From positions 23,754 to 87,753 of the forward strand of contig JAZNCE010000003.1 in the NCBI GenBank assembly GCA_045587385.1: a stretch of 64,000 nt of DNA. Reading direction: 5' to 3'. The position numbers were made by a program, and so were the translations under genes. This document shows positions 1 to 64,000 of the stretch, in pieces. This DNA is from Eubacteriales bacterium (GTDB lineage: Bacteria; Bacillota; Clostridia; Oscillospirales; CAG-272). Under the pieces are notes generated by a model, which was not told where the DNA came from, ran no database searches, and saw only the letters and a program-made list of their open reading frames with translations. Each line of letters starts with the position of its first letter. Position 1 is the stretch's first letter.

Positions 1-1398
1 GCCATCGCTAACGGCTTTTGCATAGCCTCCTTGGTGCTGCTTTTGAAGGCACCCGCCGAGGGCTTTTGGGGGACTGCTATGCTGACCGCCCTGTTCGTGC
101 TTGCCATCGTGCTTGCATCCGTCCTTTTGCGCCTTGCTTTGACGCGCGACCCGAAAGGCTCGGTCAAGCAATGGTTTATCCCGTGCGGTGCAAGTGCCGT
201 CGGCTTGGTGATGGCTATCCTGCTTGGTACGGGCTGGTTCGGCTACGCGACCTATCTGCCCGATCCCATGGACGTGCAATCGGTGACCGTTACCTATAAC
301 CAAAACGTCACGCTGCTCTCCCACTTGGGGCAAAGTGGCTTTTCCATGGCACATGCCCCGGGTTACAAGGGCATTCCCATGTCCGGTACGAACGCAGGGA
401 CCGATACCTATTATCATTTCCTGTATACCCACGGATTTGAAATTAACGAGGATGTTCTTCCCGTCATGACGCATTCCGAGGATATTGCGACTGTGCTTGC
501 CATTCACGAGGCAGTAATCACCGACGGCAGGCAGACCTTTACGGGACAGCCTGCGGATGCGCACGCGCAAACGGTGGTCCCCGTGCTGTTCAGGGTGACC
601 TATACTCTGAAAAACGGAAAAACGGTGGAGCGTTATTATGAATATCTGACGCTTGAAACGCTTGAACAGACGGTGCAGGCAGAGAATACGCACGCAATAC
701 GCGAGGAGATCGCAAATTCCCATGCGGAAAGAGGCTTTGCGGATATAGATACCATTGAGCTCGGAGATCCCTTGTTTGCAAGCTTTACTGCCGTTGATCT
801 TTCGGATCGTGACCGCCAAGCGTTGATCATCGCGCTGGATACGGATAAGGCTGCGCAGATCTCGGATGCTCGCTACTTCTCGGACGAGCCAAACGACGAG
901 GTCATCGGTATCGTCCGTATGTGCAGATCCACGTATGCGTCTGCTATGATGGATAGCAAGCACCCATCGGACAAGGGATACGAGACCTACTACGTGACGG
1001 CTTCGTGGGAAAACACTATGTCGTTTTTGCGCGAAAGGGAATTGGACGCTTGCTTTGAAAGCGAATATACCGTGACCGACGTGCGCTATCAGCGTTATAC
1101 CCCACGTTGCTTTTTGTTGGACAACTACGGTCGGGCGGTGTCCTTCGTATTTTTCTCTTGCGAAAATACCGTGCAGATCAGGCTTTTGGACAGCTTTGAC
1201 GGAATGGATATCAAGGGCAGTGTTGTCAGTGCCACCGATCCCGTACCTGCCGATATGTGGGATGCCTATCTGGATGCCTCCCGCCCCGTGGCACTCATGA
1301 CCCGCCCCGGTGTACTGGTGCAGATCATTCTCACCAATCAAAAGGGAGAGGAAAAGCTGGTGACAAGATACCTCTACGACCAAGACTTGCCCGAGTAA
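1..1398 (+). CDS. membrane protein, C-terminal part (5' end lies outside the window)
   Basis: Frame 1 is open from base 1, with no stop before the ORF-track Met at 31. Two hydrophobic helices (LTALFVLAIVLASVLL, AVGLVMAILLGTGWF) precede a ~380 aa soluble domain. A hairpin terminator follows. No family recognised. Confidence 0.6.
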   Translation, partial: AIANGFCIASLVLLLKAPAEGFWGTAMLTALFVLAIVLASVLLRLALTRDPKGSVKQWFIPCGASAVGLVMAILLGTGWFGYATYLPDPMDVQSVTVTYNQNVTLLSHLGQSGFSMAHAPGYKGIPMSGTNAGTDTYYHFLYTHGFEINEDVLPVMTHSEDIATVLAIHEAVITDGRQTFTGQPADAHAQTVVPVLFRVTYTLKNGKTVERYYEYLTLETLEQTVQAENTHAIREEIANSHAERGFADIDTIELGDPLFASFTAVDLSDRDRQALIIALDTDKAAQISDARYFSDEPNDEVIGIVRMCRSTYASAMMDSKHPSDKGYETYYVTASWENTMSFLRERELDACFESEYTVTDVRYQRYTPRCFLLDNYGRAVSFVFFSCENTVQIRLLDSFDGMDIKGSVVSATDPVPADMWDAYLDASRPVALMTRPGVLVQIILTNQKGEEKLVTRYLYDQDLPE

Positions 1399-1418
1399 AT
1401 GCTTGGCTATAATCAAAA

Positions 1419-1448
1419 AGCCCCCGAATGCCCGAATTCGGGGGCTTT
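1419..1448 (+). terminator. hairpin terminator after the partial membrane-protein gene
   Basis: AGCCCCCGAAT / ATTCGGGGGCT forms an 11-bp stem with loop GCCCGA, followed by only a short T run (TTTAAAATT). Confidence 0.55.
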
Positions 1449-1476
1449 AAAATTGTGAAAAATTTGCCGAAAAGTA

Positions 1477-1505
1477 TTGACAACTGATTTTTATGGTGTT
1501 ATAAT
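1477..1505 (+). promoter_or_regulatory. sigma-A type promoter for T-box leader 1
   Basis: TTGACA (1477-1482), 17-nt spacer, TATAAT (1500-1505) with an upstream TG (TGT-TATAAT). Confidence 0.6.
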
Positions 1506-1536
1506 AGGTTCAAATTTGAATATCACAAATAACGAC

Positions 1537-1806
1537 TGTGATGAAGAGGGTCGGGAAGAGCGTTTACAGAGAGTTGTCGGGCGGTGCGAGACAATGGCGG
1601 GGCTTTCCGTATGACCTATCGCTTCTGAGTCGGAGGACCGAAAGGCTTGCGCCGTGTGCGTTTGCCCGGTAGACTCCTTCCGTATTTGCTGCGTAAAGGC
1701 AAAGGGCTTGACAGAGTCCGGTAAGTGACGGCTATGCCGTAATTTGAGTGGTACCGCGGGTAATGAACTCGTCTCAAAGGGTTTCTTTTGAGGCGGTTTT
1801 TTGTTT
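1537..1806 (+). promoter_or_regulatory. T-box leader (tRNA-sensing riboswitch), specifier most likely AUC (Ile)
   Basis: K-turn/GA motif: GAC-UGU-GA-U-GAAG paired with CUUC-U-GA-GUC. AGAGAG bulge plus distal loop GGGCGGUGCGAG. T-box sequence AATTTGAGTGGTACCGCGGG at 1741-1760. Terminator hairpin CGTCTCAAAGG/TTTTGAGGCG followed by TTTTTTG (1769-1803). The triplet directly 5' of the CUUC helix is AUC followed by G (1618-1621). Confidence 0.85.
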
Positions 1807-1849
1807 TATTCGGATTTGTAATCATTTCGGAGCAAAAGGAGACAAGAGA

Positions 1850-4150
1850 ATGGATTACAGCTTAAAAGAGGTTGCAGGGAGAATCAAGGACCTGCGAGAG
1901 GCGAAAGGGTACAGTCCTGCAGAGCTTGCAAAGCTGACGGGCGTATCGGTCGAGGACTATCTGCTGCTTGAGCAGGGCGAGACCGATTTCAGCTTTACGT
2001 TTATTTATAAGTGCGCCAAGGCGTGCGACGTCGAAGTGGTTGACCTTTTGGAGGGTCGCAGCACCACGCTGACCTCTTTTGCCATTACCAGAAGGGGAGA
2101 GGGACTTAAAATCCTCAAGCAGCACGGCGTAGAATACAACAACCTTGCCCCCAAGTTCAAGGATAAGCTCGCAGAGCCGTTCTTGGTCAAATTCCCGTAC
2201 ATCCCCGAGGAACAGAACGCGCCCATGAAGCTCAACTCGCACAACGGTCAGGAATTTGACGTCATCGTCAAGGGTTCCTTAAAGGTGCAGGTTGGCAATC
2301 ACGTGGATATTCTGCATGAGGGCGATTCCATTTTCTATAACAGCTTGATCCCCCACGGCATGATTGCCGTCAGCGAGGGCGGCTGTGAGTTCCACGCTGT
2401 CGTACTCAATCCGCAGGACGGACTTGTCAGCGAGGAATACCCCGAGGTGCCCTTCACGGCACCCAAGGCGGTGGAGGTCGAAAGCACAGCTGCCACCGTT
2501 GCGGACAACTTCATTGAGTCCTATTACGATGAGAACGGCGTGTTCAACGGCATCAAGTTCAAGAATGAGGACAAATTCAACTTTGCATTTGACTGCGTGG
2601 ACGCGATTGCCAAGAATACCCCCGATAAGCTGGCTATGATGTGGGTGGCAAACGATAAGACCGACCGCAGATTTACGTTTGCCGATATGAAGAAGTATTC
2701 GGCAAAGACCGCCAACTATTTTGAATCTTTGGGCATCAAGAAGGGCGACACCGTCATGCTGGTGCTCAAGCGTCATTATCAGTTCTGGTTCTGCATGCTG
2801 GCATTGCACAAGATCGGTGCAATCGCCATCCCCGCGACCAATCAGCTTGTCGAGCACGATTTTTCCTACAGATATAAGGCTGCAGGCGTCAAAGCAATCG
2901 TGTGCACTGCAGACGGTGAGGTTGCAAACGAGGCAGAGAAGGCAGCGGCACAATTCCCCGGCATGCGCAAGATCCTTGTCGGCGGCAAAAAGGAAGGCTG
3001 GCACGATTATAACGTAGAAATGGAGCGTTTCAGCACGCACTATTTCCGCACCGAAAATACCCCCTGCGGCAACGATCCCATGCTTATGCTGTTCACCTCG
3101 GGCACAACGGGCTATCCCCGTATTGCAACCCACTCGTATAAGTACGCGCTGGGACATTATCCCACCGCAAAGCATTGGCATAACGTCAAGCCCGGCGGCT
3201 TGCACTTCACCATTTCCGATACCGGTTGGGGTAAGGCTCTCTGGGGCAAGCTGTACGGTCAGTGGCTGTGCGAGGCGGCAACCTTTACCTACGACTTTGA
3301 CAGATTCCACTCCGAGGATATTCTGCCCATGTTCGCAAAGTACGGCATCACCACCTTCTGCGCACCTCCTACCATGTACAGATTCTTTATCAAGGAAGAC
3401 CTTTCCAAATACGACCTTTCCTCCATTCAGTATGCCACTACGGCAGGTGAAGCACTCAATCCCGAGGTCTTTAACCGCTTTAAGGAGGCAACGGGACTGA
3501 CCATCATGGAAGGCTTTGGTCAGACCGAAACCACGCTGTCCATTGCCAACTTCGTAGGCTCTACGCCCAAGATCGGTTCTATGGGCAGACCCAGCCCGCT
3601 TTACGACGTGGCGATCTTAGATCCCGACGGCAATCCCTGCCCGATGGGTGACACGGGTGAGATCTGCATCCGCGTGAAGGATGACGCCCCCTGCGGTCTG
3701 TTTATCGGCTACTATCTGGACGAGGAAAAGACGCACGAGGTCTGGCACGACGGCTATTATCACACAGGCGACCAGGCAAGCATGGACGAGGACGGCTACC
3801 TTTGGTACGTTGGCCGTATCGACGACGTTATCAAGTCCTCGGGCTACCGCATCGGCCCGTTCGAGATCGAGAGCGTGATCATGGAGCTGCCCTACGTACT
3901 GGAATGTGCCGTGACGCCCGTACCCGACGAGGTGCGCGGACAGATCGTCAAGGCGACTATCGTGCTTGTCACGGGCACGGACAAGACCGACGCGCTCAAA
4001 AAGGAGATTCAGGAATACGTCAAGACGCACACTGCGCCTTATAAGTACCCCAGAATCGTGGAGTTCGTGGACGAGCTGCCCAAAACCATCAGCGGCAAGG
4101 TCAGACGCGTGGAAATCCGCAAAAACGACCTGCAGAAGCTGCAGAAATGA
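1850..4150 (+). CDS. XRE-HTH / cupin / AMP-forming medium-chain acyl-CoA synthetase fusion protein
   Basis: Start chosen at MDYSLKE, preceded by AAAGGAGA 8 nt upstream. The ORF-track start at 1748 lies inside the T-box terminator region. N-terminus is an XRE-type HTH (GYSPAELAKLTGVSVEDYLLLEQGE). A cupin follows (GQEFDVIVKGSLKVQVG...HEGDSIFYNSLIPHG). The C-terminal ~530 aa is an adenylate-forming enzyme (FTSGTTGYPR, YYHTGD, SSGYRIGPFEIES, GKVRR), resembling the ACSM/MACS class. Confidence 0.85.
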   Translation: MDYSLKEVAGRIKDLREAKGYSPAELAKLTGVSVEDYLLLEQGETDFSFTFIYKCAKACDVEVVDLLEGRSTTLTSFAITRRGEGLKILKQHGVEYNNLAPKFKDKLAEPFLVKFPYIPEEQNAPMKLNSHNGQEFDVIVKGSLKVQVGNHVDILHEGDSIFYNSLIPHGMIAVSEGGCEFHAVVLNPQDGLVSEEYPEVPFTAPKAVEVESTAATVADNFIESYYDENGVFNGIKFKNEDKFNFAFDCVDAIAKNTPDKLAMMWVANDKTDRRFTFADMKKYSAKTANYFESLGIKKGDTVMLVLKRHYQFWFCMLALHKIGAIAIPATNQLVEHDFSYRYKAAGVKAIVCTADGEVANEAEKAAAQFPGMRKILVGGKKEGWHDYNVEMERFSTHYFRTENTPCGNDPMLMLFTSGTTGYPRIATHSYKYALGHYPTAKHWHNVKPGGLHFTISDTGWGKALWGKLYGQWLCEAATFTYDFDRFHSEDILPMFAKYGITTFCAPPTMYRFFIKEDLSKYDLSSIQYATTAGEALNPEVFNRFKEATGLTIMEGFGQTETTLSIANFVGSTPKIGSMGRPSPLYDVAILDPDGNPCPMGDTGEICIRVKDDAPCGLFIGYYLDEEKTHEVWHDGYYHTGDQASMDEDGYLWYVGRIDDVIKSSGYRIGPFEIESVIMELPYVLECAVTPVPDEVRGQIVKATIVLVTGTDKTDALKKEIQEYVKTHTAPYKYPRIVEFVDELPKTISGKVRRVEIRKNDLQKLQK

Positions 4151-4156
4151 GAATTA

Positions 4157-4186
4157 AGAGGCTAAGCCAAATGGCTTAGCCTCTTT
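4157..4186 (+). terminator. rho-independent terminator
   Basis: AGAGGCTAAGCC-AAAT-GGCTTAGCCTCT is a perfect 12-bp stem, followed by TTTG. Confidence 0.7.
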
Positions 4187-4218
4187 GCAATTGTGAAGAT
4201 GTGAAAGAGCGTCCGCGT

Positions 4219-4246
4219 GATGAACCTCATCCACCGCAACCGCGTC
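4219..4246. repeat. outer inverted repeat, left copy (28 bp, perfect partner at 4473-4500)
   Basis: GATGAACCTCATCCACCGCAACCGCGTC is the exact reverse complement of 4473-4500. A further 14-bp arm (4201-4214 vs 4505-4518) matches with 1 mismatch. Confidence 0.9.
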
Positions 4247-4277
4247 GATGATTCTCAGCTCAACGCCTCGAATCCTC

Positions 4278-4314
4278 TCCGCTGCGGTCCCCCTTCCCCA
4301 GCGGGGCAAGGCTT
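4278..4314. repeat. inner inverted repeat, left copy (37 bp, perfect partner at 4408-4444)
   Basis: TCCGCTGCGGTCCCCCTTCCCCAGCGGGGCAAGGCTT is the exact reverse complement of 4408-4444. The ~30-bp segments between outer and inner repeats (4247-4277 vs 4445-4472) are not complementary. Confidence 0.9.
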
Positions 4315-4407
4315 TCTTCGCGCATCCTCGTCGTTTGCTTATCCGTTTGGGGGAAGTGAATTTTCAAATCCGTCTTGTTATTACTTATCGGCAAGGGTAA
4401 CCGCAAC

Positions 4408-4444
4408 AAGCCTTGCCCCGCTGGGGAAGGGGGACCGCAGCGGA
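4408..4444. repeat. inner inverted repeat, right copy
   Basis: Exact reverse complement of 4278-4314. Confidence 0.9.
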
Positions 4445-4472
4445 AGCAGAAACGAGCAGCGCGAGTTTCAAT

Positions 4473-4500
4473 GACGCGGTTGCGGTGGATGAGGTTCATC
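4473..4500. repeat. outer inverted repeat, right copy
   Basis: Exact reverse complement of 4219-4246. Confidence 0.9.
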
Positions 4501-4665
4501 GTAGGGACGCTCCTTCACCAAAAACGGACATTCCCTTGCAAAACTACTAAAATACATAGACCAAATAGTACAAAAAGGGCTATAGTCAACTATAGAGTCA
4601 AGAGTTTTTTCCAAAGTTTGTTATGATTTTTGTTTTTATATTCCACGCATTTTCTTAAAACTGCA

Positions 4666-4694
4666 TAGACAATTCTCGCAAAACATGCTATAAT
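4666..4694 (+). promoter_or_regulatory. sigma-A type promoter for the GH63-like gene
   Basis: TAGACA, 17-nt spacer, TATAAT, with the -10 preceded by TGC. Confidence 0.5.
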
Positions 4695-4722
4695 GAAGTA
4701 TCAAAACAAACGGAGGGATCCT

Positions 4723-6228
4723 ATGGGAAAGCATTATCTTGTCAACGATTCGCTGTTTTACGCGGGCAACGAGTACGTCGCCAAAAATCCGTATCTGCAA
4801 ATGGAGGCGGAGGACGCGCCGCTGCCCACTTATGCCGAGGCGAAGGACAAATTGCCGCGCCCCGTATGGCAAGGGCATGACGCAGCACTTGCGTGCTACG
4901 ACAAGGTGTGGGAAATCGCCTTCCGCAATCTGCGCAAGCCCAACGCTGCGGCGGGCTTTGTGTCCAATTTTATCGATACGGCGTTTAACGGATACCTGTT
5001 TATGTGGGATTCTTCGTTTATTGTAATGTTTGGCAGATACGGCTCGCAGGTATTTAACTTTCAAAAGACCTTGGACAATATGTATTCGCACCAGCACAAG
5101 GACGGCTTTATTTGCCGCGAGATCTGTGAGAGCGAGCCCGGGGAGCAATTCCAGCGCGACGATCCCGCATCCACGGGCCCCAACATTATGCCTTGGTGCG
5201 AGTGGGAGTATTTCCAGCTGACAGGGGACAGGGAGCGTCTTTCCCGCGTGTTCTATCCGCTGCTGGCGTATCATAAGTGGCTGCAGCTCAACCGCACCTG
5301 GCGCGACGGCAGCTATTGGTCCTGCGGTTTGGCGTGCGGCATGGATAACCAGCCACGCGTGGAAAAGCAGTACAGTGATCATTGCTCGCACGGTCACGGC
5401 ATCTGGATCGATGCCTGCATTCAAATGGTCATCAGCGGCAAGGTGCTGATCGAGATGGGCAAGATCCTCGGTCACGAGCAGGATACCGCATGGCTGGTGC
5501 GTGAGGTAGAAATGCTGACCGCGCTGATCAATGATAAGCTTTGGAGCGAGGAGGATGCATTTTACTATGACATGTGGCGTTCGGGTCTTTCGGGCGTCAA
5601 GAGCATCGGTGCATACTGGTCGCTGCTTGCGGATATCGTGCCCGCAGAAAGATTGCCGCGCCTGATCGCGCACCTGGAAAATCCCGCGGAGTTCAAGCGT
5701 CCCCACCGCGTGCCCACGCTGTCTGCCGACCACCCCGAGTACAATGAGAACGGTGCTTATTGGAAGGGCTCTGTATGGGCACCCACCAATTATATGGTGC
5801 TCAAAGGGCTTGAAAGGGTAGGGTATCACGATCTCGCGCACGAGATCGGCTGCAATACCTTGGAAAACGTGGTCAAGGTGTATCTTGAGACCGGCACGGT
5901 TTGGGAGAATTATTCACCCGAGCATGCGCGCCCGGGGCAGCCCGCAAAGTCGGATTTCGTGGGCTGGACGGGTCTTATCCCGATCGCGGTGCTGATCGAG
6001 TACGTGTTCGGCATCAAGGCGGACGCTAAAAATGACGAGATCGTTTGGCGCGTGAACCTGACCGAACAGCACGGCATTGAGCGCTATCCGTTTGGCGGCA
6101 GATCGGTCACGCTGCTGTGCGACGCACGCGAAAGTGTTGACGCAGAGCCGCACATCACACTCACGTGCGACACCCCCGTCAAGGTGCGCGTCATCTGGAA
6201 CGGCGGCGAAAAGGTGATCCAAGCATAA
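4723..6228 (+). CDS. six-hairpin (alpha/alpha)6 glycoside hydrolase, GH63/GH37-like (MGH1-like), cytoplasmic
   Basis: Start at MGKHYL behind GGAGGG. Motifs FMWDSSF, CGMDNQPR and YWKGSVWAPTNYM are typical of GH63/trehalase-like enzymes. No signal peptide. Confidence 0.75.
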   Translation: MGKHYLVNDSLFYAGNEYVAKNPYLQMEAEDAPLPTYAEAKDKLPRPVWQGHDAALACYDKVWEIAFRNLRKPNAAAGFVSNFIDTAFNGYLFMWDSSFIVMFGRYGSQVFNFQKTLDNMYSHQHKDGFICREICESEPGEQFQRDDPASTGPNIMPWCEWEYFQLTGDRERLSRVFYPLLAYHKWLQLNRTWRDGSYWSCGLACGMDNQPRVEKQYSDHCSHGHGIWIDACIQMVISGKVLIEMGKILGHEQDTAWLVREVEMLTALINDKLWSEEDAFYYDMWRSGLSGVKSIGAYWSLLADIVPAERLPRLIAHLENPAEFKRPHRVPTLSADHPEYNENGAYWKGSVWAPTNYMVLKGLERVGYHDLAHEIGCNTLENVVKVYLETGTVWENYSPEHARPGQPAKSDFVGWTGLIPIAVLIEYVFGIKADAKNDEIVWRVNLTEQHGIERYPFGGRSVTLLCDARESVDAEPHITLTCDTPVKVRVIWNGGEKVIQA

Positions 6229-6241
6229 AAACAAAACTACT

Positions 6242-6270
6242 GCGGGAGGGCGTCAGCCCTCCCGCTATTC
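6242..6270 (+). terminator. hairpin after the GH63-like gene
   Basis: GCGGGAGGGC-GTCA-GCCCTCCCGC forms a 10-bp GC-rich stem. The T tract is weak (TATTCATTT). Confidence 0.45.
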
Positions 6271-6302
6271 ATTTACTCCTTATGCAACACCTGCCGCGTC
6301 CA

Positions 6303-6369
6303 CCGTAGGGCGGGGGCTTGCTCCGTAGGGCGGGGGCTTGCTCCGTAGGGCGGGGGCTTGCTCCCGCAG
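6303..6369. repeat. 3 x 20-bp perfect tandem repeat (CCGTAGGGCGGGGGCTTGCT) ending in CCCGCAG
   Basis: Units at 6303-6322, 6323-6342 and 6343-6362 are identical. Single-copy versions CGTAGGGCGGGGGCTTGCTCCCGCAG recur at 45273-45298 and 55577-55602. Confidence 0.95.
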
Positions 6370-6404
6370 CTACCCTACCGATACGCCGAGTTCCTTTGCA
6401 GCCC

Positions 6405-6433
6405 TTGACACCTTTTTTGCAAAATGCTATAAT
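6405..6433 (+). promoter_or_regulatory. sigma-A type promoter for the GH51-like gene
   Basis: TTGACA (6405-6410), 17-nt spacer, TATAAT (6428-6433) preceded by TGC. Confidence 0.6.
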
Positions 6434-6475
6434 AAGGTATCAACTCCCACAGCGCGCATGAAAGGAAGTACCGAT

Positions 6476-8554
6476 ATGAAATTAAAAGCAACGACAAAGT
6501 ATCACTCCACGCCCATCAGCCGCAAGCTTGCCTCCAACTTTATCGAGCTTGGCTACGGGCTTCAGGTGGAGGGTATGGCTGCCGAAATGTTTTTCAACCG
6601 CAGCTTTGAGCCGTTTTATCCGTATCGCACCATCAATAAGATCTGGTTTGACCTTTTGGAGGACGAGCGCGACCCTTCCTCGCGCTGTGAGACCGACTGG
6701 CGTGTGTTTGACTGGTATCACTCGGGCTACGAGCACAACGCATGGTTTGCGTTTCCAGGCACGGCAGGGCACCAGCTTATCGAGGATGACTCCACCTTTG
6801 TCATAGAAAGCTCCCCCACCGCCGACGTGCGCATTTGCATTGCTCCGGGTGGCTGCCACGGCGAGCACGCCATGCAGGTGGTCAATAACTCGGACGCAGA
6901 GGGCGGGCTTGCGCAGGAAGGCAAATATTGCTTCTGTGGCGTGACGTACAGCTTTAAGGGTAAGATCCGACGCACATCGGGCGCGGGCGAGGTATGTGTG
7001 GCGATATACAAGGAGGGAACCGTGACCGACCCGGTTGTGACGGTTGCGCTCCCCGAGATCGGCGAGGACTGGACTACCGTTTTTGCAAGCTTCTGTGTCC
7101 CCACCGAAGGGCGCTACACCTTTGCTTTGCTGACAGCCCCCCACACCGGTCTGCTTTGCGACGATTTCACCTTGACCCCCTCGGACGCGATCCGCGGCAT
7201 TAAGAAAAACGCGGTCGAGGCAGGCGCGTACGTGTCTCCCGCCGTGGTGCGCTGGCCGGGTGGCTGCTTTGCGTCGTTTTATAACTGGCGTGACGGCGTT
7301 GGCGCGTATCGCCCGCCCATGAAGTCTTATTTCTGGGGCGGCTATCAGTACAACGACATCGGCACCGACGAGCTTGCCTCGTATGCTGAGGCGGTGGGAG
7401 GCGAGTCCATGATCTGCGTCAATATGTACCATCCATTCAAGCGTTTCTTTGATTACGTACCGCCCGAGAGCCTTGACAAGGACCCATGCGACCCCACCAT
7501 CCACGCTGCCCGCCACGGCAGGGATCTGCCCGGCTTTGCAAGCCTTGAGCAGGGCGCACGCGATGCCGCCGCATGGGTGGAATACTGCAATGGCGACGAG
7601 AATACCGAGGGCGGACGTGCACGTATTGCAAACGGACGCGTCAAGCCGTATGGTGTCAAATACTGGGAAATGGACAACGAGGTGCACCGCTGGTTTACCC
7701 CCGAGGAGTACGCGCGCGCTTGCATCGTGTATGCCCGCGCCATGAAGGCAGTCGATCCCACCGTCAAGATAGGCATTGATACCTACAGCTATCCCGTAGA
7801 AGAACTTGCGGGCATGATCGAGATTGCGGGTAAGGACATCGATTTCATTGCTGACCGCGGTTATGACGAGGGGGCATTGCAGAAAAAGCTTGCCGTACTG
7901 CACGCCTATAACCAAAAGCACGGCACGCATCTGCGCTACTGCAATACAGAGTGGCTGCCGCTGAACGGTGCGGACCGCTACAATTTCGCAGCCAGAAGTG
8001 ACACCAACCTGACCAAGTGCTACCTGTTCAGCAAATGGGCGTACGCGCTGGATGCTGCGTCTATGCTCATGATGTGGCAGAGATACGGACAGAATATCGA
8101 TTTTATCAACTTCAACAACCTTGCCAACACGCATGCGCAGTCCGCGATCGAAACGCCCAAGGAGGGCGCGTACGTCACGGCAGCGGGCATGATGCTGCAC
8201 CGCTTTGCAAACACCAAGGCGTACAGAACGATAGAAATTGAGGACTATCACCCCCACCGCAACGATCTGCTGCAAATTCAGCTTTCGATGGACGAGCAGG
8301 GAAAAGCCCTTGTGCTGGGCGTGCTCAACAGGGGTGAAAATGACGGCGAAGTCACGCTGGATCTCGGTGTATTCACCCCCGCGGACGGCATCCACGAGGG
8401 CGTGCTGCTGTGCGCGGACAGCCTTGTTTCCATGAACACGTTGGGCGACCGACAAATTACCGAGCAGCAGATCACGCTGCGTGTGCAGGGCAGCATTGCC
8501 AATGCGTCCGCCCCCGCAAGATCGTTTGCGGAGTACCTCATTCCGATTGCTTGA
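6476..8554 (+). CDS. clan GH-A TIM-barrel glycosidase, GH51 (alpha-L-arabinofuranosidase)-like
   Basis: Start at MKLKATTKY. The longer ORF-track N-terminus would run through the tandem repeat and the promoter. Opening NFIELGYG...EMFFNRSFE, an N-terminal beta-sandwich, and the YWEMDNEV (acid/base NE) motif. No signal peptide. Confidence 0.65.
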   Translation: MKLKATTKYHSTPISRKLASNFIELGYGLQVEGMAAEMFFNRSFEPFYPYRTINKIWFDLLEDERDPSSRCETDWRVFDWYHSGYEHNAWFAFPGTAGHQLIEDDSTFVIESSPTADVRICIAPGGCHGEHAMQVVNNSDAEGGLAQEGKYCFCGVTYSFKGKIRRTSGAGEVCVAIYKEGTVTDPVVTVALPEIGEDWTTVFASFCVPTEGRYTFALLTAPHTGLLCDDFTLTPSDAIRGIKKNAVEAGAYVSPAVVRWPGGCFASFYNWRDGVGAYRPPMKSYFWGGYQYNDIGTDELASYAEAVGGESMICVNMYHPFKRFFDYVPPESLDKDPCDPTIHAARHGRDLPGFASLEQGARDAAAWVEYCNGDENTEGGRARIANGRVKPYGVKYWEMDNEVHRWFTPEEYARACIVYARAMKAVDPTVKIGIDTYSYPVEELAGMIEIAGKDIDFIADRGYDEGALQKKLAVLHAYNQKHGTHLRYCNTEWLPLNGADRYNFAARSDTNLTKCYLFSKWAYALDAASMLMMWQRYGQNIDFINFNNLANTHAQSAIETPKEGAYVTAAGMMLHRFANTKAYRTIEIEDYHPHRNDLLQIQLSMDEQGKALVLGVLNRGENDGEVTLDLGVFTPADGIHEGVLLCADSLVSMNTLGDRQITEQQITLRVQGSIANASAPARSFAEYLIPIA

Positions 8555-8563
8555 TACAGAAAA

Positions 8564-8599
8564 AACGGCATCTTACTTGCTTGAAGATGCCCGTTTTTC
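8564..8599 (+). terminator. rho-independent terminator
   Basis: CGGCATCTT / AAGATGCCCG stem followed by TTTTT. Confidence 0.7.
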
Positions 8600-8818
8600 T
8601 TGCATAATTTGTTAACTAATTTTGAAAAAACTCTTTACAAATGTGTGAATTTGTGATACAATTATTAACGCCAAGAAAAAAACAGCGATTTTGCATAAAT
8701 TTCCGACAAAATTCATTCAAAAATCACACAATGATGAAAAAAGTGTGATATAATGATACTGTAAAACCAAAACGCTGCAAAAATCAATGGAGAAAAGAGA
8801 TAAAGGAGGGTCCAAATT

Positions 8819-9511
8819 ATGATGGATACCAAAATTCTTGTTGTAGACGACGACAGCAACATCAGCGAATTACTTAAGGTGTATTTTACCAACGAGGGCT
8901 ACGAAGTCAAGACCGCATCCGACGGCGTTGAGGGCATCAGCTTTTTCAAGATGTACGAGCCCGACATTGTGCTGCTTGACATTATGCTGCCCAAAAAGGA
9001 CGGCTGGCAGGTTTGCCGCGAGATCCGCGAAATGTCCTCCAAGCCCATTATCATGATCACCGCAAAGGGTGAGGTGTTTGATAAGGTGCTGGGTCTGGAG
9101 CTGGGCGCGGATGATTTCCTGGTCAAGCCCTTTGACATGAAGGAGCTTTCCGCACGCGTCAAGGCTGTGCTGCGCCGCTACCAGGCACACAACAACCAGG
9201 ATGACGACGAGGTGGTCAAGTTCGAGAACATCGAGATCAGCCGTCAGAAGTACGAGCTCAAGCTCAAGGGCAAGAGCGTGGACATTCCCCCCAAGGAGCT
9301 GGAGCTGCTTTACTTCCTTGCTTCCAACTACAACCGCGTATTCACCCGCGATCAGCTGCTTGACAAGGTTTGGGGCTTTGACTACCTTGGCGACTCCCGC
9401 ACGGTTGACGTGCACGTCAAGAGACTGCGCGAAAAGCTGGAGGGGGCATCCGACAAGTGGATCCTCAAGACGGTTTGGGGCGTTGGCTACAAGTTTGAGC
9501 TGTTAGGCTGA
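8819..9511 (+). CDS. OmpR/PhoB-family response regulator
   Basis: Receiver domain (ILVVDDD...DIVLLDIMLPKKDG...KPF) plus a winged-helix output domain (TVDVHVKRLREKL...VWGVGYKF). GGAGGG lies upstream. Confidence 0.92.
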   Translation: MMDTKILVVDDDSNISELLKVYFTNEGYEVKTASDGVEGISFFKMYEPDIVLLDIMLPKKDGWQVCREIREMSSKPIIMITAKGEVFDKVLGLELGADDFLVKPFDMKELSARVKAVLRRYQAHNNQDDDEVVKFENIEISRQKYELKLKGKSVDIPPKELELLYFLASNYNRVFTRDQLLDKVWGFDYLGDSRTVDVHVKRLREKLEGASDKWILKTVWGVGYKFELLG

Positions 9512-9521
9512 GGCACGTTTC

Positions 9522-10985
9522 GTGTTTAAGAGTCTGTTTTTTAAGTATATCACGGCGTTTATGCTGATCATTGTGATCAGCTTTATGCTGCTGATCGTGA
9601 TCATCGGTAATATTATCAACGGATATTCCGAGCAGGTCAAGACCGAGCTGATCACCAATTCAGCCGCCGCTGCATATGCTTACGTGGACGGAAACTATCA
9701 AAAAGATATGCCGTTTTCGCAATACATTGCCGAGAACGAGCATACCACTGCGGAAATTTTGCAGGCGATGACCGTCAATGCGGACGGCATCACCATCATG
9801 ATCGCAGATGCGGACGGCACGCTGCTTATGGGACGCGGTGTGGAACAGCAGCTTTTTGAGGTAGGGAAGGCGTTACCGCTTACGGGAATGGAAGAGGTGC
9901 TGGCAGGGCAGTCCGTGATTGGCACGGATACCTTTGCGGGCATGCTTTCGCAACCGCACGTGGTGCATGCATATCCCTTATTGGACGGCAGCGACGTGTA
10001 CGGCGTGCTGCTTGTCTGTGCGGATTCCTCGGATTGGATGGATCTGCGCGATTCCACCGTACAGGTCATCATGGCAGCAAGCCTTTGGGTCATGCTGGCA
10101 GCCTTGATTGCGTTCTATTTTATCACCGAGCGCATTATCACGCCGCTCAAAGAGATGAGCCATGCGGCAAAAAGCTTTGCGGCAGGTAAATTTGACGTGC
10201 GCGTACCGGTGCACGGCAACGACGAGGTGGCAGAGCTTGCAACCGCGATGAACAATATGGCGCAATCCTTGGAAGCCCTTGACAAGATGCGTACCTCGTT
10301 TATGGCAAACGTATCGCACGACCTGCGCACACCCATGACCACCATATCCGGCTTTATCGACAGTATCTTAGAGGGCGCGATCCCCGCAGAGCAGCAGAGC
10401 TATTACCTTGGGATTGTGTCCGAGGAGGTCAAAAGACTTTCGCGTCTGGTCACGCAGCTGCTGGATCTGTCGCGTATCCAGGCAGGCGACCGTAAATTTG
10501 TGTCCGCTCCCTTTGACGTTTGTGAGGTTTCGCGCTTGATTCTGATCTCTTTTGAGCAGAAGATCGACGCCAAACGCTTGGAAGTGGAATTTGAATGCGA
10601 TGACGAGCATATGTACGTGCTGGCTGACCGCGATGCGATGTATCAGATCGTGTATAATCTGGTGGACAATGCGGTAAAATTCTCAAGAGAGGGCGGTGCG
10701 TTGCGCATTCGTCTTGACCGCATCAAAAAGGGTCAGAAGATCCGCGTGCGCATCTATAACGAGGGGCAGGGAATTGCCGGGGAGGATCTGCCGTACGTAT
10801 TTGAACGCTTTTATAAGAGTGACAAGAGCCGCGGACTTGACAAAAAGGGCGTTGGCTTGGGGCTGTATATTGCAAAGACCATTATAGAAGCCCATCATGA
10901 GAGTATTTCGGTTGACAGTGTAGCAGGCGAGTGGTGTGAATTCACCTTTACGCTGCCCGAGGTAAGTGCTCCCGAAAAGGAATGA
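9522..10985 (+). CDS. sensor histidine kinase (2 TM helices, HAMP, HisKA, HATPase_c)
   Basis: GTG start 10 nt after the regulator gene's stop codon. H-box SHDLRTPMT, N-box DNAVKF, G-boxes GLGLYIAK, and a HAMP linker. Confidence 0.9.
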   Translation: MFKSLFFKYITAFMLIIVISFMLLIVIIGNIINGYSEQVKTELITNSAAAAYAYVDGNYQKDMPFSQYIAENEHTTAEILQAMTVNADGITIMIADADGTLLMGRGVEQQLFEVGKALPLTGMEEVLAGQSVIGTDTFAGMLSQPHVVHAYPLLDGSDVYGVLLVCADSSDWMDLRDSTVQVIMAASLWVMLAALIAFYFITERIITPLKEMSHAAKSFAAGKFDVRVPVHGNDEVAELATAMNNMAQSLEALDKMRTSFMANVSHDLRTPMTTISGFIDSILEGAIPAEQQSYYLGIVSEEVKRLSRLVTQLLDLSRIQAGDRKFVSAPFDVCEVSRLILISFEQKIDAKRLEVEFECDDEHMYVLADRDAMYQIVYNLVDNAVKFSREGGALRIRLDRIKKGQKIRVRIYNEGQGIAGEDLPYVFERFYKSDKSRGLDKKGVGLGLYIAKTIIEAHHESISVDSVAGEWCEFTFTLPEVSAPEKE

Positions 10986-11000
10986 GAGGGGGAGAAGACA

Positions 11001-12488
11001 TTGGAAGAAAAACGTGAACGGACTCCGGATCAAGAGCCGGAGCAACCAATAGAGCAAGAACAAATGACAAGCGAGACACAAGAGCAGCCTGCCCAAACGC
11101 CTTTGGATGATTCTGCAAAGGAAACTGCGCAGGAGTACCAAGACGATTTGGACAAACAGCCCGACATGGAGCATGTGCCTCAAGAGGCAAAGCAGATTTT
11201 TGAAGCCGATCGGGCACAAAAGGGGGCAGCCGCGCAAAAGCAGGATGGGCAGTATACCTATAAATGGAGCTATGAAGAGCAGCGCGCGGCGGATATGAAA
11301 ACAAAATTTGCCAAGCGTGCGCACGTGCGCGGTGTATGGATCTACGCACTGACCATGACGGTGGTGTTCGCTTTGTGCTTTACCCTTTTGCTGGGGGTAT
11401 TGCTGGTGGACATTTTCCTGCCGGATAAGCAGGATCAGACCATGCAGGGCGGCTTGGCAGGAGACGTCACCGTTGTTGGCGGTGGCGACGAGCAGACGAT
11501 TGAGCTCAGCGCATTGGAATCGGTACGTAACTATACCGTAGTGATCGCTGCCAGAGGCGCCGAAGGATCCAGTACGGGTACCGGCTTTGTGCTGACGCAG
11601 GATGGCTATATTGCCACCAATTATCACGTGATTGAGAATATGCAGACCATCACGGTCAAGTTTTACAACGGTCAGGCAGCGGTTGCCGAGGTGATCGGAT
11701 ATTCCGCGATCGATGATATTGCCGTGATCAAGATCAATGCCGGCGGTCTTTACACCGCAAGGCTTGGCAGCTCTGCCGACGTCAAGGACGCGCAGAACGT
11801 ATATGCCGTGGGTACGCCCGCGGGCGAGGAATACGCCTGGAGCGTGACAAAGGGCATTGTGTCCTTTGCGCAAAGAGAGGTCAAGATCTACGACGATGAA
11901 GGCATTCTGGAAAAGAAAATGAAGCTGATCCAGACCGATACCCCCGTCAACCCCGGTAACTCGGGCGGACCCTTGGTCAACGCAAACGGTGAGGTGCTTG
12001 GTATCATCACGCTCAAGCTTGCAGGGCAATATGAAAATATGGGCTTTGCCATTCCGATCGACGGTGCGATGGTGCTGATCAACAACATCATCGAGACGGG
12101 TGAGCCCGGAGATTCTCCCATCACCTCCAAGCGTCCTTTGATCGGTATCGTGGGCGTTGGCGTTGAAGCAGGAAAGTATTATATCAGCATTCCCGGTGAG
12201 AACAGAATTCAGGAGATCACTCCGGAGGATGCTGCTGCAAACCCCCACGTTGCTTTCCATGCTTCCCATACCGGTATTTGGGTACAGAGCACCACGCCCG
12301 GGCTGGATGCGGCAAATAAGCTGCAGCCCGACGATATCATCGTCATGGCGGATGGGCGCGAGCTTGCCACCATTTACGATCTTATGGACGTCATCAACAG
12401 CCACAACGGTGGCGAAACAGTACAGCTGACCTACTATCGCAACGGTGTCGCCAACATCGTGGATGTGGAGCTTGGCTACGCAGAATAA
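11001..12488 (+). CDS. membrane-anchored S1C (HtrA/DegP-like) serine protease with PDZ domain
   Basis: TTG start behind GGGGGAG. Acidic, Q-rich N-terminus, one TM helix, trypsin-like triad context (ATNYHV, DIAVIK, GNSGGPL) and a C-terminal PDZ. Confidence 0.88.
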   Translation: MEEKRERTPDQEPEQPIEQEQMTSETQEQPAQTPLDDSAKETAQEYQDDLDKQPDMEHVPQEAKQIFEADRAQKGAAAQKQDGQYTYKWSYEEQRAADMKTKFAKRAHVRGVWIYALTMTVVFALCFTLLLGVLLVDIFLPDKQDQTMQGGLAGDVTVVGGGDEQTIELSALESVRNYTVVIAARGAEGSSTGTGFVLTQDGYIATNYHVIENMQTITVKFYNGQAAVAEVIGYSAIDDIAVIKINAGGLYTARLGSSADVKDAQNVYAVGTPAGEEYAWSVTKGIVSFAQREVKIYDDEGILEKKMKLIQTDTPVNPGNSGGPLVNANGEVLGIITLKLAGQYENMGFAIPIDGAMVLINNIIETGEPGDSPITSKRPLIGIVGVGVEAGKYYISIPGENRIQEITPEDAAANPHVAFHASHTGIWVQSTTPGLDAANKLQPDDIIVMADGRELATIYDLMDVINSHNGGETVQLTYYRNGVANIVDVELGYAE

Positions 12489-12512
12489 TGTAATTTATCA
12501 AAGGAGACAGAT

Positions 12513-13187
12513 ATGGCTTGGGACTTATGGCTTTTTGAGCATATCGGCGCATGGGATTATCTGATACGCGTTGTTGTAGCGTGCCTGTGCGGCGGTTTGA
12601 TCGGTCTTGAGCGAACCAAACGCCTCAAGGAGGCGGGTATACGCACCCATATCATCGTGGCACTCGGTGCGACCTTGATCATGGTAGTCTCCAAATACGG
12701 CTTTTCCGACGTTATGGAGGCAGATGCTTCGCGCATTGCATCCAACGTCATCACCGGCGTCAGCTTTTTGGGCGCGGGCGTCATCTTCGTGCGCGGCGGC
12801 TCGGTCAAGGGCTTGACCACCGCAGCGGGCATCTGGGCAACTGCCGCTATCGGACTTGCGCTGGGCGCGGGTATGTATACCGTCGGTGTTCTTGTGACGG
12901 TGCTGATGATCCTTTTGCAGATCTCTTTGCACAAGTTTTTGCCGGCGGATATGCAATCCTCCAAGGAGCTTTTGCTGGTGATATCCAGGGATTATCATAC
13001 CGTGATGCCCAAGATCCGCGAAAGATTGACCGAGATGAAAATTCTGATCAGCGGCGTGGAGATGGAAAAGCTGGAAAACGGTGACGTGCGTGTGACCATG
13101 GACATTCGCTTACACAAAGACAATTTCAGCGAAGAGCTGCTTGACCTCGCGGACGAATTCCCCGAGATCAAGTCGATCGTGCTGTAA
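12513..13187 (+). CDS. MgtC/SapB family membrane protein
   Basis: GGLIGLERTKRLKEAGIRTHIIVALGA... is the typical MgtC N-terminal domain, followed by a soluble ACT-like C-terminus. Confidence 0.85.
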   Translation: MAWDLWLFEHIGAWDYLIRVVVACLCGGLIGLERTKRLKEAGIRTHIIVALGATLIMVVSKYGFSDVMEADASRIASNVITGVSFLGAGVIFVRGGSVKGLTTAAGIWATAAIGLALGAGMYTVGVLVTVLMILLQISLHKFLPADMQSSKELLLVISRDYHTVMPKIRERLTEMKILISGVEMEKLENGDVRVTMDIRLHKDNFSEELLDLADEFPEIKSIVL

Positions 13188-13194
13188 ATAAACG

Positions 13195-13241
13195 AAAAAA
13201 GCAGAGCCAAACGCAATTTTCATGCGTTTGGCTCTGTTTTG
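13195..13241. terminator. bidirectional terminator between convergent genes
   Basis: CAGAGCCAAACGCA / TGCGTTTGGCTCTG forms a 14-bp stem flanked by an A run and a T run. Confidence 0.75.
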
Positions 13242-14300
13242 TTATTTAGCCCATTTTTGAAGCATTTCCATGTACTTGGGATTTTCTCTGAGTTCTGCAA
13301 GCTGCGGATGCGGAGAATGTAAAAGCTTATTCAACTCCCATGCAACCACATCGTCCGTCTTATAGGTGGTCTTGAACAGCTCTTTGACCACGGGATCCTT
13401 TTGGGCAAGCGTCATGACCTTCTGCAAGGATGCAAGATGCTTATCTCTGATACGGATGATTTCTTCCATGGGCGCGTTATCAACTCTGAGCATACCTGCT
13501 AATATTGCATAAATGGATTGCTCTCCGATACAGAAAAACGCGAGGTCGTGTGTGTTGCTGATTTGCGCAAATGCTTGTGCCATCGGCTCTATACGTTCGA
13601 TCTTTTGTGCTACCGAGAGTGTAGGATCAAAACGAATGATACGCGCAAGCTTGAGCGACATAACATCCATTAACCCATAACAATTTCGCTTATTCCAGTA
13701 CCGAAACTCTGCTGTATCTGTGGAGAAAAGCCGCTCTTTTGAAACCGGTGCTTGCCAAGGGGACAGACACGAGAGCAGCTCTAACGCTGCCTCAGTGTCA
13801 CCGCTTGCGTGCAGGAGCTTGGCTTTCATCTCAATTGCCTCGGCGCGGAGACCGTCTTGCGTGCATCCCTCCAAAATACAGTTGCAAATTTGCGTCAGCT
13901 CATCCTTATTTTTCAGCAAGGCGTCGGCATTCAGTCCGCGCGCTCCATCCTGCATATATGCATTCATAATGCGGTAATCGTGGGGATATTTCTTGCGTGC
14001 GTCTGAAATCATTTTTTTGCCATCGTCAAATCTTCCTTGGGCGTATAGTTGCAGATGCTGTTCCAGTATCTGATCCACGTCCGCTTTTGCTTTTGCTTCA
14101 TCATATCCCAAAAGCTCGTCAACCGTCACGCCGAAAATTTCCGCAAGCGGAAACAACATAGTAATATCGGGGTAGGTATTTCTGGCTTCCCATTTACTGA
14201 CAGCCGCTGTTGAAATCGTCAAAAGCTCTGCAAGCTGCTCCTGTGTCAAGCCCTTAGCAAGACGCAAACGTTTAATGTTGTTACCTATATTCAGTTCCAT
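13242..14300 (-). CDS. XRE-family HTH regulator with helical-repeat (TPR-like) C-terminal domain
   Basis: N-terminus IKRLRLAKGLTQEQLAELLTISTAAVSKWEARNTYPDITMLFPLAEIFGVTVDELLG. The C-terminal ~280 aa is helical with no TM segment. GC content is lower than the flanks. Confidence 0.8.
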   Translation of the reverse strand: MELNIGNNIKRLRLAKGLTQEQLAELLTISTAAVSKWEARNTYPDITMLFPLAEIFGVTVDELLGYDEAKAKADVDQILEQHLQLYAQGRFDDGKKMISDARKKYPHDYRIMNAYMQDGARGLNADALLKNKDELTQICNCILEGCTQDGLRAEAIEMKAKLLHASGDTEAALELLSCLSPWQAPVSKERLFSTDTAEFRYWNKRNCYGLMDVMSLKLARIIRFDPTLSVAQKIERIEPMAQAFAQISNTHDLAFFCIGEQSIYAILAGMLRVDNAPMEEIIRIRDKHLASLQKVMTLAQKDPVVKELFKTTYKTDDVVAWELNKLLHSPHPQLAELRENPKYMEMLQKWAK

Positions 14301-14446
14301 AATTAGAGTTCCTTTCAGTATAGTAAACAGGCCTGTTTTCGATTATATTATAACATAGATCCAAGATAATACAAGCGAAGCGTAGGTAACAAGCATTTAA
14401 CTTGCGGTTAAATAATTATAGTGGGGAAACGCAGTCAGTAAACAAG

Positions 14447-14645
14447 CCCCCCTCCGGGAGGGGGGAAGGATGGAGCAGGCTTGTGCCAAGCGCAGGGGGG
14501 AGAGTGCGAATCAGATAAATTTCTGCACGTTTTCCATCTTTGCATTTCTGCGTTTGAATATTCCGCGCAAAAACCGATTTACCTCGCTTTCTCCCCCCTC
14601 AAGTCGTATTATCATAGACTTTCAATCCCCCCTCCCGGAGGGGGG
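14447..14645. repeat. intergenic palindromic element bounded by two near-identical C6/G6 hairpins
   Basis: CCCCCCTCCGGGAGGGGGG (14447-14465) and CCCCCCTCCCGGAGGGGGG (14627-14645) flank an imperfect inverted repeat (AGGGGGGAGAGTGCGA... vs ...TCGCTTTCTCCCCCCT). Confidence 0.8.
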
Positions 14646-14704
14646 CACGATTACTTATCAATCTTCTTTTTGGTGTTATTATGTGGTATTGGGATAAATA
14701 AATC

Positions 14705-14740
14705 AGAGGCTTTCTCGAAAGAAATGAGAAAGCCTCTTTT
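14705..14740. terminator. hairpin terminator downstream of rpe
   Basis: AGAGGCTTTCTC / GAGAAAGCCTCT forms a 12-bp stem, with TTTT on the plus side. Confidence 0.65.
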
Positions 14741-14757
14741 GATATTTATGTACTATA

Positions 14758-15429
14758 TTACCCCACAAACGGATTGAGCTTTGCAGCGTCCTTCATGCCG
14801 AAGATGACCGATCTCGGCTTTTTGGACTTGAAAATAGCCGAGCCTGCGACAATGACGTTTGCGCCTGCACCGGTGCAGTAGCCCACGTTATCGGGATTGA
14901 TGCCGCCGTCCACCTCAATGTCCAGCTTCAAGTTGTTGTCAGCCGCGTATCTGCGCAGCACGCGTACCTTATCCAGCATGGGCATCATCAGAGATTGTCC
15001 GCTGAAGCCGGGCTCGACCGTCATAATGGTGACCTGCGAGAGCTGGGGGAGATAGGGAAATACGGATTCCACGGGCGTTTTGGGAGAGACGGCAATGCCC
15101 ACGCGCATTTCGTGCGATGCAATCGCGCGAATGACAGCCTCGGGATCGTCTGTGCTCTCAATATGGAAGGTGATCATGTCCGCGCCCGCCTTGACGAATC
15201 TGTCTACGTAGCGGATGGGATCGTTGATCATGAGATGCACGTCAAAGATCAGCTTGGTGTGCTTGCGGATGGACGCGATCAGCTCGGGACCAAAGCTGAT
15301 GTTGGGAACAAACGCACCGTCCATGATATCCAGGTGCAGATAGTTTGCGCCCGCATCCTCAACCTTTTTGATCTCGTCGGCAAGGTGCGCGTAATCAGCA
15401 GCCAGCAGGGAAGGAGAAATATAAGTCAT
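14758..15429 (-). CDS. rpe: ribulose-phosphate 3-epimerase
   Basis: Start at MTYISPSLLAAD, the canonical Rpe N-terminus. Also HLDIMDG, DVHLM, MTVEPGFSGQ and VDGGI. Confidence 0.93.
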   Translation of the reverse strand: MTYISPSLLAADYAHLADEIKKVEDAGANYLHLDIMDGAFVPNISFGPELIASIRKHTKLIFDVHLMINDPIRYVDRFVKAGADMITFHIESTDDPEAVIRAIASHEMRVGIAVSPKTPVESVFPYLPQLSQVTIMTVEPGFSGQSLMMPMLDKVRVLRRYAADNNLKLDIEVDGGINPDNVGYCTGAGANVIVAGSAIFKSKKPRSVIFGMKDAAKLNPFVG

Positions 15430-15559
15430 AATATGCGTTCCTTTCTGTTGCAAAGTGTAGATTTGTGTCATACTATGTAATATAAAATTCGTATGACAGA
15501 GGCGGCTGGGACCTGTAAAGCACGGGAAGTCGGAGTGAGCATGCCGCCAAAGTGATACT

Positions 15560-16033
15560 TTATATACGTTCTATCAAGCAGACCGCGTGTGCGGCAATGC
15601 CAAGCCCCTCTCCCGTAAAGCCAAGGTGCTCCTCGGTGGTTGCCTTGACGTTGATCTGATCTGCGTCACAACCCAGCGCACGGGCAAGATTTTGCTTCAT
15701 GAACGGGATATGGGGTGCGAGCTTGGGGGCTTGCGCGATGACGGTGGCGTCTACGTTGCCGATGCGGTAGCCTTGGTTTGCCAGCAAAGCAGCCACGTGC
15801 TGTGCCAGCTTTAAGCTGTCGGCACCCTTGTACGCGGGATCGGTATCGGGAAAATGCTTGCCGATGTCACCGAGCGCGGCTGCGCCCAGCAGCGCGTCCA
15901 TGACCGCGTGGGTCAGTACGTCGGCATCCGAGTGCCCGAGCAGCCCTTTTTCGTAAGGAATATTCACGCCGCCTATGATCAGATCGCGCCCTTCGACCAA
16001 GCGGTGTACGTCGTATCCGTGTCCGATCCTCAT
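15560..16033 (-). CDS. ispF: 2-C-methyl-D-erythritol 2,4-cyclodiphosphate synthase
   Basis: [12 protein letters not shown]...[11 protein letters not shown]...GDIGKHFPD is a hallmark IspF sequence. Confidence 0.95.
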
Positions 16034-16815
16034 GCCTGCGCCTCGCTTTCTTTTTGGCGCATGTCCAAAATCAGCTGCGCGTAGGGCAGATCACAAGGCT
16101 CGGTGATCTTGATATTCTGCTTGGAGCACTTGACCATCTTGACGGGATGCTTGACAAACTCGATCAAGGAATTATCGTCTGTTGCGGTAAACTTATGCTC
16201 GATTGCAGCATAGCTTGCCGCGAGATACAGCGCATGGCGGAAGACTTGCGGCGTCTGCGCCTGCCAGCACAGCGCACGCTCGGGAGTACTTGCGATATAG
16301 CCCGATTTTTCGACGATTTTGACCGTGTCGGTAGCGGGAATGCCCGCAGATGCTGCATCGGTCTTATACGCCACGCGGCAGACCTCGCTGATCTCCTCGG
16401 GGGTGGTCAGACAGCGTGCCGCGTCGGCAATCGCTACGTAGCGCACCTTGTCGCTGACCGCCTCCACGCCCGCAAGGGCGGAAGCCTGGCGGGTCACGCC
16501 ACCTGCAACTACGGCTGTCAGCTTGGTAATGCCGTATTTATCTTTGAACTCCCAATACAGATCCATTTCGTCCTGCTTGGCGGCTACCACGATCTCACCG
16601 ATGCAGGGCGTATTTTGGTATGCCAGCAGCGTGTGCACCACCAGGGGCTTGCCGCAAAGTTCCAGCATCTGCTTGGTCGTTTCCGTGCCCATGCGCGTGC
16701 CGTTGCCGCCCGCTACGATGATCGCGGCGGTGTAGTCGCGTTTGCCTGCATGCTTACTTGCCGCGCGCAGAACTTCAGCTGCGTCCTTGGCGGCATCTTT
16801 TGCGGTGTAACTCAT
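16030..16815 (-). CDS. ispD: 2-C-methyl-D-erythritol 4-phosphate cytidylyltransferase
   Basis: [13 protein letters not shown]...[10 protein letters not shown] and DAARC are IspD motifs. A 4-nt overlap links it to ispF. Confidence 0.9.
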
Positions 16816-17270
16816 TGCTTCTCGCTGTCGTCAAGCGCGTTGATGGCAGCCACGCGGGGGATATGACGCTCACCCTCAAATTCTTGGTTCAAAAATGCAT
16901 CTACCATCGTGCATGCAACGCCATAGCCTACGACGCGTGCGCCAAAGCACAGCACGTTTGCATCGTTGTGCATGCGGGTTGCACGGGCGGAGAAGGCCTC
17001 GGAGCAGCAAGCGGCACGAATGCCTCTATGCTTGTTTGCACACATGGACATGCCAATGCCCGTGCCGCAGATCAGAATGCCGACGGGAAATTCACCGCTT
17101 TGGATTTTGGTGCAAAGCGCGTGCGCGATATCGGGATAGCTGCATGCATCGGTGCTGTAGCAGCCAACGTCAAGCAGTTCTGCGCCTTGATTTGCCAAAT
17201 ACTGCTTGATCTGCTCCTTGAGCGCAAATCCTGCGTGATCACATCCGATTACGATTTTGTTGTACAGCAT
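16812..17270 (-). CDS. rpiB: ribose-5-phosphate isomerase B
   Basis: Start at MLYNKIVIGCDHAGFALK behind AAAGGAGA. ILICGTGIGMSMCANK is the RpiB/LacAB signature. Confidence 0.92.
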   Translation of the reverse strand: MLYNKIVIGCDHAGFALKEQIKQYLANQGAELLDVGCYSTDACSYPDIAHALCTKIQSGEFPVGILICGTGIGMSMCANKHRGIRAACCSEAFSARATRMHNDANVLCFGARVVGYGVACTMVDAFLNQEFEGERHIPRVAAINALDDSEKQ

Positions 17271-17283
17271 AGTTGTTTCTCCT

Positions 17284-17988
17284 TTATACGTTCTCTTTGG
17301 AAAGTCGTTCGTTTCGTTCGCGTTCAGCCTGCGAGGGGCGCAGGTAAACGGGTGCCAAAGTAGCATCGTCCACGGCTTCGCCGCGCTCATATGCTGCAAG
17401 TCCGCAAAGGGCTACGCTGTAGCCGCTCTGATAGCGCAGCTCGTCGGGCACGGGGCGGACGGTTGCTTTTTCAAGTCCTTCAAGTGTGATGTCGCAGCCG
17501 TCACCCACCAAGTAAATGGGCTGATCCATAGAGCAAAGCGCTTCGTCCAGCTCGGCAATCGAGATGGCGCGGTCAGGGCAAAGGCGGTTCAGTACGCCGT
17601 TCTCGCAAGAAAACAGCGCGTTATATACCTGCGCGCGGCGCGCATTCATAACGGGGCAAATAATGCCGTTAAAATATCTTAAATTATACGCAAGGGCCTC
17701 CAAGGTGGAAACGCCCGCGCAGGGAATGTTTTTGCCAAATGCAAGTCCCTTGACTGTGGCAACGCCGATGCGCACGCCCGTAAACGAGCCGGGACCGTTG
17801 CTGACGGCGAACAGGTCAAGATCGTCGATCTCCCATTCCGCACTTTTCAAAACGGACTCGATCATGGGAAGCAGGGTCTGACTGTGCGTGTTGCCCGTGT
17901 TGAGCGTATAGTGTGCGACCATGCGGGAGTCCTCGCAAAGTGCCACAGAGCCAACCACGGCAGAGGAATCAAGTGCCAAAATCTTCAT
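17284..17988 (-). CDS. tsaB: tRNA t6A37 biosynthesis protein TsaB
   Basis: MKILALDSS...SNGPGSFTGVRIGVATVKGL is a typical TsaB (YeaZ) sequence. Confidence 0.9.
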   Translation of the reverse strand: MKILALDSSAVVGSVALCEDSRMVAHYTLNTGNTHSQTLLPMIESVLKSAEWEIDDLDLFAVSNGPGSFTGVRIGVATVKGLAFGKNIPCAGVSTLEALAYNLRYFNGIICPVMNARRAQVYNALFSCENGVLNRLCPDRAISIAELDEALCSMDQPIYLVGDGCDITLEGLEKATVRPVPDELRYQSGYSVALCGLAAYERGEAVDDATLAPVYLRPSQAERERNERLSKENV

Positions 17989-17991
17989 CTG

Positions 17992-18465
17992 TCAGATCCT
18001 TTCTATGCGTATCTCGCGGCTGTCGGGAGCATCCGCATTATTTTTGGTAATGGTGACGCGCAGATAGTGAAGAGGGAGCGCGTAGGGGATCTTCTCGCAC
18101 CATTCCGCAATGCAAATGCCGCGGTCGGGGTAATCGTCAAAGCCCATGGAGTACAGGTCGTCCTCCGAGTCAATGCGGTACATGTCAAAGTGGAACAGCG
18201 AGGTCTTGGTCTGCTTGTTTCTGTATTCGTTGACCAAGGTAAAGGTAGGGGAGCGCACAAGGCTCTCGGGAGAGAGCACCGACGCAAAGCCGCGCGTAAA
18301 GGCGGTCTTACCCACGCCAAGGTCGCCGTAAAGGGCAACGAAACGGGGCAGGGTTTTATCTGCTGTCATGGCGTTAGCAAGAGCTGCACCCACCTCTTCG
18401 GTTTCGGTCGGTGAGAGCGTCTGCACGCAAAGCGGGAAAGAAATATCTATATTCATACCTGTCAT
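17992..18465 (-). CDS. tsaE: tRNA t6A37 biosynthesis ATPase TsaE
   Basis: P-loop LYGDLGVGKTAFTRG, then SPTFTL and HFDMYR. The start is taken at MTGMNID; 18456 is an alternative. Confidence 0.88.
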   Translation of the reverse strand: MTGMNIDISFPLCVQTLSPTETEEVGAALANAMTADKTLPRFVALYGDLGVGKTAFTRGFASVLSPESLVRSPTFTLVNEYRNKQTKTSLFHFDMYRIDSEDDLYSMGFDDYPDRGICIAEWCEKIPYALPLHYLRVTITKNNADAPDSREIRIERI

Positions 18466-18547
18466 CCTGTCAAAACACTTATTCAAAATAATTATAACAC
18501 AAAAAGCCCTTATTGTAAAGGGCTTTTTGGTATTGAATATGAGTTTT

Positions 18548-18775
18548 TTATTTTTTGTCCGCATCGGACTTGGGGCGATCTGCGACCTGCTCGCGCGTGC
18601 CGTCGGGGCGCACGATGACCGTGTTATCCAGAATACCTGTCATAGATGCGCGGAACTCGCGAATATATTCGGTGCGAAGAGCCGCTCTTTCTTCAAGCTC
18701 CGCTTCGGTCAACTGTTCGCCTCTCTTGACCTTTGCCGCAAGCTCGTTGATGCGGTTAAGCTTTTCTTTTTCCAT
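18548..18775 (-). CDS. DUF896 (YnzC-like) small protein
   Basis: MEKEKLNRINELAAK.K.G.LTEAELEERAALR.EYI..FR is the DUF896 pattern. Confidence 0.8.
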   Translation of the reverse strand: MEKEKLNRINELAAKVKRGEQLTEAELEERAALRTEYIREFRASMTGILDNTVIVRPDGTREQVADRPKSDADKK

Positions 18776-18789
18776 AGTGAATTCCTTTC

Positions 18790-20562
18790 TCAGTCAGCGG
18801 TATAAAGCTTGTAGAGATCCGCGTACATGCCGCCCTTTTCGGTCAGCTCCTTGTGCGTACCCTCCTCGACAATACCGTCTGCCGTCAGCACCACAATGCG
18901 GTCTGCGTTCTTAATGGTGGTCAGACGGTGGGCAATGGTAATGGTGGTTCTGCCCACGGTCAGCTTTTCAATGGATTTCTGCACCAGTCGCTCGCTTTCG
19001 TTGTCAAGCGCGCTGGTTGCCTCGTCCAAGATCAGCACGGGCGGGTTCTTAAGGAACACGCGCGCAATGGATACGCGCTGACGCTGACCGCCCGAAAGCT
19101 TAAGTCCGCGCTCACCCACGTAGGTGTTGTAACGGTCGGGCAGCTGATCGATAAATTCGTCAGCCCCTGCCAGCTTTGCTGCCGCCTCGATCTCCTCGTC
19201 GGTGGCGTCGGGCTTGCCGTATGCAATGTTATCGCGGATGGTGCCCGAGAACAGGTATACGTTTTGCTGCACGATACCGATATTTTGGCGCAGCGAACGC
19301 ATGGTGACGTCCTGAATATTTTGCCCGTCAATTAAAATCTGACCGCCCTGCAGCTCGTAGAAGCGGGGAATGAGTGAGCAAAGCGTGGTCTTGCCGCAGC
19401 CGGAAGGACCAACCAGCGCCACGTTTTCACCTGCACGCACGTGCAAGGAAAGCTCGCTGAGCACGTTTTGCACCTTGTCCTCCTCGTAGCGGAAGGTGAC
19501 CTTGTCCAGCACAATGTCACCACGGACGTTTTCCAAAATCTTGGCACCGGGCTTGTCCTGAATGTCGGGGACAACGTCCAGAATCTCGGAGAAACGCTCA
19601 ATACCTGTCATACCGCGCTGGAACTGCTCGGTAAACTCCACGATGCGGCGCACCGAGGTAAACAGGGTAGAAACGTACATCAAAAACGCAATATAGTCGG
19701 CAGCGTCGAGCTGGATCACGGGATTTTCCGCAATCAGCAACAGCGCACCCACGACCACGACAACGATATAGAGAAGACCTTCGAAAAAGCGCGTGGACGC
19801 CTGGAACATGCCCATATATTTGTACATGGTGCCCTTGATGCCGAGGAACTTGTGATTGCCCTCGTGGAATTTTCTGATTTCCGTGCCCTCGTTGGCAAAC
19901 GCCTTGACCTCGTGAATGCCCAATAGGCTATCCTCGACCTGCGAGTTGAGCTCACCCACCTGCACGCGCGATTGGCGGAAGGCTTCCTTCATCTTGCCGT
20001 TGAAGGAGATCAGCACCAAAATCATGACGGGAATCATGGCAAAGGTGACCAGTGCCAATATGGGATTGATGATCAGCAGAATGACGAAAGAGCCCAAGAT
20101 CTTGACGCCCGCAATGAAAAATTCCTCGGGGCAATGGTGTGCAAATTCGGTAATGTCGAACAAGTCGCTGGTAATACGCGACATCAGCGTACCCACCTTG
20201 GTGTTATCAAAGTAGGAAAAGCTGAGCTTTTGCAAATGTCCGAACAGATCGCGGCGCATGTCGGTCTCCATTTTCGCACCGATGATGTGCCCGCGGTTTG
20301 CCATGTAGTAATACGCAATAGTATCGATCAGACGCATGGCAAGATACACGCCGCCAAAGGTCAGGATCATGGTGACCGTCAGCGAAATGGGTTCCTCTTG
20401 CGCAGCGCCCGTGATTTTTCTTACGATCAGCGGCAACGCCAGCTCGCACATGGTGGTCAGAGCCGCGCAGCAAAGATCAAAGATGATGTCCTTGGTATAG
20501 GGCTTATAGTAGGGAAGAAACCGCTTGATCGGATGTGTCTTTTTGGTTTTGTTTTTCGCCAT
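18790..20562 (-). CDS. ABC exporter, fused permease/ATPase (MsbA/MdlB type)
   Basis: Six-helix TMD followed by an NBD with Walker A GPSGCGKTT, signature LSGGQRQR and Walker B LILDEATSALD. Confidence 0.92.
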   Translation of the reverse strand: MAKNKTKKTHPIKRFLPYYKPYTKDIIFDLCCAALTTMCELALPLIVRKITGAAQEEPISLTVTMILTFGGVYLAMRLIDTIAYYYMANRGHIIGAKMETDMRRDLFGHLQKLSFSYFDNTKVGTLMSRITSDLFDITEFAHHCPEEFFIAGVKILGSFVILLIINPILALVTFAMIPVMILVLISFNGKMKEAFRQSRVQVGELNSQVEDSLLGIHEVKAFANEGTEIRKFHEGNHKFLGIKGTMYKYMGMFQASTRFFEGLLYIVVVVVGALLLIAENPVIQLDAADYIAFLMYVSTLFTSVRRIVEFTEQFQRGMTGIERFSEILDVVPDIQDKPGAKILENVRGDIVLDKVTFRYEEDKVQNVLSELSLHVRAGENVALVGPSGCGKTTLCSLIPRFYELQGGQILIDGQNIQDVTMRSLRQNIGIVQQNVYLFSGTIRDNIAYGKPDATDEEIEAAAKLAGADEFIDQLPDRYNTYVGERGLKLSGGQRQRVSIARVFLKNPPVLILDEATSALDNESERLVQKSIEKLTVGRTTITIAHRLTTIKNADRIVVLTADGIVEEGTHKELTEKGGMYADLYKLYTAD

Positions 20563-20625
20563 GACACAAGCTCCTTTCTGTGTGTTGGGGGGTGCTGCGT
20601 ATGCAGCAGCCCCTCGGATATGACT

Positions 20626-23028
20626 TTAAGCGCGAAGCGCAATACCCAGCTTGAATTTGAGGTCGTTGATGATTTTTTTGGAGATCTTGTCAGCTTCCTC
20701 AACGGTCAGGGTACGGTCAGTTGCACGCAGCGTGACGCGGAATGCAACGCTCTTGTTGCCCACACCCAGCTTTTCGCCGCGGAAGATGTCGAACAGCTCG
20801 ACCTTTTCTACCAGAGCACCGCCTGCCTTGGCGATCACGTTCATGATCTTGCCAACCTCCAGCTCCTCAGCGCAAACGAATGCGTAGTCGCGGGTTGCAG
20901 CGGGGAACTTGGGCAGGGGCTTGTAGTCGGGCTCGGTATTGGAAACCTCGAACAGCGCGTCAAAGTCGATCTCGGCGCAAAGAACGGGAATGTTCATGCC
21001 GTAATTGTCAGCCACAACGGGGTGAATCTGACCGAATACGCCCAGATACTTGCCGTCTGCAGTGGTCACAACAGCACATCTGCCGGGATGGTAAGAGGGA
21101 TTTTCGGAGCAAGCGGTATACTGTGCACCCTTGACGCCTGCCATCTTGAGCAGATTTTCTACAGCACCCTTCATGTCGTAGAAATCAGCGTCGCCGTACA
21201 TGCCCACGGTCACAACCGTCTTTTCCTCGGGCAGGTTCGCGGGATCTGCGTCGGGCAGATAAATGGTAGCCATTTCAAACAGACGCACGTTCTGATTGGA
21301 GAAGTTGTTGTTTCTCTGCAGAACCTCCATCAAAGAGGGCAGCGCGGTGGTACGCATGACGCTGGTGTCCTCGCCAAGCGGGTTGGAAATGACAACAGAG
21401 GTGCGCAGAGAGCTGTCAGCAGGCAGCGCGATTGCGTCGTAGTACTTGGGGCTGATGAAGGAGAAGGTCTGAATCTGCGAGATGCCCATGCCGTACATCA
21501 GCTGCTCGGTTGCCACAAACAGCTTCTGCTTGGGGGTACGCATGCCCTGCGTGGTCTCTGCCTTGATGCAGGAGGAGGGAATCTTGTCATAACCCCAGAT
21601 ACGCACGATCTCTTCTGCAATATCCTGCATGCAGTTAAGGTCGGAGCGGAAGGAAGGCACGTAAATGTTGCCGTTCTCTACGCGGCACTCCAAGGTGGCG
21701 AGAATGTCGATCATGGTCTGCTCGTCGATCTCGGTGCCAAGGAACTTGTTATACTTTTCGGGCGTGAAGGGCAGCACGACCTGCTCCTTCTTGCCGGGGT
21801 AAACGTCGATCAAGCCGTCCACCACGTCACCTGCGCCCAGCATTTCAACCAGCTGGCATGCGCGCATCAAGCCGGGCAGGCAGTTTTCGGGGTCAAGACC
21901 CTTTTCAAAGCGTGCGGAGGATTCGGTTCTCATGCCGTTCTTCTTTGCGGTCACGCGCGTGTCGGGACCGGAGAAGCAAGCGGACTCAAATACTACAGTC
22001 ACGGTGTCGTTCTCGATTTCGCTGTTCAGTCCACCCATAACGCCTGCGAGTGCGCAAGCCTTATTGCCGTCTGCAATGACCAGCATGGAGGAATCCAGGG
22101 TGTGGCTGACGTTGTCAAGAGATACGAATACCTCACCGTCGCCGGCGCGGCGTACGTTGATCTCCTTGCCCTCGATCTGCTTGTAATCGAACGCGTGCAT
22201 GGGCTGACCGTACTCCAGCATGACGTAGTTGGTAATGTCAACGATATTGTTGATGGGGCGCACACCTGCAGCACGCAGACGTCTGCGCATCCATACGGGA
22301 GAGGGAGCGATCTTGACGTTCTTGACTACCTTTGCAGCGTAGCGATAGCAAAGATCGGGCGCGCTGATGCCTACGGAGAGATAGTTATCAATGCTGTCAC
22401 CGTCCTGCGTACCGTTGACGTATACGGGGGGAATGTGCCACTCAAGATCCATGGAAGCTGCCGTCTCGCGTGCAAGACCGATGACGGACAGACAGTCGGG
22501 GCGGTTGGAGGTGATCTCAAACTCGACTACCGTGTCGCGGATCATTTCACAGTCGCAAATATCCTGTCCGAGATATGCTTCGTAGCTCTCGGGCAGAATC
22601 CAGATGCCGTTTTCCTCAACACCGGGGCAGTCGTTGGCGGTCAAGCCCAGCTCTGCAAACGAGCACATCATACCGTTGGAGTCAATGCCGCGCAGCTTAC
22701 CTGCCTTGATCTGCTTGCCCTCAGCCACGGTTGCGGGAGCGACTGCAGCGGGAACGATCGCGCCAACGAATACGTTCTGCGCGCCGGTAACGATCTGAAT
22801 GGGAGCTTCTGCACCCACGTCGATCTGACAGATCCAAAGGTGATCGGAGTCGGGGTGGTGCTCCATAGCAACTACCTTACCAATGCGAACGTTAGAAATA
22901 TCCTCTGCGAGTACCTCGAAGCCCTCTACCTTGGAGCCGGTATCGGTCATGCGGTCGCAGTACTTCTTAACGTCTGCAATCTTGTCTGTATCAATATAAT
23001 CGTGAAGCCAATTAAAAGAAAGATTCAT
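20626..23028 (-). CDS. pheT: phenylalanine--tRNA ligase beta subunit
   Basis: 800 aa. N-terminus MNLSFNWLHDYID, then tRNA-binding, B3/4, B5 and FDX-ACB domains. Confidence 0.96.
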   Translation of the reverse strand: MNLSFNWLHDYIDTDKIADVKKYCDRMTDTGSKVEGFEVLAEDISNVRIGKVVAMEHHPDSDHLWICQIDVGAEAPIQIVTGAQNVFVGAIVPAAVAPATVAEGKQIKAGKLRGIDSNGMMCSFAELGLTANDCPGVEENGIWILPESYEAYLGQDICDCEMIRDTVVEFEITSNRPDCLSVIGLARETAASMDLEWHIPPVYVNGTQDGDSIDNYLSVGISAPDLCYRYAAKVVKNVKIAPSPVWMRRRLRAAGVRPINNIVDITNYVMLEYGQPMHAFDYKQIEGKEINVRRAGDGEVFVSLDNVSHTLDSSMLVIADGNKACALAGVMGGLNSEIENDTVTVVFESACFSGPDTRVTAKKNGMRTESSARFEKGLDPENCLPGLMRACQLVEMLGAGDVVDGLIDVYPGKKEQVVLPFTPEKYNKFLGTEIDEQTMIDILATLECRVENGNIYVPSFRSDLNCMQDIAEEIVRIWGYDKIPSSCIKAETTQGMRTPKQKLFVATEQLMYGMGISQIQTFSFISPKYYDAIALPADSSLRTSVVISNPLGEDTSVMRTTALPSLMEVLQRNNNFSNQNVRLFEMATIYLPDADPANLPEEKTVVTVGMYGDADFYDMKGAVENLLKMAGVKGAQYTACSENPSYHPGRCAVVTTADGKYLGVFGQIHPVVADNYGMNIPVLCAEIDFDALFEVSNTEPDYKPLPKFPAATRDYAFVCAEELEVGKIMNVIAKAGGALVEKVELFDIFRGEKLGVGNKSVAFRVTLRATDRTLTVEEADKISKKIINDLKFKLGIALRA

Positions 23029-23045
23029 ATCTTTGCTCTCCTTTC

Positions 23046-24056
23046 TCAGAACTGCTCAAGGAAACGTACGTCGTTCTCATAGAACAGACGAATGTCGTCT
23101 ACGTGATACTTGAGCATGGCGATACGCTCGATACCCATACCGAACGCAAAGCCGCTGTATTCCTCGGGGTCAATGCCGCACATGGTCAGCACGTTGGGGT
23201 GCACCATGCCCGCGCCCAGAATTTCGATCCAGCCCTCGCCCTTGCAAAGTCTGCAGCCCTTACCGCCGCAAGCAAAGCAGGAAACGTCCACCTCTGCGCT
23301 GGGCTCGGTGAAGGGGAAGTGGTGGGGACGGAAACGGCAACGGGTGTCCTCGCCGAACTGTGCCTTTGCAAAGGTCTCCAGCATGCCCTTGAGGTCGCCC
23401 ATGGTAATGCCTTTGTCAACGACAAGACCTTCCATCTGATGGAACAGAGGGGAGTGGGTTGCGTCCATCGCGTCGGAACGGTAAACGCGGCCGGGGGAGA
23501 TGATGCGGATCGGAGGCTTCTGTACCTCCATGGTTCTCGCCTGTACGGGAGAGGTCTGCGAGCGCAAGAGGATATTCTCGGTGATGTAGAAGGTGTCCTG
23601 CGTATCGCGCGCGGGGTGATTTTCCGGAATGTTGAGCTTCTGGAAGTTGTAGAGGTCGTACTCTACCTCGGGACCTTCTGCAATAGAGAAGCCCATACCG
23701 ATAAAGATCTCTTCCATATCTCTCTGTACGCGGGTCAGGGGGTGTACGTGACCGACGCGGGTGGTCTTGCCGGGCATGGTAACGTCCAAGCGCTCAGCCT
23801 TGAGCTGCTCTTGGAGCGCGGCTGCCTTCTGTGCTTCTGCCTTTTGGGCAACGGCTGCCTCGATCTCCTCGCGCACCTGGTTTGCCAGCTGACCGATTAC
23901 GGGTCTTTCCTCGGCAGTCAGCTTGCCCATACCGCGCAATACGGCGGTCAGCTCACCCTTTTTGCCAAGGTATTGAATTCTGATCTGCTCAAGATCTTCG
24001 CCTGCAGCAATCTTTTCAAGTGCTGTCTGACGAATTTGATTCAGCATTTCTTTCAT
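23046..24056 (-). CDS. pheS: phenylalanine--tRNA ligase alpha subunit
   Basis: Class II motifs [22 protein letters not shown] and [12 protein letters not shown]. Confidence 0.96.
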
Positions 24057-24074
24057 GTTGATTCCTTCCTTTTA

Positions 24075-24350
24075 TTTAGAAATTGTTTTTTATAAATATA
24101 AAAAGCCGCCCCATACAAACATGGGACGGCATAAAAACCGCGGTACCACCCAATTAAAGGCGTGTGGCGCATAAGCGCACAAAGCCAACACTCTGCTGAC
24201 AAATAACGGTGTCTGCCGTGCCTCGCTACCCCGAAATGGCTCACAAGACCTGCTCCGAAGGGAAATGCAACCCACGCCCCGCAAGACCGCTCTCAGCCGT
24301 GTCGGTCCTCTCTGTGTGCTTTTGCCGTGTGCGCTGACTTCATCATCGCA
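24075..24350 (-). promoter_or_regulatory. T-box leader, specifier UUC (Phe), controlling pheST
   Basis: All on the minus strand. UGC-GAU-GA-U-GAAG paired with CUUC-G-GA-GCA. AGAGAG plus distal loop. UUC lies directly 5' of the CUUC helix (complement of 24262-24264). T-box sequence AATTGGGTGGTACCGCGG (complement of 24138-24155). Terminator GCCGTCCCAT/ATGGGGCGGC plus a T run (24101-24130). Confidence 0.9.
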
Positions 24351-24361
24351 TTTACCGCTAT

Positions 24362-24390
24362 ATTATATCATATATCTTTCCCGTTTGCAA
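24362..24390 (-). promoter_or_regulatory. sigma-A type promoter for the pheST leader
   Basis: Minus strand: TTGCAA, 17-nt spacer, TATAAT, ending ~12 nt before the leader's UGCGAUGA. Confidence 0.6.
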
Positions 24391-24537
24391 GGGGTTTTGA
24401 GAATATTTTTGCGAAATTCGCGGTGAAATGCAATGCACAACACCCGGAGAAACTGTATTTCGTCCTATTTTCTTTTCTTGACTTTCCCCATACGCCATGG
24501 TACAATGAAAACAACGATACGGGAAAGGGGATAGCAT

Positions 24538-25131
24538 ATGAGTAAAAAGCAGATCATTGTCTTGCTCTCCTTTTGCGTACTGTTCGCTCTTTTGTTCATG
24601 AGCGCGCTTGTCGGTACGGCTGCGTTGTTTTTGCTGGGCAATACGCAAGGGCTGGTTGGAGAGTTGCTGTCCAATGCAGAGCTTCCGCCGCTGTTTGAAA
24701 AGCTCGATCCGTCAAAGCAAACAGAGCACGTACCCGAGACAGACGGTATGCCTTCCGAAAGTACGGGCGACTTGATTGAGATCGAACCTTTGCCACTCGA
24801 AACTTTGCCGCCCGATGTAAATATCGAGATCGGCACGGACGAGGAAAAGCCGCTGCCGGATGAAATGTACGACTATTTCGATTTTGATATGGTGCAAATA
24901 CCGAGCAATGCGGGATTTTCCAGAGTGCGCAAGGGTATGCGTTTGGAACTTGTGATCAATATGATGGGAAAGCCGCACCGCTATATTCACCTGACCGACG
25001 AGAGCGTGATGCTGTTATGGAACACGGATACCGAGGAATCCGTTATGGTCAAGGCTACGTTTGGGCAGGGAGAATACCCAACCGAAGAGGACAGATGGAA
25101 CGACGCCCGAGTGACCGACGTGTTCAGATAA
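24538..25131 (+). CDS. hypothetical membrane-anchored protein
   Basis: RBS GGGGA. One N-terminal TM helix, an acidic/Pro-rich linker and a ~90 aa C-terminal domain. No family recognised. Confidence 0.6.
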   Translation: MSKKQIIVLLSFCVLFALLFMSALVGTAALFLLGNTQGLVGELLSNAELPPLFEKLDPSKQTEHVPETDGMPSESTGDLIEIEPLPLETLPPDVNIEIGTDEEKPLPDEMYDYFDFDMVQIPSNAGFSRVRKGMRLELVINMMGKPHRYIHLTDESVMLLWNTDTEESVMVKATFGQGEYPTEEDRWNDARVTDVFR

Positions 25132-25135
25132 AAAC

Positions 25136-25164
25136 AAGGCAGAGCTGCGGCTCTGCCTTATTTC
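25136..25164. terminator. bidirectional hairpin terminator
   Basis: AAGGCAGAGC-TGCG-GCTCTGCCTT sits between convergent genes. Confidence 0.65.
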
Positions 25165-25167
25165 GTA

Positions 25168-25503
25168 TCAAATTACGCCCAACGCAATCACCGCTGTCAC
25201 GCCGACGACCGCTGCCAATTGCAGCACGGCAATGCCAAAGGTCAGCCATCTCTGCCAATGCTGCGTCTTGTGACGGATGAGCGTCATGGTCGCAAACATG
25301 GCAAGAGAGCCGCCAAGCAAGGGAAGGATATAGAACAGCGTCTTTTCGGGAACGCGCAGCTGCACCTTGCCTTTTTTGGAAATGCCCTTGTCGTAGATGC
25401 AGACGATCATGGAGATCAGCGAAATGATCACCAGATATCCGCCTAAGATTGCATAGGGAATTGCCCAAGGCGTCAGATTTTCAAGCATTTGTGCAAAATC
25501 CAT
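25168..25503 (-). CDS. DUF1294 membrane protein
   Basis: YDKGISKKGK.RVPEKTLF....GGSLAMF..M.LIRHKT is the DUF1294 pattern. It lies directly downstream of glnS. Confidence 0.8.
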   Translation of the reverse strand: MDFAQMLENLTPWAIPYAILGGYLVIISLISMIVCIYDKGISKKGKVQLRVPEKTLFYILPLLGGSLAMFATMTLIRHKTQHWQRWLTFGIAVLQLAAVVGVTAVIALGVI

Positions 25504-25512
25504 AGTTGCCTC

Positions 25513-27165
25513 TTATGCCTTGAAGCCGTCACGCAGACCCACGACGCGGTTGAAGGTGTCAGCGTTCTTGGAGTCCTTGCAGAAATAACCTACGCGAACA
25601 AACTGGAACTTTTCACCGGGAGCAGCATCGGCAAGGCAGGGCTCAACCATTGCGCCCTCGATCTTGGAGAGGGACTCGGGGTTGAGGAAGTCCAGGTAGG
25701 TCTTGCCTTCGGGTACGTCAGCGGTGTTTTCAATGTTGAACAGACGGTCGTAGAGCATCACGGTAGCAGGCTTTGCATACTTTGCGGACAGCCAATGAAT
25801 CGTGCCCTTGATCTTTCTGCCGTCAGCAGGCATACCGTTGCCGGTTTCCAGATCAGCGGTTGCGTGGATTTCCTTGATCGAGCCGTCTTCGTTCTTGATA
25901 ATCTCGCCGCAGCGGATGATATAGCCGCCCATCAGGCGCACCTCGCTGTCGGGCTTGAGACGGAAGAACTTGGGAGGCGGAACCTCTGCAAAGTCGTCTG
26001 CATCGATATAGATCTCGCGGGTCATGGGAACCTCGCGCTTGCCCAGCTCCTCCTTCTGGGGATGGTTGGGCAGGCTGATCATCTCTTCCTTATCCTCGGG
26101 ATAGTTATCAATGATGACCTTGATGGGGTTGACGATGGCAACGCGGCGCAGCGCGTTTTCATTCAGGTCGTCGCGCACGCAAGCTTCCAGCTGGCGCACG
26201 TCAACGGTGTGGTCGGTGTTGGTCACGCCTGCTTCTCTGACAAAGGTGAAGAGTGCACTCGGGGTATAACCGCGGCGGCGCAGACCGCAAAGGGTAGGCA
26301 GACGGGGGTCATCCCAACCGTCTACGTGGCCCTCTTCGACCAGCTGACGCAGATAACGCTTGGACATAACGGTATAGGTGATGTTCATGCGACCGAACTC
26401 CCACTGATGAGGGGGCTGCTCAAAGCCGATCTTTTCAATCACCCAGTCGTAAAGCGGACGGTGGTTTCTGAACTCGCTGGAGCACAGAGAATAGGTGATA
26501 CCCTCCAGAGCATCCTGAATGGGATGCGCGAAGTCGTACATGGGATATACGCACCACTCATCGCCTTGGCGGTGATGGTGGATGTGCTTGATTCTGTAAA
26601 TAACGGGGTCACGCAGGTAAGGGTTGTCACTGGAAGGGTCGATCTTTGCGCGCAGCGTGCGAGCACCGTCGGGGAACTCACCGTTCTTCATGCGCTCAAA
26701 CAGCTCAAGATTCTCCTCTACGGAGCGGTTGCGGTAGGGGGATTCCTTGGATGCGACAGAACGGTCGGTGCCCTTGTAATCTGCAAGGTCATCCTTGGAA
26801 AGGTCGCAAACGTACGCGTCGCCCTGCTTGATCAGCTGTACAGCGAACTCATAGCACTTGCCAAAGTAGTCCGAGCCGTAGAAAACGCCGCCCGTGGGGG
26901 TAGCACCCAGCCACTCGAGGTCCTCGCGAATGGAGCGCACGAACTCATCGGACTCCTTTGCGGGGTTGGTGTCGTCGTAGCGAAGGTTGAACAGACCGTT
27001 ATACTTATTTGCAACGTCGGTGTTGATGCAGATCGCCTTGACCGAGCCGATGTGCAAGTAACCGTTGGGCTCGGGCGGGAAGCGGGTGTGGATCTTCTTA
27101 TCGGGCTGTACGCCGAGATCCTCGTTAATGATCTCAAAAATAAAATTGTTGTTGGTTTCTGCCAT
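25513..27165 (-). CDS. glnS: glutamine--tRNA ligase
   Basis: TRFPPEPNGYLHIGS (HIGH), VMSKR (KMSKS) and a GlnRS-type C-terminal beta-barrel region. Confidence 0.93.
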   Translation of the reverse strand: MAETNNNFIFEIINEDLGVQPDKKIHTRFPPEPNGYLHIGSVKAICINTDVANKYNGLFNLRYDDTNPAKESDEFVRSIREDLEWLGATPTGGVFYGSDYFGKCYEFAVQLIKQGDAYVCDLSKDDLADYKGTDRSVASKESPYRNRSVEENLELFERMKNGEFPDGARTLRAKIDPSSDNPYLRDPVIYRIKHIHHHRQGDEWCVYPMYDFAHPIQDALEGITYSLCSSEFRNHRPLYDWVIEKIGFEQPPHQWEFGRMNITYTVMSKRYLRQLVEEGHVDGWDDPRLPTLCGLRRRGYTPSALFTFVREAGVTNTDHTVDVRQLEACVRDDLNENALRRVAIVNPIKVIIDNYPEDKEEMISLPNHPQKEELGKREVPMTREIYIDADDFAEVPPPKFFRLKPDSEVRLMGGYIIRCGEIIKNEDGSIKEIHATADLETGNGMPADGRKIKGTIHWLSAKYAKPATVMLYDRLFNIENTADVPEGKTYLDFLNPESLSKIEGAMVEPCLADAAPGEKFQFVRVGYFCKDSKNADTFNRVVGLRDGFKA

Positions 27166-27187
27166 GATTTTATCCTCTTATTATAAA

Positions 27188-28873
27188 TTAAAGGGTTTCG
27201 AGTATTGCGTTCAGGCGTGCTACGGTGCGATCGTAGCCCAGGATCTGCATGACTGTCCACAGATCGGGCGCGTTGGTCTTACCGGTTACGGCAAGGCGCA
27301 GGAACATGGAAACGTCAGCTACGCTGCCCTTGAATGCGGTGGGATCAGCCTTGTACGCCTTCATATCTGCGGTGTAGCCCAGCGCAGCGCCGATCTCCTT
27401 GATCTTTTCAAACCAAGTATTCATATCGTCGGAAATGTCAAAGGTCTTGATAAAGCCTTCAAGCACAGCCTTGATGTCGGCTCTGTCAAACTGCTCGGGG
27501 TACTGTTCGGTAAGCTCGAACAGCTCGTCGTAGAAGAATCCCATGTAGGGGCGTGCGTCCTTCCAGACGGCGAGGTCCTTACGGGGCTTCTTGCCGCCGC
27601 GACCGATTGCGAAAATATTGACCGCATAAGCGGGATCGCTTGCCAGCAGCGTACCGAACTCGGGATCGTAGGTCTTTGCCCACTCAGTAACAGCCAGCGT
27701 GACCTTCTGTGCGCTCATGCGCGAGATAACGTTCTTGGAAACGTCATTGAGCTTGTTGAAATCGAACAGACAACCCGAAGCACTCATCTTCTTGATGTTA
27801 AAGGGGAACTCGGTGTAGGGCTTTTCGGGGTTCTGCGCGTGCCACTCTTCGTAGTTGGAGTTGAGCAGCGTCATGACGTACTCGCAAACGCACTCGGGCG
27901 CGTAGCCCATAGCAGCGTAGTCGTCCATATTTGCCCCCATATCACGCTTGGAAAGCTTTTTCTTGTTGCCGTTTTCATCCAGGCGCATGATCTGCGAGAT
28001 GTGCATATACTTGGGCAGCTTGAAGCCAAGGTAACGGAACAGCTGAATGTGCTTTGCAAGGCTGGGCAGCCATTCCTCACCGCGAATGACGTGCGTTGTG
28101 CCCATCAGATGGTCATCCACAGCGTGTGCAAAGTGATAGGTGGGAATACCGTCGGACTTGAGCAGCACGAAATCCTCGTCGTTTTCGGGAATGTCAAGTT
28201 TGCCTCTGACAAGGTCGGTGAAGGGCGTTTTCTTTGCGGGATCACCGTCTGCAAGAATACGCAGCACGAAGGGGTTGCCCGCGTCAAGGTTTGCCTTGAC
28301 CTCGTCCATGGTAATAGCGCGTGCCTTGAGCATTTCTGCACGGCGCTCTTCTGCCTGCGCCTGCCAGTCGGTGTTCTTGATCTCTTCCTTTTTATTGATC
28401 GCCTGCAGAGCTTCCAGCTCCGCTTCGGTAGTAAAGCAGGGGTACGCAAGTCCCTTGCTTACCAGATCCTTTGCGTAGGTCTGGTAGATCTCTGCACGTG
28501 CGCTCTGCTTGTAAGGACCGTATGCGCCTTGGTCGCTGACCTTGCCGGTCTCGTCTAAGATCGCGCCCTCGTCAAAGTGAATGCCGTAGTGTGCCAGCGT
28601 CTTGATCAGACCCTCTGCAGCACCGGGCACCTCGCGCTTTGCGTCGGTATCCTCAATACGCAGGAAGAATACGCCGCCGCTCTGGTGCGCCAGACGCTCA
28701 CCGACGGTGGTGGGGAACAAGCCGCCAAAATGCACAAAGCCTGTGGGGCTGGGCGCAAAACGGGTGACCTTTGCACCCTCGGGCAGCTGTCTTGCAGGGT
28801 ATGCCGCCTCAATGTCGGCGGGCGTTTTGGTGATCTGCGGGAAGAGCAGATCTGCTAAAAGCTGATGATCCAT
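27188..28873 (-). CDS. gltX: glutamate--tRNA ligase (long form)
   Basis: TRFAPSPTGFVHFGG, RIEDTD and KLSKRD. Confidence 0.9.
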   Translation of the reverse strand: MDHQLLADLLFPQITKTPADIEAAYPARQLPEGAKVTRFAPSPTGFVHFGGLFPTTVGERLAHQSGGVFFLRIEDTDAKREVPGAAEGLIKTLAHYGIHFDEGAILDETGKVSDQGAYGPYKQSARAEIYQTYAKDLVSKGLAYPCFTTEAELEALQAINKKEEIKNTDWQAQAEERRAEMLKARAITMDEVKANLDAGNPFVLRILADGDPAKKTPFTDLVRGKLDIPENDEDFVLLKSDGIPTYHFAHAVDDHLMGTTHVIRGEEWLPSLAKHIQLFRYLGFKLPKYMHISQIMRLDENGNKKKLSKRDMGANMDDYAAMGYAPECVCEYVMTLLNSNYEEWHAQNPEKPYTEFPFNIKKMSASGCLFDFNKLNDVSKNVISRMSAQKVTLAVTEWAKTYDPEFGTLLASDPAYAVNIFAIGRGGKKPRKDLAVWKDARPYMGFFYDELFELTEQYPEQFDRADIKAVLEGFIKTFDISDDMNTWFEKIKEIGAALGYTADMKAYKADPTAFKGSVADVSMFLRLAVTGKTNAPDLWTVMQILGYDRTVARLNAILETL

Positions 28874-28904
28874 GTTAGTTTCCTCAATATATTATAAATA
28901 GATT

Positions 28905-29522
28905 TTACAAATAAAATGCAACGTCCAGCGCGTTACGCAGCAGGCTTGCTTCGCCGTGACCGGGGTAAATGGTGATATTGCCGGGGTACTGTCGCAAAGC
29001 ACACAGCGAGGTGCGCAGCGTAAAGGCGTTACCGCCGTGCAGATCGGCTCTGCCGTAGCCTTGGGCAAAGAGCAAATCTCCCGTGAACATGGTGCGCTCA
29101 CCGGGAATGTAGTAGCAGACCGAGCCCTTGGAGTGACCGGGCAGGTGCACTACCTCAATATCCATGCCGCCAAGCTCTATCTTGTCGCCGTTCTCCAAAA
29201 GACGTTCTGCGGGCTTATAGGAAATATCCTGTCCAAAGAACAGGGAAAAGGCGTTTTTGACGCCGTCCTCCAGCATTTCCGCATCCTCCTTATGGATCAT
29301 GAGCGGAACTTGGCAGGCACGTCGCAGGGTGTCTATAGAAACGATGTGGTCGAAATGCCCGTGCGTCAGTAAGATGCCCTTCAAGGCAGCACCCTCTTGC
29401 TCCACGCGCGAAAGGATGCTCTTGGCGGAGGCACTGGGGTCAATGACCAAGGCTTCGCCATCGTGCACCAAAATATAGCAATTGGAGTTATAGGAGCCGG
29501 GGAAGAGATTGATGATTTTCAT
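28905..29522 (-). CDS. MBL-fold metallo-hydrolase (glyoxalase II-like)
   Basis: LTHGHFDH, plus HLPGHSKGS and PGHG. Confidence 0.85.
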   Translation of the reverse strand: MKIINLFPGSYNSNCYILVHDGEALVIDPSASAKSILSRVEQEGAALKGILLTHGHFDHIVSIDTLRRACQVPLMIHKEDAEMLEDGVKNAFSLFFGQDISYKPAERLLENGDKIELGGMDIEVVHLPGHSKGSVCYYIPGERTMFTGDLLFAQGYGRADLHGGNAFTLRTSLCALRQYPGNITIYPGHGEASLLRNALDVAFYL

Positions 29523-29584
29523 AATTTCTCCGCTTTACATAAATATTCATATTATTATATCACATTCATTTCGCTTTGTCTATA

Positions 29585-29625
29585 CTTTCCGCGCAAAAAA
29601 AGTGCCGCGATTTGCATCACGGCAC
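29585..29625. terminator. bidirectional terminator after the SBP gene
   Basis: AGTGCCG / CGGCACT stem flanked by A6 and T6 runs. Confidence 0.6.
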
Positions 29626-29640
29626 TATATTTTTTAATGA

Positions 29641-31890
29641 TTACTTGTCATCCTCGAACAGGAAGCTGTAGTGAGAGGACTCACCCTTGAAGCCTTCGTA
29701 AGAGAACTCACCGTCAATCCAAACCTTATCGTTGGACTTGAACTTGTTGTAAATGTAGGACTGTCTGTCTTCGCAGTAAGCCTGGAAGTTTGCCTCGAGG
29801 AAATCCTCAACCTTTTCAAGGTAAGACTTGTAACCGGAAGCGGTCGTCTTGGTCAGCACCAGCGTGTTGGTGTAGGTGTCCTTGATCTTGTTGATGTTGC
29901 CGGAGGTCAGGGAAACGTACTGGTTTGCAACGATGGGAGTTACGGGAACTTCATCCATCAGAATGTCCTCTGCTGCGTGCAAGAGAGTTGCGCGGTCAGC
30001 AAGGTAGGTCTTGGTGTTGGGGGTGATACCGTACTTTTCGTAAACTGCGGTGATTGCTGCGTAGGTAGCGTCGGCATCTGCCTTTGCTGCCGTAGCGTCA
30101 CCATCGTGTCTTGCAATAAAGTAGTCGTTACCGTACGCGGTGTTCAGGAAGTATTTGTAGAAGTCGTTGTAGTACTGCAGGAAGTAAACTGCTTCCATCA
30201 GAGTGTTGTATTCCTCGTTGTCAAAGCCGGTAACGTGGGGGGTGAGCAGGTAGTTCTCGGTGTCGGACATATCCATTGCCTGACCGGAAAATGCCTTTGC
30301 GAAGGGAGCAAGGATAGTGTAAGCATCCATGGTTACAGCACCCATATCCATTGCCATAACCTCGTACTTACCTGCTACGAGATCTTCCATATAAAGGTCG
30401 TCACAGATATCTTCGGGAACGGAGTCGGTCCACTTGTAGTAGTCGTTGTTGAGAATGGTGCCTCTCTTATTGACCTTTACGTCAAAGCCGAGAGCTTCCC
30501 ACTGATCTGCAACCATCTCAGCGATTGCAACGTGCATTTCGTCGTAAGCAGCAACCGTGATAGAGAAGGAGTAATCCTTTGCGTTGATGCCTGCGCTCTT
30601 GAGCTCAGCCTTGAGCGTATCAACGTCAACGGTAGTCAGGGTCTCGTAAGTGGAGGCAGCAGCCTCGCGGAAGGTTTCCTTGTGGGAGTTGGTGTTGAAG
30701 ATACCGTTGGGAACGATACCGGTAGCAACCTCTGCATACCAGATCGCATCTACGATAGCTTGGCGGTCGATTGCCTTGGAAAGTACCTGACGAACGGTCT
30801 TGTTCGCGAAGAGGTATTCACCCTCACCACCGTTGTCAATCAGCGCGTTCTGATTGAAGAAGTAGGTGTGGTTGGACATTGCATCGGTGGTCTTAACGTC
30901 CTTGAGCAGATCGGTGTATGCTTCGTCGCCGATCCAGGAGAAGGGAATGTTGTCAATGTACAGGATCGCGCCGGACTCGTAAGCGGCTGCAACCTGTTCA
31001 TCGGTCATGGAGAAATCTACAACAATCTTATAAGGGGTAACGTACTTGTCGAGCTTTTCTTCCTTATCAACGTCACGGTAATAGTAGGAGTTGCGCTCCA
31101 GAACCAGGAACTTGATCTGGGCTTCCTTAAAGTCCTTACCAACGATCAGATTGCCGCTGACATCCTCGTACTCGTAGCTTGCGTCGTGGTACTTGGTGTT
31201 GTTTTCAACGAACTCAACTCTGCCGAGCTTGAAAGGGCCGCTGCATACGATGGTAGCAGGCTTCTTTGCCCAGTCGGGCTTTGCAGTAATGTCCTCACGC
31301 AGGGGAGCGAGCGCGATGCTGGACAGATTGAGAATGAACTGGTCGTAGTTAATGGGACCCTCAAACTCAACGGAGATCATACGTTCACCCTCTGCATAGA
31401 TGCAAAGGTCGTCGATGGACATATCGCCTTCCTTAACGGAACGAGCGTTCTTGATATCGTACAGCAGAGCTGCTGCATCATAAGAGCTCTCTACGTCCAG
31501 AACGCGCTTCCACGCATAAACGACGTCGTTTGCGGAAACATAAGTACCGTCGGACCAGCAGGTGTCGTTGAGGTAGATATCCATTTTATACTCGTTGCCT
31601 GCAGCGTCTTCTTTGATGACGTACTTTTCTACCAGGGACTTCTTGACCTTTCCGTTTTCGTTCACCTTGAACAGGGTCTCGAACAGCAGGTTCGCAATAG
31701 TGGTAGTACCGTCGTTATAGAATGCGGTAGCAGGGTCAAGATCGTATACCTGGTCAGAGAGATACATAGTCAGGTATTGACCCTTGTCTTCTGTCTTTTT
31801 CTTGTTCTTGTCGCCACATGCGCTCAGGCAAACAAGAGAGCCTGCCAGCAGGCAAAGGCAGAGAACGGATGCAAGGATGCGCTTTGTCAT
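29641..31890 (-). CDS. ABC-transporter substrate-binding lipoprotein, family 5 (peptide/oligosaccharide), no cognate permease genes nearby
   Basis: Start at MTKRILASVLCLCLLAGSLVCLSAC, a signal peptide with lipobox LSAC, behind GAGGAGGA. The ORF-track 892-aa start has no RBS and no signal peptide. The body has the SBP_bac_5 pattern but is long, at 749 aa. Confidence 0.8.
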   Translation of the reverse strand: MTKRILASVLCLCLLAGSLVCLSACGDKNKKKTEDKGQYLTMYLSDQVYDLDPATAFYNDGTTTIANLLFETLFKVNENGKVKKSLVEKYVIKEDAAGNEYKMDIYLNDTCWSDGTYVSANDVVYAWKRVLDVESSYDAAALLYDIKNARSVKEGDMSIDDLCIYAEGERMISVEFEGPINYDQFILNLSSIALAPLREDITAKPDWAKKPATIVCSGPFKLGRVEFVENNTKYHDASYEYEDVSGNLIVGKDFKEAQIKFLVLERNSYYYRDVDKEEKLDKYVTPYKIVVDFSMTDEQVAAAYESGAILYIDNIPFSWIGDEAYTDLLKDVKTTDAMSNHTYFFNQNALIDNGGEGEYLFANKTVRQVLSKAIDRQAIVDAIWYAEVATGIVPNGIFNTNSHKETFREAAASTYETLTTVDVDTLKAELKSAGINAKDYSFSITVAAYDEMHVAIAEMVADQWEALGFDVKVNKRGTILNNDYYKWTDSVPEDICDDLYMEDLVAGKYEVMAMDMGAVTMDAYTILAPFAKAFSGQAMDMSDTENYLLTPHVTGFDNEEYNTLMEAVYFLQYYNDFYKYFLNTAYGNDYFIARHDGDATAAKADADATYAAITAVYEKYGITPNTKTYLADRATLLHAAEDILMDEVPVTPIVANQYVSLTSGNINKIKDTYTNTLVLTKTTASGYKSYLEKVEDFLEANFQAYCEDRQSYIYNKFKSNDKVWIDGEFSYEGFKGESSHYSFLFEDDK

Positions 31891-32098
31891 GGTTGAGTTT
31901 TCCTCCTCGTGCATTTGTAGATCACGGCAACCGTTGGTAGCCGTCGGTGCAAATTGAGAGCCTGAAATTCGGCGCGCAGATCGGTTTTGTGTACATGCAC
32001 AAAACCAAGCGGACAATCCTGTGCATGTTGCACATGAACTTTCCGCGTCCACCGAGAAGCAAGCTCTTATACTCGCATATTTACATATAGTATAACTG

Positions 32099-32112
32099 AT
32101 TTTTCGAAAAAT
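32099..32112. promoter_or_regulatory. AT-rich perfect palindrome ATTTTTCGAAAAAT (CodY-box-like)
   Basis: Lies in the divergent SBP/gpr promoter region. It resembles AATTTTCWGAAAATT but lacks the central base. Confidence 0.25.
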
Positions 32113-32170
32113 TGCAAGAGAAAAATCAAAATTTAATATATAATTTATAAATTTATTTTTGGGAGGGGTC

Positions 32171-33010
32171 ATGGAAAGCCGATTTCGAACTGATCTTGCC
32201 TGTGAGCGAAGGGGGAACGCGCACGGCGACGATTCCTTGCTGTACGGCTGTCGCGTCAGCCGTACGGTGGAGCGACACAAGGAAAAAAAGACAGCGTATG
32301 CGACCGTGCGCTTTGACAAGCTTTCTGCCGACGCGGAGAGTATGCATCAAAATCCCGTGCGTGCGGTTGCAGAGCTGCTGGCGCAAAGCGCAACGCGTCT
32401 TGCTCCCGACGCGCGTTGCGTGCTGGTTGCCTGCCTTGGAAATCCGCGCATCACGCCCGATAGTCTCGGCCCTTGTACGGCGCGTGCCCTGGAGGTCACG
32501 CGCCACGTGCAGCTGTTGGATCCCGCTGTCTTTTCGCGTTTTGGCAAGGGGGCTTTGTGCGCAGTTGTGCCCGGGGTGCTTGGGGATACGGGAATGGAGG
32601 CGTCCGAGCTTGTGCGGGGCGCAGCGCGCGAGGTAGGGGCGGAGCTGGTCGTGGCGGTGGACGCCTTGGCGGCATGCAATCCCGCGCATCTTGGCACTAC
32701 CGTGCAGATCTGTGATCGCGGGCTTCGCCCCGGGTCGGGTGTGGGCAACCGCCGCGTGCCCGTTGATGCCGGGAACGTGGGCTGTCCCGTGATCTCGCTC
32801 GGTATGCCCACTGTGATAGACGGCGGCACGCTGCTTTGCGACGCGCTCTCGCGTGCGGGGATCTGCGGTGTGGGAGAGGAGCTGGAAAAGTATCTTGCCT
32901 CGGTGGGACACTATCTGGTCGCGCCTGCGGATATTGACGCGATCGTCCTGCACGGTGGTGCGCTGCTGGCGCGCGCCATCGGCGCTTGCTTCGGACTTGG
33001 GGATGTGTGA
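32171..33010 (+). CDS. gpr: germination protease (GPR endopeptidase)
   Basis: Start at MESRFRTDLACE behind GGGAGGGG. CLGNPRITPDSLGP, VPGVLGDTGMEA and GMPTVID are GPR signatures. Confidence 0.9.
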   Translation: MESRFRTDLACERRGNAHGDDSLLYGCRVSRTVERHKEKKTAYATVRFDKLSADAESMHQNPVRAVAELLAQSATRLAPDARCVLVACLGNPRITPDSLGPCTARALEVTRHVQLLDPAVFSRFGKGALCAVVPGVLGDTGMEASELVRGAAREVGAELVVAVDALAACNPAHLGTTVQICDRGLRPGSGVGNRRVPVDAGNVGCPVISLGMPTVIDGGTLLCDALSRAGICGVGEELEKYLASVGHYLVAPADIDAIVLHGGALLARAIGACFGLGDV

Positions 33011-33011
33011 G

Positions 33012-33040
33012 GTATAATTTTTCTTATGCTCGCATACCGT
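33012..33040 (+). promoter_or_regulatory. possible sigma-E-type sporulation promoter for spoIIP
   Basis: GTATAAT, 14-nt spacer, CATACCGT. This approximates the -35 kmATAtt / -10 CATACA-T consensus. Confidence 0.3.
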
Positions 33041-33071
33041 GTAGCATCACCTACGAAAAGGAGCATGGAAA

Positions 33072-34190
33072 ATGGACGAGCATAAAACAAACGGTATGAC
33101 GGAATTTTTAAGGCGCGAGATCCGCGCGTGGGAGGATGCGGGGGCGATCGGACACTTGGGCACGCGCGCACACAGATTCCCCAAATGGCTGCCCGTGGCG
33201 GCGGCAGCTGTCGGCGCTGCGGTACTGATCACACTTGCCGTGTTTTTGGTGCCGTGGAGCAGCATGAAGCCGCCCGCCCCCGACAGCGGACAAGAGGGCG
33301 GGGAGCTTGACGGTGCCGTTCCGCCCTTGACGCAGGATAGTGAAGCGCAACAGCCCGAGCAAAGCACGGAGCAGGGCAGCGCGCAAGAGCCTGTGCCGCT
33401 TGACCCGTACGCTTACGATTATGCGGTCGTGCCTGCGGGCGCTGTGCCCATCGTACCCATGGATATCGGTGCAAAACAAAACCCCGTCGATCAGACCGAC
33501 GGAGGAATCGATATGGAAGGCGTGATGGAGTCGGCTTGTCTGATCCCCGCGCCGCGCGGCAGCATCAGCGTGCTGATCATACATACCCATACGGGTGAGG
33601 GCTACAATCGCGAGGGCGCGTTGTGGCTGGACGCCGATGACGAGGAGTTTGCGCGCAGCGCGGACGGCTCTGACGGTGTGGTAGCAGTAGGGGCACGGCT
33701 TGCGCAGAAACTGAACGAGGCGGGCATCGGCACCATCCATTGTAAGACCGTGTTTGACGGAGAGTCCAACCGTGAGTCCTACGCGCGTGCAGCGGAGGCG
33801 ATCAAAGCCTTCCGTCTGGCGTACCCCGGATTGGTCTGCGTCATTGACGTGCACCGTGCCGCAAGCATCAACGAGCAGGGGCATTACGTGCGCTCGCTTG
33901 CCGTCAAGGACGGGCAGGGGATTGCGCAAACGCAGGTCATCTGCGGCATGAACGCAGGCGAGCAGAGCAAGACAAATCTTGCACTTGCAATGCTGCTGCA
34001 CGAGCGCATGAACGCAGCCTTTTCGGGCAGCTGCGCGGGCGTGATCTGCAAATCGCAAACGCTCAATCAAGACCTTTCCCCCTTTGCGCTGACGCTGGAG
34101 ATCGGCAGCTGCGGCAATACGCCCGCGGAAGCAGAGGCGGCAGCCGACGTGACGGCTGCCGCACTATGTACGCTGTTCCAAACCAATTAA
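33072..34190 (+). CDS. spoIIP: stage II sporulation protein P
   Basis: RBS AAAGGAG. One TM helix. LIIHTHTGEGY, VIDVHR and FALTLEIG are SpoIIP amidase-like motifs. gpr-spoIIP synteny matches Bacillus. Confidence 0.88.
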   Translation: MDEHKTNGMTEFLRREIRAWEDAGAIGHLGTRAHRFPKWLPVAAAAVGAAVLITLAVFLVPWSSMKPPAPDSGQEGGELDGAVPPLTQDSEAQQPEQSTEQGSAQEPVPLDPYAYDYAVVPAGAVPIVPMDIGAKQNPVDQTDGGIDMEGVMESACLIPAPRGSISVLIIHTHTGEGYNREGALWLDADDEEFARSADGSDGVVAVGARLAQKLNEAGIGTIHCKTVFDGESNRESYARAAEAIKAFRLAYPGLVCVIDVHRAASINEQGHYVRSLAVKDGQGIAQTQVICGMNAGEQSKTNLALAMLLHERMNAAFSGSCAGVICKSQTLNQDLSPFALTLEIGSCGNTPAEAEAAADVTAAALCTLFQTN

Positions 34191-34477
34191 GTCTTTTGCT
34201 TCAGACAAAGGATCTCGATGCAGGCGATGAGTGCCACCAGCACGATGCCAAGACCAAAGCTGATCACGCCGGCTTCAATACCGCCGACGATGCCGAAGAA
34301 CACGAAAATGCAAGCGGTCAGGGAAACGCCCTTGACAACCTTGCCAAGACCCAGCGCGCAGACAAACTGCCAGAGTGCTGCGGGCAGGGAAAGCAGAACG
34401 GAAATAAGCGACTCGTTCTCGGCGGTGCGAGAGCCTACGTTTGTATTGGTAGTTGCGATTCTGTTATAGTTCGTCAT
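34187..34477 (-). CDS. small hypothetical membrane protein (2-3 TM helices)
   Basis: AAGGAG lies 8 nt upstream. The hydrophobic segments are clear. Its stop codon overlaps the spoIIP stop on the opposite strand. Confidence 0.65.
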   Translation of the reverse strand: MTNYNRIATTNTNVGSRTAENESLISVLLSLPAALWQFVCALGLGKVVKGVSLTACIFVFFGIVGGIEAGVISFGLGIVLVALIACIEILCLKQKT

Positions 34478-34489
34478 GATGAATCTCCT

Positions 34490-34740
34490 TTTCTCTGTGC
34501 GCCGAATTTTCCGAGCTTGGAAAAACGGCTGCGAAATGTGGAACGGAACTGTCGGAAAATGTTCGGAAAGTTCCGAAATTGGAATATCATGGCTGTATTA
34601 TAACACCCAAAATCGGATTTGTCAACCCCTATTTTTCAAAAATCGGAAAAATTTTTCAAAAACCTCTTTACAAAACGGAAAAACCGTGCTATAATAAGAC
34701 CGTAAGAGAAAAAGCACGGGAAAAATCCCGGAAACGGAGG
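34490..34740. repeat. array of CGGAAA(A)-type short repeats in the promoter region of the S24-HTH repressor
   Basis: GTCGGAAAATG, TTCGGAAAG, TTCCGAAATT (inverted), AATCGGATTT, AATCGGAAAAAT, AACGGAAAAACC, CCGGAAACGG. Also CGGAAC...GTTCCG at 34543-34575. Confidence 0.6.
34667..34695 (+). promoter_or_regulatory. sigma-A type promoter for the S24-HTH repressor
   Basis: TTTACA, 17-nt spacer, TATAAT preceded by TGC. Confidence 0.6.
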
Positions 34741-34745
34741 GTTTC

Positions 34746-35552
34746 ATGTCCGAACTTACTTATATTGACAGAATCAAGAAGATCAAAAGCGAGCGCCGCA
34801 TCACCAACGACAAGCTGTCCGAGATGACCGGCATCCCGCTCGGTACGCTTTCTAAAATTTTGGCAGGCATCAGCGATTCGCCCAAGCTTTCCAACATGCT
34901 GGCGATCTGCCGCGCCCTGGATTGCTCTTTGGATTATATCGTCAGCGGCACGCCCGAAAATCATCATAATTATACTCTGACGGACGGTGAGATCGCACTG
35001 GTCGAGCACTACCGCCGCCTTGACAGCCACGGCAGCGAGCTGGTCGCGCTGGTGCTGGATAAGGAATACGAGCGCGTGACCGCGCAGTCCTACGCAGCTG
35101 CACCCGCACCTGTAACCCCTGCGCGTCAACCCGAAATCAAGCCCTCCAAATCGAGCTTTACCCGCGTGTCGGGCGGACTTGGCAAGCGCACCATCAGCCT
35201 GTACGACCTGCCCGTTTCCGCTGGTACGGGTGTGTATCTGTTTGACAGCGTTGCGACGGATATTGCTATCCCTGACAACGGAAAAACTGCCGATGCGGAC
35301 TACGCGCTGCGCATTTCGGGTGACAGTATGGAGCCCAAATATCACGACCGTGACGTGCTGCTGATCCAGGAATGCGATCAGATCGAGCCCGGCGAGCTCG
35401 GCATTTTCGTGCTGGACGGCGAGGGCTATTTCAAGAAGTTCGGCGGCGATTGCCTGATCTCGCTTAACCCCTTCTACGCGCCCATCATGCTGCGCGATTT
35501 CGAGGACATCCGCTGCTGCGGCAGAGTCATCGGTAAGCTGCATAAAAAGTAA
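34746..35552 (+). CDS. XRE-HTH / S24 peptidase (LexA- or phage-repressor-like) self-cleaving regulator
   Basis: N-terminal HTH (NDKLSEMTGIPLGTLSKILAG). C-terminal S24 domain (RISGDSMEPKYHDRDVLLIQ...YFKKFG) carrying the Ser/Lys dyad. Confidence 0.85.
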   Translation: MSELTYIDRIKKIKSERRITNDKLSEMTGIPLGTLSKILAGISDSPKLSNMLAICRALDCSLDYIVSGTPENHHNYTLTDGEIALVEHYRRLDSHGSELVALVLDKEYERVTAQSYAAAPAPVTPARQPEIKPSKSSFTRVSGGLGKRTISLYDLPVSAGTGVYLFDSVATDIAIPDNGKTADADYALRISGDSMEPKYHDRDVLLIQECDQIEPGELGIFVLDGEGYFKKFGGDCLISLNPFYAPIMLRDFEDIRCCGRVIGKLHKK

Positions 35553-35567
35553 TACGAACAAAAAATC

Positions 35568-35597
35568 AAGGCTCTGCCGCATGGCTGAGCCTTTTCT
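35568..35597 (+). terminator. hairpin terminator
   Basis: AAGGCTCTGCC-GCAT-GGCTGAGCCTT followed by TTCTCTT. Confidence 0.55.
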
Positions 35598-35673
35598 CTT
35601 ATATTAGATAGGGGGGGTGAGATTGCCCAATATCATTGAGTTGAAAAACTCTTTACCGGACAAGCGAACGGAA

Positions 35674-35858
35674 CGGATGCGCTCTATAAAGGCGTACCCC
35701 GGGGGGAAGCTGTCGCGCAGCGACTGAAGGGGAATTCGAAAGTTTGGTTTTGAATTGTTTTATCCGAACGGGAAGCCGCGCCGTTTTGTCCGCAACTCCC
35801 CTTCAGTCGCCTGCGGCGTCAGCTTCCCCTCGGGGGACGCCTATGCAACGCGCGTCCG
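35674..35858. repeat. ~185-bp imperfect palindromic element
   Basis: Arms GGCGTACCCCGGGGGGAAGCTGTCGCGCAGCGACTGAAGGGGA (35691-35733) and TCCCCTTCAGTCGCCTGCGGCGTCAGCTTCCCCTCGGGGGACGCC (35797-35841). Pairing extends outward to 35674/35858. It shares the words GGGGAAG and CGCAGCG with the 4408-4444 repeat. Confidence 0.85.
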
Positions 35859-35869
35859 CATTGTTTGGT

Positions 35870-36149
35870 TAGCCGTACGGGAGTCGAACTAAGTTGGTTT
35901 TGACGGGCAGATTTTCCCCATCCCTGCAGCGTTTCCCTTGGACATACTGCCTGTATGCCCTGCGGGAAAAGCTTTTGGGCTCAAAAAAATCTGCTGCGAC
36001 AAAACTGCTCGCACCCGAGGGCGAATGCATTTTTGATAGATTTTGGTGGGATTTTGCGAAGCAAGATACCAATCTTGCGAGTAAAAGCACGCCGAAAGAT
36101 GCGAAAATCCCTCGCTCCCGGGCAATTCGGTTCGATTCCCGTACGGCTA
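35870..36149 (+). ncRNA. candidate structured RNA or MITE: ~280-nt rod-like element with 20-nt terminal inverted repeats that look like tRNA T-arm/acceptor 3' halves
   Basis: TAGCCGTACGGGAGTCGAAC (35870-35889) pairs with GTTCGATTCCCGTACGGCTA (36130-36149). Pairing continues inward with G-U pairs (AGTTG/CAATT, GATTTTC/GAAAATC, CATC/GATG). Internal hairpins at 35938-35960 and 36060-36077. An alternative pairing is GGGATTTT (36048) with AAAATCCC (36103). A terminator follows at 36174-36199. Strand and RNA status are unproven. Confidence 0.35.
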
Positions 36150-36173
36150 TGCATTCGCGCCTAAACCACACCT

Positions 36174-36199
36174 GAAAATGGGTCCCAACCCATTTTTGG
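36174..36199 (+). terminator. hairpin terminator between the rod-like element and bcp
   Basis: AAAATGGGT-CCCA-ACCCATTTT followed by TGG. Symmetric A/T runs mean it could act in either direction. Confidence 0.6.
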
Positions 36200-36241
36200 A
36201 GCAGAGCTCCACGGTGAGGTTTCAAAAGTTAGGAGGATATT

Positions 36242-36694
36242 ATGTTAACAGTAGGACAAAAAGCACCCGATTTTACCTTAAACGATCAGAACGGCAATCC
36301 CGTATCTCTTTCCGACTTCCTTGGAAAAAAGGTAGTCGTGTATTTCTATCCCAAGGATAATACCCCCGGCTGCACCCGTCAGGCTTGCGCATTTGCGGGC
36401 GCATACGAGGCATTCAAGCAAAAGGATATCGTGGTCATCGGCATCAGCCGCGACAGCACGGCGTCGCACGTCAGATTCGCCGAGAAGTATAATCTGCCCT
36501 TTATTCTTTTGTCCGACCCCGACCGTATTGCCATTGAGCCCTTTGGTGCATGGCAGGAGAAAAAGCTGTACGGCAAGCTGGGGCTCGGCATTGTGCGCTG
36601 CACCTTTATCATTGATGAGCAGGGAATCGTGTCCCACGTCATGCCCAAGGTCAAGCCCGACACCAATGCAGCAGAGATATTGGCACTTCTTTAA
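36242..36694 (+). CDS. bcp: thioredoxin-dependent peroxiredoxin Bcp
   Basis: RBS AGGAGG. FYPKDNTPGCTRQAC peroxidatic-Cys motif. 150 aa. Confidence 0.92.
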   Translation: MLTVGQKAPDFTLNDQNGNPVSLSDFLGKKVVVYFYPKDNTPGCTRQACAFAGAYEAFKQKDIVVIGISRDSTASHVRFAEKYNLPFILLSDPDRIAIEPFGAWQEKKLYGKLGLGIVRCTFIIDEQGIVSHVMPKVKPDTNAAEILALL

Positions 36695-36706
36695 TTTCAT
36701 GCAAAC

Positions 36707-36745
36707 AAAAACGCGCCTGCGGAAAATCCGCAGGCGCAATTTTTA
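36707..36745. terminator. bidirectional terminator
   Basis: GCGCCTGCGG-AAAAT-CCGCAGGCGC flanked by A and T runs. Confidence 0.75.
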
Positions 36746-36749
36746 TGTT

Positions 36750-39437
36750 TCAGTGCTTTTTCTTTTTGGAGCAAACTGCAAAGGGAAGAGCTGCCAAGCT
36801 GATCAGAACGATCACGCCGCCCATAGAGGACTTGCATCCGCCGGGTTTGACCTCGTCGGTGATCTCACCGGTGACCTCGTCGGTACTCTGCTCGGTCGTT
36901 TCGGTGCTCGGCACGTATTGCTCTGCAGTCTTGGGATCGATGCAGTTCTGATAAGTGTAGTTGAGTCTGCCCAAAGGAGCTGCATCACCGTCGGTGTAGA
37001 ACTGCTCCATAGTTTCAATCTTGCTGTCGCTGTCTGCCCACTTGAACTGCAGCTTAATGCCGTTCGGGTTGGTAATGCCCAGCATTTCCATGGGGACTGC
37101 GATCATCATCTTGTTTTCCTTTGCGCGGTAGTTAACCTCGCCCACAACCTCAAAGGAGTAAGCACCGTCCGTGCCGTTGTAGCGCGCTACGGTGGTGGTG
37201 AATTCGTCCTTTGCGCCGTAGTTGACAATGTAATCATAGCCGTACCAGCCGGTATTGGCATCACAATCCACGTCCACGAACAGCTGCATCCAGGTGGAGT
37301 TGTTGTCAAACATGGTGATATACTCGCGGGTTTCTGCGTAGAAGTAAACGTTCTTGGTGTCGGCTGTAACCTTGGAAGAAAGAATATCGTTTCTGCCCGT
37401 GGTGTTGGTGTATTTGACTCTGCCAAAGCCGTAAGCGTTACGGTCCAGCATATCGTTTGCGGGGTCGGTGTAGGTCACAAGCACCTTTTCCCAAATGTCA
37501 AACGAGCCTGTGACGTTGACTGCGTTGCGTGCGTCCTGCACGATCACGGGAGCAGCCCCCTTGAGTCTTTGGATATTATAGGCGATCTGCATGTAGTAGT
37601 TGTCAAAGTAGCCGCCCTTCATCATTTCGGCATCACGCGAGAATTCGGAGGAAGCGCAGTCCACAAAGCCGATCTCACCGGGATAATCCTGTCTTTGCGC
37701 GATCCACTCGTTCCAGCCCGTAACCAGTACGTAAGGAACGTCAGCTTCAATGGCTCTGTCCCACTGGGACTGGAAGTTTGAACCCTGCACGAATGCGTTG
37801 GGATTCTTGTCAAGCAGCTTGAAGTAGTCGGTACGCGATTTTGCGTTATTGACCTTTCCTGCAAAGGATCTGCCAAGGTTGGATTTATCACCGTAAAGTG
37901 CGGAATCGGAGAAGCATGCCGTGCCAAGATGTTGCGCAATGGACACATTGATCGCACTGGGCTTGCCGTTTGCGTCGTTATAGACGTTCTGCGGCCACTC
38001 AAAATCCATCCAGGGCCAGCCGTTTTCCTTCATGTCCTCGGTGGGCCATTGATTGAGCTTAATGGTAAAGAAATCGTTGACGTTTGCCTCGTAGGGAGCA
38101 ACGATAGCGGGCTTGCCGTCGATCATGTACCAGGTATCGGGGTAATGACCGGGGGCGTAGATCTCGTCGTAGATCTGCTTGACGCGGATCACGGCATCGG
38201 TATTGGTATAGAACATGACCTCGGGAGCGTCGTAGCCCTGCTCGTTGAATTCGTGCAGAATTGCCATGAGCTTGAGTGCAATGCTCGAGTAGGTGGAGTT
38301 GTTGGTGGTGTCAAAATAGAGGAAGTCAACGCCTGCGTTCATAAGCAGCTCAACGTGCTTGCGCATAACGTATTCGTCGTCAATGTAGTAGTAGCCGTAA
38401 AGAGGCTCGCCCCACCAGTGCCAGGTGTGAACGGGACCCCACAGGGGATTGTTCACGTCGCCTGCCTTATCTCCCGATTGGTCAATGATCTCTTGCATAT
38501 TCTTCACGCCGGGGTCGCCGTGCTGACCGTGCCAGAGGAAGTAGAAGATACCCACGTCGTGATCCTCTGTCACAACGCCTACCTGCGTGGAGTCAAACAG
38601 GGAACGGTCCAGATCGTCCGTGCCTGCGTAGCCGCCGAACAGATTGACCTCGTTGTTGGGAACGGTGTAGGAAACGGCATTCTCACCCGAACCGTAGGAA
38701 ATGGTGGCGTATTTGCCGTCATCGGAGTAAGTGATCTTGAGCGTGCCTTCGTAATTGTCGTCTGCACCCGGTGCTGTTTCCTTGAATGCGGGATCGGGCC
38801 ACTCGGTTTTGGGCAGCGTTGCAGCCTCCTGCTCGCTCTGCTGCTCCTGCTTTGCATATTCCTTGTATGCAGCAAAATCAAATGCCTGCGCCTTTTCCTC
38901 GCTGTCAAAGAATGCAAAATAACGAAGCTCGATCGCGTCACCGGCCTTGATGCCCTGGTGCATGTGCAAAGGGTCAAGACGCAGTTGGGTAAATACGGCG
39001 TCCTGCACGTCTGCCCAGCCTTCGCAGTGGACGATCAGCTTGTGCCATTCACCATCGGGAGTCCAATTCCATTCCAAATGGGAAGCAGCGTCCTGCGAGA
39101 AGGAAACACCGTCATTTCTTGCAATGTATATCTCGCCCATTACCTTAGCGGTGGTGCGGTATTCGATTACAAGATAAGCCGCGTCTGCCACCTTGATGTC
39201 GGGCGTGGGAAGCTCCATGGCAGGGTCGTTTTCGGTCGCGGTAAAGGTGGTGTATTCACCCTCCTTGACCTCGTAGGTCATTTTTGCCACACCCTTTAAT
39301 TGCTTGCTGACCTCTTTGTCGCCAAAGTCAAGGATGTAAGTGGGCTTTGCCTCGTATTCCTGCGCCGCTGCGCTCAGGTAGACAAGCGTGCTAAGCAATA
39401 TGCAGACGCATAATGCAAATAGAGTGATGCGTTTCAT
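36750..39437 (-). CDS. secreted multi-domain GH-like protein (beta-sandwich, GH99-like TIM barrel, beta-sandwich domains) with C-terminal GGCKS/TM/KKKK anchor; paralog A
   Basis: Signal peptide MKRITLFALCVCILLSTLVYLSAAAQ. N-terminal module ends in LRLDP...IELRYFAFF. Core has FYFLWHG, WWGEPLYGYYY, AGVDFLYFDTTN and TGWNEWIAQ, which is GH99/WbsX-like grammar with low family certainty. The C-terminus is KPGGCKSSMGGVIVLISLAALPFAVCSKKKKH. Confidence 0.8.
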   Translation of the reverse strand: MKRITLFALCVCILLSTLVYLSAAAQEYEAKPTYILDFGDKEVSKQLKGVAKMTYEVKEGEYTTFTATENDPAMELPTPDIKVADAAYLVIEYRTTAKVMGEIYIARNDGVSFSQDAASHLEWNWTPDGEWHKLIVHCEGWADVQDAVFTQLRLDPLHMHQGIKAGDAIELRYFAFFDSEEKAQAFDFAAYKEYAKQEQQSEQEAATLPKTEWPDPAFKETAPGADDNYEGTLKITYSDDGKYATISYGSGENAVSYTVPNNEVNLFGGYAGTDDLDRSLFDSTQVGVVTEDHDVGIFYFLWHGQHGDPGVKNMQEIIDQSGDKAGDVNNPLWGPVHTWHWWGEPLYGYYYIDDEYVMRKHVELLMNAGVDFLYFDTTNNSTYSSIALKLMAILHEFNEQGYDAPEVMFYTNTDAVIRVKQIYDEIYAPGHYPDTWYMIDGKPAIVAPYEANVNDFFTIKLNQWPTEDMKENGWPWMDFEWPQNVYNDANGKPSAINVSIAQHLGTACFSDSALYGDKSNLGRSFAGKVNNAKSRTDYFKLLDKNPNAFVQGSNFQSQWDRAIEADVPYVLVTGWNEWIAQRQDYPGEIGFVDCASSEFSRDAEMMKGGYFDNYYMQIAYNIQRLKGAAPVIVQDARNAVNVTGSFDIWEKVLVTYTDPANDMLDRNAYGFGRVKYTNTTGRNDILSSKVTADTKNVYFYAETREYITMFDNNSTWMQLFVDVDCDANTGWYGYDYIVNYGAKDEFTTTVARYNGTDGAYSFEVVGEVNYRAKENKMMIAVPMEMLGITNPNGIKLQFKWADSDSKIETMEQFYTDGDAAPLGRLNYTYQNCIDPKTAEQYVPSTETTEQSTDEVTGEITDEVKPGGCKSSMGGVIVLISLAALPFAVCSKKKKH

Positions 39438-39470
39438 AAAAGAAACCTCCGTATAAAATGTACTTTAATC

Positions 39471-39499
39471 ATTATAGCATGCAATGCGGTGTTTGTCAA
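39471..39499 (-). promoter_or_regulatory. sigma-A type promoter for paralog A
   Basis: Minus strand: TTGACA, 17-nt spacer, TATAAT preceded by TGC. Confidence 0.6.
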
Positions 39500-39585
39500 T
39501 TGAATAGGAATTGAGGCGAACAACTTTGGCTATCTTGCGAAAAAGATTTGCAACAAGTATATGCAAATTGACATACTCTAAGCGC

Positions 39586-39615
39586 AAAAAAACGGCTGCC
39601 CGCAAAGGGCAGCCG
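39586..39615 (-). terminator. rho-independent terminator after paralog B
   Basis: Minus strand: CGGCTGCCC-TTTGC-GGGCAGCCG followed by TTTTTTT. Confidence 0.75.
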
Positions 39616-39621
39616 AAGCGA

Positions 39622-42273
39622 TTATTGTTTTTTCTTTTTGGCGTAAGCCGCAAAGGAAAGTGCTGCAATGCCGATCAGGGCGACTGTGCTGCTTGCAATG
39701 GATTTGCATCCGCCGCTCTTGCCCTCATCCTCGGGGGCATCCGTGCTTGGCACGTACTGCTCGGCGGTTTCGGGGTCAATGCAGTTTTGATAAACGTAGT
39801 TCAGTCTGCCCAAGGGAGCTGCGTCACCGTCGGTATAGAATTGCTCCATGGTGGTAATCAAGGAGCGGCTGTCCGCCCACTTGAACTCAAACTTAATGCC
39901 GTTCGGGTTGGTGATGCCCAGCATTTCCATAGGCACCGCCAGCATCATTTGATTGCCCTCTACGCGGTACTCAATCTCACCGATCACTTCAAACGCGTAA
40001 GCACCGTCCGTGCCGCAATAGCGTGCAACCGTTGTGGTATCAAGGTCTTTGGCTTGATAGTTGATAATGTAATCGTATCCGTACCAGCCGTCACCTCCCG
40101 TGGAGAGAAACAGCTGCATCCAGGATCTGTCATCCTTGGGTAAGCAGATATTCTCTCTGGTCTCTACGTAGAAATATACGTTTTTGGTGTCTGCGGTGAC
40201 CTTTGCGGCAACGATATCGTTTTTGCCGGTATCGTTGACGTAATGAATGTTTCCAAATCCGTACGAATCGCGATCCAGCATGTCCTTGATGGGGTCGGTG
40301 TAGGTGACTTGTACCTTGTCCCATACGTCAAAGCTGCCCGTGAGGTTGACCGCGTTGCGCGCGTCCTGCACGATCACGGGTGCCGCGCCCTTGAGTCTTT
40401 GAATGTTATAGGCAAGCTGCATGTAGTAGTTATCAAAGTAGCCGCCCTTCATCATTTCGGTATCGCGTGAAAATTCGTAGGAAGCGCAATCCATGAATCC
40501 TACCTTGTCGGGGTCATTCATTCTTTGCGCGATCCATTCGTTCCAGCCAGTCACAAGCACGAAGGGAACGTCTGCTTCAATGGCTCTGTCCCATTGCGCC
40601 TGGAAGTTGATGCCTTGTACGAACAGATCGGGGTTTTTCTCAAGCCTTTGGTAGTAATCGGTGCGGGTCTTTGCGCTGTTGATCGCGTCTGCAAAGGATC
40701 TGCCGAGATTGCTCTTGTTTCCGTACAGTGCAGAATCGGAAAAGCAGATCGAGCCGCTGTGCTGTGCGGCAGATACGTTGATTGCGCTGGGATTGCCGTT
40801 CGCATCGTTGTAGATGCGCTGCGGCCACTCAAAATCCATCCAGGGCCAGCCGTTTTCCTTGGGAGCTTCCGTGGGCCATTGGTTGAGCTTTACCGTAAAG
40901 AAGTCGTCAATATTTGCTTCGTAAGGGGCAACGATCAAGGGCTTGCCGTCCAGCATGTACCATGTGTCCTTGTAGAAGCCCGGGGCGTAGATCCTCTCAT
41001 AGATCTCGCGCACGCAGGACTCTGCTTGGGTATTGGTGTAAAACACGACCTTAGGAGCATCATAGCCCATTTTGTTGAAGTCGTGCAGGATCGCCATCAG
41101 CTTAAGCGCGTTATCCGCATAAGCAAAGCCGTTGGTGGTATCAAAGTATAAAAAGTCAATGCCTGCACCTATTAAAAGCTCGATGTGCTTGCGCGCCACC
41201 CAGTTATCGTCTGCATAATAGTAGCCGTAAAGCGGCTCACCCCACCAATGCCATTCGTAAGGCTTGCCCCACAGCTCGCAATTGGGATCGCCTGCTGCCC
41301 CGATGCCCACTTGATCAATGATTTGCTGCATGTTGTAAACGCCCGTGTCACCGTGTTCACCATGCCAAAGGAAATAGAAGATGCCAACATCGTGTTCCTC
41401 GGTCACCACGCCCACTTGGGTAGAGTCGAAAAGTGACCTGCCAAGATCGTCCGTGCCCGCATACCCACCAAATAGGTTGATTTCGTTGTTGGGGACGGTA
41501 TAGGAAACAGCATTTTCACCTTCTCCGTAGGATATCGTGGCGTATTCGCCGTCTTCGGAGTACATGATTTTGAGCGTACCCTCATAGTTATCATCGGGGT
41601 GTACCTCTTGCTCCTTGTATACGGGAGTGGGCCAGGGCGAATGGGGAATCACTCCCTCGGGCAAGATAGGTCCGTTTTGGGAAACGTATTGTTGATATGC
41701 CGCCAGATCAAAATTCACGGCATCCTGCTCGTCCCGGAAAAAGGCAAGGAAACGGATATCAATCGTCTCGCCGCCAGCTGCTTCAAGACCCAAGCGCACC
41801 GGATCAAAACGCAACGCGGTCATTACAGCGTCTTCCGCGTCAGCCCAGCCCTCGCAATGTACGATCAGTCTGTGCCATGAACCGTCGGGAATCCAATCCC
41901 ATTTCAGCGTTGAGTCGGGGGTTTCACCCATGGAAACGCCATCATCGCGCGAAATAAAGATCTCGCCCTGCTCACAGCTTTCGGTTCTGTATTCAATGCA
42001 GAGATATTTTGCACTGTTAACGTAAATATTGGGCGAGATCAGCAATAATTGCGGGTCGCCGCCAAGTGCGGTGAGAGTGGTGTGCGAGCCATCGTTGACC
42101 ATGTAGTTGAGATTATAGATGCCTCCGCCGATATTTGCCGTAATGCCTGAATTGGTAAAGTCATAGATCCAAGAGGGGAGGATGGCAGCATCCTCGGCAA
42201 ATGCAGTAAACGCTGCAGGCACGCCCAAAAGCAAGATCAGGGCGAGCAGCAGTACAACGATTCTGTATTTCAT
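39622..42273 (-). CDS. secreted multi-domain GH-like protein, paralog B, with the same C-terminal GGCKS/TM/KKKK anchor
   Basis: Start at MKYRIVVLLLALILLLGVPAAFTAFA (signal peptide) behind GAGGAG. Collinear with paralog A over its whole length, with long identical peptide blocks such as NAVSYTVPNNE.NLFGGYAGTDDL.RSLFDSTQVGVVTE.HDVGIFYFLWHG. The C-terminus is KSGGCKSIASSTVALIGIAALSFAAYAKKKKQ. Confidence 0.8.
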   Translation of the reverse strand: MKYRIVVLLLALILLLGVPAAFTAFAEDAAILPSWIYDFTNSGITANIGGGIYNLNYMVNDGSHTTLTALGGDPQLLLISPNIYVNSAKYLCIEYRTESCEQGEIFISRDDGVSMGETPDSTLKWDWIPDGSWHRLIVHCEGWADAEDAVMTALRFDPVRLGLEAAGGETIDIRFLAFFRDEQDAVNFDLAAYQQYVSQNGPILPEGVIPHSPWPTPVYKEQEVHPDDNYEGTLKIMYSEDGEYATISYGEGENAVSYTVPNNEINLFGGYAGTDDLGRSLFDSTQVGVVTEEHDVGIFYFLWHGEHGDTGVYNMQQIIDQVGIGAAGDPNCELWGKPYEWHWWGEPLYGYYYADDNWVARKHIELLIGAGIDFLYFDTTNGFAYADNALKLMAILHDFNKMGYDAPKVVFYTNTQAESCVREIYERIYAPGFYKDTWYMLDGKPLIVAPYEANIDDFFTVKLNQWPTEAPKENGWPWMDFEWPQRIYNDANGNPSAINVSAAQHSGSICFSDSALYGNKSNLGRSFADAINSAKTRTDYYQRLEKNPDLFVQGINFQAQWDRAIEADVPFVLVTGWNEWIAQRMNDPDKVGFMDCASYEFSRDTEMMKGGYFDNYYMQLAYNIQRLKGAAPVIVQDARNAVNLTGSFDVWDKVQVTYTDPIKDMLDRDSYGFGNIHYVNDTGKNDIVAAKVTADTKNVYFYVETRENICLPKDDRSWMQLFLSTGGDGWYGYDYIINYQAKDLDTTTVARYCGTDGAYAFEVIGEIEYRVEGNQMMLAVPMEMLGITNPNGIKFEFKWADSRSLITTMEQFYTDGDAAPLGRLNYVYQNCIDPETAEQYVPSTDAPEDEGKSGGCKSIASSTVALIGIAALSFAAYAKKKKQ

Positions 42274-42301
42274 ATATAACTCCTCAAACAATATTACGTT
42301 T

Positions 42302-42330
42302 ATTATACCACGGTACGTGCGGGCTGTCAA
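42302..42330 (-). promoter_or_regulatory. sigma-A type promoter for paralog B
   Basis: Minus strand: TTGACA, 17-nt spacer, TATAAT preceded by TGG. Confidence 0.6.
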
Positions 42331-42436
42331 TGCGACATATTTAAGGTATTAAATTTTGGTGAATTTGCGAAAAACACTTGCGCGCGCAGTGTGCAATCTG
42401 CTATAATAGAGAGGTATAAAATACGGAGGTGTCAAT

Positions 42437-43291
42437 ATGAGTCAGTATTTGGATATGCTGTGCGCCGAGGCAAAGCGCGTCGGCGGCACGTTTTATAAGA
42501 TCACCGAAATTCACAAGGGCAGGATCGAAACCGTCACCATAAATCAAGGCAACGCCTGCCAGAACAGCTATTCGGTTGCAAAATCCTTTGTTGTGACCGC
42601 AATCGGTATGCTGTACGATCAGGGGCTGATCGACCTTGACGAGCGCATCGTGGACATCTTTGCGGACGAGCTGCCTGCAGATATGGATGAAAGATGGCAG
42701 CACATGACCGTACATCACGCCATGGTGCACGGCTGCGGCTTTTCCGAGGGATATCTCGACATTGATGCCATTGACGCAAGCACGTTGGGCACGGACGATT
42801 ATCTGACGTATTTGTTCAAGACCAAGCTCAACTTTGTCCCGGGCACCAAGGGCGCGTACAGCGACGCGGCGTTTTATCTGCTCTCGCGCGTGGTCAGCAA
42901 AAAGAGCGGGGAAAAGCTGGACGATTTTCTTTGGAAGAGGTTATTCTATCCGCTGGGCTATCGCGAAATGGCGTGGAGCAAGTGCCCCTACGGCTATCCC
43001 ATGGGCGCAACCGGACTTTATATCTACACCGAGGATATGGCAAAGCTGGGTGAGCTGTATTTGCGCGGCGGCGTGTGGAACGGTGTGCGCATCCTCTCCG
43101 AGGAATGGTGTGAGATCACGCGCAGACGCGGCTACGAGTTCCATAATATCTGCTCCGGCAAAGCATACGGCAAGGGCGGCGCGTTCGGACAGTTTTTGCT
43201 GTATATCCCCGAGCAGGAGCGCGTCGTCGCATGGCATTCTTTCGGCGGTGGGGATCTGCTGCCTGCCATTACGCTGTGGAAAGACGAATGA
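42437..43291 (+). CDS. beta-lactamase-fold serine hydrolase
   Basis: SxxK motif in NSYSVAKSFV. YSDAAFYLL (Y-x-N/S-like) region. 284 aa with no signal peptide. Confidence 0.75.
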   Translation: MSQYLDMLCAEAKRVGGTFYKITEIHKGRIETVTINQGNACQNSYSVAKSFVVTAIGMLYDQGLIDLDERIVDIFADELPADMDERWQHMTVHHAMVHGCGFSEGYLDIDAIDASTLGTDDYLTYLFKTKLNFVPGTKGAYSDAAFYLLSRVVSKKSGEKLDDFLWKRLFYPLGYREMAWSKCPYGYPMGATGLYIYTEDMAKLGELYLRGGVWNGVRILSEEWCEITRRRGYEFHNICSGKAYGKGGAFGQFLLYIPEQERVVAWHSFGGGDLLPAITLWKDE

Positions 43292-44175
43292 TCTACGAGA
43301 GTATTGTACAAATAACGCTTATTGAAAAGGGCTGGTCGGGTGACAAAAAATACTGTGCCCTCACGGCAGACGGCACAAAATATCTGCTGCGCATCTCACC
43401 CGTTGAGCGCGCAGAGCGCAAAAAGCGCGAGTTTGCGCAAATGCAAAGAGTGGCAGAGCTGGGCATTCCCATGTGCCTGCCCATTGCATGCGGAATTTGC
43501 GAGCAGGGCTTTTATTCCTTGCAATCCTTTGTGGAGGGCGAGGATGCCGAGCCGTATATCGAGCGGCTGACGCCTGCAGAGCAGTATGCTTACGGACTTG
43601 ATGCAGGCAAAATTCTTGCGCGCATTCATACCATTCCCGCGCCCGAGGGCGTCATTGCGTGGAGTGAGCGTTTTAACGCCAAGATAGACCGTAAAATCAA
43701 AATGTATGCGGAATGCCCACTTAAATACGAGCACGGGGACGCAGAAATGTTGGACTATATCGCAGGACACCGCCATTTGCTTGACACCCGCCCCCAGACC
43801 TATCAGCACGGCGACTATCACATCGGCAACATGATGATAGACGCGCAGGGGACGCTGACCATCATTGATTTTGACCGCGATGATTACGGGGACCCGTGGG
43901 AGGAATTCAACCGCATTGTCTGGTGCGCGCAGGCAGCCCCATACTTTGCATCCGGTATGGTGGACGGATATTTTGCAGGGCAGGTGCCAGCAAAATTCTG
44001 GCAGCTGCTTGCCTTGTATATCTGCTCCAATACGCTGGGCTCCTTGCCGTGGGCAATCCCGTTTGGCGAAAAGGAGATCAGCGTGATGAGAAACCAGCAA
44101 GCCGAGGTGCTTGCGTGGTACGACAATATGAAAAGAGAGGTACCTTCTTGGTACGTGACGGAGGAAAACACATGA
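43288..44175 (+). CDS. aminoglycoside/small-molecule phosphotransferase (APH) family kinase
   Basis: Start at MIYESIV, with ATGA overlapping the upstream stop. GWSGDKKY...LLRISP, HGDYHIGNMMID (Brenner motif) and IIDFDR. Confidence 0.8.
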   Translation: MIYESIVQITLIEKGWSGDKKYCALTADGTKYLLRISPVERAERKKREFAQMQRVAELGIPMCLPIACGICEQGFYSLQSFVEGEDAEPYIERLTPAEQYAYGLDAGKILARIHTIPAPEGVIAWSERFNAKIDRKIKMYAECPLKYEHGDAEMLDYIAGHRHLLDTRPQTYQHGDYHIGNMMIDAQGTLTIIDFDRDDYGDPWEEFNRIVWCAQAAPYFASGMVDGYFAGQVPAKFWQLLALYICSNTLGSLPWAIPFGEKEISVMRNQQAEVLAWYDNMKREVPSWYVTEENT

Positions 44176-45206
44176 AAAACAAAAAACCATTGATGATTAT
44201 ATTGATCGCACTTGGCAGCCTGGTTGCGCTGCTTGCGTTGGTGCTTGTCGGTGCGATCGGGTATTTTAAGCTGCCCGTGGCAATCTATTACGGCGCATCG
44301 GATAAAGCGTTCGTGATTCCCGATATTATGGAAGGCTACGTGCCGCAGGGCATGCATTACTGTGAGCAAGAGGAGGTCTTGTTGCTCAGCGGTTACCGCT
44401 CGGACGGTGCTGCTTCGCCCATCTACGTGGTGGAGGCAGGCGAGCAGGATCACGGTAAGCTGCTGCAAAAGGTTACGCTCAAAAACGAGGACGGCACCGA
44501 TTTCGTCGGACACGGCGGCGGTATTGCCAGATACGGTGATTTTGTGTACGTAGCGGGTGACGAGGCGATCTTGTACGTTTATTCCTTTGCCGATATCATG
44601 GCGGCAGAGCAGGGCGGCAGCGTGACCTGCAAGGGCAGTATCAGCCTGAAAGTGACGGAAGAGGATTATCTCATTCCCGCATTTGTAACCGTATATCAGG
44701 ATACGCTGGTGCTGGGTGAATTTTACCGCGAGGAGGTATATCCCACGCCCGAATCTCACCATATGACCACCAAGGCAGGTGACGAGCATTACGCGCTTGC
44801 GGTCAGATTTAAGCTTTCCGCGGATGCAGAATTTGGCATCGTGACCGAGCCTACCGTGGCGTTCAGCCTGCCCGCTCAAGTACAGGGCTTGACCTTTACC
44901 GAGGACGGTCAGCGCGTGTATCTCTCTACCTCCTGGGGATTGTCATTCTCGCATATTATGGAATATGACATGACAAAGCTGCAAAGAGAGGGTGACATCA
45001 CGGTGCTTGGCAAGCAAGTGCCGCTGTACTCTATGGACAGCGCCTCGCTGATCATGAATCATAAGATCGCGCCCATGTCCGAGGAAATGGCAATTGTGGA
45101 CGGCAAGCTGTACGTGCTTTCCGAGTCTGCCAGCAGCAAGTACATCTTCGGTCGCTTGACAGGCGGTAAGTGGTGCTACGCAACCGACATGGAGAAAATG
45201 AAATAA
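44172..45206 (+). CDS. hypothetical membrane-anchored protein, probably an extracytoplasmic beta-rich domain
   Basis: Start at MKNKKPLMIILIALGSLVALLALVLVGAIGYF, with ATGA overlapping the APH stop. No family recognised. Confidence 0.65.
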   Translation: MKNKKPLMIILIALGSLVALLALVLVGAIGYFKLPVAIYYGASDKAFVIPDIMEGYVPQGMHYCEQEEVLLLSGYRSDGAASPIYVVEAGEQDHGKLLQKVTLKNEDGTDFVGHGGGIARYGDFVYVAGDEAILYVYSFADIMAAEQGGSVTCKGSISLKVTEEDYLIPAFVTVYQDTLVLGEFYREEVYPTPESHHMTTKAGDEHYALAVRFKLSADAEFGIVTEPTVAFSLPAQVQGLTFTEDGQRVYLSTSWGLSFSHIMEYDMTKLQREGDITVLGKQVPLYSMDSASLIMNHKIAPMSEEMAIVDGKLYVLSESASSKYIFGRLTGGKWCYATDMEKMK

Positions 45207-45217
45207 GACACAGAAAA

Positions 45218-45246
45218 ACGGCGGTGATCGGATCACCGCCGTTTTC
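45218..45246. terminator. rho-independent terminator
   Basis: ACGGCGGTGA / TCACCGCCGT stem followed by TTTT, with an A run upstream. Confidence 0.75.
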
Positions 45247-45272
45247 ATATGCCCGCTTTACGGGAGTTTTCA

Positions 45273-45298
45273 CGTAGGGCGGGGGCTTGCTCCCGCAG
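45273..45298. repeat. REP-like repeat, family 1 (CGTAGGGCGGGGGCTTGCTCCCGCAG)
   Basis: Identical to 55577-55602 and to the unit plus tail of the 6303-6369 tandem array. Contains a GCGGG...CCCGC hairpin. Confidence 0.9.
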
Positions 45299-45334
45299 AA
45301 AAATCAAAACATTACACGTGAGCACAAACTGATT

Positions 45335-46831
45335 TCATTCCCCGTTTTCCAATTCTTCGAGCCGACCCTCCAACGCCTCCACGCGGCTGCCAAGCTCGTC
45401 GCACATGTCCTCGCAATCGTCGCGCACGCAGGAAATATCGTCCACCTCGCTGCGCAGATCGTCCATATCCTGCTCAAGCTTTCTGATCTTTTCTTCAAGG
45501 CTGCTCATGAATCCGCTCATTTTGATCTTGGGCGTACCCTGGAGCAGCTCGATCTGCTCCAGCTCAAACGACGCTCCTTGGTTTTCAATCGGGTCAAGGC
45601 GCAAGCCCGTCAGAGTGCCGTGCCAGAAGCCGTTGTTCGAGGTGTCCACATAAATATCCTGCATCTGACCGGTTGCCAGATAATGCACACTGAAGTGGCG
45701 TTGCTCGGTGTAATCCTCGCAACCGGGTGTTTTGAAATACAGCTTCATTTCCGCATTGCAAAGAGCGTTGTTGTGATGATACGTCCAATTGCCCTCGTCA
45801 AACAACGTGGCTTTGATGCGCAGATGTACGTATCTTGCGCGGTCTATATTCAGATTCAACGTATCGTTGGAAAGAATGGGATCCCAAGCCTCGCACATGA
45901 TCTTAAAAGGATCGGATAAAAAGGTAATGCCGGGCAGCTCGGGACACAGCTTTGCGTTTTTCAGAATCGGACCCGGGCAGACAAGATCGTCAATCTCATC
46001 GTCATTTCCCAAGTGTAAGACGTGTTGCTTACAAAGCTCCGCATCCATTTCAAAAGCCACCTCTCCCTGCGGTGTCAGCAGCATGACCGACTCGATCTCT
46101 GTTCTGCCGTCTCCATCGTCGAAGGGGTCAATGCGCAGTCCGATCAGCTCCCCACAGAAAAAGGGATTGTTGACGGCAAGATCCAGCGTTAGCTTATTTC
46201 CGTTTGGATATCCTGTGCGAATACATTTCTGCTCGTCCCATTTGGGATTATCACTCGTGATAAAATAGACCTGCAGGGTGTGGTGATGGCGGTTGCCCAT
46301 CGTTGCCAGCTTGATGAGAATGCGGGAGATGCCTGAAAGCGGAATCGAAAGCCCCGCAATGATAAACTGGGGATCTACCAAGACTTCTGCGGCACGTTCG
46401 GCAGGCACTGCTTTCATGCAAAGCGTACCGCTATCATCCATGATATGCAAGCCGTCAGGCTCCCATTTCTTTTTATCGTCAGTGGACATTTTGGAAAAAT
46501 CAAAGCTTGCAACGCGCGGTGTCTCGCGCAGCATGATCTCCTTAGACGCGCCATCGTCCTTGGCAGTCAGCATTTCCAGCAGTCGCTCCAAGGAGGCAAC
46601 GCGCCGCTCCAGCTCGCTCTCACTTGCTTTGGGCGCGGAGAGCCCCAATAATTCATCGGTAGAGATATTGAACAGCTTTGCAATGCGGGGAATCATCTCA
46701 ATGTCGGGATTGGCAATGCCTCTCTCCCATTTGGATATTGCTTGCGCCGAAATTACCAACTGTTCTGCAAGCATTTCCTGCGTCATGCCGCGATCCTTAC
46801 GCAGCGAACAGATCTTTTCGCCAATATTCAT
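45335..46831 (-). CDS. XRE-HTH regulator with two beta-sandwich-like modules and an acidic C-terminal coiled coil
   Basis: N-terminus ICSLRKDRGMTQEMLAEQLVISAQAISKWERGIANPDIEMIPRIAKLFNISTDELLG. Two ~130-aa modules end in GLRIDPFDDGDGRTEIESVMLL and GLRLDPIENQGASFELEQIELL. The tail is LEEKIRKLEQDMDDLRSEVDD...LEGRLEELENGE. Confidence 0.8.
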   Translation of the reverse strand: MNIGEKICSLRKDRGMTQEMLAEQLVISAQAISKWERGIANPDIEMIPRIAKLFNISTDELLGLSAPKASESELERRVASLERLLEMLTAKDDGASKEIMLRETPRVASFDFSKMSTDDKKKWEPDGLHIMDDSGTLCMKAVPAERAAEVLVDPQFIIAGLSIPLSGISRILIKLATMGNRHHHTLQVYFITSDNPKWDEQKCIRTGYPNGNKLTLDLAVNNPFFCGELIGLRIDPFDDGDGRTEIESVMLLTPQGEVAFEMDAELCKQHVLHLGNDDEIDDLVCPGPILKNAKLCPELPGITFLSDPFKIMCEAWDPILSNDTLNLNIDRARYVHLRIKATLFDEGNWTYHHNNALCNAEMKLYFKTPGCEDYTEQRHFSVHYLATGQMQDIYVDTSNNGFWHGTLTGLRLDPIENQGASFELEQIELLQGTPKIKMSGFMSSLEEKIRKLEQDMDDLRSEVDDISCVRDDCEDMCDELGSRVEALEGRLEELENGE

Positions 46832-46939
46832 GTTCCGTGCCCCTCTCGTTTGTGTTGTGCTTTCATTGTACCATAAGTGCCAAAATTCGTCAATGACTTG
46901 TTTTTCCAGTCGCTAAACCATAGGTTTAGTGTTAAAAAA

Positions 46940-46969
46940 CGTAGGGGCGATTCAAGAATCGCCCCTACG
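46940..46969. repeat. REP-like hairpin, family 2 (GTAGGGGCGA...TCGCCCCTAC)
   Basis: CGTAGGGGCGATTC-AA-GAATCGCCCCTACG is a perfect 14-bp palindrome. Confidence 0.9.
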
Positions 46970-46994
46970 ATACGTTGCGTATAATTTGTGTAAT

Positions 46995-47822
46995 TTATTC
47001 CGCTGCCAGATCAATGACCTGCGTGCCCTCGGTCATGCGGTAATGCTTTTTGACACAGCGCAAAGAAGAAATCCAGCCGCGCACGATCACGGTGCGAAAA
47101 GCTCCCGTGTCATAGCCGCCGGGGCCCATGTTGTCCCACAGCCACGAGGGAGTGGGCCACAGGCAATAGGTGGGTTTTACGACCTCGTAAACCTCTTTTT
47201 CCACGCCGCCCTGGCCGTGATGCGCCATCTGCACGTAATCCGCCTTCAAGAGCGCGTGATCCACGGTTTCAATCAGCTCGTGGCCGCCGTCGGGCTCAAG
47301 GTCGCCCAGGAACAGAATGCTCTTGCCATCGACCTCAACGCGGAATACGGTCGAGGAATTGTTGATGTAATTGAATGCGGTATTGTAGGTGCGCAGCACG
47401 CGCACGGTCACGTTGCCCCCGTCAAACGCGTACACGTCTCCAACCGTTGCGGTCACGGTAGGGATCTTGCGCACAGCAATCGCCTCGCGGAACAGCGAGA
47501 GCCATACCTCGGTGGGATTGTGGCTTTGCTTGGGCTCCCAGCGGATGAGAAATTCATCGGGCGGGAAGTTGTAGCAAACCTCGTCCACGGTAATATCGGG
47601 GTGCTTTTGCAGCATGGTCAGAAAGCAACCGAAATGGTCGTCGTGAAAGTGGGTTAAGAACCAAGCCTTGACGTGCCCGCCCAAGCCTTTGAGATATTCG
47701 TACAGATAGGGTTCCTCGCTCTCAAAGCCGCCGTCAAAGACGATCAGCGTGCCGTTCGACTCAATGATAAACGAGGTGTTGATGGTATCGGTGACCGATT
47801 TCAGAAAATGCAGCTTTGCCAT
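46995..47822 (-). CDS. MBL-fold metallo-hydrolase
   Basis: Start at MAKLHFLK behind AAGGAG. LTHFHDDHFG, and the later HHGQGG. Confidence 0.82.
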   Translation of the reverse strand: MAKLHFLKSVTDTINTSFIIESNGTLIVFDGGFESEEPYLYEYLKGLGGHVKAWFLTHFHDDHFGCFLTMLQKHPDITVDEVCYNFPPDEFLIRWEPKQSHNPTEVWLSLFREAIAVRKIPTVTATVGDVYAFDGGNVTVRVLRTYNTAFNYINNSSTVFRVEVDGKSILFLGDLEPDGGHELIETVDHALLKADYVQMAHHGQGGVEKEVYEVVKPTYCLWPTPSWLWDNMGPGGYDTGAFRTVIVRGWISSLRCVKKHYRMTEGTQVIDLAAE

Positions 47823-47841
47823 AAGTAGCTCCTTGTATGGA

Positions 47842-48690
47842 TTAGTCCGTGCCGCCAAGCGTGATGATGACCAGCTCGGGGCGGTTGTTGAATCGCAGCG
47901 GGAAAGAGCTTTGCCCGATGCCGCGGCTGACTACCATGTTGGTGTTCTGATAGGTGTAAACGCCGCTGTCGTATGCGGGGAAGGCACCCTGACCGGGGGC
48001 GTAAAGTCCGCCGATCAAGGGCAGACGGAATTGACCGCCATGTGCGTGTCCCGAAAGAGTGAGATCAATCCCCGATTCGGCATAACGCCAAAAGTATTCG
48101 GGGCGGTGCGAGAGCAGGATGGTAAATCCGTCCGTGCCCGCAAGCTCACGTAACTGCTCGGGGGAGTGCAGAACACCTTCGTAGTTTTCGTCATCCACGC
48201 CCACAAGTGTAATGCTTGCATCCCCGCGCGTCAAAGTGACCTTTTCGTCATGCATCACGTCCACACCTATCTCGCGTATCTGCGCTTCCAGCGCAAAGTA
48301 GCTCTGTCGGTTCATGGCGCATTCGTGATTACCCGTGACCATATAGCAGGGTGCAATCTCCATGCACGCGCGCAAAAATGCCAGCGTGGGGGCTTTATCG
48401 GGATGCCGCTCGTCAAAGGTGTCACCCGTAAAAACAATGATGTCGGGCTGCGCCTCTTTTAGCATCGACAGCAGCTTTTGGTTGCCCTCGTCGTATTCCG
48501 CGCAGTGCAGGTCGGCGATCTGGGCGATACGAAAACCCTCAAATTCGGCAGGCAACCGTGCGCTTGCGATGGTATAGTCCGTGCGCTCAAGCGCCGTGTT
48601 TGCCCAAATCACCCAGCCGCCAAAGGCAATGCAGAGCGCAACCAAGGCGCCGAGCACACAAAACAGTATCTTTTTCTTGTTCGTCATCAC
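47842..48690 (-). CDS. membrane-anchored metallophosphoesterase (YkuE/calcineurin-like)
   Basis: N-terminal TM helix. DLH, TGDTFD, GNHE and SGHAHGGQ. Confidence 0.85.
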   Translation of the reverse strand: MMTNKKKILFCVLGALVALCIAFGGWVIWANTALERTDYTIASARLPAEFEGFRIAQIADLHCAEYDEGNQKLLSMLKEAQPDIIVFTGDTFDERHPDKAPTLAFLRACMEIAPCYMVTGNHECAMNRQSYFALEAQIREIGVDVMHDEKVTLTRGDASITLVGVDDENYEGVLHSPEQLRELAGTDGFTILLSHRPEYFWRYAESGIDLTLSGHAHGGQFRLPLIGGLYAPGQGAFPAYDSGVYTYQNTNMVVSRGIGQSSFPLRFNNRPELVIITLGGTD

Positions 48691-50111
48691 AGATTATAGT
48701 ACTTTTCAAACTCAGCGGGGTGGGGAATTGCTGCCATGGCTCTGCATTCCTCACGCTTGGTCTTGATGAAGTTGTTGATCAGCTCAATCGGGAACACGCC
48801 GCCTGCTGTCAGGTAGTCGTGATCAGCCTCCAGCGCGTCAAGGGCATCGGGCAGGGAAGTAGGAAGCTGCTGCAGCTTTGCCTTTTCCTCGTCGGAGAGA
48901 TGATAGAGGTTGAAGTCGTAGGGACCCCAGCCGTTTGCATGCGGGTCGATCTTGTTCTTGATACCGTCCAAGCCAGCCATCAGAATTGCAGCGTAGCAGA
49001 AATAGGGGTTGCAGGTCGCATCGGGATTGCGCAGCTCAAAGCGACGCTTGTCGGGCGATTTTGCATATGCGGGAATACGAATGACCGCACTTCTGTTGGA
49101 GGTTGCATAGCCTACGGTAACGGGGGCTTCAAAGCCGGGCACCAGACGCTTGAAGGAATTGGTGCTGGGGTTGGTCAGCGCGCAAAGCGACGCGATGTGT
49201 TTCAGCAAGCCGCCCATAAAGTAATGTGCGGTTTCGCTCAAGTGTGCGTAACCGTCGTCATCCGAGAAGACCGGCACGCCGTCCTTGAACAGCAGCATAT
49301 GCACGTGCATACCGCTGCCTGCCTCACCTGCGATGGGCTTGGGCATAAAGGTAGCGGACTTGCCGTACTTGAGCGCGGTGTTGTGAATGATATACTTGAT
49401 CATCATGGTGGCGTCAGCCATGTGCACGACCTCGCCAAGCTGCGGCTCGATCTCAAACTGACCGGATGCTGCAACCTCGGGGTGATGATAGTTGATCTCA
49501 ATGCCCGCGTCCAGCATGTGCATGCACATCTCACTTCTTGCTTCGTAAGCGCGGTCAAAGGGCTTGGCAATATGGTAAGCCTTTTGCTTGGGGACGATGA
49601 CGCCGTGTCCCTGACTGTCGCTGTTCCAGTAGGACTGCTCGGCATCCACGTGCGCACCGATATAGTTGGGGGAGACCTCCCAGCCTACGTTGTCAAACAG
49701 ATAGAATTCAAATTCCGGCAAAATCTTCATGGTGTCGGCAATGCCGCATTCGCGCATATGCGCCACGGCTGCCTTGATAATGTTTCTGGGGTACTGGGCA
49801 AGAGGCTTGTTTTCGGGAGAGGCAATGATCATGGCGTCACCCGTCATGCTCAGCGTGGGAATGTCACAGAAGGGATCGATCTGTGCGGTGTCGGGATCGG
49901 GAATAAATACCATATCGCTCTTTTCCACCACGGCATAGCCGTAGTTGGAGGCATCAAAGCCGATGCCGCTTTTCATGGTATCCTCGGTAAAATTCTGTGC
50001 GGGAATGGTGACGTGACGGTACTGACCGCTGATGTCCACCATCTTGAAATCCACCATCTTGATGCCGTTTTCACGGATCATGCTCATAATATCCTGTACA
50101 CTTTTTGCCAT
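48687..50111 (-). CDS. glnA: glutamine synthetase, type I
   Basis: 474 aa. Contains FDASN, GSGMHVHMLLF and NPSTNSFKRLVPGFEAP. A 4-nt overlap links it to the downstream phosphoesterase gene. Confidence 0.92.
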   Translation of the reverse strand: MAKSVQDIMSMIRENGIKMVDFKMVDISGQYRHVTIPAQNFTEDTMKSGIGFDASNYGYAVVEKSDMVFIPDPDTAQIDPFCDIPTLSMTGDAMIIASPENKPLAQYPRNIIKAAVAHMRECGIADTMKILPEFEFYLFDNVGWEVSPNYIGAHVDAEQSYWNSDSQGHGVIVPKQKAYHIAKPFDRAYEARSEMCMHMLDAGIEINYHHPEVAASGQFEIEPQLGEVVHMADATMMIKYIIHNTALKYGKSATFMPKPIAGEAGSGMHVHMLLFKDGVPVFSDDDGYAHLSETAHYFMGGLLKHIASLCALTNPSTNSFKRLVPGFEAPVTVGYATSNRSAVIRIPAYAKSPDKRRFELRNPDATCNPYFCYAAILMAGLDGIKNKIDPHANGWGPYDFNLYHLSDEEKAKLQQLPTSLPDALDALEADHDYLTAGGVFPIELINNFIKTKREECRAMAAIPHPAEFEKYYNL

Positions 50112-50154
50112 TTCTCATGCTCCTTTGCTTTGGTATATTAAAGTATATATGTCT

Positions 50155-50182
50155 ATTATACCATATTTTCTTCAGCCGTCAA
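50155..50182 (-). promoter_or_regulatory. sigma-A type promoter for glnA
   Basis: Minus strand: TTGACG, 16-nt spacer, TATAAT with extended TGG. Confidence 0.55.
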
Positions 50183-50211
50183 TAAAAACCGCGAAATTTT
50201 TAACGCTTTCT

Positions 50212-50240
50212 ATTGACAAAAATACATAATTCGACTATAA
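50212..50240 (+). promoter_or_regulatory. consensus sigma-A promoter for the TetR-fakA-plsX cluster
   Basis: TTGACA (50212-50217), 17-nt spacer, TATAAT (50235-50240). Confidence 0.65.
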
Positions 50241-50269
50241 TTGGATAAGCAACTAAAGTTGATTATTTT

Positions 50270-50288
50270 TGCATACATTGGTATTGCA
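50270..50288. promoter_or_regulatory. imperfect palindrome, candidate TetR operator
   Basis: TGCATACATTGGTATTGCA lies between the -10 element and the RBS of the TetR gene. Confidence 0.3.
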
Positions 50289-50310
50289 GGAATGAGGGAA
50301 AGGAGTCAGT

Positions 50311-50844
50311 ATGGATCTGCGCATCGTAAAAACCAAAAATCAGATCAAGCGGGCGTTTTTGTCGCTGCGTAATAAGTATTCGCTGGAAAAGATCAAGGTC
50401 AAGGATATTTGTGAGCTTGCCATGATCAATAAGACCACGTTTTACAAGCACTACGTGGATTCGTTCGCGCTTGCCAACGAATTGGAAGAGGGCTGTATGG
50501 AAAAGCTGATGAATGCTTTTTCCGAAAAAAAGAGTTTGTTTGACTCGCCCAAGGCGTACGTGCAGGGGCTTTTGAGTGCAACCGAGAAATACGCAGAGGA
50601 GCTGCGCGAGGTCTATCGCGGCAGAACGGAAGCATTTGTCTCCAAGCTGGAGCAAAGGCTGATGCAGGCATGCGAGAGCGGTGAGAATACCGAACGCCGT
50701 ATGGCAGCCACGTTTATGATCAGCGGCACCTCTCAGGTGCTTGCACAATGGCTGTTCGGTGAGGAGGGCAAACGCCCCGACCTTAGTGCTATTGCGGCAT
50801 ACATAGAGCGTATGTCAAAAAATCTGCTTCCCGCAGCTCAGTAA
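50311..50844 (+). CDS. TetR/AcrR family transcriptional regulator
   Basis: RIVKTKNQIKRAFLSLRNKYSLEKIKVKDICELAMINKTTFYKHY is a TetR N-terminal HTH. Confidence 0.88.
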   Translation: MDLRIVKTKNQIKRAFLSLRNKYSLEKIKVKDICELAMINKTTFYKHYVDSFALANELEEGCMEKLMNAFSEKKSLFDSPKAYVQGLLSATEKYAEELREVYRGRTEAFVSKLEQRLMQACESGENTERRMAATFMISGTSQVLAQWLFGEEGKRPDLSAIAAYIERMSKNLLPAAQ

Positions 50845-50854
50845 AGGAATAGGA

Positions 50855-52507
50855 ATGATGGAAACGATAAGAATTGATGGCAGCGTTATTCGCACGCTGC
50901 TTACAGGAAGTGTGTGCGGTATCCGCGCACGTATAGAGGAGATCAATGATCTCAACGTTTTTCCCGTACCGGACGGCGATACCGGTACGAATATGACCAA
51001 AACGCTGGAGGGCGGTCTTGCAAGGCTTTGCGAGCAGGGCACGCTGGGCGATCAGATGGGCGCGTTTGCCAAGGGCTGCGTGCTGGGTGCGCGCGGCAAT
51101 TCGGGCGTTATCCTTTCGCAGTATATGGCGGGTGTGGCATCTGCCGTTGCCAATAAGGAGAGCGTTTGTGCAGGGGAGCTTGCGCAGGCGTTGACCGCAG
51201 GCGTTGAGCGCGCGTATGCGGCTGTGGCAACTCCTGTGGAGGGCACTATTCTGACCGTGTTCCGCGAAAGCTCGGAATACGCTGCACAGCATGCCGATGA
51301 GAATACCGGTGCAGAGCAGCTTTTGGAAATTTTGATCGAGAGCGCAAAGATCGCGCTTGCCAAGACCAAGGAAATGCTGCCGGTGCTGGCGCAGGCAGAC
51401 GTGGTGGACAGCGGCGGAGCCGGATACCTTGCCATGCTTGTCGGTATGTACGATGCGCTGACCGGAAAGGTCATGGAGCTTGGCAGCTACGAGAGCGTAC
51501 AGCGTGCAAAGCCCGCGGTCAATTACGATCTCTTTACGGCGGACAGCGTACTGGAATGGGGATATTGCACCGAGGCTTTAGTCAGATTGCAGACAGCCAA
51601 GGGAGATCCCGAAGACTTTGACGTGAACGCCTTCAAGGCGTCCTTGGAAGCAAAGGCTTGCAATTCCATTGTCGCTTTGCGTGACGGTGACGTGCTCAAG
51701 GTGCACGCACATACCATGACTCCTGCCGACGTGCTGACGCTTTGTCAGCAGTTCGGTGAGTTCCTCGAGGTCAAGATCGAGAATATGAGCCTGCAGCACT
51801 CCGAAAAGACTGTTGCACAAGAGCAAAAGAAAAAGGTGCACAAGCTCTACGGCGTGATCGCTGTGGCGAGCGGCGAGGGCATGCATACGCTGTTCTCGGA
51901 GCTTGGCGCGGATATCATTATCGACGGCGGACAGACCGCCAACCCCAGTGCCGAGGATTTTGTGGACGCGATCGGACAGCTTGATTGCGACCACGTGCTG
52001 CTTCTGCCCAATAACGGCAACATCCTTTTGACCGCACAGCAGGCGGCAACGCTTTGCGAAGGGATTGACGTGCGCGTTGTGCCCACCAAGTCCTTCCCGC
52101 AGGGATACAGCGCGCTTGCCGTGTTCAATTCCGAGCTGGATGACGCTGACGAGCAGGTGGAGTACATGACCGAGGCAAAAAATGCCGTGGTATCGGGTGA
52201 GATCACCTATGCCATCCGCGACACCGTGATCGGTGACGTCGCGGTCAAGAAGGGCGAGGTGATCGGCATTCTGGACGGTAAGCTGGTGTGCTCCTTGGCG
52301 GACGAGCAGGATGCTATGTGCGCAATGCTTGCAAAGATCGAGGATATTGAGGATAGAGAGATCCTCTCTCTGTTCGTCGGTGCGGACGTTACCGAGGACG
52401 AAAGAGCGGCAATGACCGAGGCGATCGAGCAGGCATATGAGGATTTGACCGTGGAGGTATTTGTGGGCGGTCAGCAGGTATACAGATATCTCGTAGCAGT
52501 AGAATGA
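50855..52507 (+). CDS. fakA: DAK2-domain protein of the YloV/FakA family (fatty acid kinase catalytic subunit)
   Basis: Dak2 motif FPVPDGDTGTNM. ~550 aa with a DegV-like middle/C-terminal region. A DegV (FakB-type) gene lies in the same cluster. Confidence 0.75.
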   Translation: MMETIRIDGSVIRTLLTGSVCGIRARIEEINDLNVFPVPDGDTGTNMTKTLEGGLARLCEQGTLGDQMGAFAKGCVLGARGNSGVILSQYMAGVASAVANKESVCAGELAQALTAGVERAYAAVATPVEGTILTVFRESSEYAAQHADENTGAEQLLEILIESAKIALAKTKEMLPVLAQADVVDSGGAGYLAMLVGMYDALTGKVMELGSYESVQRAKPAVNYDLFTADSVLEWGYCTEALVRLQTAKGDPEDFDVNAFKASLEAKACNSIVALRDGDVLKVHAHTMTPADVLTLCQQFGEFLEVKIENMSLQHSEKTVAQEQKKKVHKLYGVIAVASGEGMHTLFSELGADIIIDGGQTANPSAEDFVDAIGQLDCDHVLLLPNNGNILLTAQQAATLCEGIDVRVVPTKSFPQGYSALAVFNSELDDADEQVEYMTEAKNAVVSGEITYAIRDTVIGDVAVKKGEVIGILDGKLVCSLADEQDAMCAMLAKIEDIEDREILSLFVGADVTEDERAAMTEAIEQAYEDLTVEVFVGGQQVYRYLVAVE

Positions 52508-52520
52508 TCAGGAGGAAAAT

Positions 52521-53504
52521 ATGGCAACTTATAAAATCGCAATAGATACGTTGGGCAGTGATAAGGGCCCCGAAACCATTGTACAGGGTGCTTTGATGGC
52601 ACTTGCCGAGAACCCCGAGCTGTCGGTCGCGCTGTTTGGTGACGAGCAGGTCATCCGCGCGTATCTTTCTACCGTGGAGCACGATGCAGATCGCATTGAG
52701 ATCGTGCACGCGCCCGACGCCATTACCAATTACGATAACCCCATGGAGGCTATTTTCAAAAAGCCCGAGTCCTCGCTGGTCAAGGCGCTGCAGGCTCTTG
52801 CCGCACGCGATGATCTGCTTGGTCTGATCAACGCAGGCAGCACGGGCGCGCTGATTGCGGGCGCTTTGCGTTACGTTCCCGCCAAGCCCTTGCGCAGACC
52901 TGCTCTTGCAGCCATTCTGCCCGCAGCAAAGGGCGGCTTTACCTGCCTTGTGGACACCGGTGCCAATATAGACTGCACAGCTCCCATGCTGGTAGACTTT
53001 GCGCACATGGGCTCGGATCTGATGCAGCAGTGCTACGGTATTGAAAATCCCCGTATCGGTCTGCTCTCCAACGGTGCAGAGGAGACCAAGGGCAACAAGC
53101 TTGTCAAGGAAACGCACGCGCTGCTCAAGGCTGACGAAAAGCTCAATTTCGTAGGCAACATTGAGGGCACCAACGCGCTCTCCGGCGACTGTGACGTGCT
53201 GGTAGCGGACGGCTTTGCAGGCAACCAGGTGCTCAAGAACTCCGAGGGAATTGCCAAGCGCATCATCACCGATATCGTGGTGTACGCCAAGAAGACGCAG
53301 AACCAGGAGATCATGAAGCTGGTCGGATATCTGATGGGCATTTACGATTTCAATTCGCTGGGCGGCGCGCAGCTGCTGGGCGTCGGTAAGCCCATTATCA
53401 AGGCGCACGGCGCAGCAAATGCAGATTCTATCAAAAACACCTCTGCCATCATGCTCAACGTAGCAAGAAACAAGGCTATGTTTGACGGCAAGGATGTCAG
53501 ATAA
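52521..53504 (+). CDS. plsX: phosphate acyltransferase PlsX
   Basis: IAIDTLGSDKGP, NAGSTGAL and the LLG...PIIKAHG pattern. Confidence 0.93.
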   Translation: MATYKIAIDTLGSDKGPETIVQGALMALAENPELSVALFGDEQVIRAYLSTVEHDADRIEIVHAPDAITNYDNPMEAIFKKPESSLVKALQALAARDDLLGLINAGSTGALIAGALRYVPAKPLRRPALAAILPAAKGGFTCLVDTGANIDCTAPMLVDFAHMGSDLMQQCYGIENPRIGLLSNGAEETKGNKLVKETHALLKADEKLNFVGNIEGTNALSGDCDVLVADGFAGNQVLKNSEGIAKRIITDIVVYAKKTQNQEIMKLVGYLMGIYDFNSLGGAQLLGVGKPIIKAHGAANADSIKNTSAIMLNVARNKAMFDGKDVR

Positions 53505-53530
53505 AAAGACATCAGAAAAGGAGATCAACT

Positions 53531-54433
53531 ATGGAAATCAAGAGAAAAGTCGTATGTACCTCTACGGGCTGTATCGAATACGCTCCCGAACGCTACCGTC
53601 AGCTCGGCATTGACATTATTCGTATCCACGTGCTCTTTAAGGGCAAGGAATACTTAGAGGGACTTGACCTCGATCCCGATGCATTCTACAAGGAGCTGGA
53701 AACACTTGAAGATCCCAAGAACAATCTGCCCAAAACCGCTATGCCCACCGAGAACGAGATCAAGGCTTGCTTTGATAAGGCTTACGAGGAGGGCTGCAAG
53801 GAAGTCATCGTCATTGCGCTGAGCGCATACCTTGGCGGTACTTGGAATCTCATCCGTCTTGTCAGCGAACAGTATAAGGACAAGATGACCATTCACGTCA
53901 TCGACTCCAAGATCGCTTGCTTTGGCGAGGGCATGCTGGCAATCAAGGCTGCCGAAATGGTGCAGCAGGGCGTACCCACCGAGACCATTCTCAAGGAAAT
54001 TGCCTGGATGATGAATCACCAGGAATTCGTGGGCGTTGACGCGCGTCTGGACTACCTGATCTATAACGGCAGACTCAAGGGCGGTAAGGCGTTCATGGGT
54101 AAGATGCTCAATATCTGCCCCGTGGTGCACTTTACGCACGAGGGTGAGATCGTGGCGCTGCAGAGCGTGCGTACTCCCAAGAAGGCACTGGCAAGATCCT
54201 GCGAGGTCGTCAAGGAAATGATCGGCGACCGCGACCCCAAGGATTATCTCTTGTGGCATACCTACACGGGTACTTCGCTTTTGGAGGATCTTTTGGAGAT
54301 CGAAAAGAAGTATGATATCAAGACCAATCACGAAAAGGTGATCACCTCTCCCGTCAGCGGCTGCCATAACGGCCCTTGGCTGGCAGGCTACGGCTTACTC
54401 TTCCTGCGTCGCGAGGATGAGCCTTTAGAATAA
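53531..54433 (+). CDS. DegV family fatty-acid-binding protein (FakB-type)
   Basis: 300 aa. CTSTGCIEY...PKTAMPT..E, with DegV fold grammar throughout. Confidence 0.82.
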   Translation: MEIKRKVVCTSTGCIEYAPERYRQLGIDIIRIHVLFKGKEYLEGLDLDPDAFYKELETLEDPKNNLPKTAMPTENEIKACFDKAYEEGCKEVIVIALSAYLGGTWNLIRLVSEQYKDKMTIHVIDSKIACFGEGMLAIKAAEMVQQGVPTETILKEIAWMMNHQEFVGVDARLDYLIYNGRLKGGKAFMGKMLNICPVVHFTHEGEIVALQSVRTPKKALARSCEVVKEMIGDRDPKDYLLWHTYTGTSLLEDLLEIEKKYDIKTNHEKVITSPVSGCHNGPWLAGYGLLFLRREDEPLE

Positions 54434-54445
54434 AGCTTTGTCGTT

Positions 54446-55576
54446 ATGAAGGACGTTCAAATCGTACGGGTAAACACGTACGCACAAAGAAAGGCGTTCG
54501 TCAATTTCCCGTTAAGACTTTATAAGAATAACCCGTATTTCGTGCCGCCGCTTTACGCGGACGAAATGGCACAGTTCAAGAAAAAGCACGCCTACAGCGA
54601 CACCTGCGACACCGTGTTTTATCTTGCCATGCAAGGAAAAAAGGTTGTGGGACGCATACAGGGTATCCTGCAGCGACAGTCCAACGAGCTGCGCGGTGAA
54701 AAACGCGTGCGCTTTACCCGCTTTGATGCCATAGACGACGTCGCGGTTGCCAAAGCATTGTTTGGCGCCGTGGAAAACTGGGCGAGGGAGCAGGGAATGG
54801 ACAGCGTCTGCGGTCCGCTTGGATACAGCGATCTGGAGCGCGAAGGGCTTTTGATCGAAGGCTTTGATCAGCTCTCCACGTTTGAGGAGCAGTACAATTA
54901 CGAGTATTACCCCAAGCTGCTCGAGGCTTGCGGCTATGGTAAGGAGATCGACTGGCTGGAATTTTGTCTGCGTGCCCCCAAGGAGCCAAATCCCATGCTT
55001 GGCAGAGTTGCCGAGCGCGCGCTGGAGCTTGCAAAGCTGCACGTGGTGGACACTTCCAAAATGTCCAAGCGCAAGTACATTGACACCTATAAGGACGGCT
55101 TTTTCGATTGCCTGGACGAGTGCTATCGCCATCTGTTCGGCACAGTACCCTTTACCGAAAATATGAAAAAGCAGATGATCGACCAGTTTATGCTTATCCT
55201 CAATAAGGAATATCTTGTGATTCTTTGTGACGAGCACGAGCGCGTGGTCGCGTTTGCCTTGTGCATTCCCGGTATCGGGCAGGCACTGCAAAAGAGCGGG
55301 GGAAGATTGACCCCCGGAGCGCTGATCCGCGTGCTGCGCAGTGCCCGTAAGCCTAAGGTCATTGATCTGGGCTTGATCGCCGTGCTGCCCGCATATCAGA
55401 ATGCAGGCGTCAATGCCGTCATGCTTTGGGAAATGATCAAGTATTTGCAAAGCGGCAAGGTCGATTATGCCGAAACCAATCTCAATCTCGAAACCAATAC
55501 ACAGGTCATGGCGCAATGGAAGTATTTTGATGCTACCCAACATAAGCGCCGCCGCTGCTATATCAAGAAAATATAA
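54446..55576 (+). CDS. GNAT-like (tandem acyl-CoA N-acyltransferase fold) protein of unknown specificity
   Basis: 376 aa. N-terminal half has VGRIQGI...RFTRFDAIDD...ENWAREQGMD. C-terminal half has VVAFALCIPGIG...IAVLPAYQNAGVNAVM, a GNAT motif-A-like Q/R-x-x-G-x-G/A. Confidence 0.6.
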   Translation: MKDVQIVRVNTYAQRKAFVNFPLRLYKNNPYFVPPLYADEMAQFKKKHAYSDTCDTVFYLAMQGKKVVGRIQGILQRQSNELRGEKRVRFTRFDAIDDVAVAKALFGAVENWAREQGMDSVCGPLGYSDLEREGLLIEGFDQLSTFEEQYNYEYYPKLLEACGYGKEIDWLEFCLRAPKEPNPMLGRVAERALELAKLHVVDTSKMSKRKYIDTYKDGFFDCLDECYRHLFGTVPFTENMKKQMIDQFMLILNKEYLVILCDEHERVVAFALCIPGIGQALQKSGGRLTPGALIRVLRSARKPKVIDLGLIAVLPAYQNAGVNAVMLWEMIKYLQSGKVDYAETNLNLETNTQVMAQWKYFDATQHKRRRCYIKKI

Positions 55577-55602
55577 CGTAGGGCGGGGGCTTGCTCCCGC
55601 AG
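55577..55602. repeat. REP-like repeat, family 1
   Basis: CGTAGGGCGGGGGCTTGCTCCCGCAG, identical to 45273-45298. It sits in the 45-nt gap between the GNAT-like gene and the ACP gene. Confidence 0.9.
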
Positions 55603-55621
55603 CAAGAAAGGATACAATATC

Positions 55622-55843
55622 ATGCTTGAAAAACTCAAAGAAATCATCGAAAGAGTGACTCCCGGAATTGACGTTTCCACCGTCACCCCCGAGACCAAGC
55701 TCATGGAAGACCTCAAGCTGGACTCTCTGTCCATCATGCTGCTGGCAATGGAAGTTGAGGCAGCGTTTGGCTTCCAGTTCACCGAGCCCGTACAATTCGT
55801 CACCGTACAGGACGTGTGTGATTATCTTGCCACCAAGGCGTAA
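55622..55843 (+). CDS. acyl carrier protein (non-canonical)
   Basis: 73 aa. Phosphopantetheine site LKLDSLSIMLLAMEVE. It diverges from the housekeeping AcpP motif DLGADSLDTVELV. Confidence 0.8.
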   Translation: MLEKLKEIIERVTPGIDVSTVTPETKLMEDLKLDSLSIMLLAMEVEAAFGFQFTEPVQFVTVQDVCDYLATKA

Positions 55844-55869
55844 TTTGCAAAAAACTGCATAAAAAGAAA

Positions 55870-55897
55870 GGTCTGCGTCGTGCAGACCGTTCTTTTT
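55870..55897 (+). terminator. rho-independent terminator after the ACP gene
   Basis: GGTCTGC-GTCGT-GCAGACC followed by GTTCTTTTT. Confidence 0.65.
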
Positions 55898-55945
55898 GGT
55901 GTCAAAAAACATTCACCTTTTTATGCAAGGAATATCGTTAAAACC

Positions 55946-55970
55946 TGTAGGGGCGACCATTGGTCGTCTC
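55946..55970. repeat. REP-like hairpin, family 2
   Basis: TGTAGGGGCGACCATTGGTCGTCTC. An inverted, diverged partner lies at 56021-56045. Confidence 0.8.
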
Positions 55971-56020
55971 TGTCTGATCCCTTGGGATTGCCGCTCGGGG
56001 GAAACACTCAATATCTGATT

Positions 56021-56045
56021 TGTGGGACGACCACCGGTCGCCCGT
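56021..56045. repeat. REP-like hairpin, family 2, inverted orientation
   Basis: TGTGGGACGACCACCGGTCGCCCGT. Its reverse complement reads ACGGGCGACCGGTGGTCGTCCCACA. Confidence 0.75.
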
Positions 56046-56054
56046 GTTTTTATT

Positions 56055-56672
56055 TTATCTGACAAAATTCGTAAAAACGCTCTTTTCCTTCTCGGGCAAG
56101 CCGTATTTTTCCTTGCCAAGGTCAATGCTCTTGATCAAAAAAGACATGTTGTTTGCAAGGGTGCGCATGCTCTGTAAGCCCTCGGCATCCTCTGCCGCCT
56201 GACCGGGCTTTGCACCGTGAATGCTGTTCCAATACTGACCGGACGCCACGGGCATACCCGAAATGGTGAAATACTTGTTGAGCTGGTCAAAGGTCGAGGA
56301 AAGACCGCCGCGTCTTGCCGCAACCACCGCAGCGCCAACCTTCATGCGTTTATCAAAGCGCGTGCTGTAGAAAAGGCGATCGAGAAACGCGGTCAGCGTG
56401 CCGTTTGCGCCCGCGTAATACACAGGGCTGCCCACCACCATGCCGTCGCATGCTTCAAATTTCTTTGCCACCTCGTTGACAACGTCGTCAATGGCGCACT
56501 GGGCGTTTTTGTAGCAGGTCTGGCAGGCAAGACAGCCGCGAATTGCCATGTTGCCCACGTGAATCCACTCGGTCTCGATCCCTTGCTCGGCAAACACCGC
56601 TTCCATCTCGCGCAAAGCCATCGCCGTGTTGCCGTTTGCATTCGGACTTCCGTTGATCAATAATACTTTCAT
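56055..56672 (-). CDS. flavodoxin-fold FMN reductase / iron-sulfur flavoprotein
   Basis: MKVLLINGSPNANGNT and the Cys cluster CLACQTC....C. Confidence 0.85.
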   Translation of the reverse strand: MKVLLINGSPNANGNTAMALREMEAVFAEQGIETEWIHVGNMAIRGCLACQTCYKNAQCAIDDVVNEVAKKFEACDGMVVGSPVYYAGANGTLTAFLDRLFYSTRFDKRMKVGAAVVAARRGGLSSTFDQLNKYFTISGMPVASGQYWNSIHGAKPGQAAEDAEGLQSMRTLANNMSFLIKSIDLGKEKYGLPEKEKSVFTNFVR

Positions 56673-56780
56673 ATCTGCTCCTGTTCGGTTTGTTTTTCAG
56701 TTATGATTATAGCGCGAAACAGGGAAATTGTCAAGCGGAAGTGTTGCTTTTCATTCACTCGCCGCCCTGCAGATGGTGTC

Positions 56781-57137
56781 CTAAAAATTCATTCGTAAAT
56801 AATCAAACACGATCTCCCAAATTTTGATCATGGGAAGGGAAAGTGTGATCGTACAAACTGCTTCTATGATCCATGTGATTTTGGTGTTTTTCAACTTTTT
56901 TGCAACAAATACGTTCAAAGATACCAGCACAAGAATGGCGATCAATGCGAAAAGCCCTGCAAGCACGCAAAAGGGAACCAATCTCGGATATTCTTCAATC
57001 ATAGGCTTGCCGCCAAAGGCAGCATTTGCTAAAAGTATTCCAAAGATAATCCATGAGCATTCAAGCCCCAAGCTCAAAAATGTTGCATACGACACAGTAA
57101 AACCGGACGCAAGAACAATATTGATCGCTTTTTTCAT
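56781..57137 (-). CDS. hypothetical small membrane protein (4 TM helices)
   Basis: Hydrophobic throughout. Last gene of the island operon. Confidence 0.6.
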   Translation of the reverse strand: MKKAINIVLASGFTVSYATFLSLGLECSWIIFGILLANAAFGGKPMIEEYPRLVPFCVLAGLFALIAILVLVSLNVFVAKKLKNTKITWIIEAVCTITLSLPMIKIWEIVFDYLRMNF

Positions 57138-57165
57138 TTATACTTCAACCTTTCTATGTAATTGA

Positions 57166-57939
57166 TTAACGTAAATACTCCAAAAATGATATGTCATACG
57201 TGGAATTTTCAAAAGCCTCATAAATGGAAAAATCCTCGTCCAAGAAATGCAGATCCGACGGCGTTACCGTGTAAGAGGAATGCTCCTCGATATACTCCAG
57301 CTCGCTCATTGTATAAACAAAGATTGCGGTACGTTCTTGCTCGTCAAGCATAATGTATTCCAGTACCTCCCATTTTTCCCCGACATGATTCCATTGCAAA
57401 ATATATGCGGGGTAATTAAAATGCTCGGTATCATACAACGGTTTTACTGTGCCTGTTTGGTTGGTTATATCAAAATCTGCAAGTCCCTGTGCAAAGGATG
57501 CATACGCATCCTCGGAAAGCGTGCAGGTGAAATAGATCGCATATCCGTCAACGTCTATACCTTGTGTCCAATGAAAATAAAAGTCGGTTAAGGTTGACGG
57601 GGTTTCGCGAGGGAACAATATCAGCTCCGAGTTGTACAGGTATTCGCCAAACCCAAGCAGGGAATCTCTTTTTGCATCATGAGTAGCCGCTCGGTTCCAA
57701 TCCTCTACCGCACCGTTATAAATGTGTTGATAATCAGTAATGTTGGTCTTCTCCACGGTGAAGTTTGTAAACAGAAGAATTGTGCAAAGAATCAACGCAA
57801 CCAAGGCAATGACTCTTGCCATTTGAATGAAACCGCAAATTTTAGAAAAAGCCGTTGCAATACAATACACACCGATACCACCCATTAACAATCCGGAATA
57901 TTTACGAGCTTTTGGCTTCATCGTATTTGCTTGGCTCAT
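57166..57939 (-). CDS. hypothetical membrane-anchored protein, paralogous in architecture to 57936-58736
   Basis: Two N-terminal TM helices and a ~170-aa soluble domain (GYAIYFTCTLSEDAYASFAQGLAD ... ERTAIFVYTMSE). Confidence 0.6.
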   Translation of the reverse strand: MSQANTMKPKARKYSGLLMGGIGVYCIATAFSKICGFIQMARVIALVALILCTILLFTNFTVEKTNITDYQHIYNGAVEDWNRAATHDAKRDSLLGFGEYLYNSELILFPRETPSTLTDFYFHWTQGIDVDGYAIYFTCTLSEDAYASFAQGLADFDITNQTGTVKPLYDTEHFNYPAYILQWNHVGEKWEVLEYIMLDEQERTAIFVYTMSELEYIEEHSSYTVTPSDLHFLDEDFSIYEAFENSTYDISFLEYLR

Positions 57940-58736
57940 TTGTCACCTATCCTTTTGTTGATATACTTCCACCCACACGTGCTTTTGATATGCTTATCCA
58001 AGGGTTTGCCAATGTAATCTATATCGGGGTCTTCATAAAACATATAAACGATTTGCTTGGCATCATCATTGGTTGCTATGAAAACCATATACTTGGGAAA
58101 ATCTAAGTATTTGTAAATATAGTCCACCGATAATGTCCTGAATTCATACCCGCCTATTTCTGCATACGGTGTGCAGGCGTAGTCAAATGCAACCATATCT
58201 TCGGTTTGGAAAACGTATGTTTGATCCAGCATAGCCTTTTGCTGCTCGTATTCGGATGAATCGTAGGTGCACACAAGCGTATAGGTGTGCCAACCAAATA
58301 TGTATTCTTCACGCTGGAATACAAAGTAATCCATTTTTTGGGGTGTTCCGATCTCATCGAGTTTCGGCATTGCGTCAACTTTGTCGTGCACCTCTGTATA
58401 TTGTGCAGCAACCTCGTTTTGTTCATAATGATCCAAAGAGACAATAGGACCTATCAAGAAACAAAACAAAACCAAAAACACCAAAGCGGCTAATACGACA
58501 ATGTCAGCAATGACGCGCCAAACAGTCTGTAATGAATTAAAATTGAACGCAGATAGCAGTGCCATAGCACCCAACGGCAGAATGAAAACGGCGAGTATCA
58601 TGCAAGGGGTCAATATTGCGTGATTGTATAGCTTCATAAATCCTTTTACGATAACAAACAAAGGAATGATGCAGCTGATTGCAAACAGTATGATCCGCGA
58701 TGTCGAAAACCACTTTTTGTTGCTGCTTTGATCCAT
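57936..58736 (-). CDS. hypothetical membrane protein (3-4 TM helices plus soluble domain)
   Basis: WHTYTLVCTYDSSEYEQQKAMLDQ ... KQIVYMFYE parallels the downstream gene. A 4-nt overlap links the two. Confidence 0.6.
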   Translation of the reverse strand: MDQSSNKKWFSTSRIILFAISCIIPLFVIVKGFMKLYNHAILTPCMILAVFILPLGAMALLSAFNFNSLQTVWRVIADIVVLAALVFLVLFCFLIGPIVSLDHYEQNEVAAQYTEVHDKVDAMPKLDEIGTPQKMDYFVFQREEYIFGWHTYTLVCTYDSSEYEQQKAMLDQTYVFQTEDMVAFDYACTPYAEIGGYEFRTLSVDYIYKYLDFPKYMVFIATNDDAKQIVYMFYEDPDIDYIGKPLDKHIKSTCGWKYINKRIGDK

Positions 58737-59015
58737 TCATATCCCTCCTTGGACGGTTGATGGCTGCACCTGCAGCTCCTCGTCCTTTTCCTGTACGCTC
58801 ACGTCTGCACACGCCTTTGGCACGTACTCCAAAATATCAGCAGGCTGGCAATCAAGAGCGCGGCACAGCGCGTCCAGCGTGCTCAGTCGTACCGCCTTGG
58901 CGTGGTTATTTTTGAGAATTGACAGGTTGGCAAGGGTAATGCCCACCTTGTCCGAAAGCTCGTTCAGCGACATTTTGCGCTTTGCCATCATTACGTCTAA
59001 ATTGATTATAATCAT
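58737..59015 (-). CDS. YozG-type XRE-family HTH regulator
   Basis: INLDVMMAKRKMSLNELSDKVGITLANLSILKNNHAKAVRLSTLDALCRALDCQPADILEY. Confidence 0.85.
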   Translation of the reverse strand: MIIINLDVMMAKRKMSLNELSDKVGITLANLSILKNNHAKAVRLSTLDALCRALDCQPADILEYVPKACADVSVQEKDEELQVQPSTVQGGI

Positions 59016-59024
59016 TTTACCACC

Positions 59025-59498
59025 TCATACAGTAAGTTCGTTTTCTTCTTTTATGTCGGCTGCCTGTGCGAGCAAGTGCCGCACGATCAGCATGCAAAGC
59101 CCGAGGGCAAATGCAATGCATACCACAAACAGTGCCATTTGAAAATGTAAAACCAGCAAAAGAGAGAGCAATCCCTCACCAAAGCAGCACAGCGCAATGG
59201 CAAAGATCAAGTAGCCAAAGCCCTTGGTGTGCTCACGCTTGCGGATCACGCCCACCAGCAGCCAAGCCACCAAAGCGTCGCAAACCATGGCAAGGATCAG
59301 CATAGCGTAGGAGTCAAGCAATATCATGTGCCTGCCGTCAGCCTCCAGTTGGTTGCGGTCACCAATCTGATCGGGAATATCGATTAGGGCAGAGACCAAG
59401 GGCGGCAGATACAAAAGGATCAGTATCATTGCCGCAAGCATACCGATGCACGCCACAATGCCCGCGATGGCAAACGCGTTTTTGATGTCCAATTTCAT
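59025..59498 (-). CDS. DUF2975 membrane protein
   Basis: Four TM helices and the typical C-terminal AADIKEENELTV. The pairing with a YozG-type HTH is classic. Confidence 0.8.
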   Translation of the reverse strand: MKLDIKNAFAIAGIVACIGMLAAMILILLYLPPLVSALIDIPDQIGDRNQLEADGRHMILLDSYAMLILAMVCDALVAWLLVGVIRKREHTKGFGYLIFAIALCCFGEGLLSLLLVLHFQMALFVVCIAFALGLCMLIVRHLLAQAADIKEENELTV

Positions 59499-59531
59499 TC
59501 CATTGCCCCCTCGACGTTAGTTCATACTTTT

Positions 59532-59560
59532 ATTTTAGCACGCAAAATACCGATTGTCAA
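59532..59560 (-). promoter_or_regulatory. sigma-A type promoter for the DUF2975 island operon
   Basis: Minus strand: TTGACA, 17-nt spacer, TAAAAT. Confidence 0.55.
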
Positions 59561-59716
59561 TATGAATTTATTGAAAATCAATAAATTATTATGATGTTCT
59601 CAAAAGGTGCGCCAAAGATACAAAAGCCCCTTGACGGAAGATTGAACAAGACGGATACTCTTTCAGTCAAACGGTTGTTCAAAAAATCACGTTTCCCTAA
59701 AAATTCCCCCTCGCTC

Positions 59717-59745
59717 TTGATTTTGGCGGAAATTTTTGATATAAT
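59717..59745 (+). promoter_or_regulatory. sigma-A type promoter for the cyclase-family gene
   Basis: TTGATT, 17-nt spacer, TATAAT with extended TGA. Confidence 0.55.
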
Positions 59746-59774
59746 GATATAAAACGACAAAAAAGGGGATTGGT

Positions 59775-60359
59775 ATGCATATTTACGACATTTCCCAAGA
59801 GGTATTTACCTGCGCGGTCTATCCGGGCGACCCTGCGCCTGCGCGCGAGGTGCTTGCGTCCTTGGATGCGGGCGACGTGATCAATCTGACCGCCTTTTCC
59901 ATGTGCGCCCATAACGGCACGCACGTGGACGCGCCTGCGCATTTTATAGCGGGTGGTAAAACCGTGGACGAGCTGCCGCTTGACGCTACGGTTGGCATGG
60001 CGTGCGTGATCTCTCACGAGGGCGATATCTCGGCAGAGCATGCAAAAGAAATGCTTTCCGTGGCAGGGAACTGCAAAAAGCTGCTGATCAAGGGCAACGC
60101 AACGCTGACGTTGGAAGCTGCACACGTGCTTGCAGATGCGGGCATTGACCTCTTTGGCAACGAATCGCAGACCGTAGGCCCCGAATCTGCGCCCATGGCG
60201 GTGCATCTTTGCCTGCTTGGCGCGGGTGTGGTGCTCTTGGAGGGCATCCGACTTGCAAGCGTGCCCGACGGCAGGTATCTGCTTTGCGCAGCACCTATCA
60301 ACCTCGGCGGTGCGGAGGGCGCACCTTGCCGTGCCGTTTTGATTGATTTATCTAACTAA
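59775..60359 (+). CDS. cyclase family protein (kynurenine formamidase-like)
   Basis: HNGTHVDAPAHF matches the HxGTHxDxPxH motif. Confidence 0.82.
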   Translation: MHIYDISQEVFTCAVYPGDPAPAREVLASLDAGDVINLTAFSMCAHNGTHVDAPAHFIAGGKTVDELPLDATVGMACVISHEGDISAEHAKEMLSVAGNCKKLLIKGNATLTLEAAHVLADAGIDLFGNESQTVGPESAPMAVHLCLLGAGVVLLEGIRLASVPDGRYLLCAAPINLGGAEGAPCRAVLIDLSN

Positions 60360-60373
60360 AGGAGATAGAAAAT

Positions 60374-60925
60374 ATGTCCGAATTTCTTGCAATGCTTGAA
60401 TCCGTTTCACCGATCCTGGTCTGCTTTTTGATCTGCGCGGCAAAAATTTTGGAAATTACCATTCAATCGCTCAAAACCTGCATGATGGTCAAGGGGCAAC
60501 GCCTCAAAGCCGCGGGTCTTGGTTTTGTTGAGTGCATCATTTGGGGTCTTGTGGTGTCGGGCGTCATCGGCACGCTTGGCGATAACCCGCTGCGTCTTTT
60601 GTTTTACTGCGCAGGATATGCGACAGGTCTTTTCCTTGGCTCTACCATTGAGGGCAAGATCGCGCTGGGCACTTCCAATCTTGAGCTGATCGCGAACGAC
60701 GACAGCACCGAAAAGATCACCGCTTACTTAAAGGAAAATGATCTCGGATACACCGTGCTGCCCGGCCATGGCGCGAATGAGAAAATGAACATGATATTTA
60801 TCGTGCTGCCCAGAAAACGTACCAAGCGCGTGCTTGCCGATATCCGCAAGTGCTGCGACAATAAGGTCTTCGTGGTTGCCAGCGAGGTAAGCAAATTCGC
60901 CGGCGGCTATGGATTGGTGAAATAA
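60374..60925 (+). CDS. UPF0316 family membrane protein (DUF2179 C-terminal domain)
   Basis: KILEITIQSLKTCMMVKGQR.., GFVECIIW, and a C-terminal DUF2179-like GYTVLPGHG. Confidence 0.78.
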   Translation: MSEFLAMLESVSPILVCFLICAAKILEITIQSLKTCMMVKGQRLKAAGLGFVECIIWGLVVSGVIGTLGDNPLRLLFYCAGYATGLFLGSTIEGKIALGTSNLELIANDDSTEKITAYLKENDLGYTVLPGHGANEKMNMIFIVLPRKRTKRVLADIRKCCDNKVFVVASEVSKFAGGYGLVK

Positions 60926-60946
60926 TAAGCCAACCATTTTTATCAT

Positions 60947-60972
60947 CGTAGGGGCGATTCATGAATCGCCCG
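60947..60972. repeat. REP-like hairpin, family 2
   Basis: CGTAGGGGCGATTCATGAATCGCCCG. Confidence 0.88.
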
Positions 60973-60982
60973 CCAATTCTAT

Positions 60983-61010
60983 CCGTAGGGGCGACCGGAC
61001 GAATCGCCCG
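60983..61010. repeat. REP-like hairpin, family 2
   Basis: CCGTAGGGGCGACCGGACGAATCGCCCG. A half copy in inverted orientation, CACCGCCCTACGG, lies at 61032-61044. Confidence 0.85.
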
Positions 61011-61076
61011 ACAATCTTAGCGGCAGCAAGTCACCGCCCTACGGAATTACAAGTATTCACAGAAAGGAGAACCACC

Positions 61077-61910
61077 ATGGCAATCAAAACCAAAGCAAAA
61101 AGACCGCCCTTGTCCGCGCTGGATAAGACGCTTTACGCGATCTTCGGTTTGTCGGGGCTTGTGCTTCCTTTTGTGATGATTCGTGTATTTGGCATTTGGT
61201 TACCGAGCCTGATCGCTTTTGCATATCCGGACGTCATTGCAAGCAGTTCAACCGCCGCGTTTGCTTTTTCGAGCGTGTTGATATTTGCTCCTGGGCTGCT
61301 GTTTTTTCTCGCTATCATATTCTGGGAGAAAAGATTGCCGCTGTTAGGGAACAAAAAATACAAGCCCAAATGGTCGGAGAAAATTCTTCATACGCCACCG
61401 CTGTTTTCAAAGCAATTCTTTGTGCAGATGAGTGATAAGCGCAAAAAGTGGCTCAAAATCGGGCTGATTATCGTGGCTGCCTTATTGCTGGTGCACGCTA
61501 TCGTCCTGCCGTTTGCTTTTCTCAAAAGAACCACCGTTGACGTTCACGGCAACATCCGCCAATACGATATGCTGGGCAGAACCACCAATGAATTGCATAT
61601 CGAGGATGCGGATCTGATTGTTGTGATCATCGATCAAGAACGTATCAGGGCAAGACACGCGAGTAGGATTGAGTACCAATTGCGCGTGGATTATTATTTC
61701 GGTGATGAACAATACCGATTTGACGACGAAGACTTTTCGCATATGAATGCCGAAGAGTTGTTTACCTATTTGTCAGGACTCAAAGCCACCTATGGCGATA
61801 CGTTTACGACCAAGAACGCACAGTATGTCGATGACCTGATAAGCTATAAAAAGTTCTATAATCAAAGAGCAAAGCAGCTGCTTTATCAGATTTTTGATTT
61901 ACCCCGGTGA
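61077..61910 (+). CDS. hypothetical membrane protein (3-4 TM helices plus soluble C-terminal domain)
   Basis: RBS AAAGGAGA. No family recognised. GC content is lower than the flanks. Confidence 0.6.
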   Translation: MAIKTKAKRPPLSALDKTLYAIFGLSGLVLPFVMIRVFGIWLPSLIAFAYPDVIASSSTAAFAFSSVLIFAPGLLFFLAIIFWEKRLPLLGNKKYKPKWSEKILHTPPLFSKQFFVQMSDKRKKWLKIGLIIVAALLLVHAIVLPFAFLKRTTVDVHGNIRQYDMLGRTTNELHIEDADLIVVIIDQERIRARHASRIEYQLRVDYYFGDEQYRFDDEDFSHMNAEELFTYLSGLKATYGDTFTTKNAQYVDDLISYKKFYNQRAKQLLYQIFDLPR

Positions 61911-61942
61911 GGTCTGCATATGGAGCAGCTCCGCAATATCCA

Positions 61943-61988
61943 TGTAGGGGCGAGAATTTCGGCATAGCCGAAATCTGTGATCGCCCGC
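61943..61988. repeat. REP-like hairpin, family 2, with an inserted inner hairpin
   Basis: TGTAGGGGCGA-GAATTTCGGCATAGCCGAAATC-TGTGATCGCCCGC. Confidence 0.85.
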
Positions 61989-62028
61989 GCCTGTCATAAG
62001 AGCTATTTATCAATAAAAGGAGAACGCT

Positions 62029-62535
62029 ATGACCAATACCACTGCACACACGCATAATCTTTTGCTGAAATTGAATCGGCACGTCACGGCACCTACCCGC
62101 AAATTGATTTTGTGCTTGTTTACGATCTGCACCACGCTGAGTGTCGTATTGATATTCGGGCATTTCTTCATTGACAACTGGTACACGTTGCACGGCGGAT
62201 TTTTCTTTCTGCCGCTCGCACTCATCAGCGGCTTTCTGCTGCCTCAATTCGGCAAAGAACAGCTTTCCGCGAAAATTCAAAAGCAGCTGTCGGCTGATCC
62301 CAACACTGTGACGACTTACGTTTTTTTTGACGATCATTTTACCTTTGAGTCAACGAGCACGTATCGCCACAGCAGCGAGCGCTTCGAATACGTCTTGATC
62401 GATAAGGTGGTCAAGATCGACGATACGACCATGTATATCCAAAGCAAAACCGGCACCTACTATCTGATCCATGAGCCTGATGGCGTCAGCGAAATACTCC
62501 GGTTTCTGTATATGAAAGCAAAAGCAACGTTGTAA
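62029..62535 (+). CDS. hypothetical membrane protein with YcxB-like C-terminal domain
   Basis: RBS AAAGGAGA. Two TM helices, then FTFESTS...YVLIDKVVKIDDTTMYIQ. Confidence 0.6.
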   Translation: MTNTTAHTHNLLLKLNRHVTAPTRKLILCLFTICTTLSVVLIFGHFFIDNWYTLHGGFFFLPLALISGFLLPQFGKEQLSAKIQKQLSADPNTVTTYVFFDDHFTFESTSTYRHSSERFEYVLIDKVVKIDDTTMYIQSKTGTYYLIHEPDGVSEILRFLYMKAKATL

Positions 62536-62571
62536 TACACAAGCAAGAAATATCCCAAAAAGGAGAACATT

Positions 62572-63468
62572 ATGATTCGTTTCGGAATATCCATCTACGG
62601 TGTGTCCCGTAAGATTTGTTCGGGGGAGATGACCCCCATTCGCGCCTTTGAGCGTATTTGTGAAATGGGTGCCGAGGTCGTGGAGCTGGTGCCGTTCGGC
62701 TTTAACTTGGTTGAGCAGCCCGCGCTGCGCCCCGAATTCAAGGCAGCAAGCAAAAGCCTTGGCGTGCCGATCGGTAACTATTCGCTCAACGCCAACTTCT
62801 TAATGCTCACGCCCGAGCAATACGATGCCGAGATGGCGCGCGTCAAACAGCATATCGACATGGTGTCGGATATGGAGATCCCCACCATTCGCGTGGATTC
62901 TGCTGCATTCCGCCGCCCCATGTGCGAAAATACCATGGAAAAGTTTCAAGAGGAAATGCCGCTGATCGTGGCAACCTACGAGCAGCTCTGCGACTACGCA
63001 AAGCCCTTGGGCATTACCGTATTGCTTGAAAACCACGGCTTCCACGCCAACGGCTCGGAGCGCGTGCGTCAGATCATGACGAGCGTAAAACGTGATAATT
63101 TCGGGCATCAGCTGGACGTAGGTAATTACACCTGCGTGGACGATATTCCCGAGATTGCCGTCAAAAAGATGATCCCGTTTGCCAAGACCATTCACATGAA
63201 GGATTTTTACGTGCGACCTTCGCACAGAGATCCCGGCGGTGCTGCGGAATTTAACTGTGAGAATTCGTGGTTCCGTTCGGTCAACGGTACGTTTTTGCGC
63301 GGCTCTATTCTCGCACAGGGCGATATTGACATCTGGGACGTCATGCGCACCATCAAGTCGTCGTCCTTCGACGGTGATATCTACCTTGAATACGAGGGCA
63401 TGGAGGAGTGCGAATACGGCACGCACGTGTCCTTTGCCAATATGAAGCGTATTTACAATGAAGTGTAA
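62572..63468 (+). CDS. sugar phosphate isomerase/epimerase (xylose isomerase-like TIM barrel)
   Basis: RBS AAAGGAGA. ITVLLENHG, then HMKD and YLEYEG. Confidence 0.82.
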   Translation: MIRFGISIYGVSRKICSGEMTPIRAFERICEMGAEVVELVPFGFNLVEQPALRPEFKAASKSLGVPIGNYSLNANFLMLTPEQYDAEMARVKQHIDMVSDMEIPTIRVDSAAFRRPMCENTMEKFQEEMPLIVATYEQLCDYAKPLGITVLLENHGFHANGSERVRQIMTSVKRDNFGHQLDVGNYTCVDDIPEIAVKKMIPFAKTIHMKDFYVRPSHRDPGGAAEFNCENSWFRSVNGTFLRGSILAQGDIDIWDVMRTIKSSSFDGDIYLEYEGMEECEYGTHVSFANMKRIYNEV

Positions 63469-63481
63469 TATGGAGAATAAG

Positions 63482-63511
63482 CGTCCCGCACGGCAGTGCG
63501 GGGCGTTTTTT
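63482..63511 (+). terminator. rho-independent terminator
   Basis: CGTCCCGCAC-GGCA-GTGCGGGGCG followed by TTTTTT. Confidence 0.8.
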
Positions 63512-63723
63512 GTCGTGCGTGCAAATCCGTATCCTTGCGCATATTTGTCCCCATATTTTGCATACTAACCAAAGAATGTCCACATGGCAGAGCAGGGTGT
63601 TGCAAATCGACGAAAAATTAGCACTCTTGACACGAAATTAGCAGAGTTCATAAAATATTAACAAACAAAACTGCCAAAGGGACTTGACAAAACGCTTGAA
63701 AAGTGCTAAATTTATGTCAGCGG

Positions 63724-63750
63724 TTAGCACTTGAACAAAAAGAGTGCTAA
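63724..63750. promoter_or_regulatory. CIRCE operator (HrcA binding site)
   Basis: TTAGCACTT-GAACAAAAA-GAGTGCTAA matches TTAGCACTC-N9-GAGTGCTAA at 17 of 18 positions. It lies 39 nt upstream of hrcA. Confidence 0.9.
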
Positions 63751-63788
63751 AAATCGTCAAAAAAGCACCCAGAGAGAGGAGAGGAGCC

Positions 63789-64000
63789 ATGGCAAGCAAG
63801 CATGAAGGACTGAGCGAACGCAAAAAGTTAATATTGAAGGCGATCGTCGAGGCACACATTGCCGAGGGTGAACCGGTCGGTTCCAAGTCGCTCATGGCAA
63901 ATCAGCAGATCGTCTGCTCGTCTGCTACCATTCGTAACGAAATGGCAGAGCTTGAGGAGATGGGTTACCTGGTACAGCCTCACACCTCGGCGGGCAGAGT
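63789..64000 (+). CDS. hrcA: heat-inducible transcription repressor HrcA, N-terminal part (3' end outside the window)
   Basis: My own translation reads MASKHEGLSERKKLILKAIVEAHIAEGEPVGSKSLMANQQIVCSSATIRNEMAELEEMGYLVQPHTSAGR, the canonical HrcA N-terminus. RBS GAGGAG. It is missing from the ORF track because no stop falls within the window. Confidence 0.92.
   Translation, partial: MASKHEGLSERKKLILKAIVEAHIAEGEPVGSKSLMANQQIVCSSATIRNEMAELEEMGYLVQPHTSAGR

Follow-up and report, generated by a model that had tools for sequence, protein, structure and literature searches.

A Candidate Cysteine-Based C-Terminal Sorting Signal on Secreted Proteins of Uncultured Gut Clostridia

Results

Two Tandem Secreted Paralogs Share a C-Terminal Tail

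In the window, by which we mean the whole 64-kb stretch of DNA that was analyzed, two tandem genes on the minus strand encode secreted proteins that are 66% identical (Table 1). In the tails of both proteins, termed paralogs A and B, GGCKS is followed by a stretch of 20 hydrophobic residues, and the C terminus is KKKK plus His or Gln. A first-pass annotation had placed these tails at 36753-36845 and 39625-39717; the spans are right, with the amendment that both genes turn out, on translation, to be on the minus strand. The tail of paralog A reads PGGCKSSMGGVIVLISLAALPFAVCSKKKKH and that of paralog B SGGCKSIASSTVALIGIAALSFAAYAKKKKQ, each with a stop codon directly after it. Besides these two, no ORF in the window carries such a tail. 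Paralog B starts at the ATG at 42273, and its orthologs P0030 and P0031 begin with MKYRIVV. The TTG at 42330 offered by a mechanical ORF list was rejected as the start because the promoter covers that position.

Table 1. Features of the Two Tail-Bearing Genes of the Window
Feature	Position	Strand	Details
Paralog A	36750-39437	-	895 aa; ORF; 1043 homologs
Paralog A signal peptide, Sec type	39363-39437	-	MKRITLFALCVCILLSTLVYLSAAA, putative cleavage site before QE; model helix 2-23
Paralog A acidic Thr/Glu-rich disordered stalk	36843-36902	-	Residues ~846-865; pLDDT ~30 over 846-877
Paralog A signature G866-G867-C868-K869-S870	36828-36842	-	Cys codon TGC at 36834-36836
Paralog A transmembrane segment	36768-36827	-	SMGGVIVLISLAALPFAVCS, 20 aa, directly abuts motif; model helix 875-889
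Paralog A cytoplasmic basic cluster KKKKH	36753-36767	-	Stop codon 36750-36752
Paralog A sigma-70-type promoter	39471-39499	-	TTGACA-17-TATAAT, TG-extended; 12/12 consensus match
Paralog A intrinsic terminator	36712-36738	-	12-bp stem, 9 GC pairs, T-run
Paralog B	39622-42273	-	883 aa; architecture as in A
Paralog B signal peptide, Sec type	42196-42273	-	MKYRIVVLLLALILLLGVPAAFTAFA, putative cleavage site before ED
Paralog B signature G854-G855-C856-K857-S858	39700-39714	-	Cys codon TGC at 39706-39708
Paralog B transmembrane segment	39640-39699	-	IASSTVALIGIAALSFAAYA, 20 aa
Paralog B basic cluster KKKKQ	39625-39639	-	Stop codon 39622-39624
Paralog B sigma-70-type promoter	42302-42330	-	12/12 match, perfect consensus
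Paralog B intrinsic terminator	39593-39615	-	9-bp stem, 8 GC pairs, T-run

Paralog A comprises, in order, the signal peptide, a CBM-like β-sandwich, a (β/α)-barrel core, a second β-sandwich, the acidic stalk, and the GC tail. The body matched no Pfam or NCBIfam family, and a sequence search of the PDB with the cargo gave no match, so that a fold search was needed. The AF2 model (pLDDT 80) was matched by Foldseek to GH85 Endo-D, GH71, and CBM6/11/86. From this model, the two cargo proteins of the window are predicted to be glycoside-hydrolase-like enzymes, as yet unclassified, that carry CBM-like modules; public records name these proteins "hypothetical protein."

The Conserved Core Is G-C-x-S

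The first-pass annotation described GGCKS and KKKK as the conserved elements of the tail. Both are present in the two paralogs, but they do not hold as a general signature, the core of which is the shorter G-C-x-S. Gly at -1 and Cys at 0 are kept in 118 of 120 family homologs, down to 50% identity, and 107 of these 118 (about 90%) have Ser at +2. The residue preceding G-C is Gly in only 43 of the 118 tails. Alignment A4 shows no variation at G867 and at least 90% conservation of C868. The helix, of ~20 hydrophobic residues, follows the signature without a spacer; the basic cluster begins 19-23 residues past the Cys, 4-7 residues before the end of the protein. The general form can be written [K/G/S]-G-C-[K/G/A]-S ... 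[K/R]KK[E/K][D/N], of which GGCKS and KKKK are a local, lineage-specific form.

Between paralogs A and B, 16 of the 31 tail residues are identical, which is below the 66% of the body, so conservation in these two proteins alone would not exceed simple inheritance. The non-chance conservation signal arises from the wider comparison of homologs and not from the two paralogs. The divergence of the stalks noted in the first pass was borne out, as an 11-residue indel precedes the motif, and across the family homologs the stalk upstream of the motif is unalignable. In one homolog (P0044), a plain TM anchor without Cys replaces the GC tail. We count this as probable anchor swapping, in favor of a sorting signal.

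Unrelated Secreted Proteins Carry the Same Tail

A profile built from the tail only (A1) was compared with 1.84 billion (1.84e9) proteins and gave 119 matches at E ≤ 1e-3, 117 of them at the extreme C terminus. Most of the matched proteins have bodies without similarity to the window family, and their Pfam domains include LRR_5, F5/8-C (discoidin), MucBP, GDSL lipase, Endonuclease_1, pectate-lyase-like, and GLUG. Clustering of 98 carrier bodies gave 37 groups, which puts the number of cargo clusters at 37 at least, and a Sec signal peptide is found in 31 of 38 full-length carriers. Whether the motif is limited to the two paralogs, a doubt raised at the outset, is thus answered by the family homologs and by many unrelated proteins with signal peptides: it is not. 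Small residues are frequent in the carrier helices (A 26%, V 18%, G 10%), which include helix-breakers such as GG and P, and the stalks are composed largely of T (19%), E (16%), A (11%), P (10%), and D (9%). Arg-rich basic clusters occur in some Oscillospiraceae (L091, L067). An unbiased view of the Cys comes from "bystanders," large ORFs of Clostridia that end in a TM segment and a basic tail but do not match the DNA search pattern: seven of their tails are of the G-C type, one is of the S-C type, and one is without Cys.

These data bear on the alternative that the tail is a permanent, unprocessed type-I membrane anchor, in which the conserved juxtamembrane Gly-Cys would serve, for example, reversible S-acylation, disulfide bonding to an S-layer component or other partner, or the sensing of metals or redox state, and which would have spread among cargo genes via domain shuffling. 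A TM helix with a positive-inside cluster would be enough for surface retention in a monoderm, and plain Cys-less TM anchors are found in P0044 and in a large L044 protein. Such an anchor leaves unexplained, however, why G-C is invariant and followed by Ser (+2) at a fixed interface position in at least 37 unrelated cargo clusters, and why the helix has a small-residue, helix-breaker (GG, P) composition; moreover, the characterized systems with this architecture have always proved to be processed. We therefore regard a permanent anchor as rather unlikely.

The DNA pattern used to search GTDB fixes TGC, TCN, and a 20-codon gap and samples only a fraction of the real tails; because it is narrow and at least 120 loci match, the carrier counts per genome are lower bounds. 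Among the 120 GTDB loci listed, 51 are bona fide carriers, all from Bacillota: 49 are labeled as Clostridia-class, one as an unclassified "bacterium," and one as "Erysipelotrichaceae bacterium." Several MAGs had matches on two separate contigs, and carriers often stand in tandem among the loci listed. The carriers are uncultured gut Oscillospiraceae and Eubacteriales MAGs from human, ruminant, and poultry sources; the window itself encodes the sporulation genes SpoIIP and GPR.

Comparison with Known Sorting Signals

The tail shares three features with the tripartite signals of the Haft class: it lies at the extreme C terminus of proteins with a signal peptide and has the signature-TM-basic plan; its cargo is nonhomologous, several carriers occur per genome, and the taxon is restricted. 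Comparison with existing sorting-domain HMMs had been suggested, and the tail proved to fit no domain described so far in NCBIfam 20.0 or Pfam. In NCBIfam release 20.0 no model recognizes it, the matches being scattered and below cutoff; Pfam has no match at the tail, and we found no published description of it.

The HMM comparison used 77 typical tails in two runs, which gave two counts for some models. The MYXO-CTERM models matched weakly, TIGR03382 in 2/77 and 7/77 tails (score shown 13.4 bits versus a cutoff of 15.85) and TIGR03901 in 2/77. Synerg-CTERM (TIGR04564) matched 5/77 and 11/77 tails, again weakly and without consistent recognition (best E 3.6e-5). The JDVT-CTERM model matched two of the 77, and CGP-CTERM is not listed among the matches.

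Weak matches to sortase signals were more numerous, with NF033846 (Rumino_NPXTG) in 42/77 tails (score shown 17.3 versus a cutoff of 23.5 bits) and TIGR01167 (LPXTG_anchor) in 34/77 (13.5 versus 15.9). The tail resembles LPXTG/NPXTG signals in overall plan and in its Firmicutes cargo kinds, and its TM segment with KKK(E/D) is similar to Ruminococcus-type NPXTG anchors. These matches, and MucBP, LRR, and adhesin-like cargo of the kind typical of sortase substrates in other Firmicutes, are what a divergent sortase signal would predict, one in which a specialized sortase of these Clostridia reads x-G-C-G/K-S instead of LPXTG/NPXTG and couples its substrate to peptidoglycan. But the scores shown are below the curated cutoffs, and the one match shown covers model positions 5-30, that is, the TM and basic part without the NPXTG motif. 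Unlike [L/N]PxTG, the signature is Cys-based and has neither Pro nor Thr, and no hydrophilic spacer separates it from the helix. Since, in addition, neither the window nor the annotated neighborhoods showed a sortase gene, we consider this explanation highly improbable.

A hydrophilic spacer typifies sortase signals, whereas a spacer-less junction between motif and helix typifies signals of intramembrane proteases (Haft 2023, 10.1101/2023.06.07.544157). The spacer-less junction and small-residue helix of the Clostridial tail are thus what would be expected of a signal processed by an intramembrane protease. One form of such cutting would be regulated shedding, in which a rhomboid or site-2-type protease cleaves at G-C-x-S and frees the enzymes into the medium instead of anchoring them. 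The small residues at the boundary and the helix-destabilizing Gly/Pro in the upper helix are classic features of rhomboid substrates, and the window motifs open with G-G, as GlyGly-CTERM does. However, the GlyGly-CTERM model (TIGR03501) matched only 1/77 tails, weakly, an invariant Cys is not required for rhomboid specificity, and the long wall-spanning stalk favors display over release. With no rhomboid found in the neighborhoods examined, shedding appears very unlikely.

The closest parallels are the Cys-containing signals. In MYXO-CTERM, a generic GCGC motif precedes a TM helix and an Arg cluster, and cleavage by MrtX, a CPBP protease, depends on the Cys; lipidation has been proposed, with Lgt as the leading candidate transferase (Guo, Haft & Wall 2025, PMC11980579). 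Like MYXO-CTERM (TIGR03382 "GC_trans_RRR," TIGR03901), the Clostridial tail is a tripartite end of Sec-exported proteins, with Gly-Cys and an invariant Cys, a TM helix, and a basic cluster; it is carried by dozens of unrelated surface proteins and preceded by a disordered linker. The two differ in that MYXO-CTERM belongs to diderm Myxococcota with MrtX/MrtC/MrtP, depends on the T2SS for surface export, a step that is impossible in monoderm Clostridia, and often has a GCGC pair where the Clostridial tail has one Cys and Ser at +2. The Clostridial tail also lacks the spacer of the MYXO-CTERM protein TraA, and its end is Lys-rich rather than Arg-rich. No MrtX ortholog was identified for it.

Synerg-CTERM/MrtS likewise has a Gly/Ser-rich cluster, a single invariant Cys, no spacer, and a proposed CPBP-type enzyme, but its motif stops at the Cys, where the Clostridial one continues with x-Ser, and it is limited to Synergistales, another phylum, and T2SS-linked. 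CGP-CTERM/MrtA of Thermococcales and JDVT-CTERM/MrtJ are also Cys-containing tripartite signals with predicted CPBP processing, the former likewise from a single-membrane cell (an archaeon); their motifs (C-G-P and JDVT type) and taxa are different.

The tail also resembles the N-terminal lipobox (Lgt/LspA): in both, an invariant Cys between small residues lies beside a hydrophobic helix, at the outer membrane interface. A core that is common in Firmicute lipoboxes is G-C-G-S. The topology is inverted, however, the helix being C-terminal to the Cys and the signal at the opposite end of the protein, and the positions that are L-[AS] (-3, -2) in the lipobox are charged or polar in the tail.

Search for a Processing Enzyme

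The first-pass annotation had supposed that a dedicated enzyme is not encoded in the window. This agrees with our scan, which found no CPBP protein, rhomboid, or sortase among the genes scanned (~31/~40), and no protease-like multi-TM ORF was seen there. No cognate enzyme could be identified from the multi-TM neighbors of the 51 carrier loci listed, which are ABC permeases, ECF, MatE, amino-acid permeases, AzlC, and similar proteins. The lack of a dedicated enzyme near these loci and in the window is what a permanent anchor would predict.

A CPBP neighbor was present at one of the 51 GTDB loci listed (L120). This canonical CPBP gene (PF02517, E 1e-14) is convergent to two GC-tail genes and recurs in L126, the single relative with conserved synteny in a metagenome scan; it matched none of the Mrt models. 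CPBP genes are common in Firmicutes, so the adjacency could be due to chance. In divergent relatives of the L120 protein (42-47% identical), the DJ-1/PfpI partner and the glnA neighbor are kept, with no adjoining carrier; three of four such loci have no carrier within 10 kb, and in the other (L129) the carrier is 9 kb away. The L120/L126 adjacency is lineage-specific synteny only, and the CPBP gene is retained as a candidate only.

Two tandem 5-TM proteins beside a family gene (L001/L002) were considered and set aside, having no Pfam or NCBIfam match and not being conserved beside other family members. Hedgehog/intein-like autoprocessing between Gly and Cys was likewise rejected; no Hint-like domain follows the Cys, only the helix.

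Discussion

The proposal of a candidate Cys-type C-terminal sorting signal is supported by conservation in the family, by unrelated cargo, and by the lack of a match to any known model. Its presence at the end of dozens of secreted proteins that are otherwise unrelated makes the tail look like an address label, so far undescribed, for attachment to the cell surface. The last ~30 residues probably constitute a modular, tripartite Cys-type sorting or anchoring domain of a lineage of uncultured gut Clostridia, which are monoderm spore-formers, and the tail is best placed among the Cys-type tripartite sorting signals, first seen here in monoderm bacteria.

As to mechanism, the protein would be exported by Sec via its N-terminal signal peptide, and the C-terminal helix with the positive-inside KKKK would then hold it in the cytoplasmic membrane, so that the invariant Gly-Cys would come to lie precisely at the outer membrane interface. 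At the level of predicted features, the sequences of the carriers demonstrate these first two steps as well as a tail that is modular, taxon-restricted, and shared by many cargoes. By analogy with MYXO-CTERM/myxosortase and Synerg-CTERM, we infer that modification of the Cys, intramembrane cleavage, and tethering may follow. The leading idea for the modification is lipidation by an Lgt-like transferase, as the G-C-G-S core would be that of a lipobox in inverted topology. A polytopic intramembrane protease, for which a CPBP/Rce1-like protein is the leading candidate, would cut off the helix, and the enzyme domain would stay tethered by its C terminus, with the long acidic Thr/Glu/Pro stalk spanning the wall.

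Some points weigh against processing. In a monoderm, retention of the TM helix would by itself be enough to anchor the protein, so cleavage is unnecessary for surface display. The basic cluster is Lys-rich and not Arg-rich, and, to our knowledge, all known Cys-type signals come from diderms or archaea and are tied to a T2SS or an envelope context absent here. We propose only tentatively, at somewhat less than even odds, that gut Clostridia have a hitherto unrecognized housekeeping pathway for the surface display of "C-terminal lipoproteins," in which the invariant Cys of G-C-x-S is lipidated and the helix is removed by a dedicated intramembrane "sortase" of the CPBP or another type.

In the gut, these uncultured Clostridia are abundant, and almost all of their carrier proteins are annotated as "hypothetical protein." The cargo governs contact with host and diet through glycoside-hydrolase-like enzymes, mucin-binding and LRR adhesins, lipases, and nucleases. 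A recognizable tag would make it possible to pick out the surface proteome of such bacteria and would justify a new annotation HMM, and the tail can serve as the query in a phylogenetic-profiling search for its processing enzyme. As a transferable tag of ~30 residues, it may be useful for surface display in anaerobic Firmicutes. The recently established Cys-type/CPBP sorting paradigm would be extended from diderms and archaea to monoderm bacteria, in which the identity of the Cys-modifying enzyme could be approached without an outer-membrane export step. If the C-terminal-lipoprotein pathway is real, it would be the first sorting system of the Cys type in Gram-positive bacteria, its myxosortase-type mechanism would be independent of an outer membrane or T2SS, and in each genome it would take over the function of LPXTG/sortase for dozens of adhesins and glycan-degrading enzymes.

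Conservation of the C-Terminal Tail

Translation of the minus strand confirmed that both secreted paralogs, A and B, end in a GC tail (a Gly-Cys signature, a TM helix and a basic cluster at the extreme C-terminus), at the coordinates proposed in the first-pass annotation and with each tail running into a stop codon. The two genes lie in tandem, share 66% identity and both encode a Sec-type signal peptide. The presence of a perfect promoter and a terminator for each suggests, from sequence, two monocistronic genes that are independently and strongly expressed. No other ORF in the 64-kb window carries a GC tail. The two tails agree at 16 of 31 positions, an identity lower than that of the bodies, and comparison of the two copies alone therefore does not reach beyond simple inheritance.

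Positions of the features discussed (window coordinates unless a locus is named)
Feature	Position	Strand	Remark
GC tail of paralog A	36753-36845	minus	reads PGGCKSSMGGVIVLISLAALPFAVCSKKKKH, then stop codon
GC tail of paralog B	39625-39717	minus	reads SGGCKSIASSTVALIGIAALSFAAYAKKKKQ, then stop codon
Paralog A	36750-39437	minus	895 aa
Paralog B	39622-42273	minus	883 aa; actual start codon ATG 42273
Promoter of paralog A	39471-39499	minus	12/12 match, TG-extended sigma-70 consensus
Promoter of paralog B	42302-42330	minus	12/12 match, TG-extended sigma-70 consensus
Intrinsic terminator after paralog A	36712-36738		strong
Intrinsic terminator after paralog B	39593-39615		strong
glnA	48687-50111
Large solute-binding-protein-like lipoprotein-type protein	29641-32319	minus	inspection only
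CPBP gene at locus L120	L120:2631-3668	minus

Among the best 120 of 1043 homologs, the same tail design was found at the C-terminus of 118, even at ~50% identity; the Thr/Glu/Pro-rich stalk of the family is not alignable. In these 118 tails, Gly at −1 and Cys at position 0 are invariant, Ser at +2 is present in 107 and position +1 is Lys, Gly or Ala. The basic cluster starts 19–23 residues after the Cys, and the protein ends 4–7 residues beyond. This conservation pattern indicates a core of G-C-x-S. The GGCKS and KKKK motifs initially described are indeed present in both paralogs but are only the local dialect, GGCKS...KKKK[H/Q], the majority form among relatives being [K]KGC[G/A]S...[R/K]KK[E][D/N]. 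Two of the 120 homologs depart from this design: a frameshifted fragment (P0042) and a 55% identical homolog (P0044) in which a plain Cys-less TM anchor replaces the tail, a case of anchor swapping within one cargo family. The protein at L044:1789-6513(-), in the same lineages, likewise has a plain TM and basic anchor without Cys in place of the tail. Other variants include an S-C-G-S tail without Gly at −1 (L028:2633-4840) and Arg-rich ends, GGC[R/S/A]S...RRRR, in the Oscillospiraceae chromosome CP091718.1 (L091) and at L067 and L111; the latter look even closer to MYXO-CTERM than the usual tails.

A Module Shared by Unrelated Exported Proteins

Of 1.84 billion representative proteins searched with a profile built from 77 tails only (33 positions), 119 matched at E<=1e-3, and 117 of these matches stop exactly at the protein C-terminus. 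With the tails removed, most bodies showed no similarity to the window family, and 98 bodies fell into 37 clusters by single linkage. Many carriers are full-length (300–1224 aa), and a Sec signal peptide was present in 31 of 38 full-length carriers. Their domains are of the kinds usual in surface and secreted proteins, namely BspA-type LRR, discoidin, MucBP, GDSL lipase, endonuclease I, GLUG and an adhesive domain of pectate-lyase-like type, while no known domain was seen in many carriers. When many unrelated exported proteins have a C-terminal module in common, this is characteristic of a sorting signal and not of a family-specific anchor. The tail is thus not confined to A and B, and its earlier reading as a Cys-type sorting signal gains support as a candidate. 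Because these searches had required G-C, ORFs in the fetched genome blocks with a C-terminal TM and basic tail that did not match the search pattern were also counted; the large Clostridial ones comprised seven of G-C type, one S-C-G-S and one without Cys.

A degenerate DNA pattern that encodes the tail in frame was used to scan GTDB representative genomes and yielded at least 120 loci. A bona fide tail ending a long ORF was present at 51 of the 120 loci listed. Among these listed matches, all 51 belong to Bacillota and 49 are labelled Clostridia-class (Eubacteriales and Oscillospiraceae MAGs, Ca. Scatosoma, Clostridium sp. CAG:448, Anaerotruncus, Subdoligranulum, Lachnospiraceae), the other two being an unclassified "bacterium" and an "Erysipelotrichaceae bacterium"; none outside Bacillota passed the bona fide filter, and about 15 Bacillota loci failed it. 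At least three MAGs had matches on two separate contigs, several 8-kb blocks held two carriers, and the A and B tandem recurs in other species (L045, L057). At three loci (L012, L023, L055) GC-tail genes lie within ABC sugar-transporter loci flanked by BPD_transp_1 permeases, a setting that fits putative carrier roles in glycan capture and degradation.

Comparison with Known Sorting Domains

Full proteins, 77 family tails and 77 tails from unrelated carriers were compared with NCBIfam release 20.0 (June 2026), including its curated C-terminal sorting-domain models. The tails were not consistently recognized; matches were scattered across a wide variety of CTERM models, all scores shown falling below their curated cutoffs. 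The commonest match, NF033846 (Rumino_NPXTG; 42 of 77 tails), aligned in the example shown over model positions 5–30, the TM and basic part, with 17.3 bits where the cutoff is 23.5. The MYXO-CTERM model TIGR03382, named "GC_trans_RRR", matched 7 of 77 tails weakly, and the Synerg-CTERM model matched 11 of 77. No already described domain in this collection therefore fits the GC tail. In public records these proteins are named "hypothetical protein". A full-text literature search for such a tail returned myxosortase papers alone, and the words "Firmicutes" and "Clostridi" are absent from the text of the Haft preprint (10.1101/2023.06.07.544157).

Cargo and Host

The bodies of A and B matched no Pfam or NCBIfam family; their 1043 homologs (E<1e-5) occur in uncultured Clostridia and Oscillospiraceae. 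The AF2 model (mean pLDDT 80, pTM 0.77) shows, in order, an N-terminal β-sandwich, a central (β/α)-barrel-like domain, a C-terminal β-sandwich, a disordered acidic stalk (pLDDT about 30) and a terminal helix. In Foldseek, the barrel matches GH85 Endo-D and GH71 α-1,3-glucanases, and the β-sandwiches match CBM6/11/86. Judging by the model, A and B are most likely enzymes that degrade glycans, are displayed at the surface and belong to an unclassified family; the cargo family (>1000 members, gut Clostridia) probably represents a glycoside hydrolase family not yet classified.

The window encodes both SpoIIP and the germination protease GPR, which indicates that the host is a monoderm spore-former. 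They lie in a spore-former housekeeping context (32159-35552 and 50311-53504) that holds GPR, SpoIIP, a LexA-like HTH with S24 peptidase, then, judged by sequence, a TetR-like regulator and FakA-like and PlsX-like genes. The solute-binding-protein-like protein carries LSACGD, a classical N-terminal lipobox, downstream of its mechanically called ORF start; on inspection, this points to an ordinary Lgt/Lsp lipoprotein pathway in the host.

Proposed Processing and Candidate Enzymes

The proteins combine a Sec export signal with a C-terminal helix and a positive-inside Lys cluster, and the sequence places the invariant Gly-Cys at the outer membrane interface without a spacer before the helix. Spacer-less signals are directed to polytopic intramembrane proteases, and all four known Cys-type signals (MYXO-, JDVT-, Synerg- and CGP-CTERM) have been assigned to CPBP/Rce1-like enzymes (10.1101/2023.06.07.544157). 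Cys-dependent cleavage of MYXO-CTERM by MrtX has been shown; Cys lipidation before that cleavage is a proposal, with Lgt as leading candidate (PMC11980579). The Clostridial G-C-G-S core equals the Firmicute lipobox core in inverted topology, and small and helix-breaking residues are abundant in the helix (A 26%, V 18%, G 10%). By analogy, these features favour a scheme in which the Cys would be modified first and the helix then removed, leaving the protein at the tip of an acidic stalk that spans the wall and tethered through its C-terminus. A divergent sortase signal is highly improbable, since both pentapeptide and spacer are absent. Shedding by a rhomboid-type protease would leave the invariant Cys and the stalk unexplained and is very unlikely. 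The main rival is an unprocessed anchor whose juxtamembrane Cys is functional: a monoderm needs no cleavage for display, and this alternative, though rather unlikely, carries appreciable weight beside Cys modification and helix removal.

Consistent with the expectation that the enzyme is not encoded in the window, about 31 of its ~40 genes, scanned with Pfam or NCBIfam, included no CPBP, rhomboid or sortase gene, and no protease-like multi-TM ORF was seen there. Nor was any of the three found adjoining family members at other loci. At one of the 51 GTDB loci, L120, a carrier pair is convergent with a canonical CPBP gene (PF02517 at E 1e-14; motifs EEFLFR and HFLFN), and a 65%-identical relative at L126 has the same synteny. 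This CPBP has no Mrt model match; its family has 102 members kept as a DJ-1/PfpI-CPBP pair, and the divergent members are without adjacent carriers. It is a candidate for the cognate enzyme, no more. The remaining multi-TM neighbours of carrier loci are transporters. The CPBP/Rce1-like family (L120/L126-L131) is well delimited (about 340 aa, 8 TM), and the pair often lies upstream of glnA; at L128 and L130 a SCIFF peptide and a radical-SAM maturase are nearby. Directly downstream of the homolog P0071 (L001:12908-14087(-), also L002) is a tandem pair of paralogous 5-TM proteins (~200 aa each) that matched nothing in Pfam or NCBIfam and are not conserved at other family loci.

On its sequence, the GC tail is best placed among the Cys-type tripartite C-terminal sorting signals, as a new form that lies outside current models and would be the first such signal seen in monoderm bacteria.
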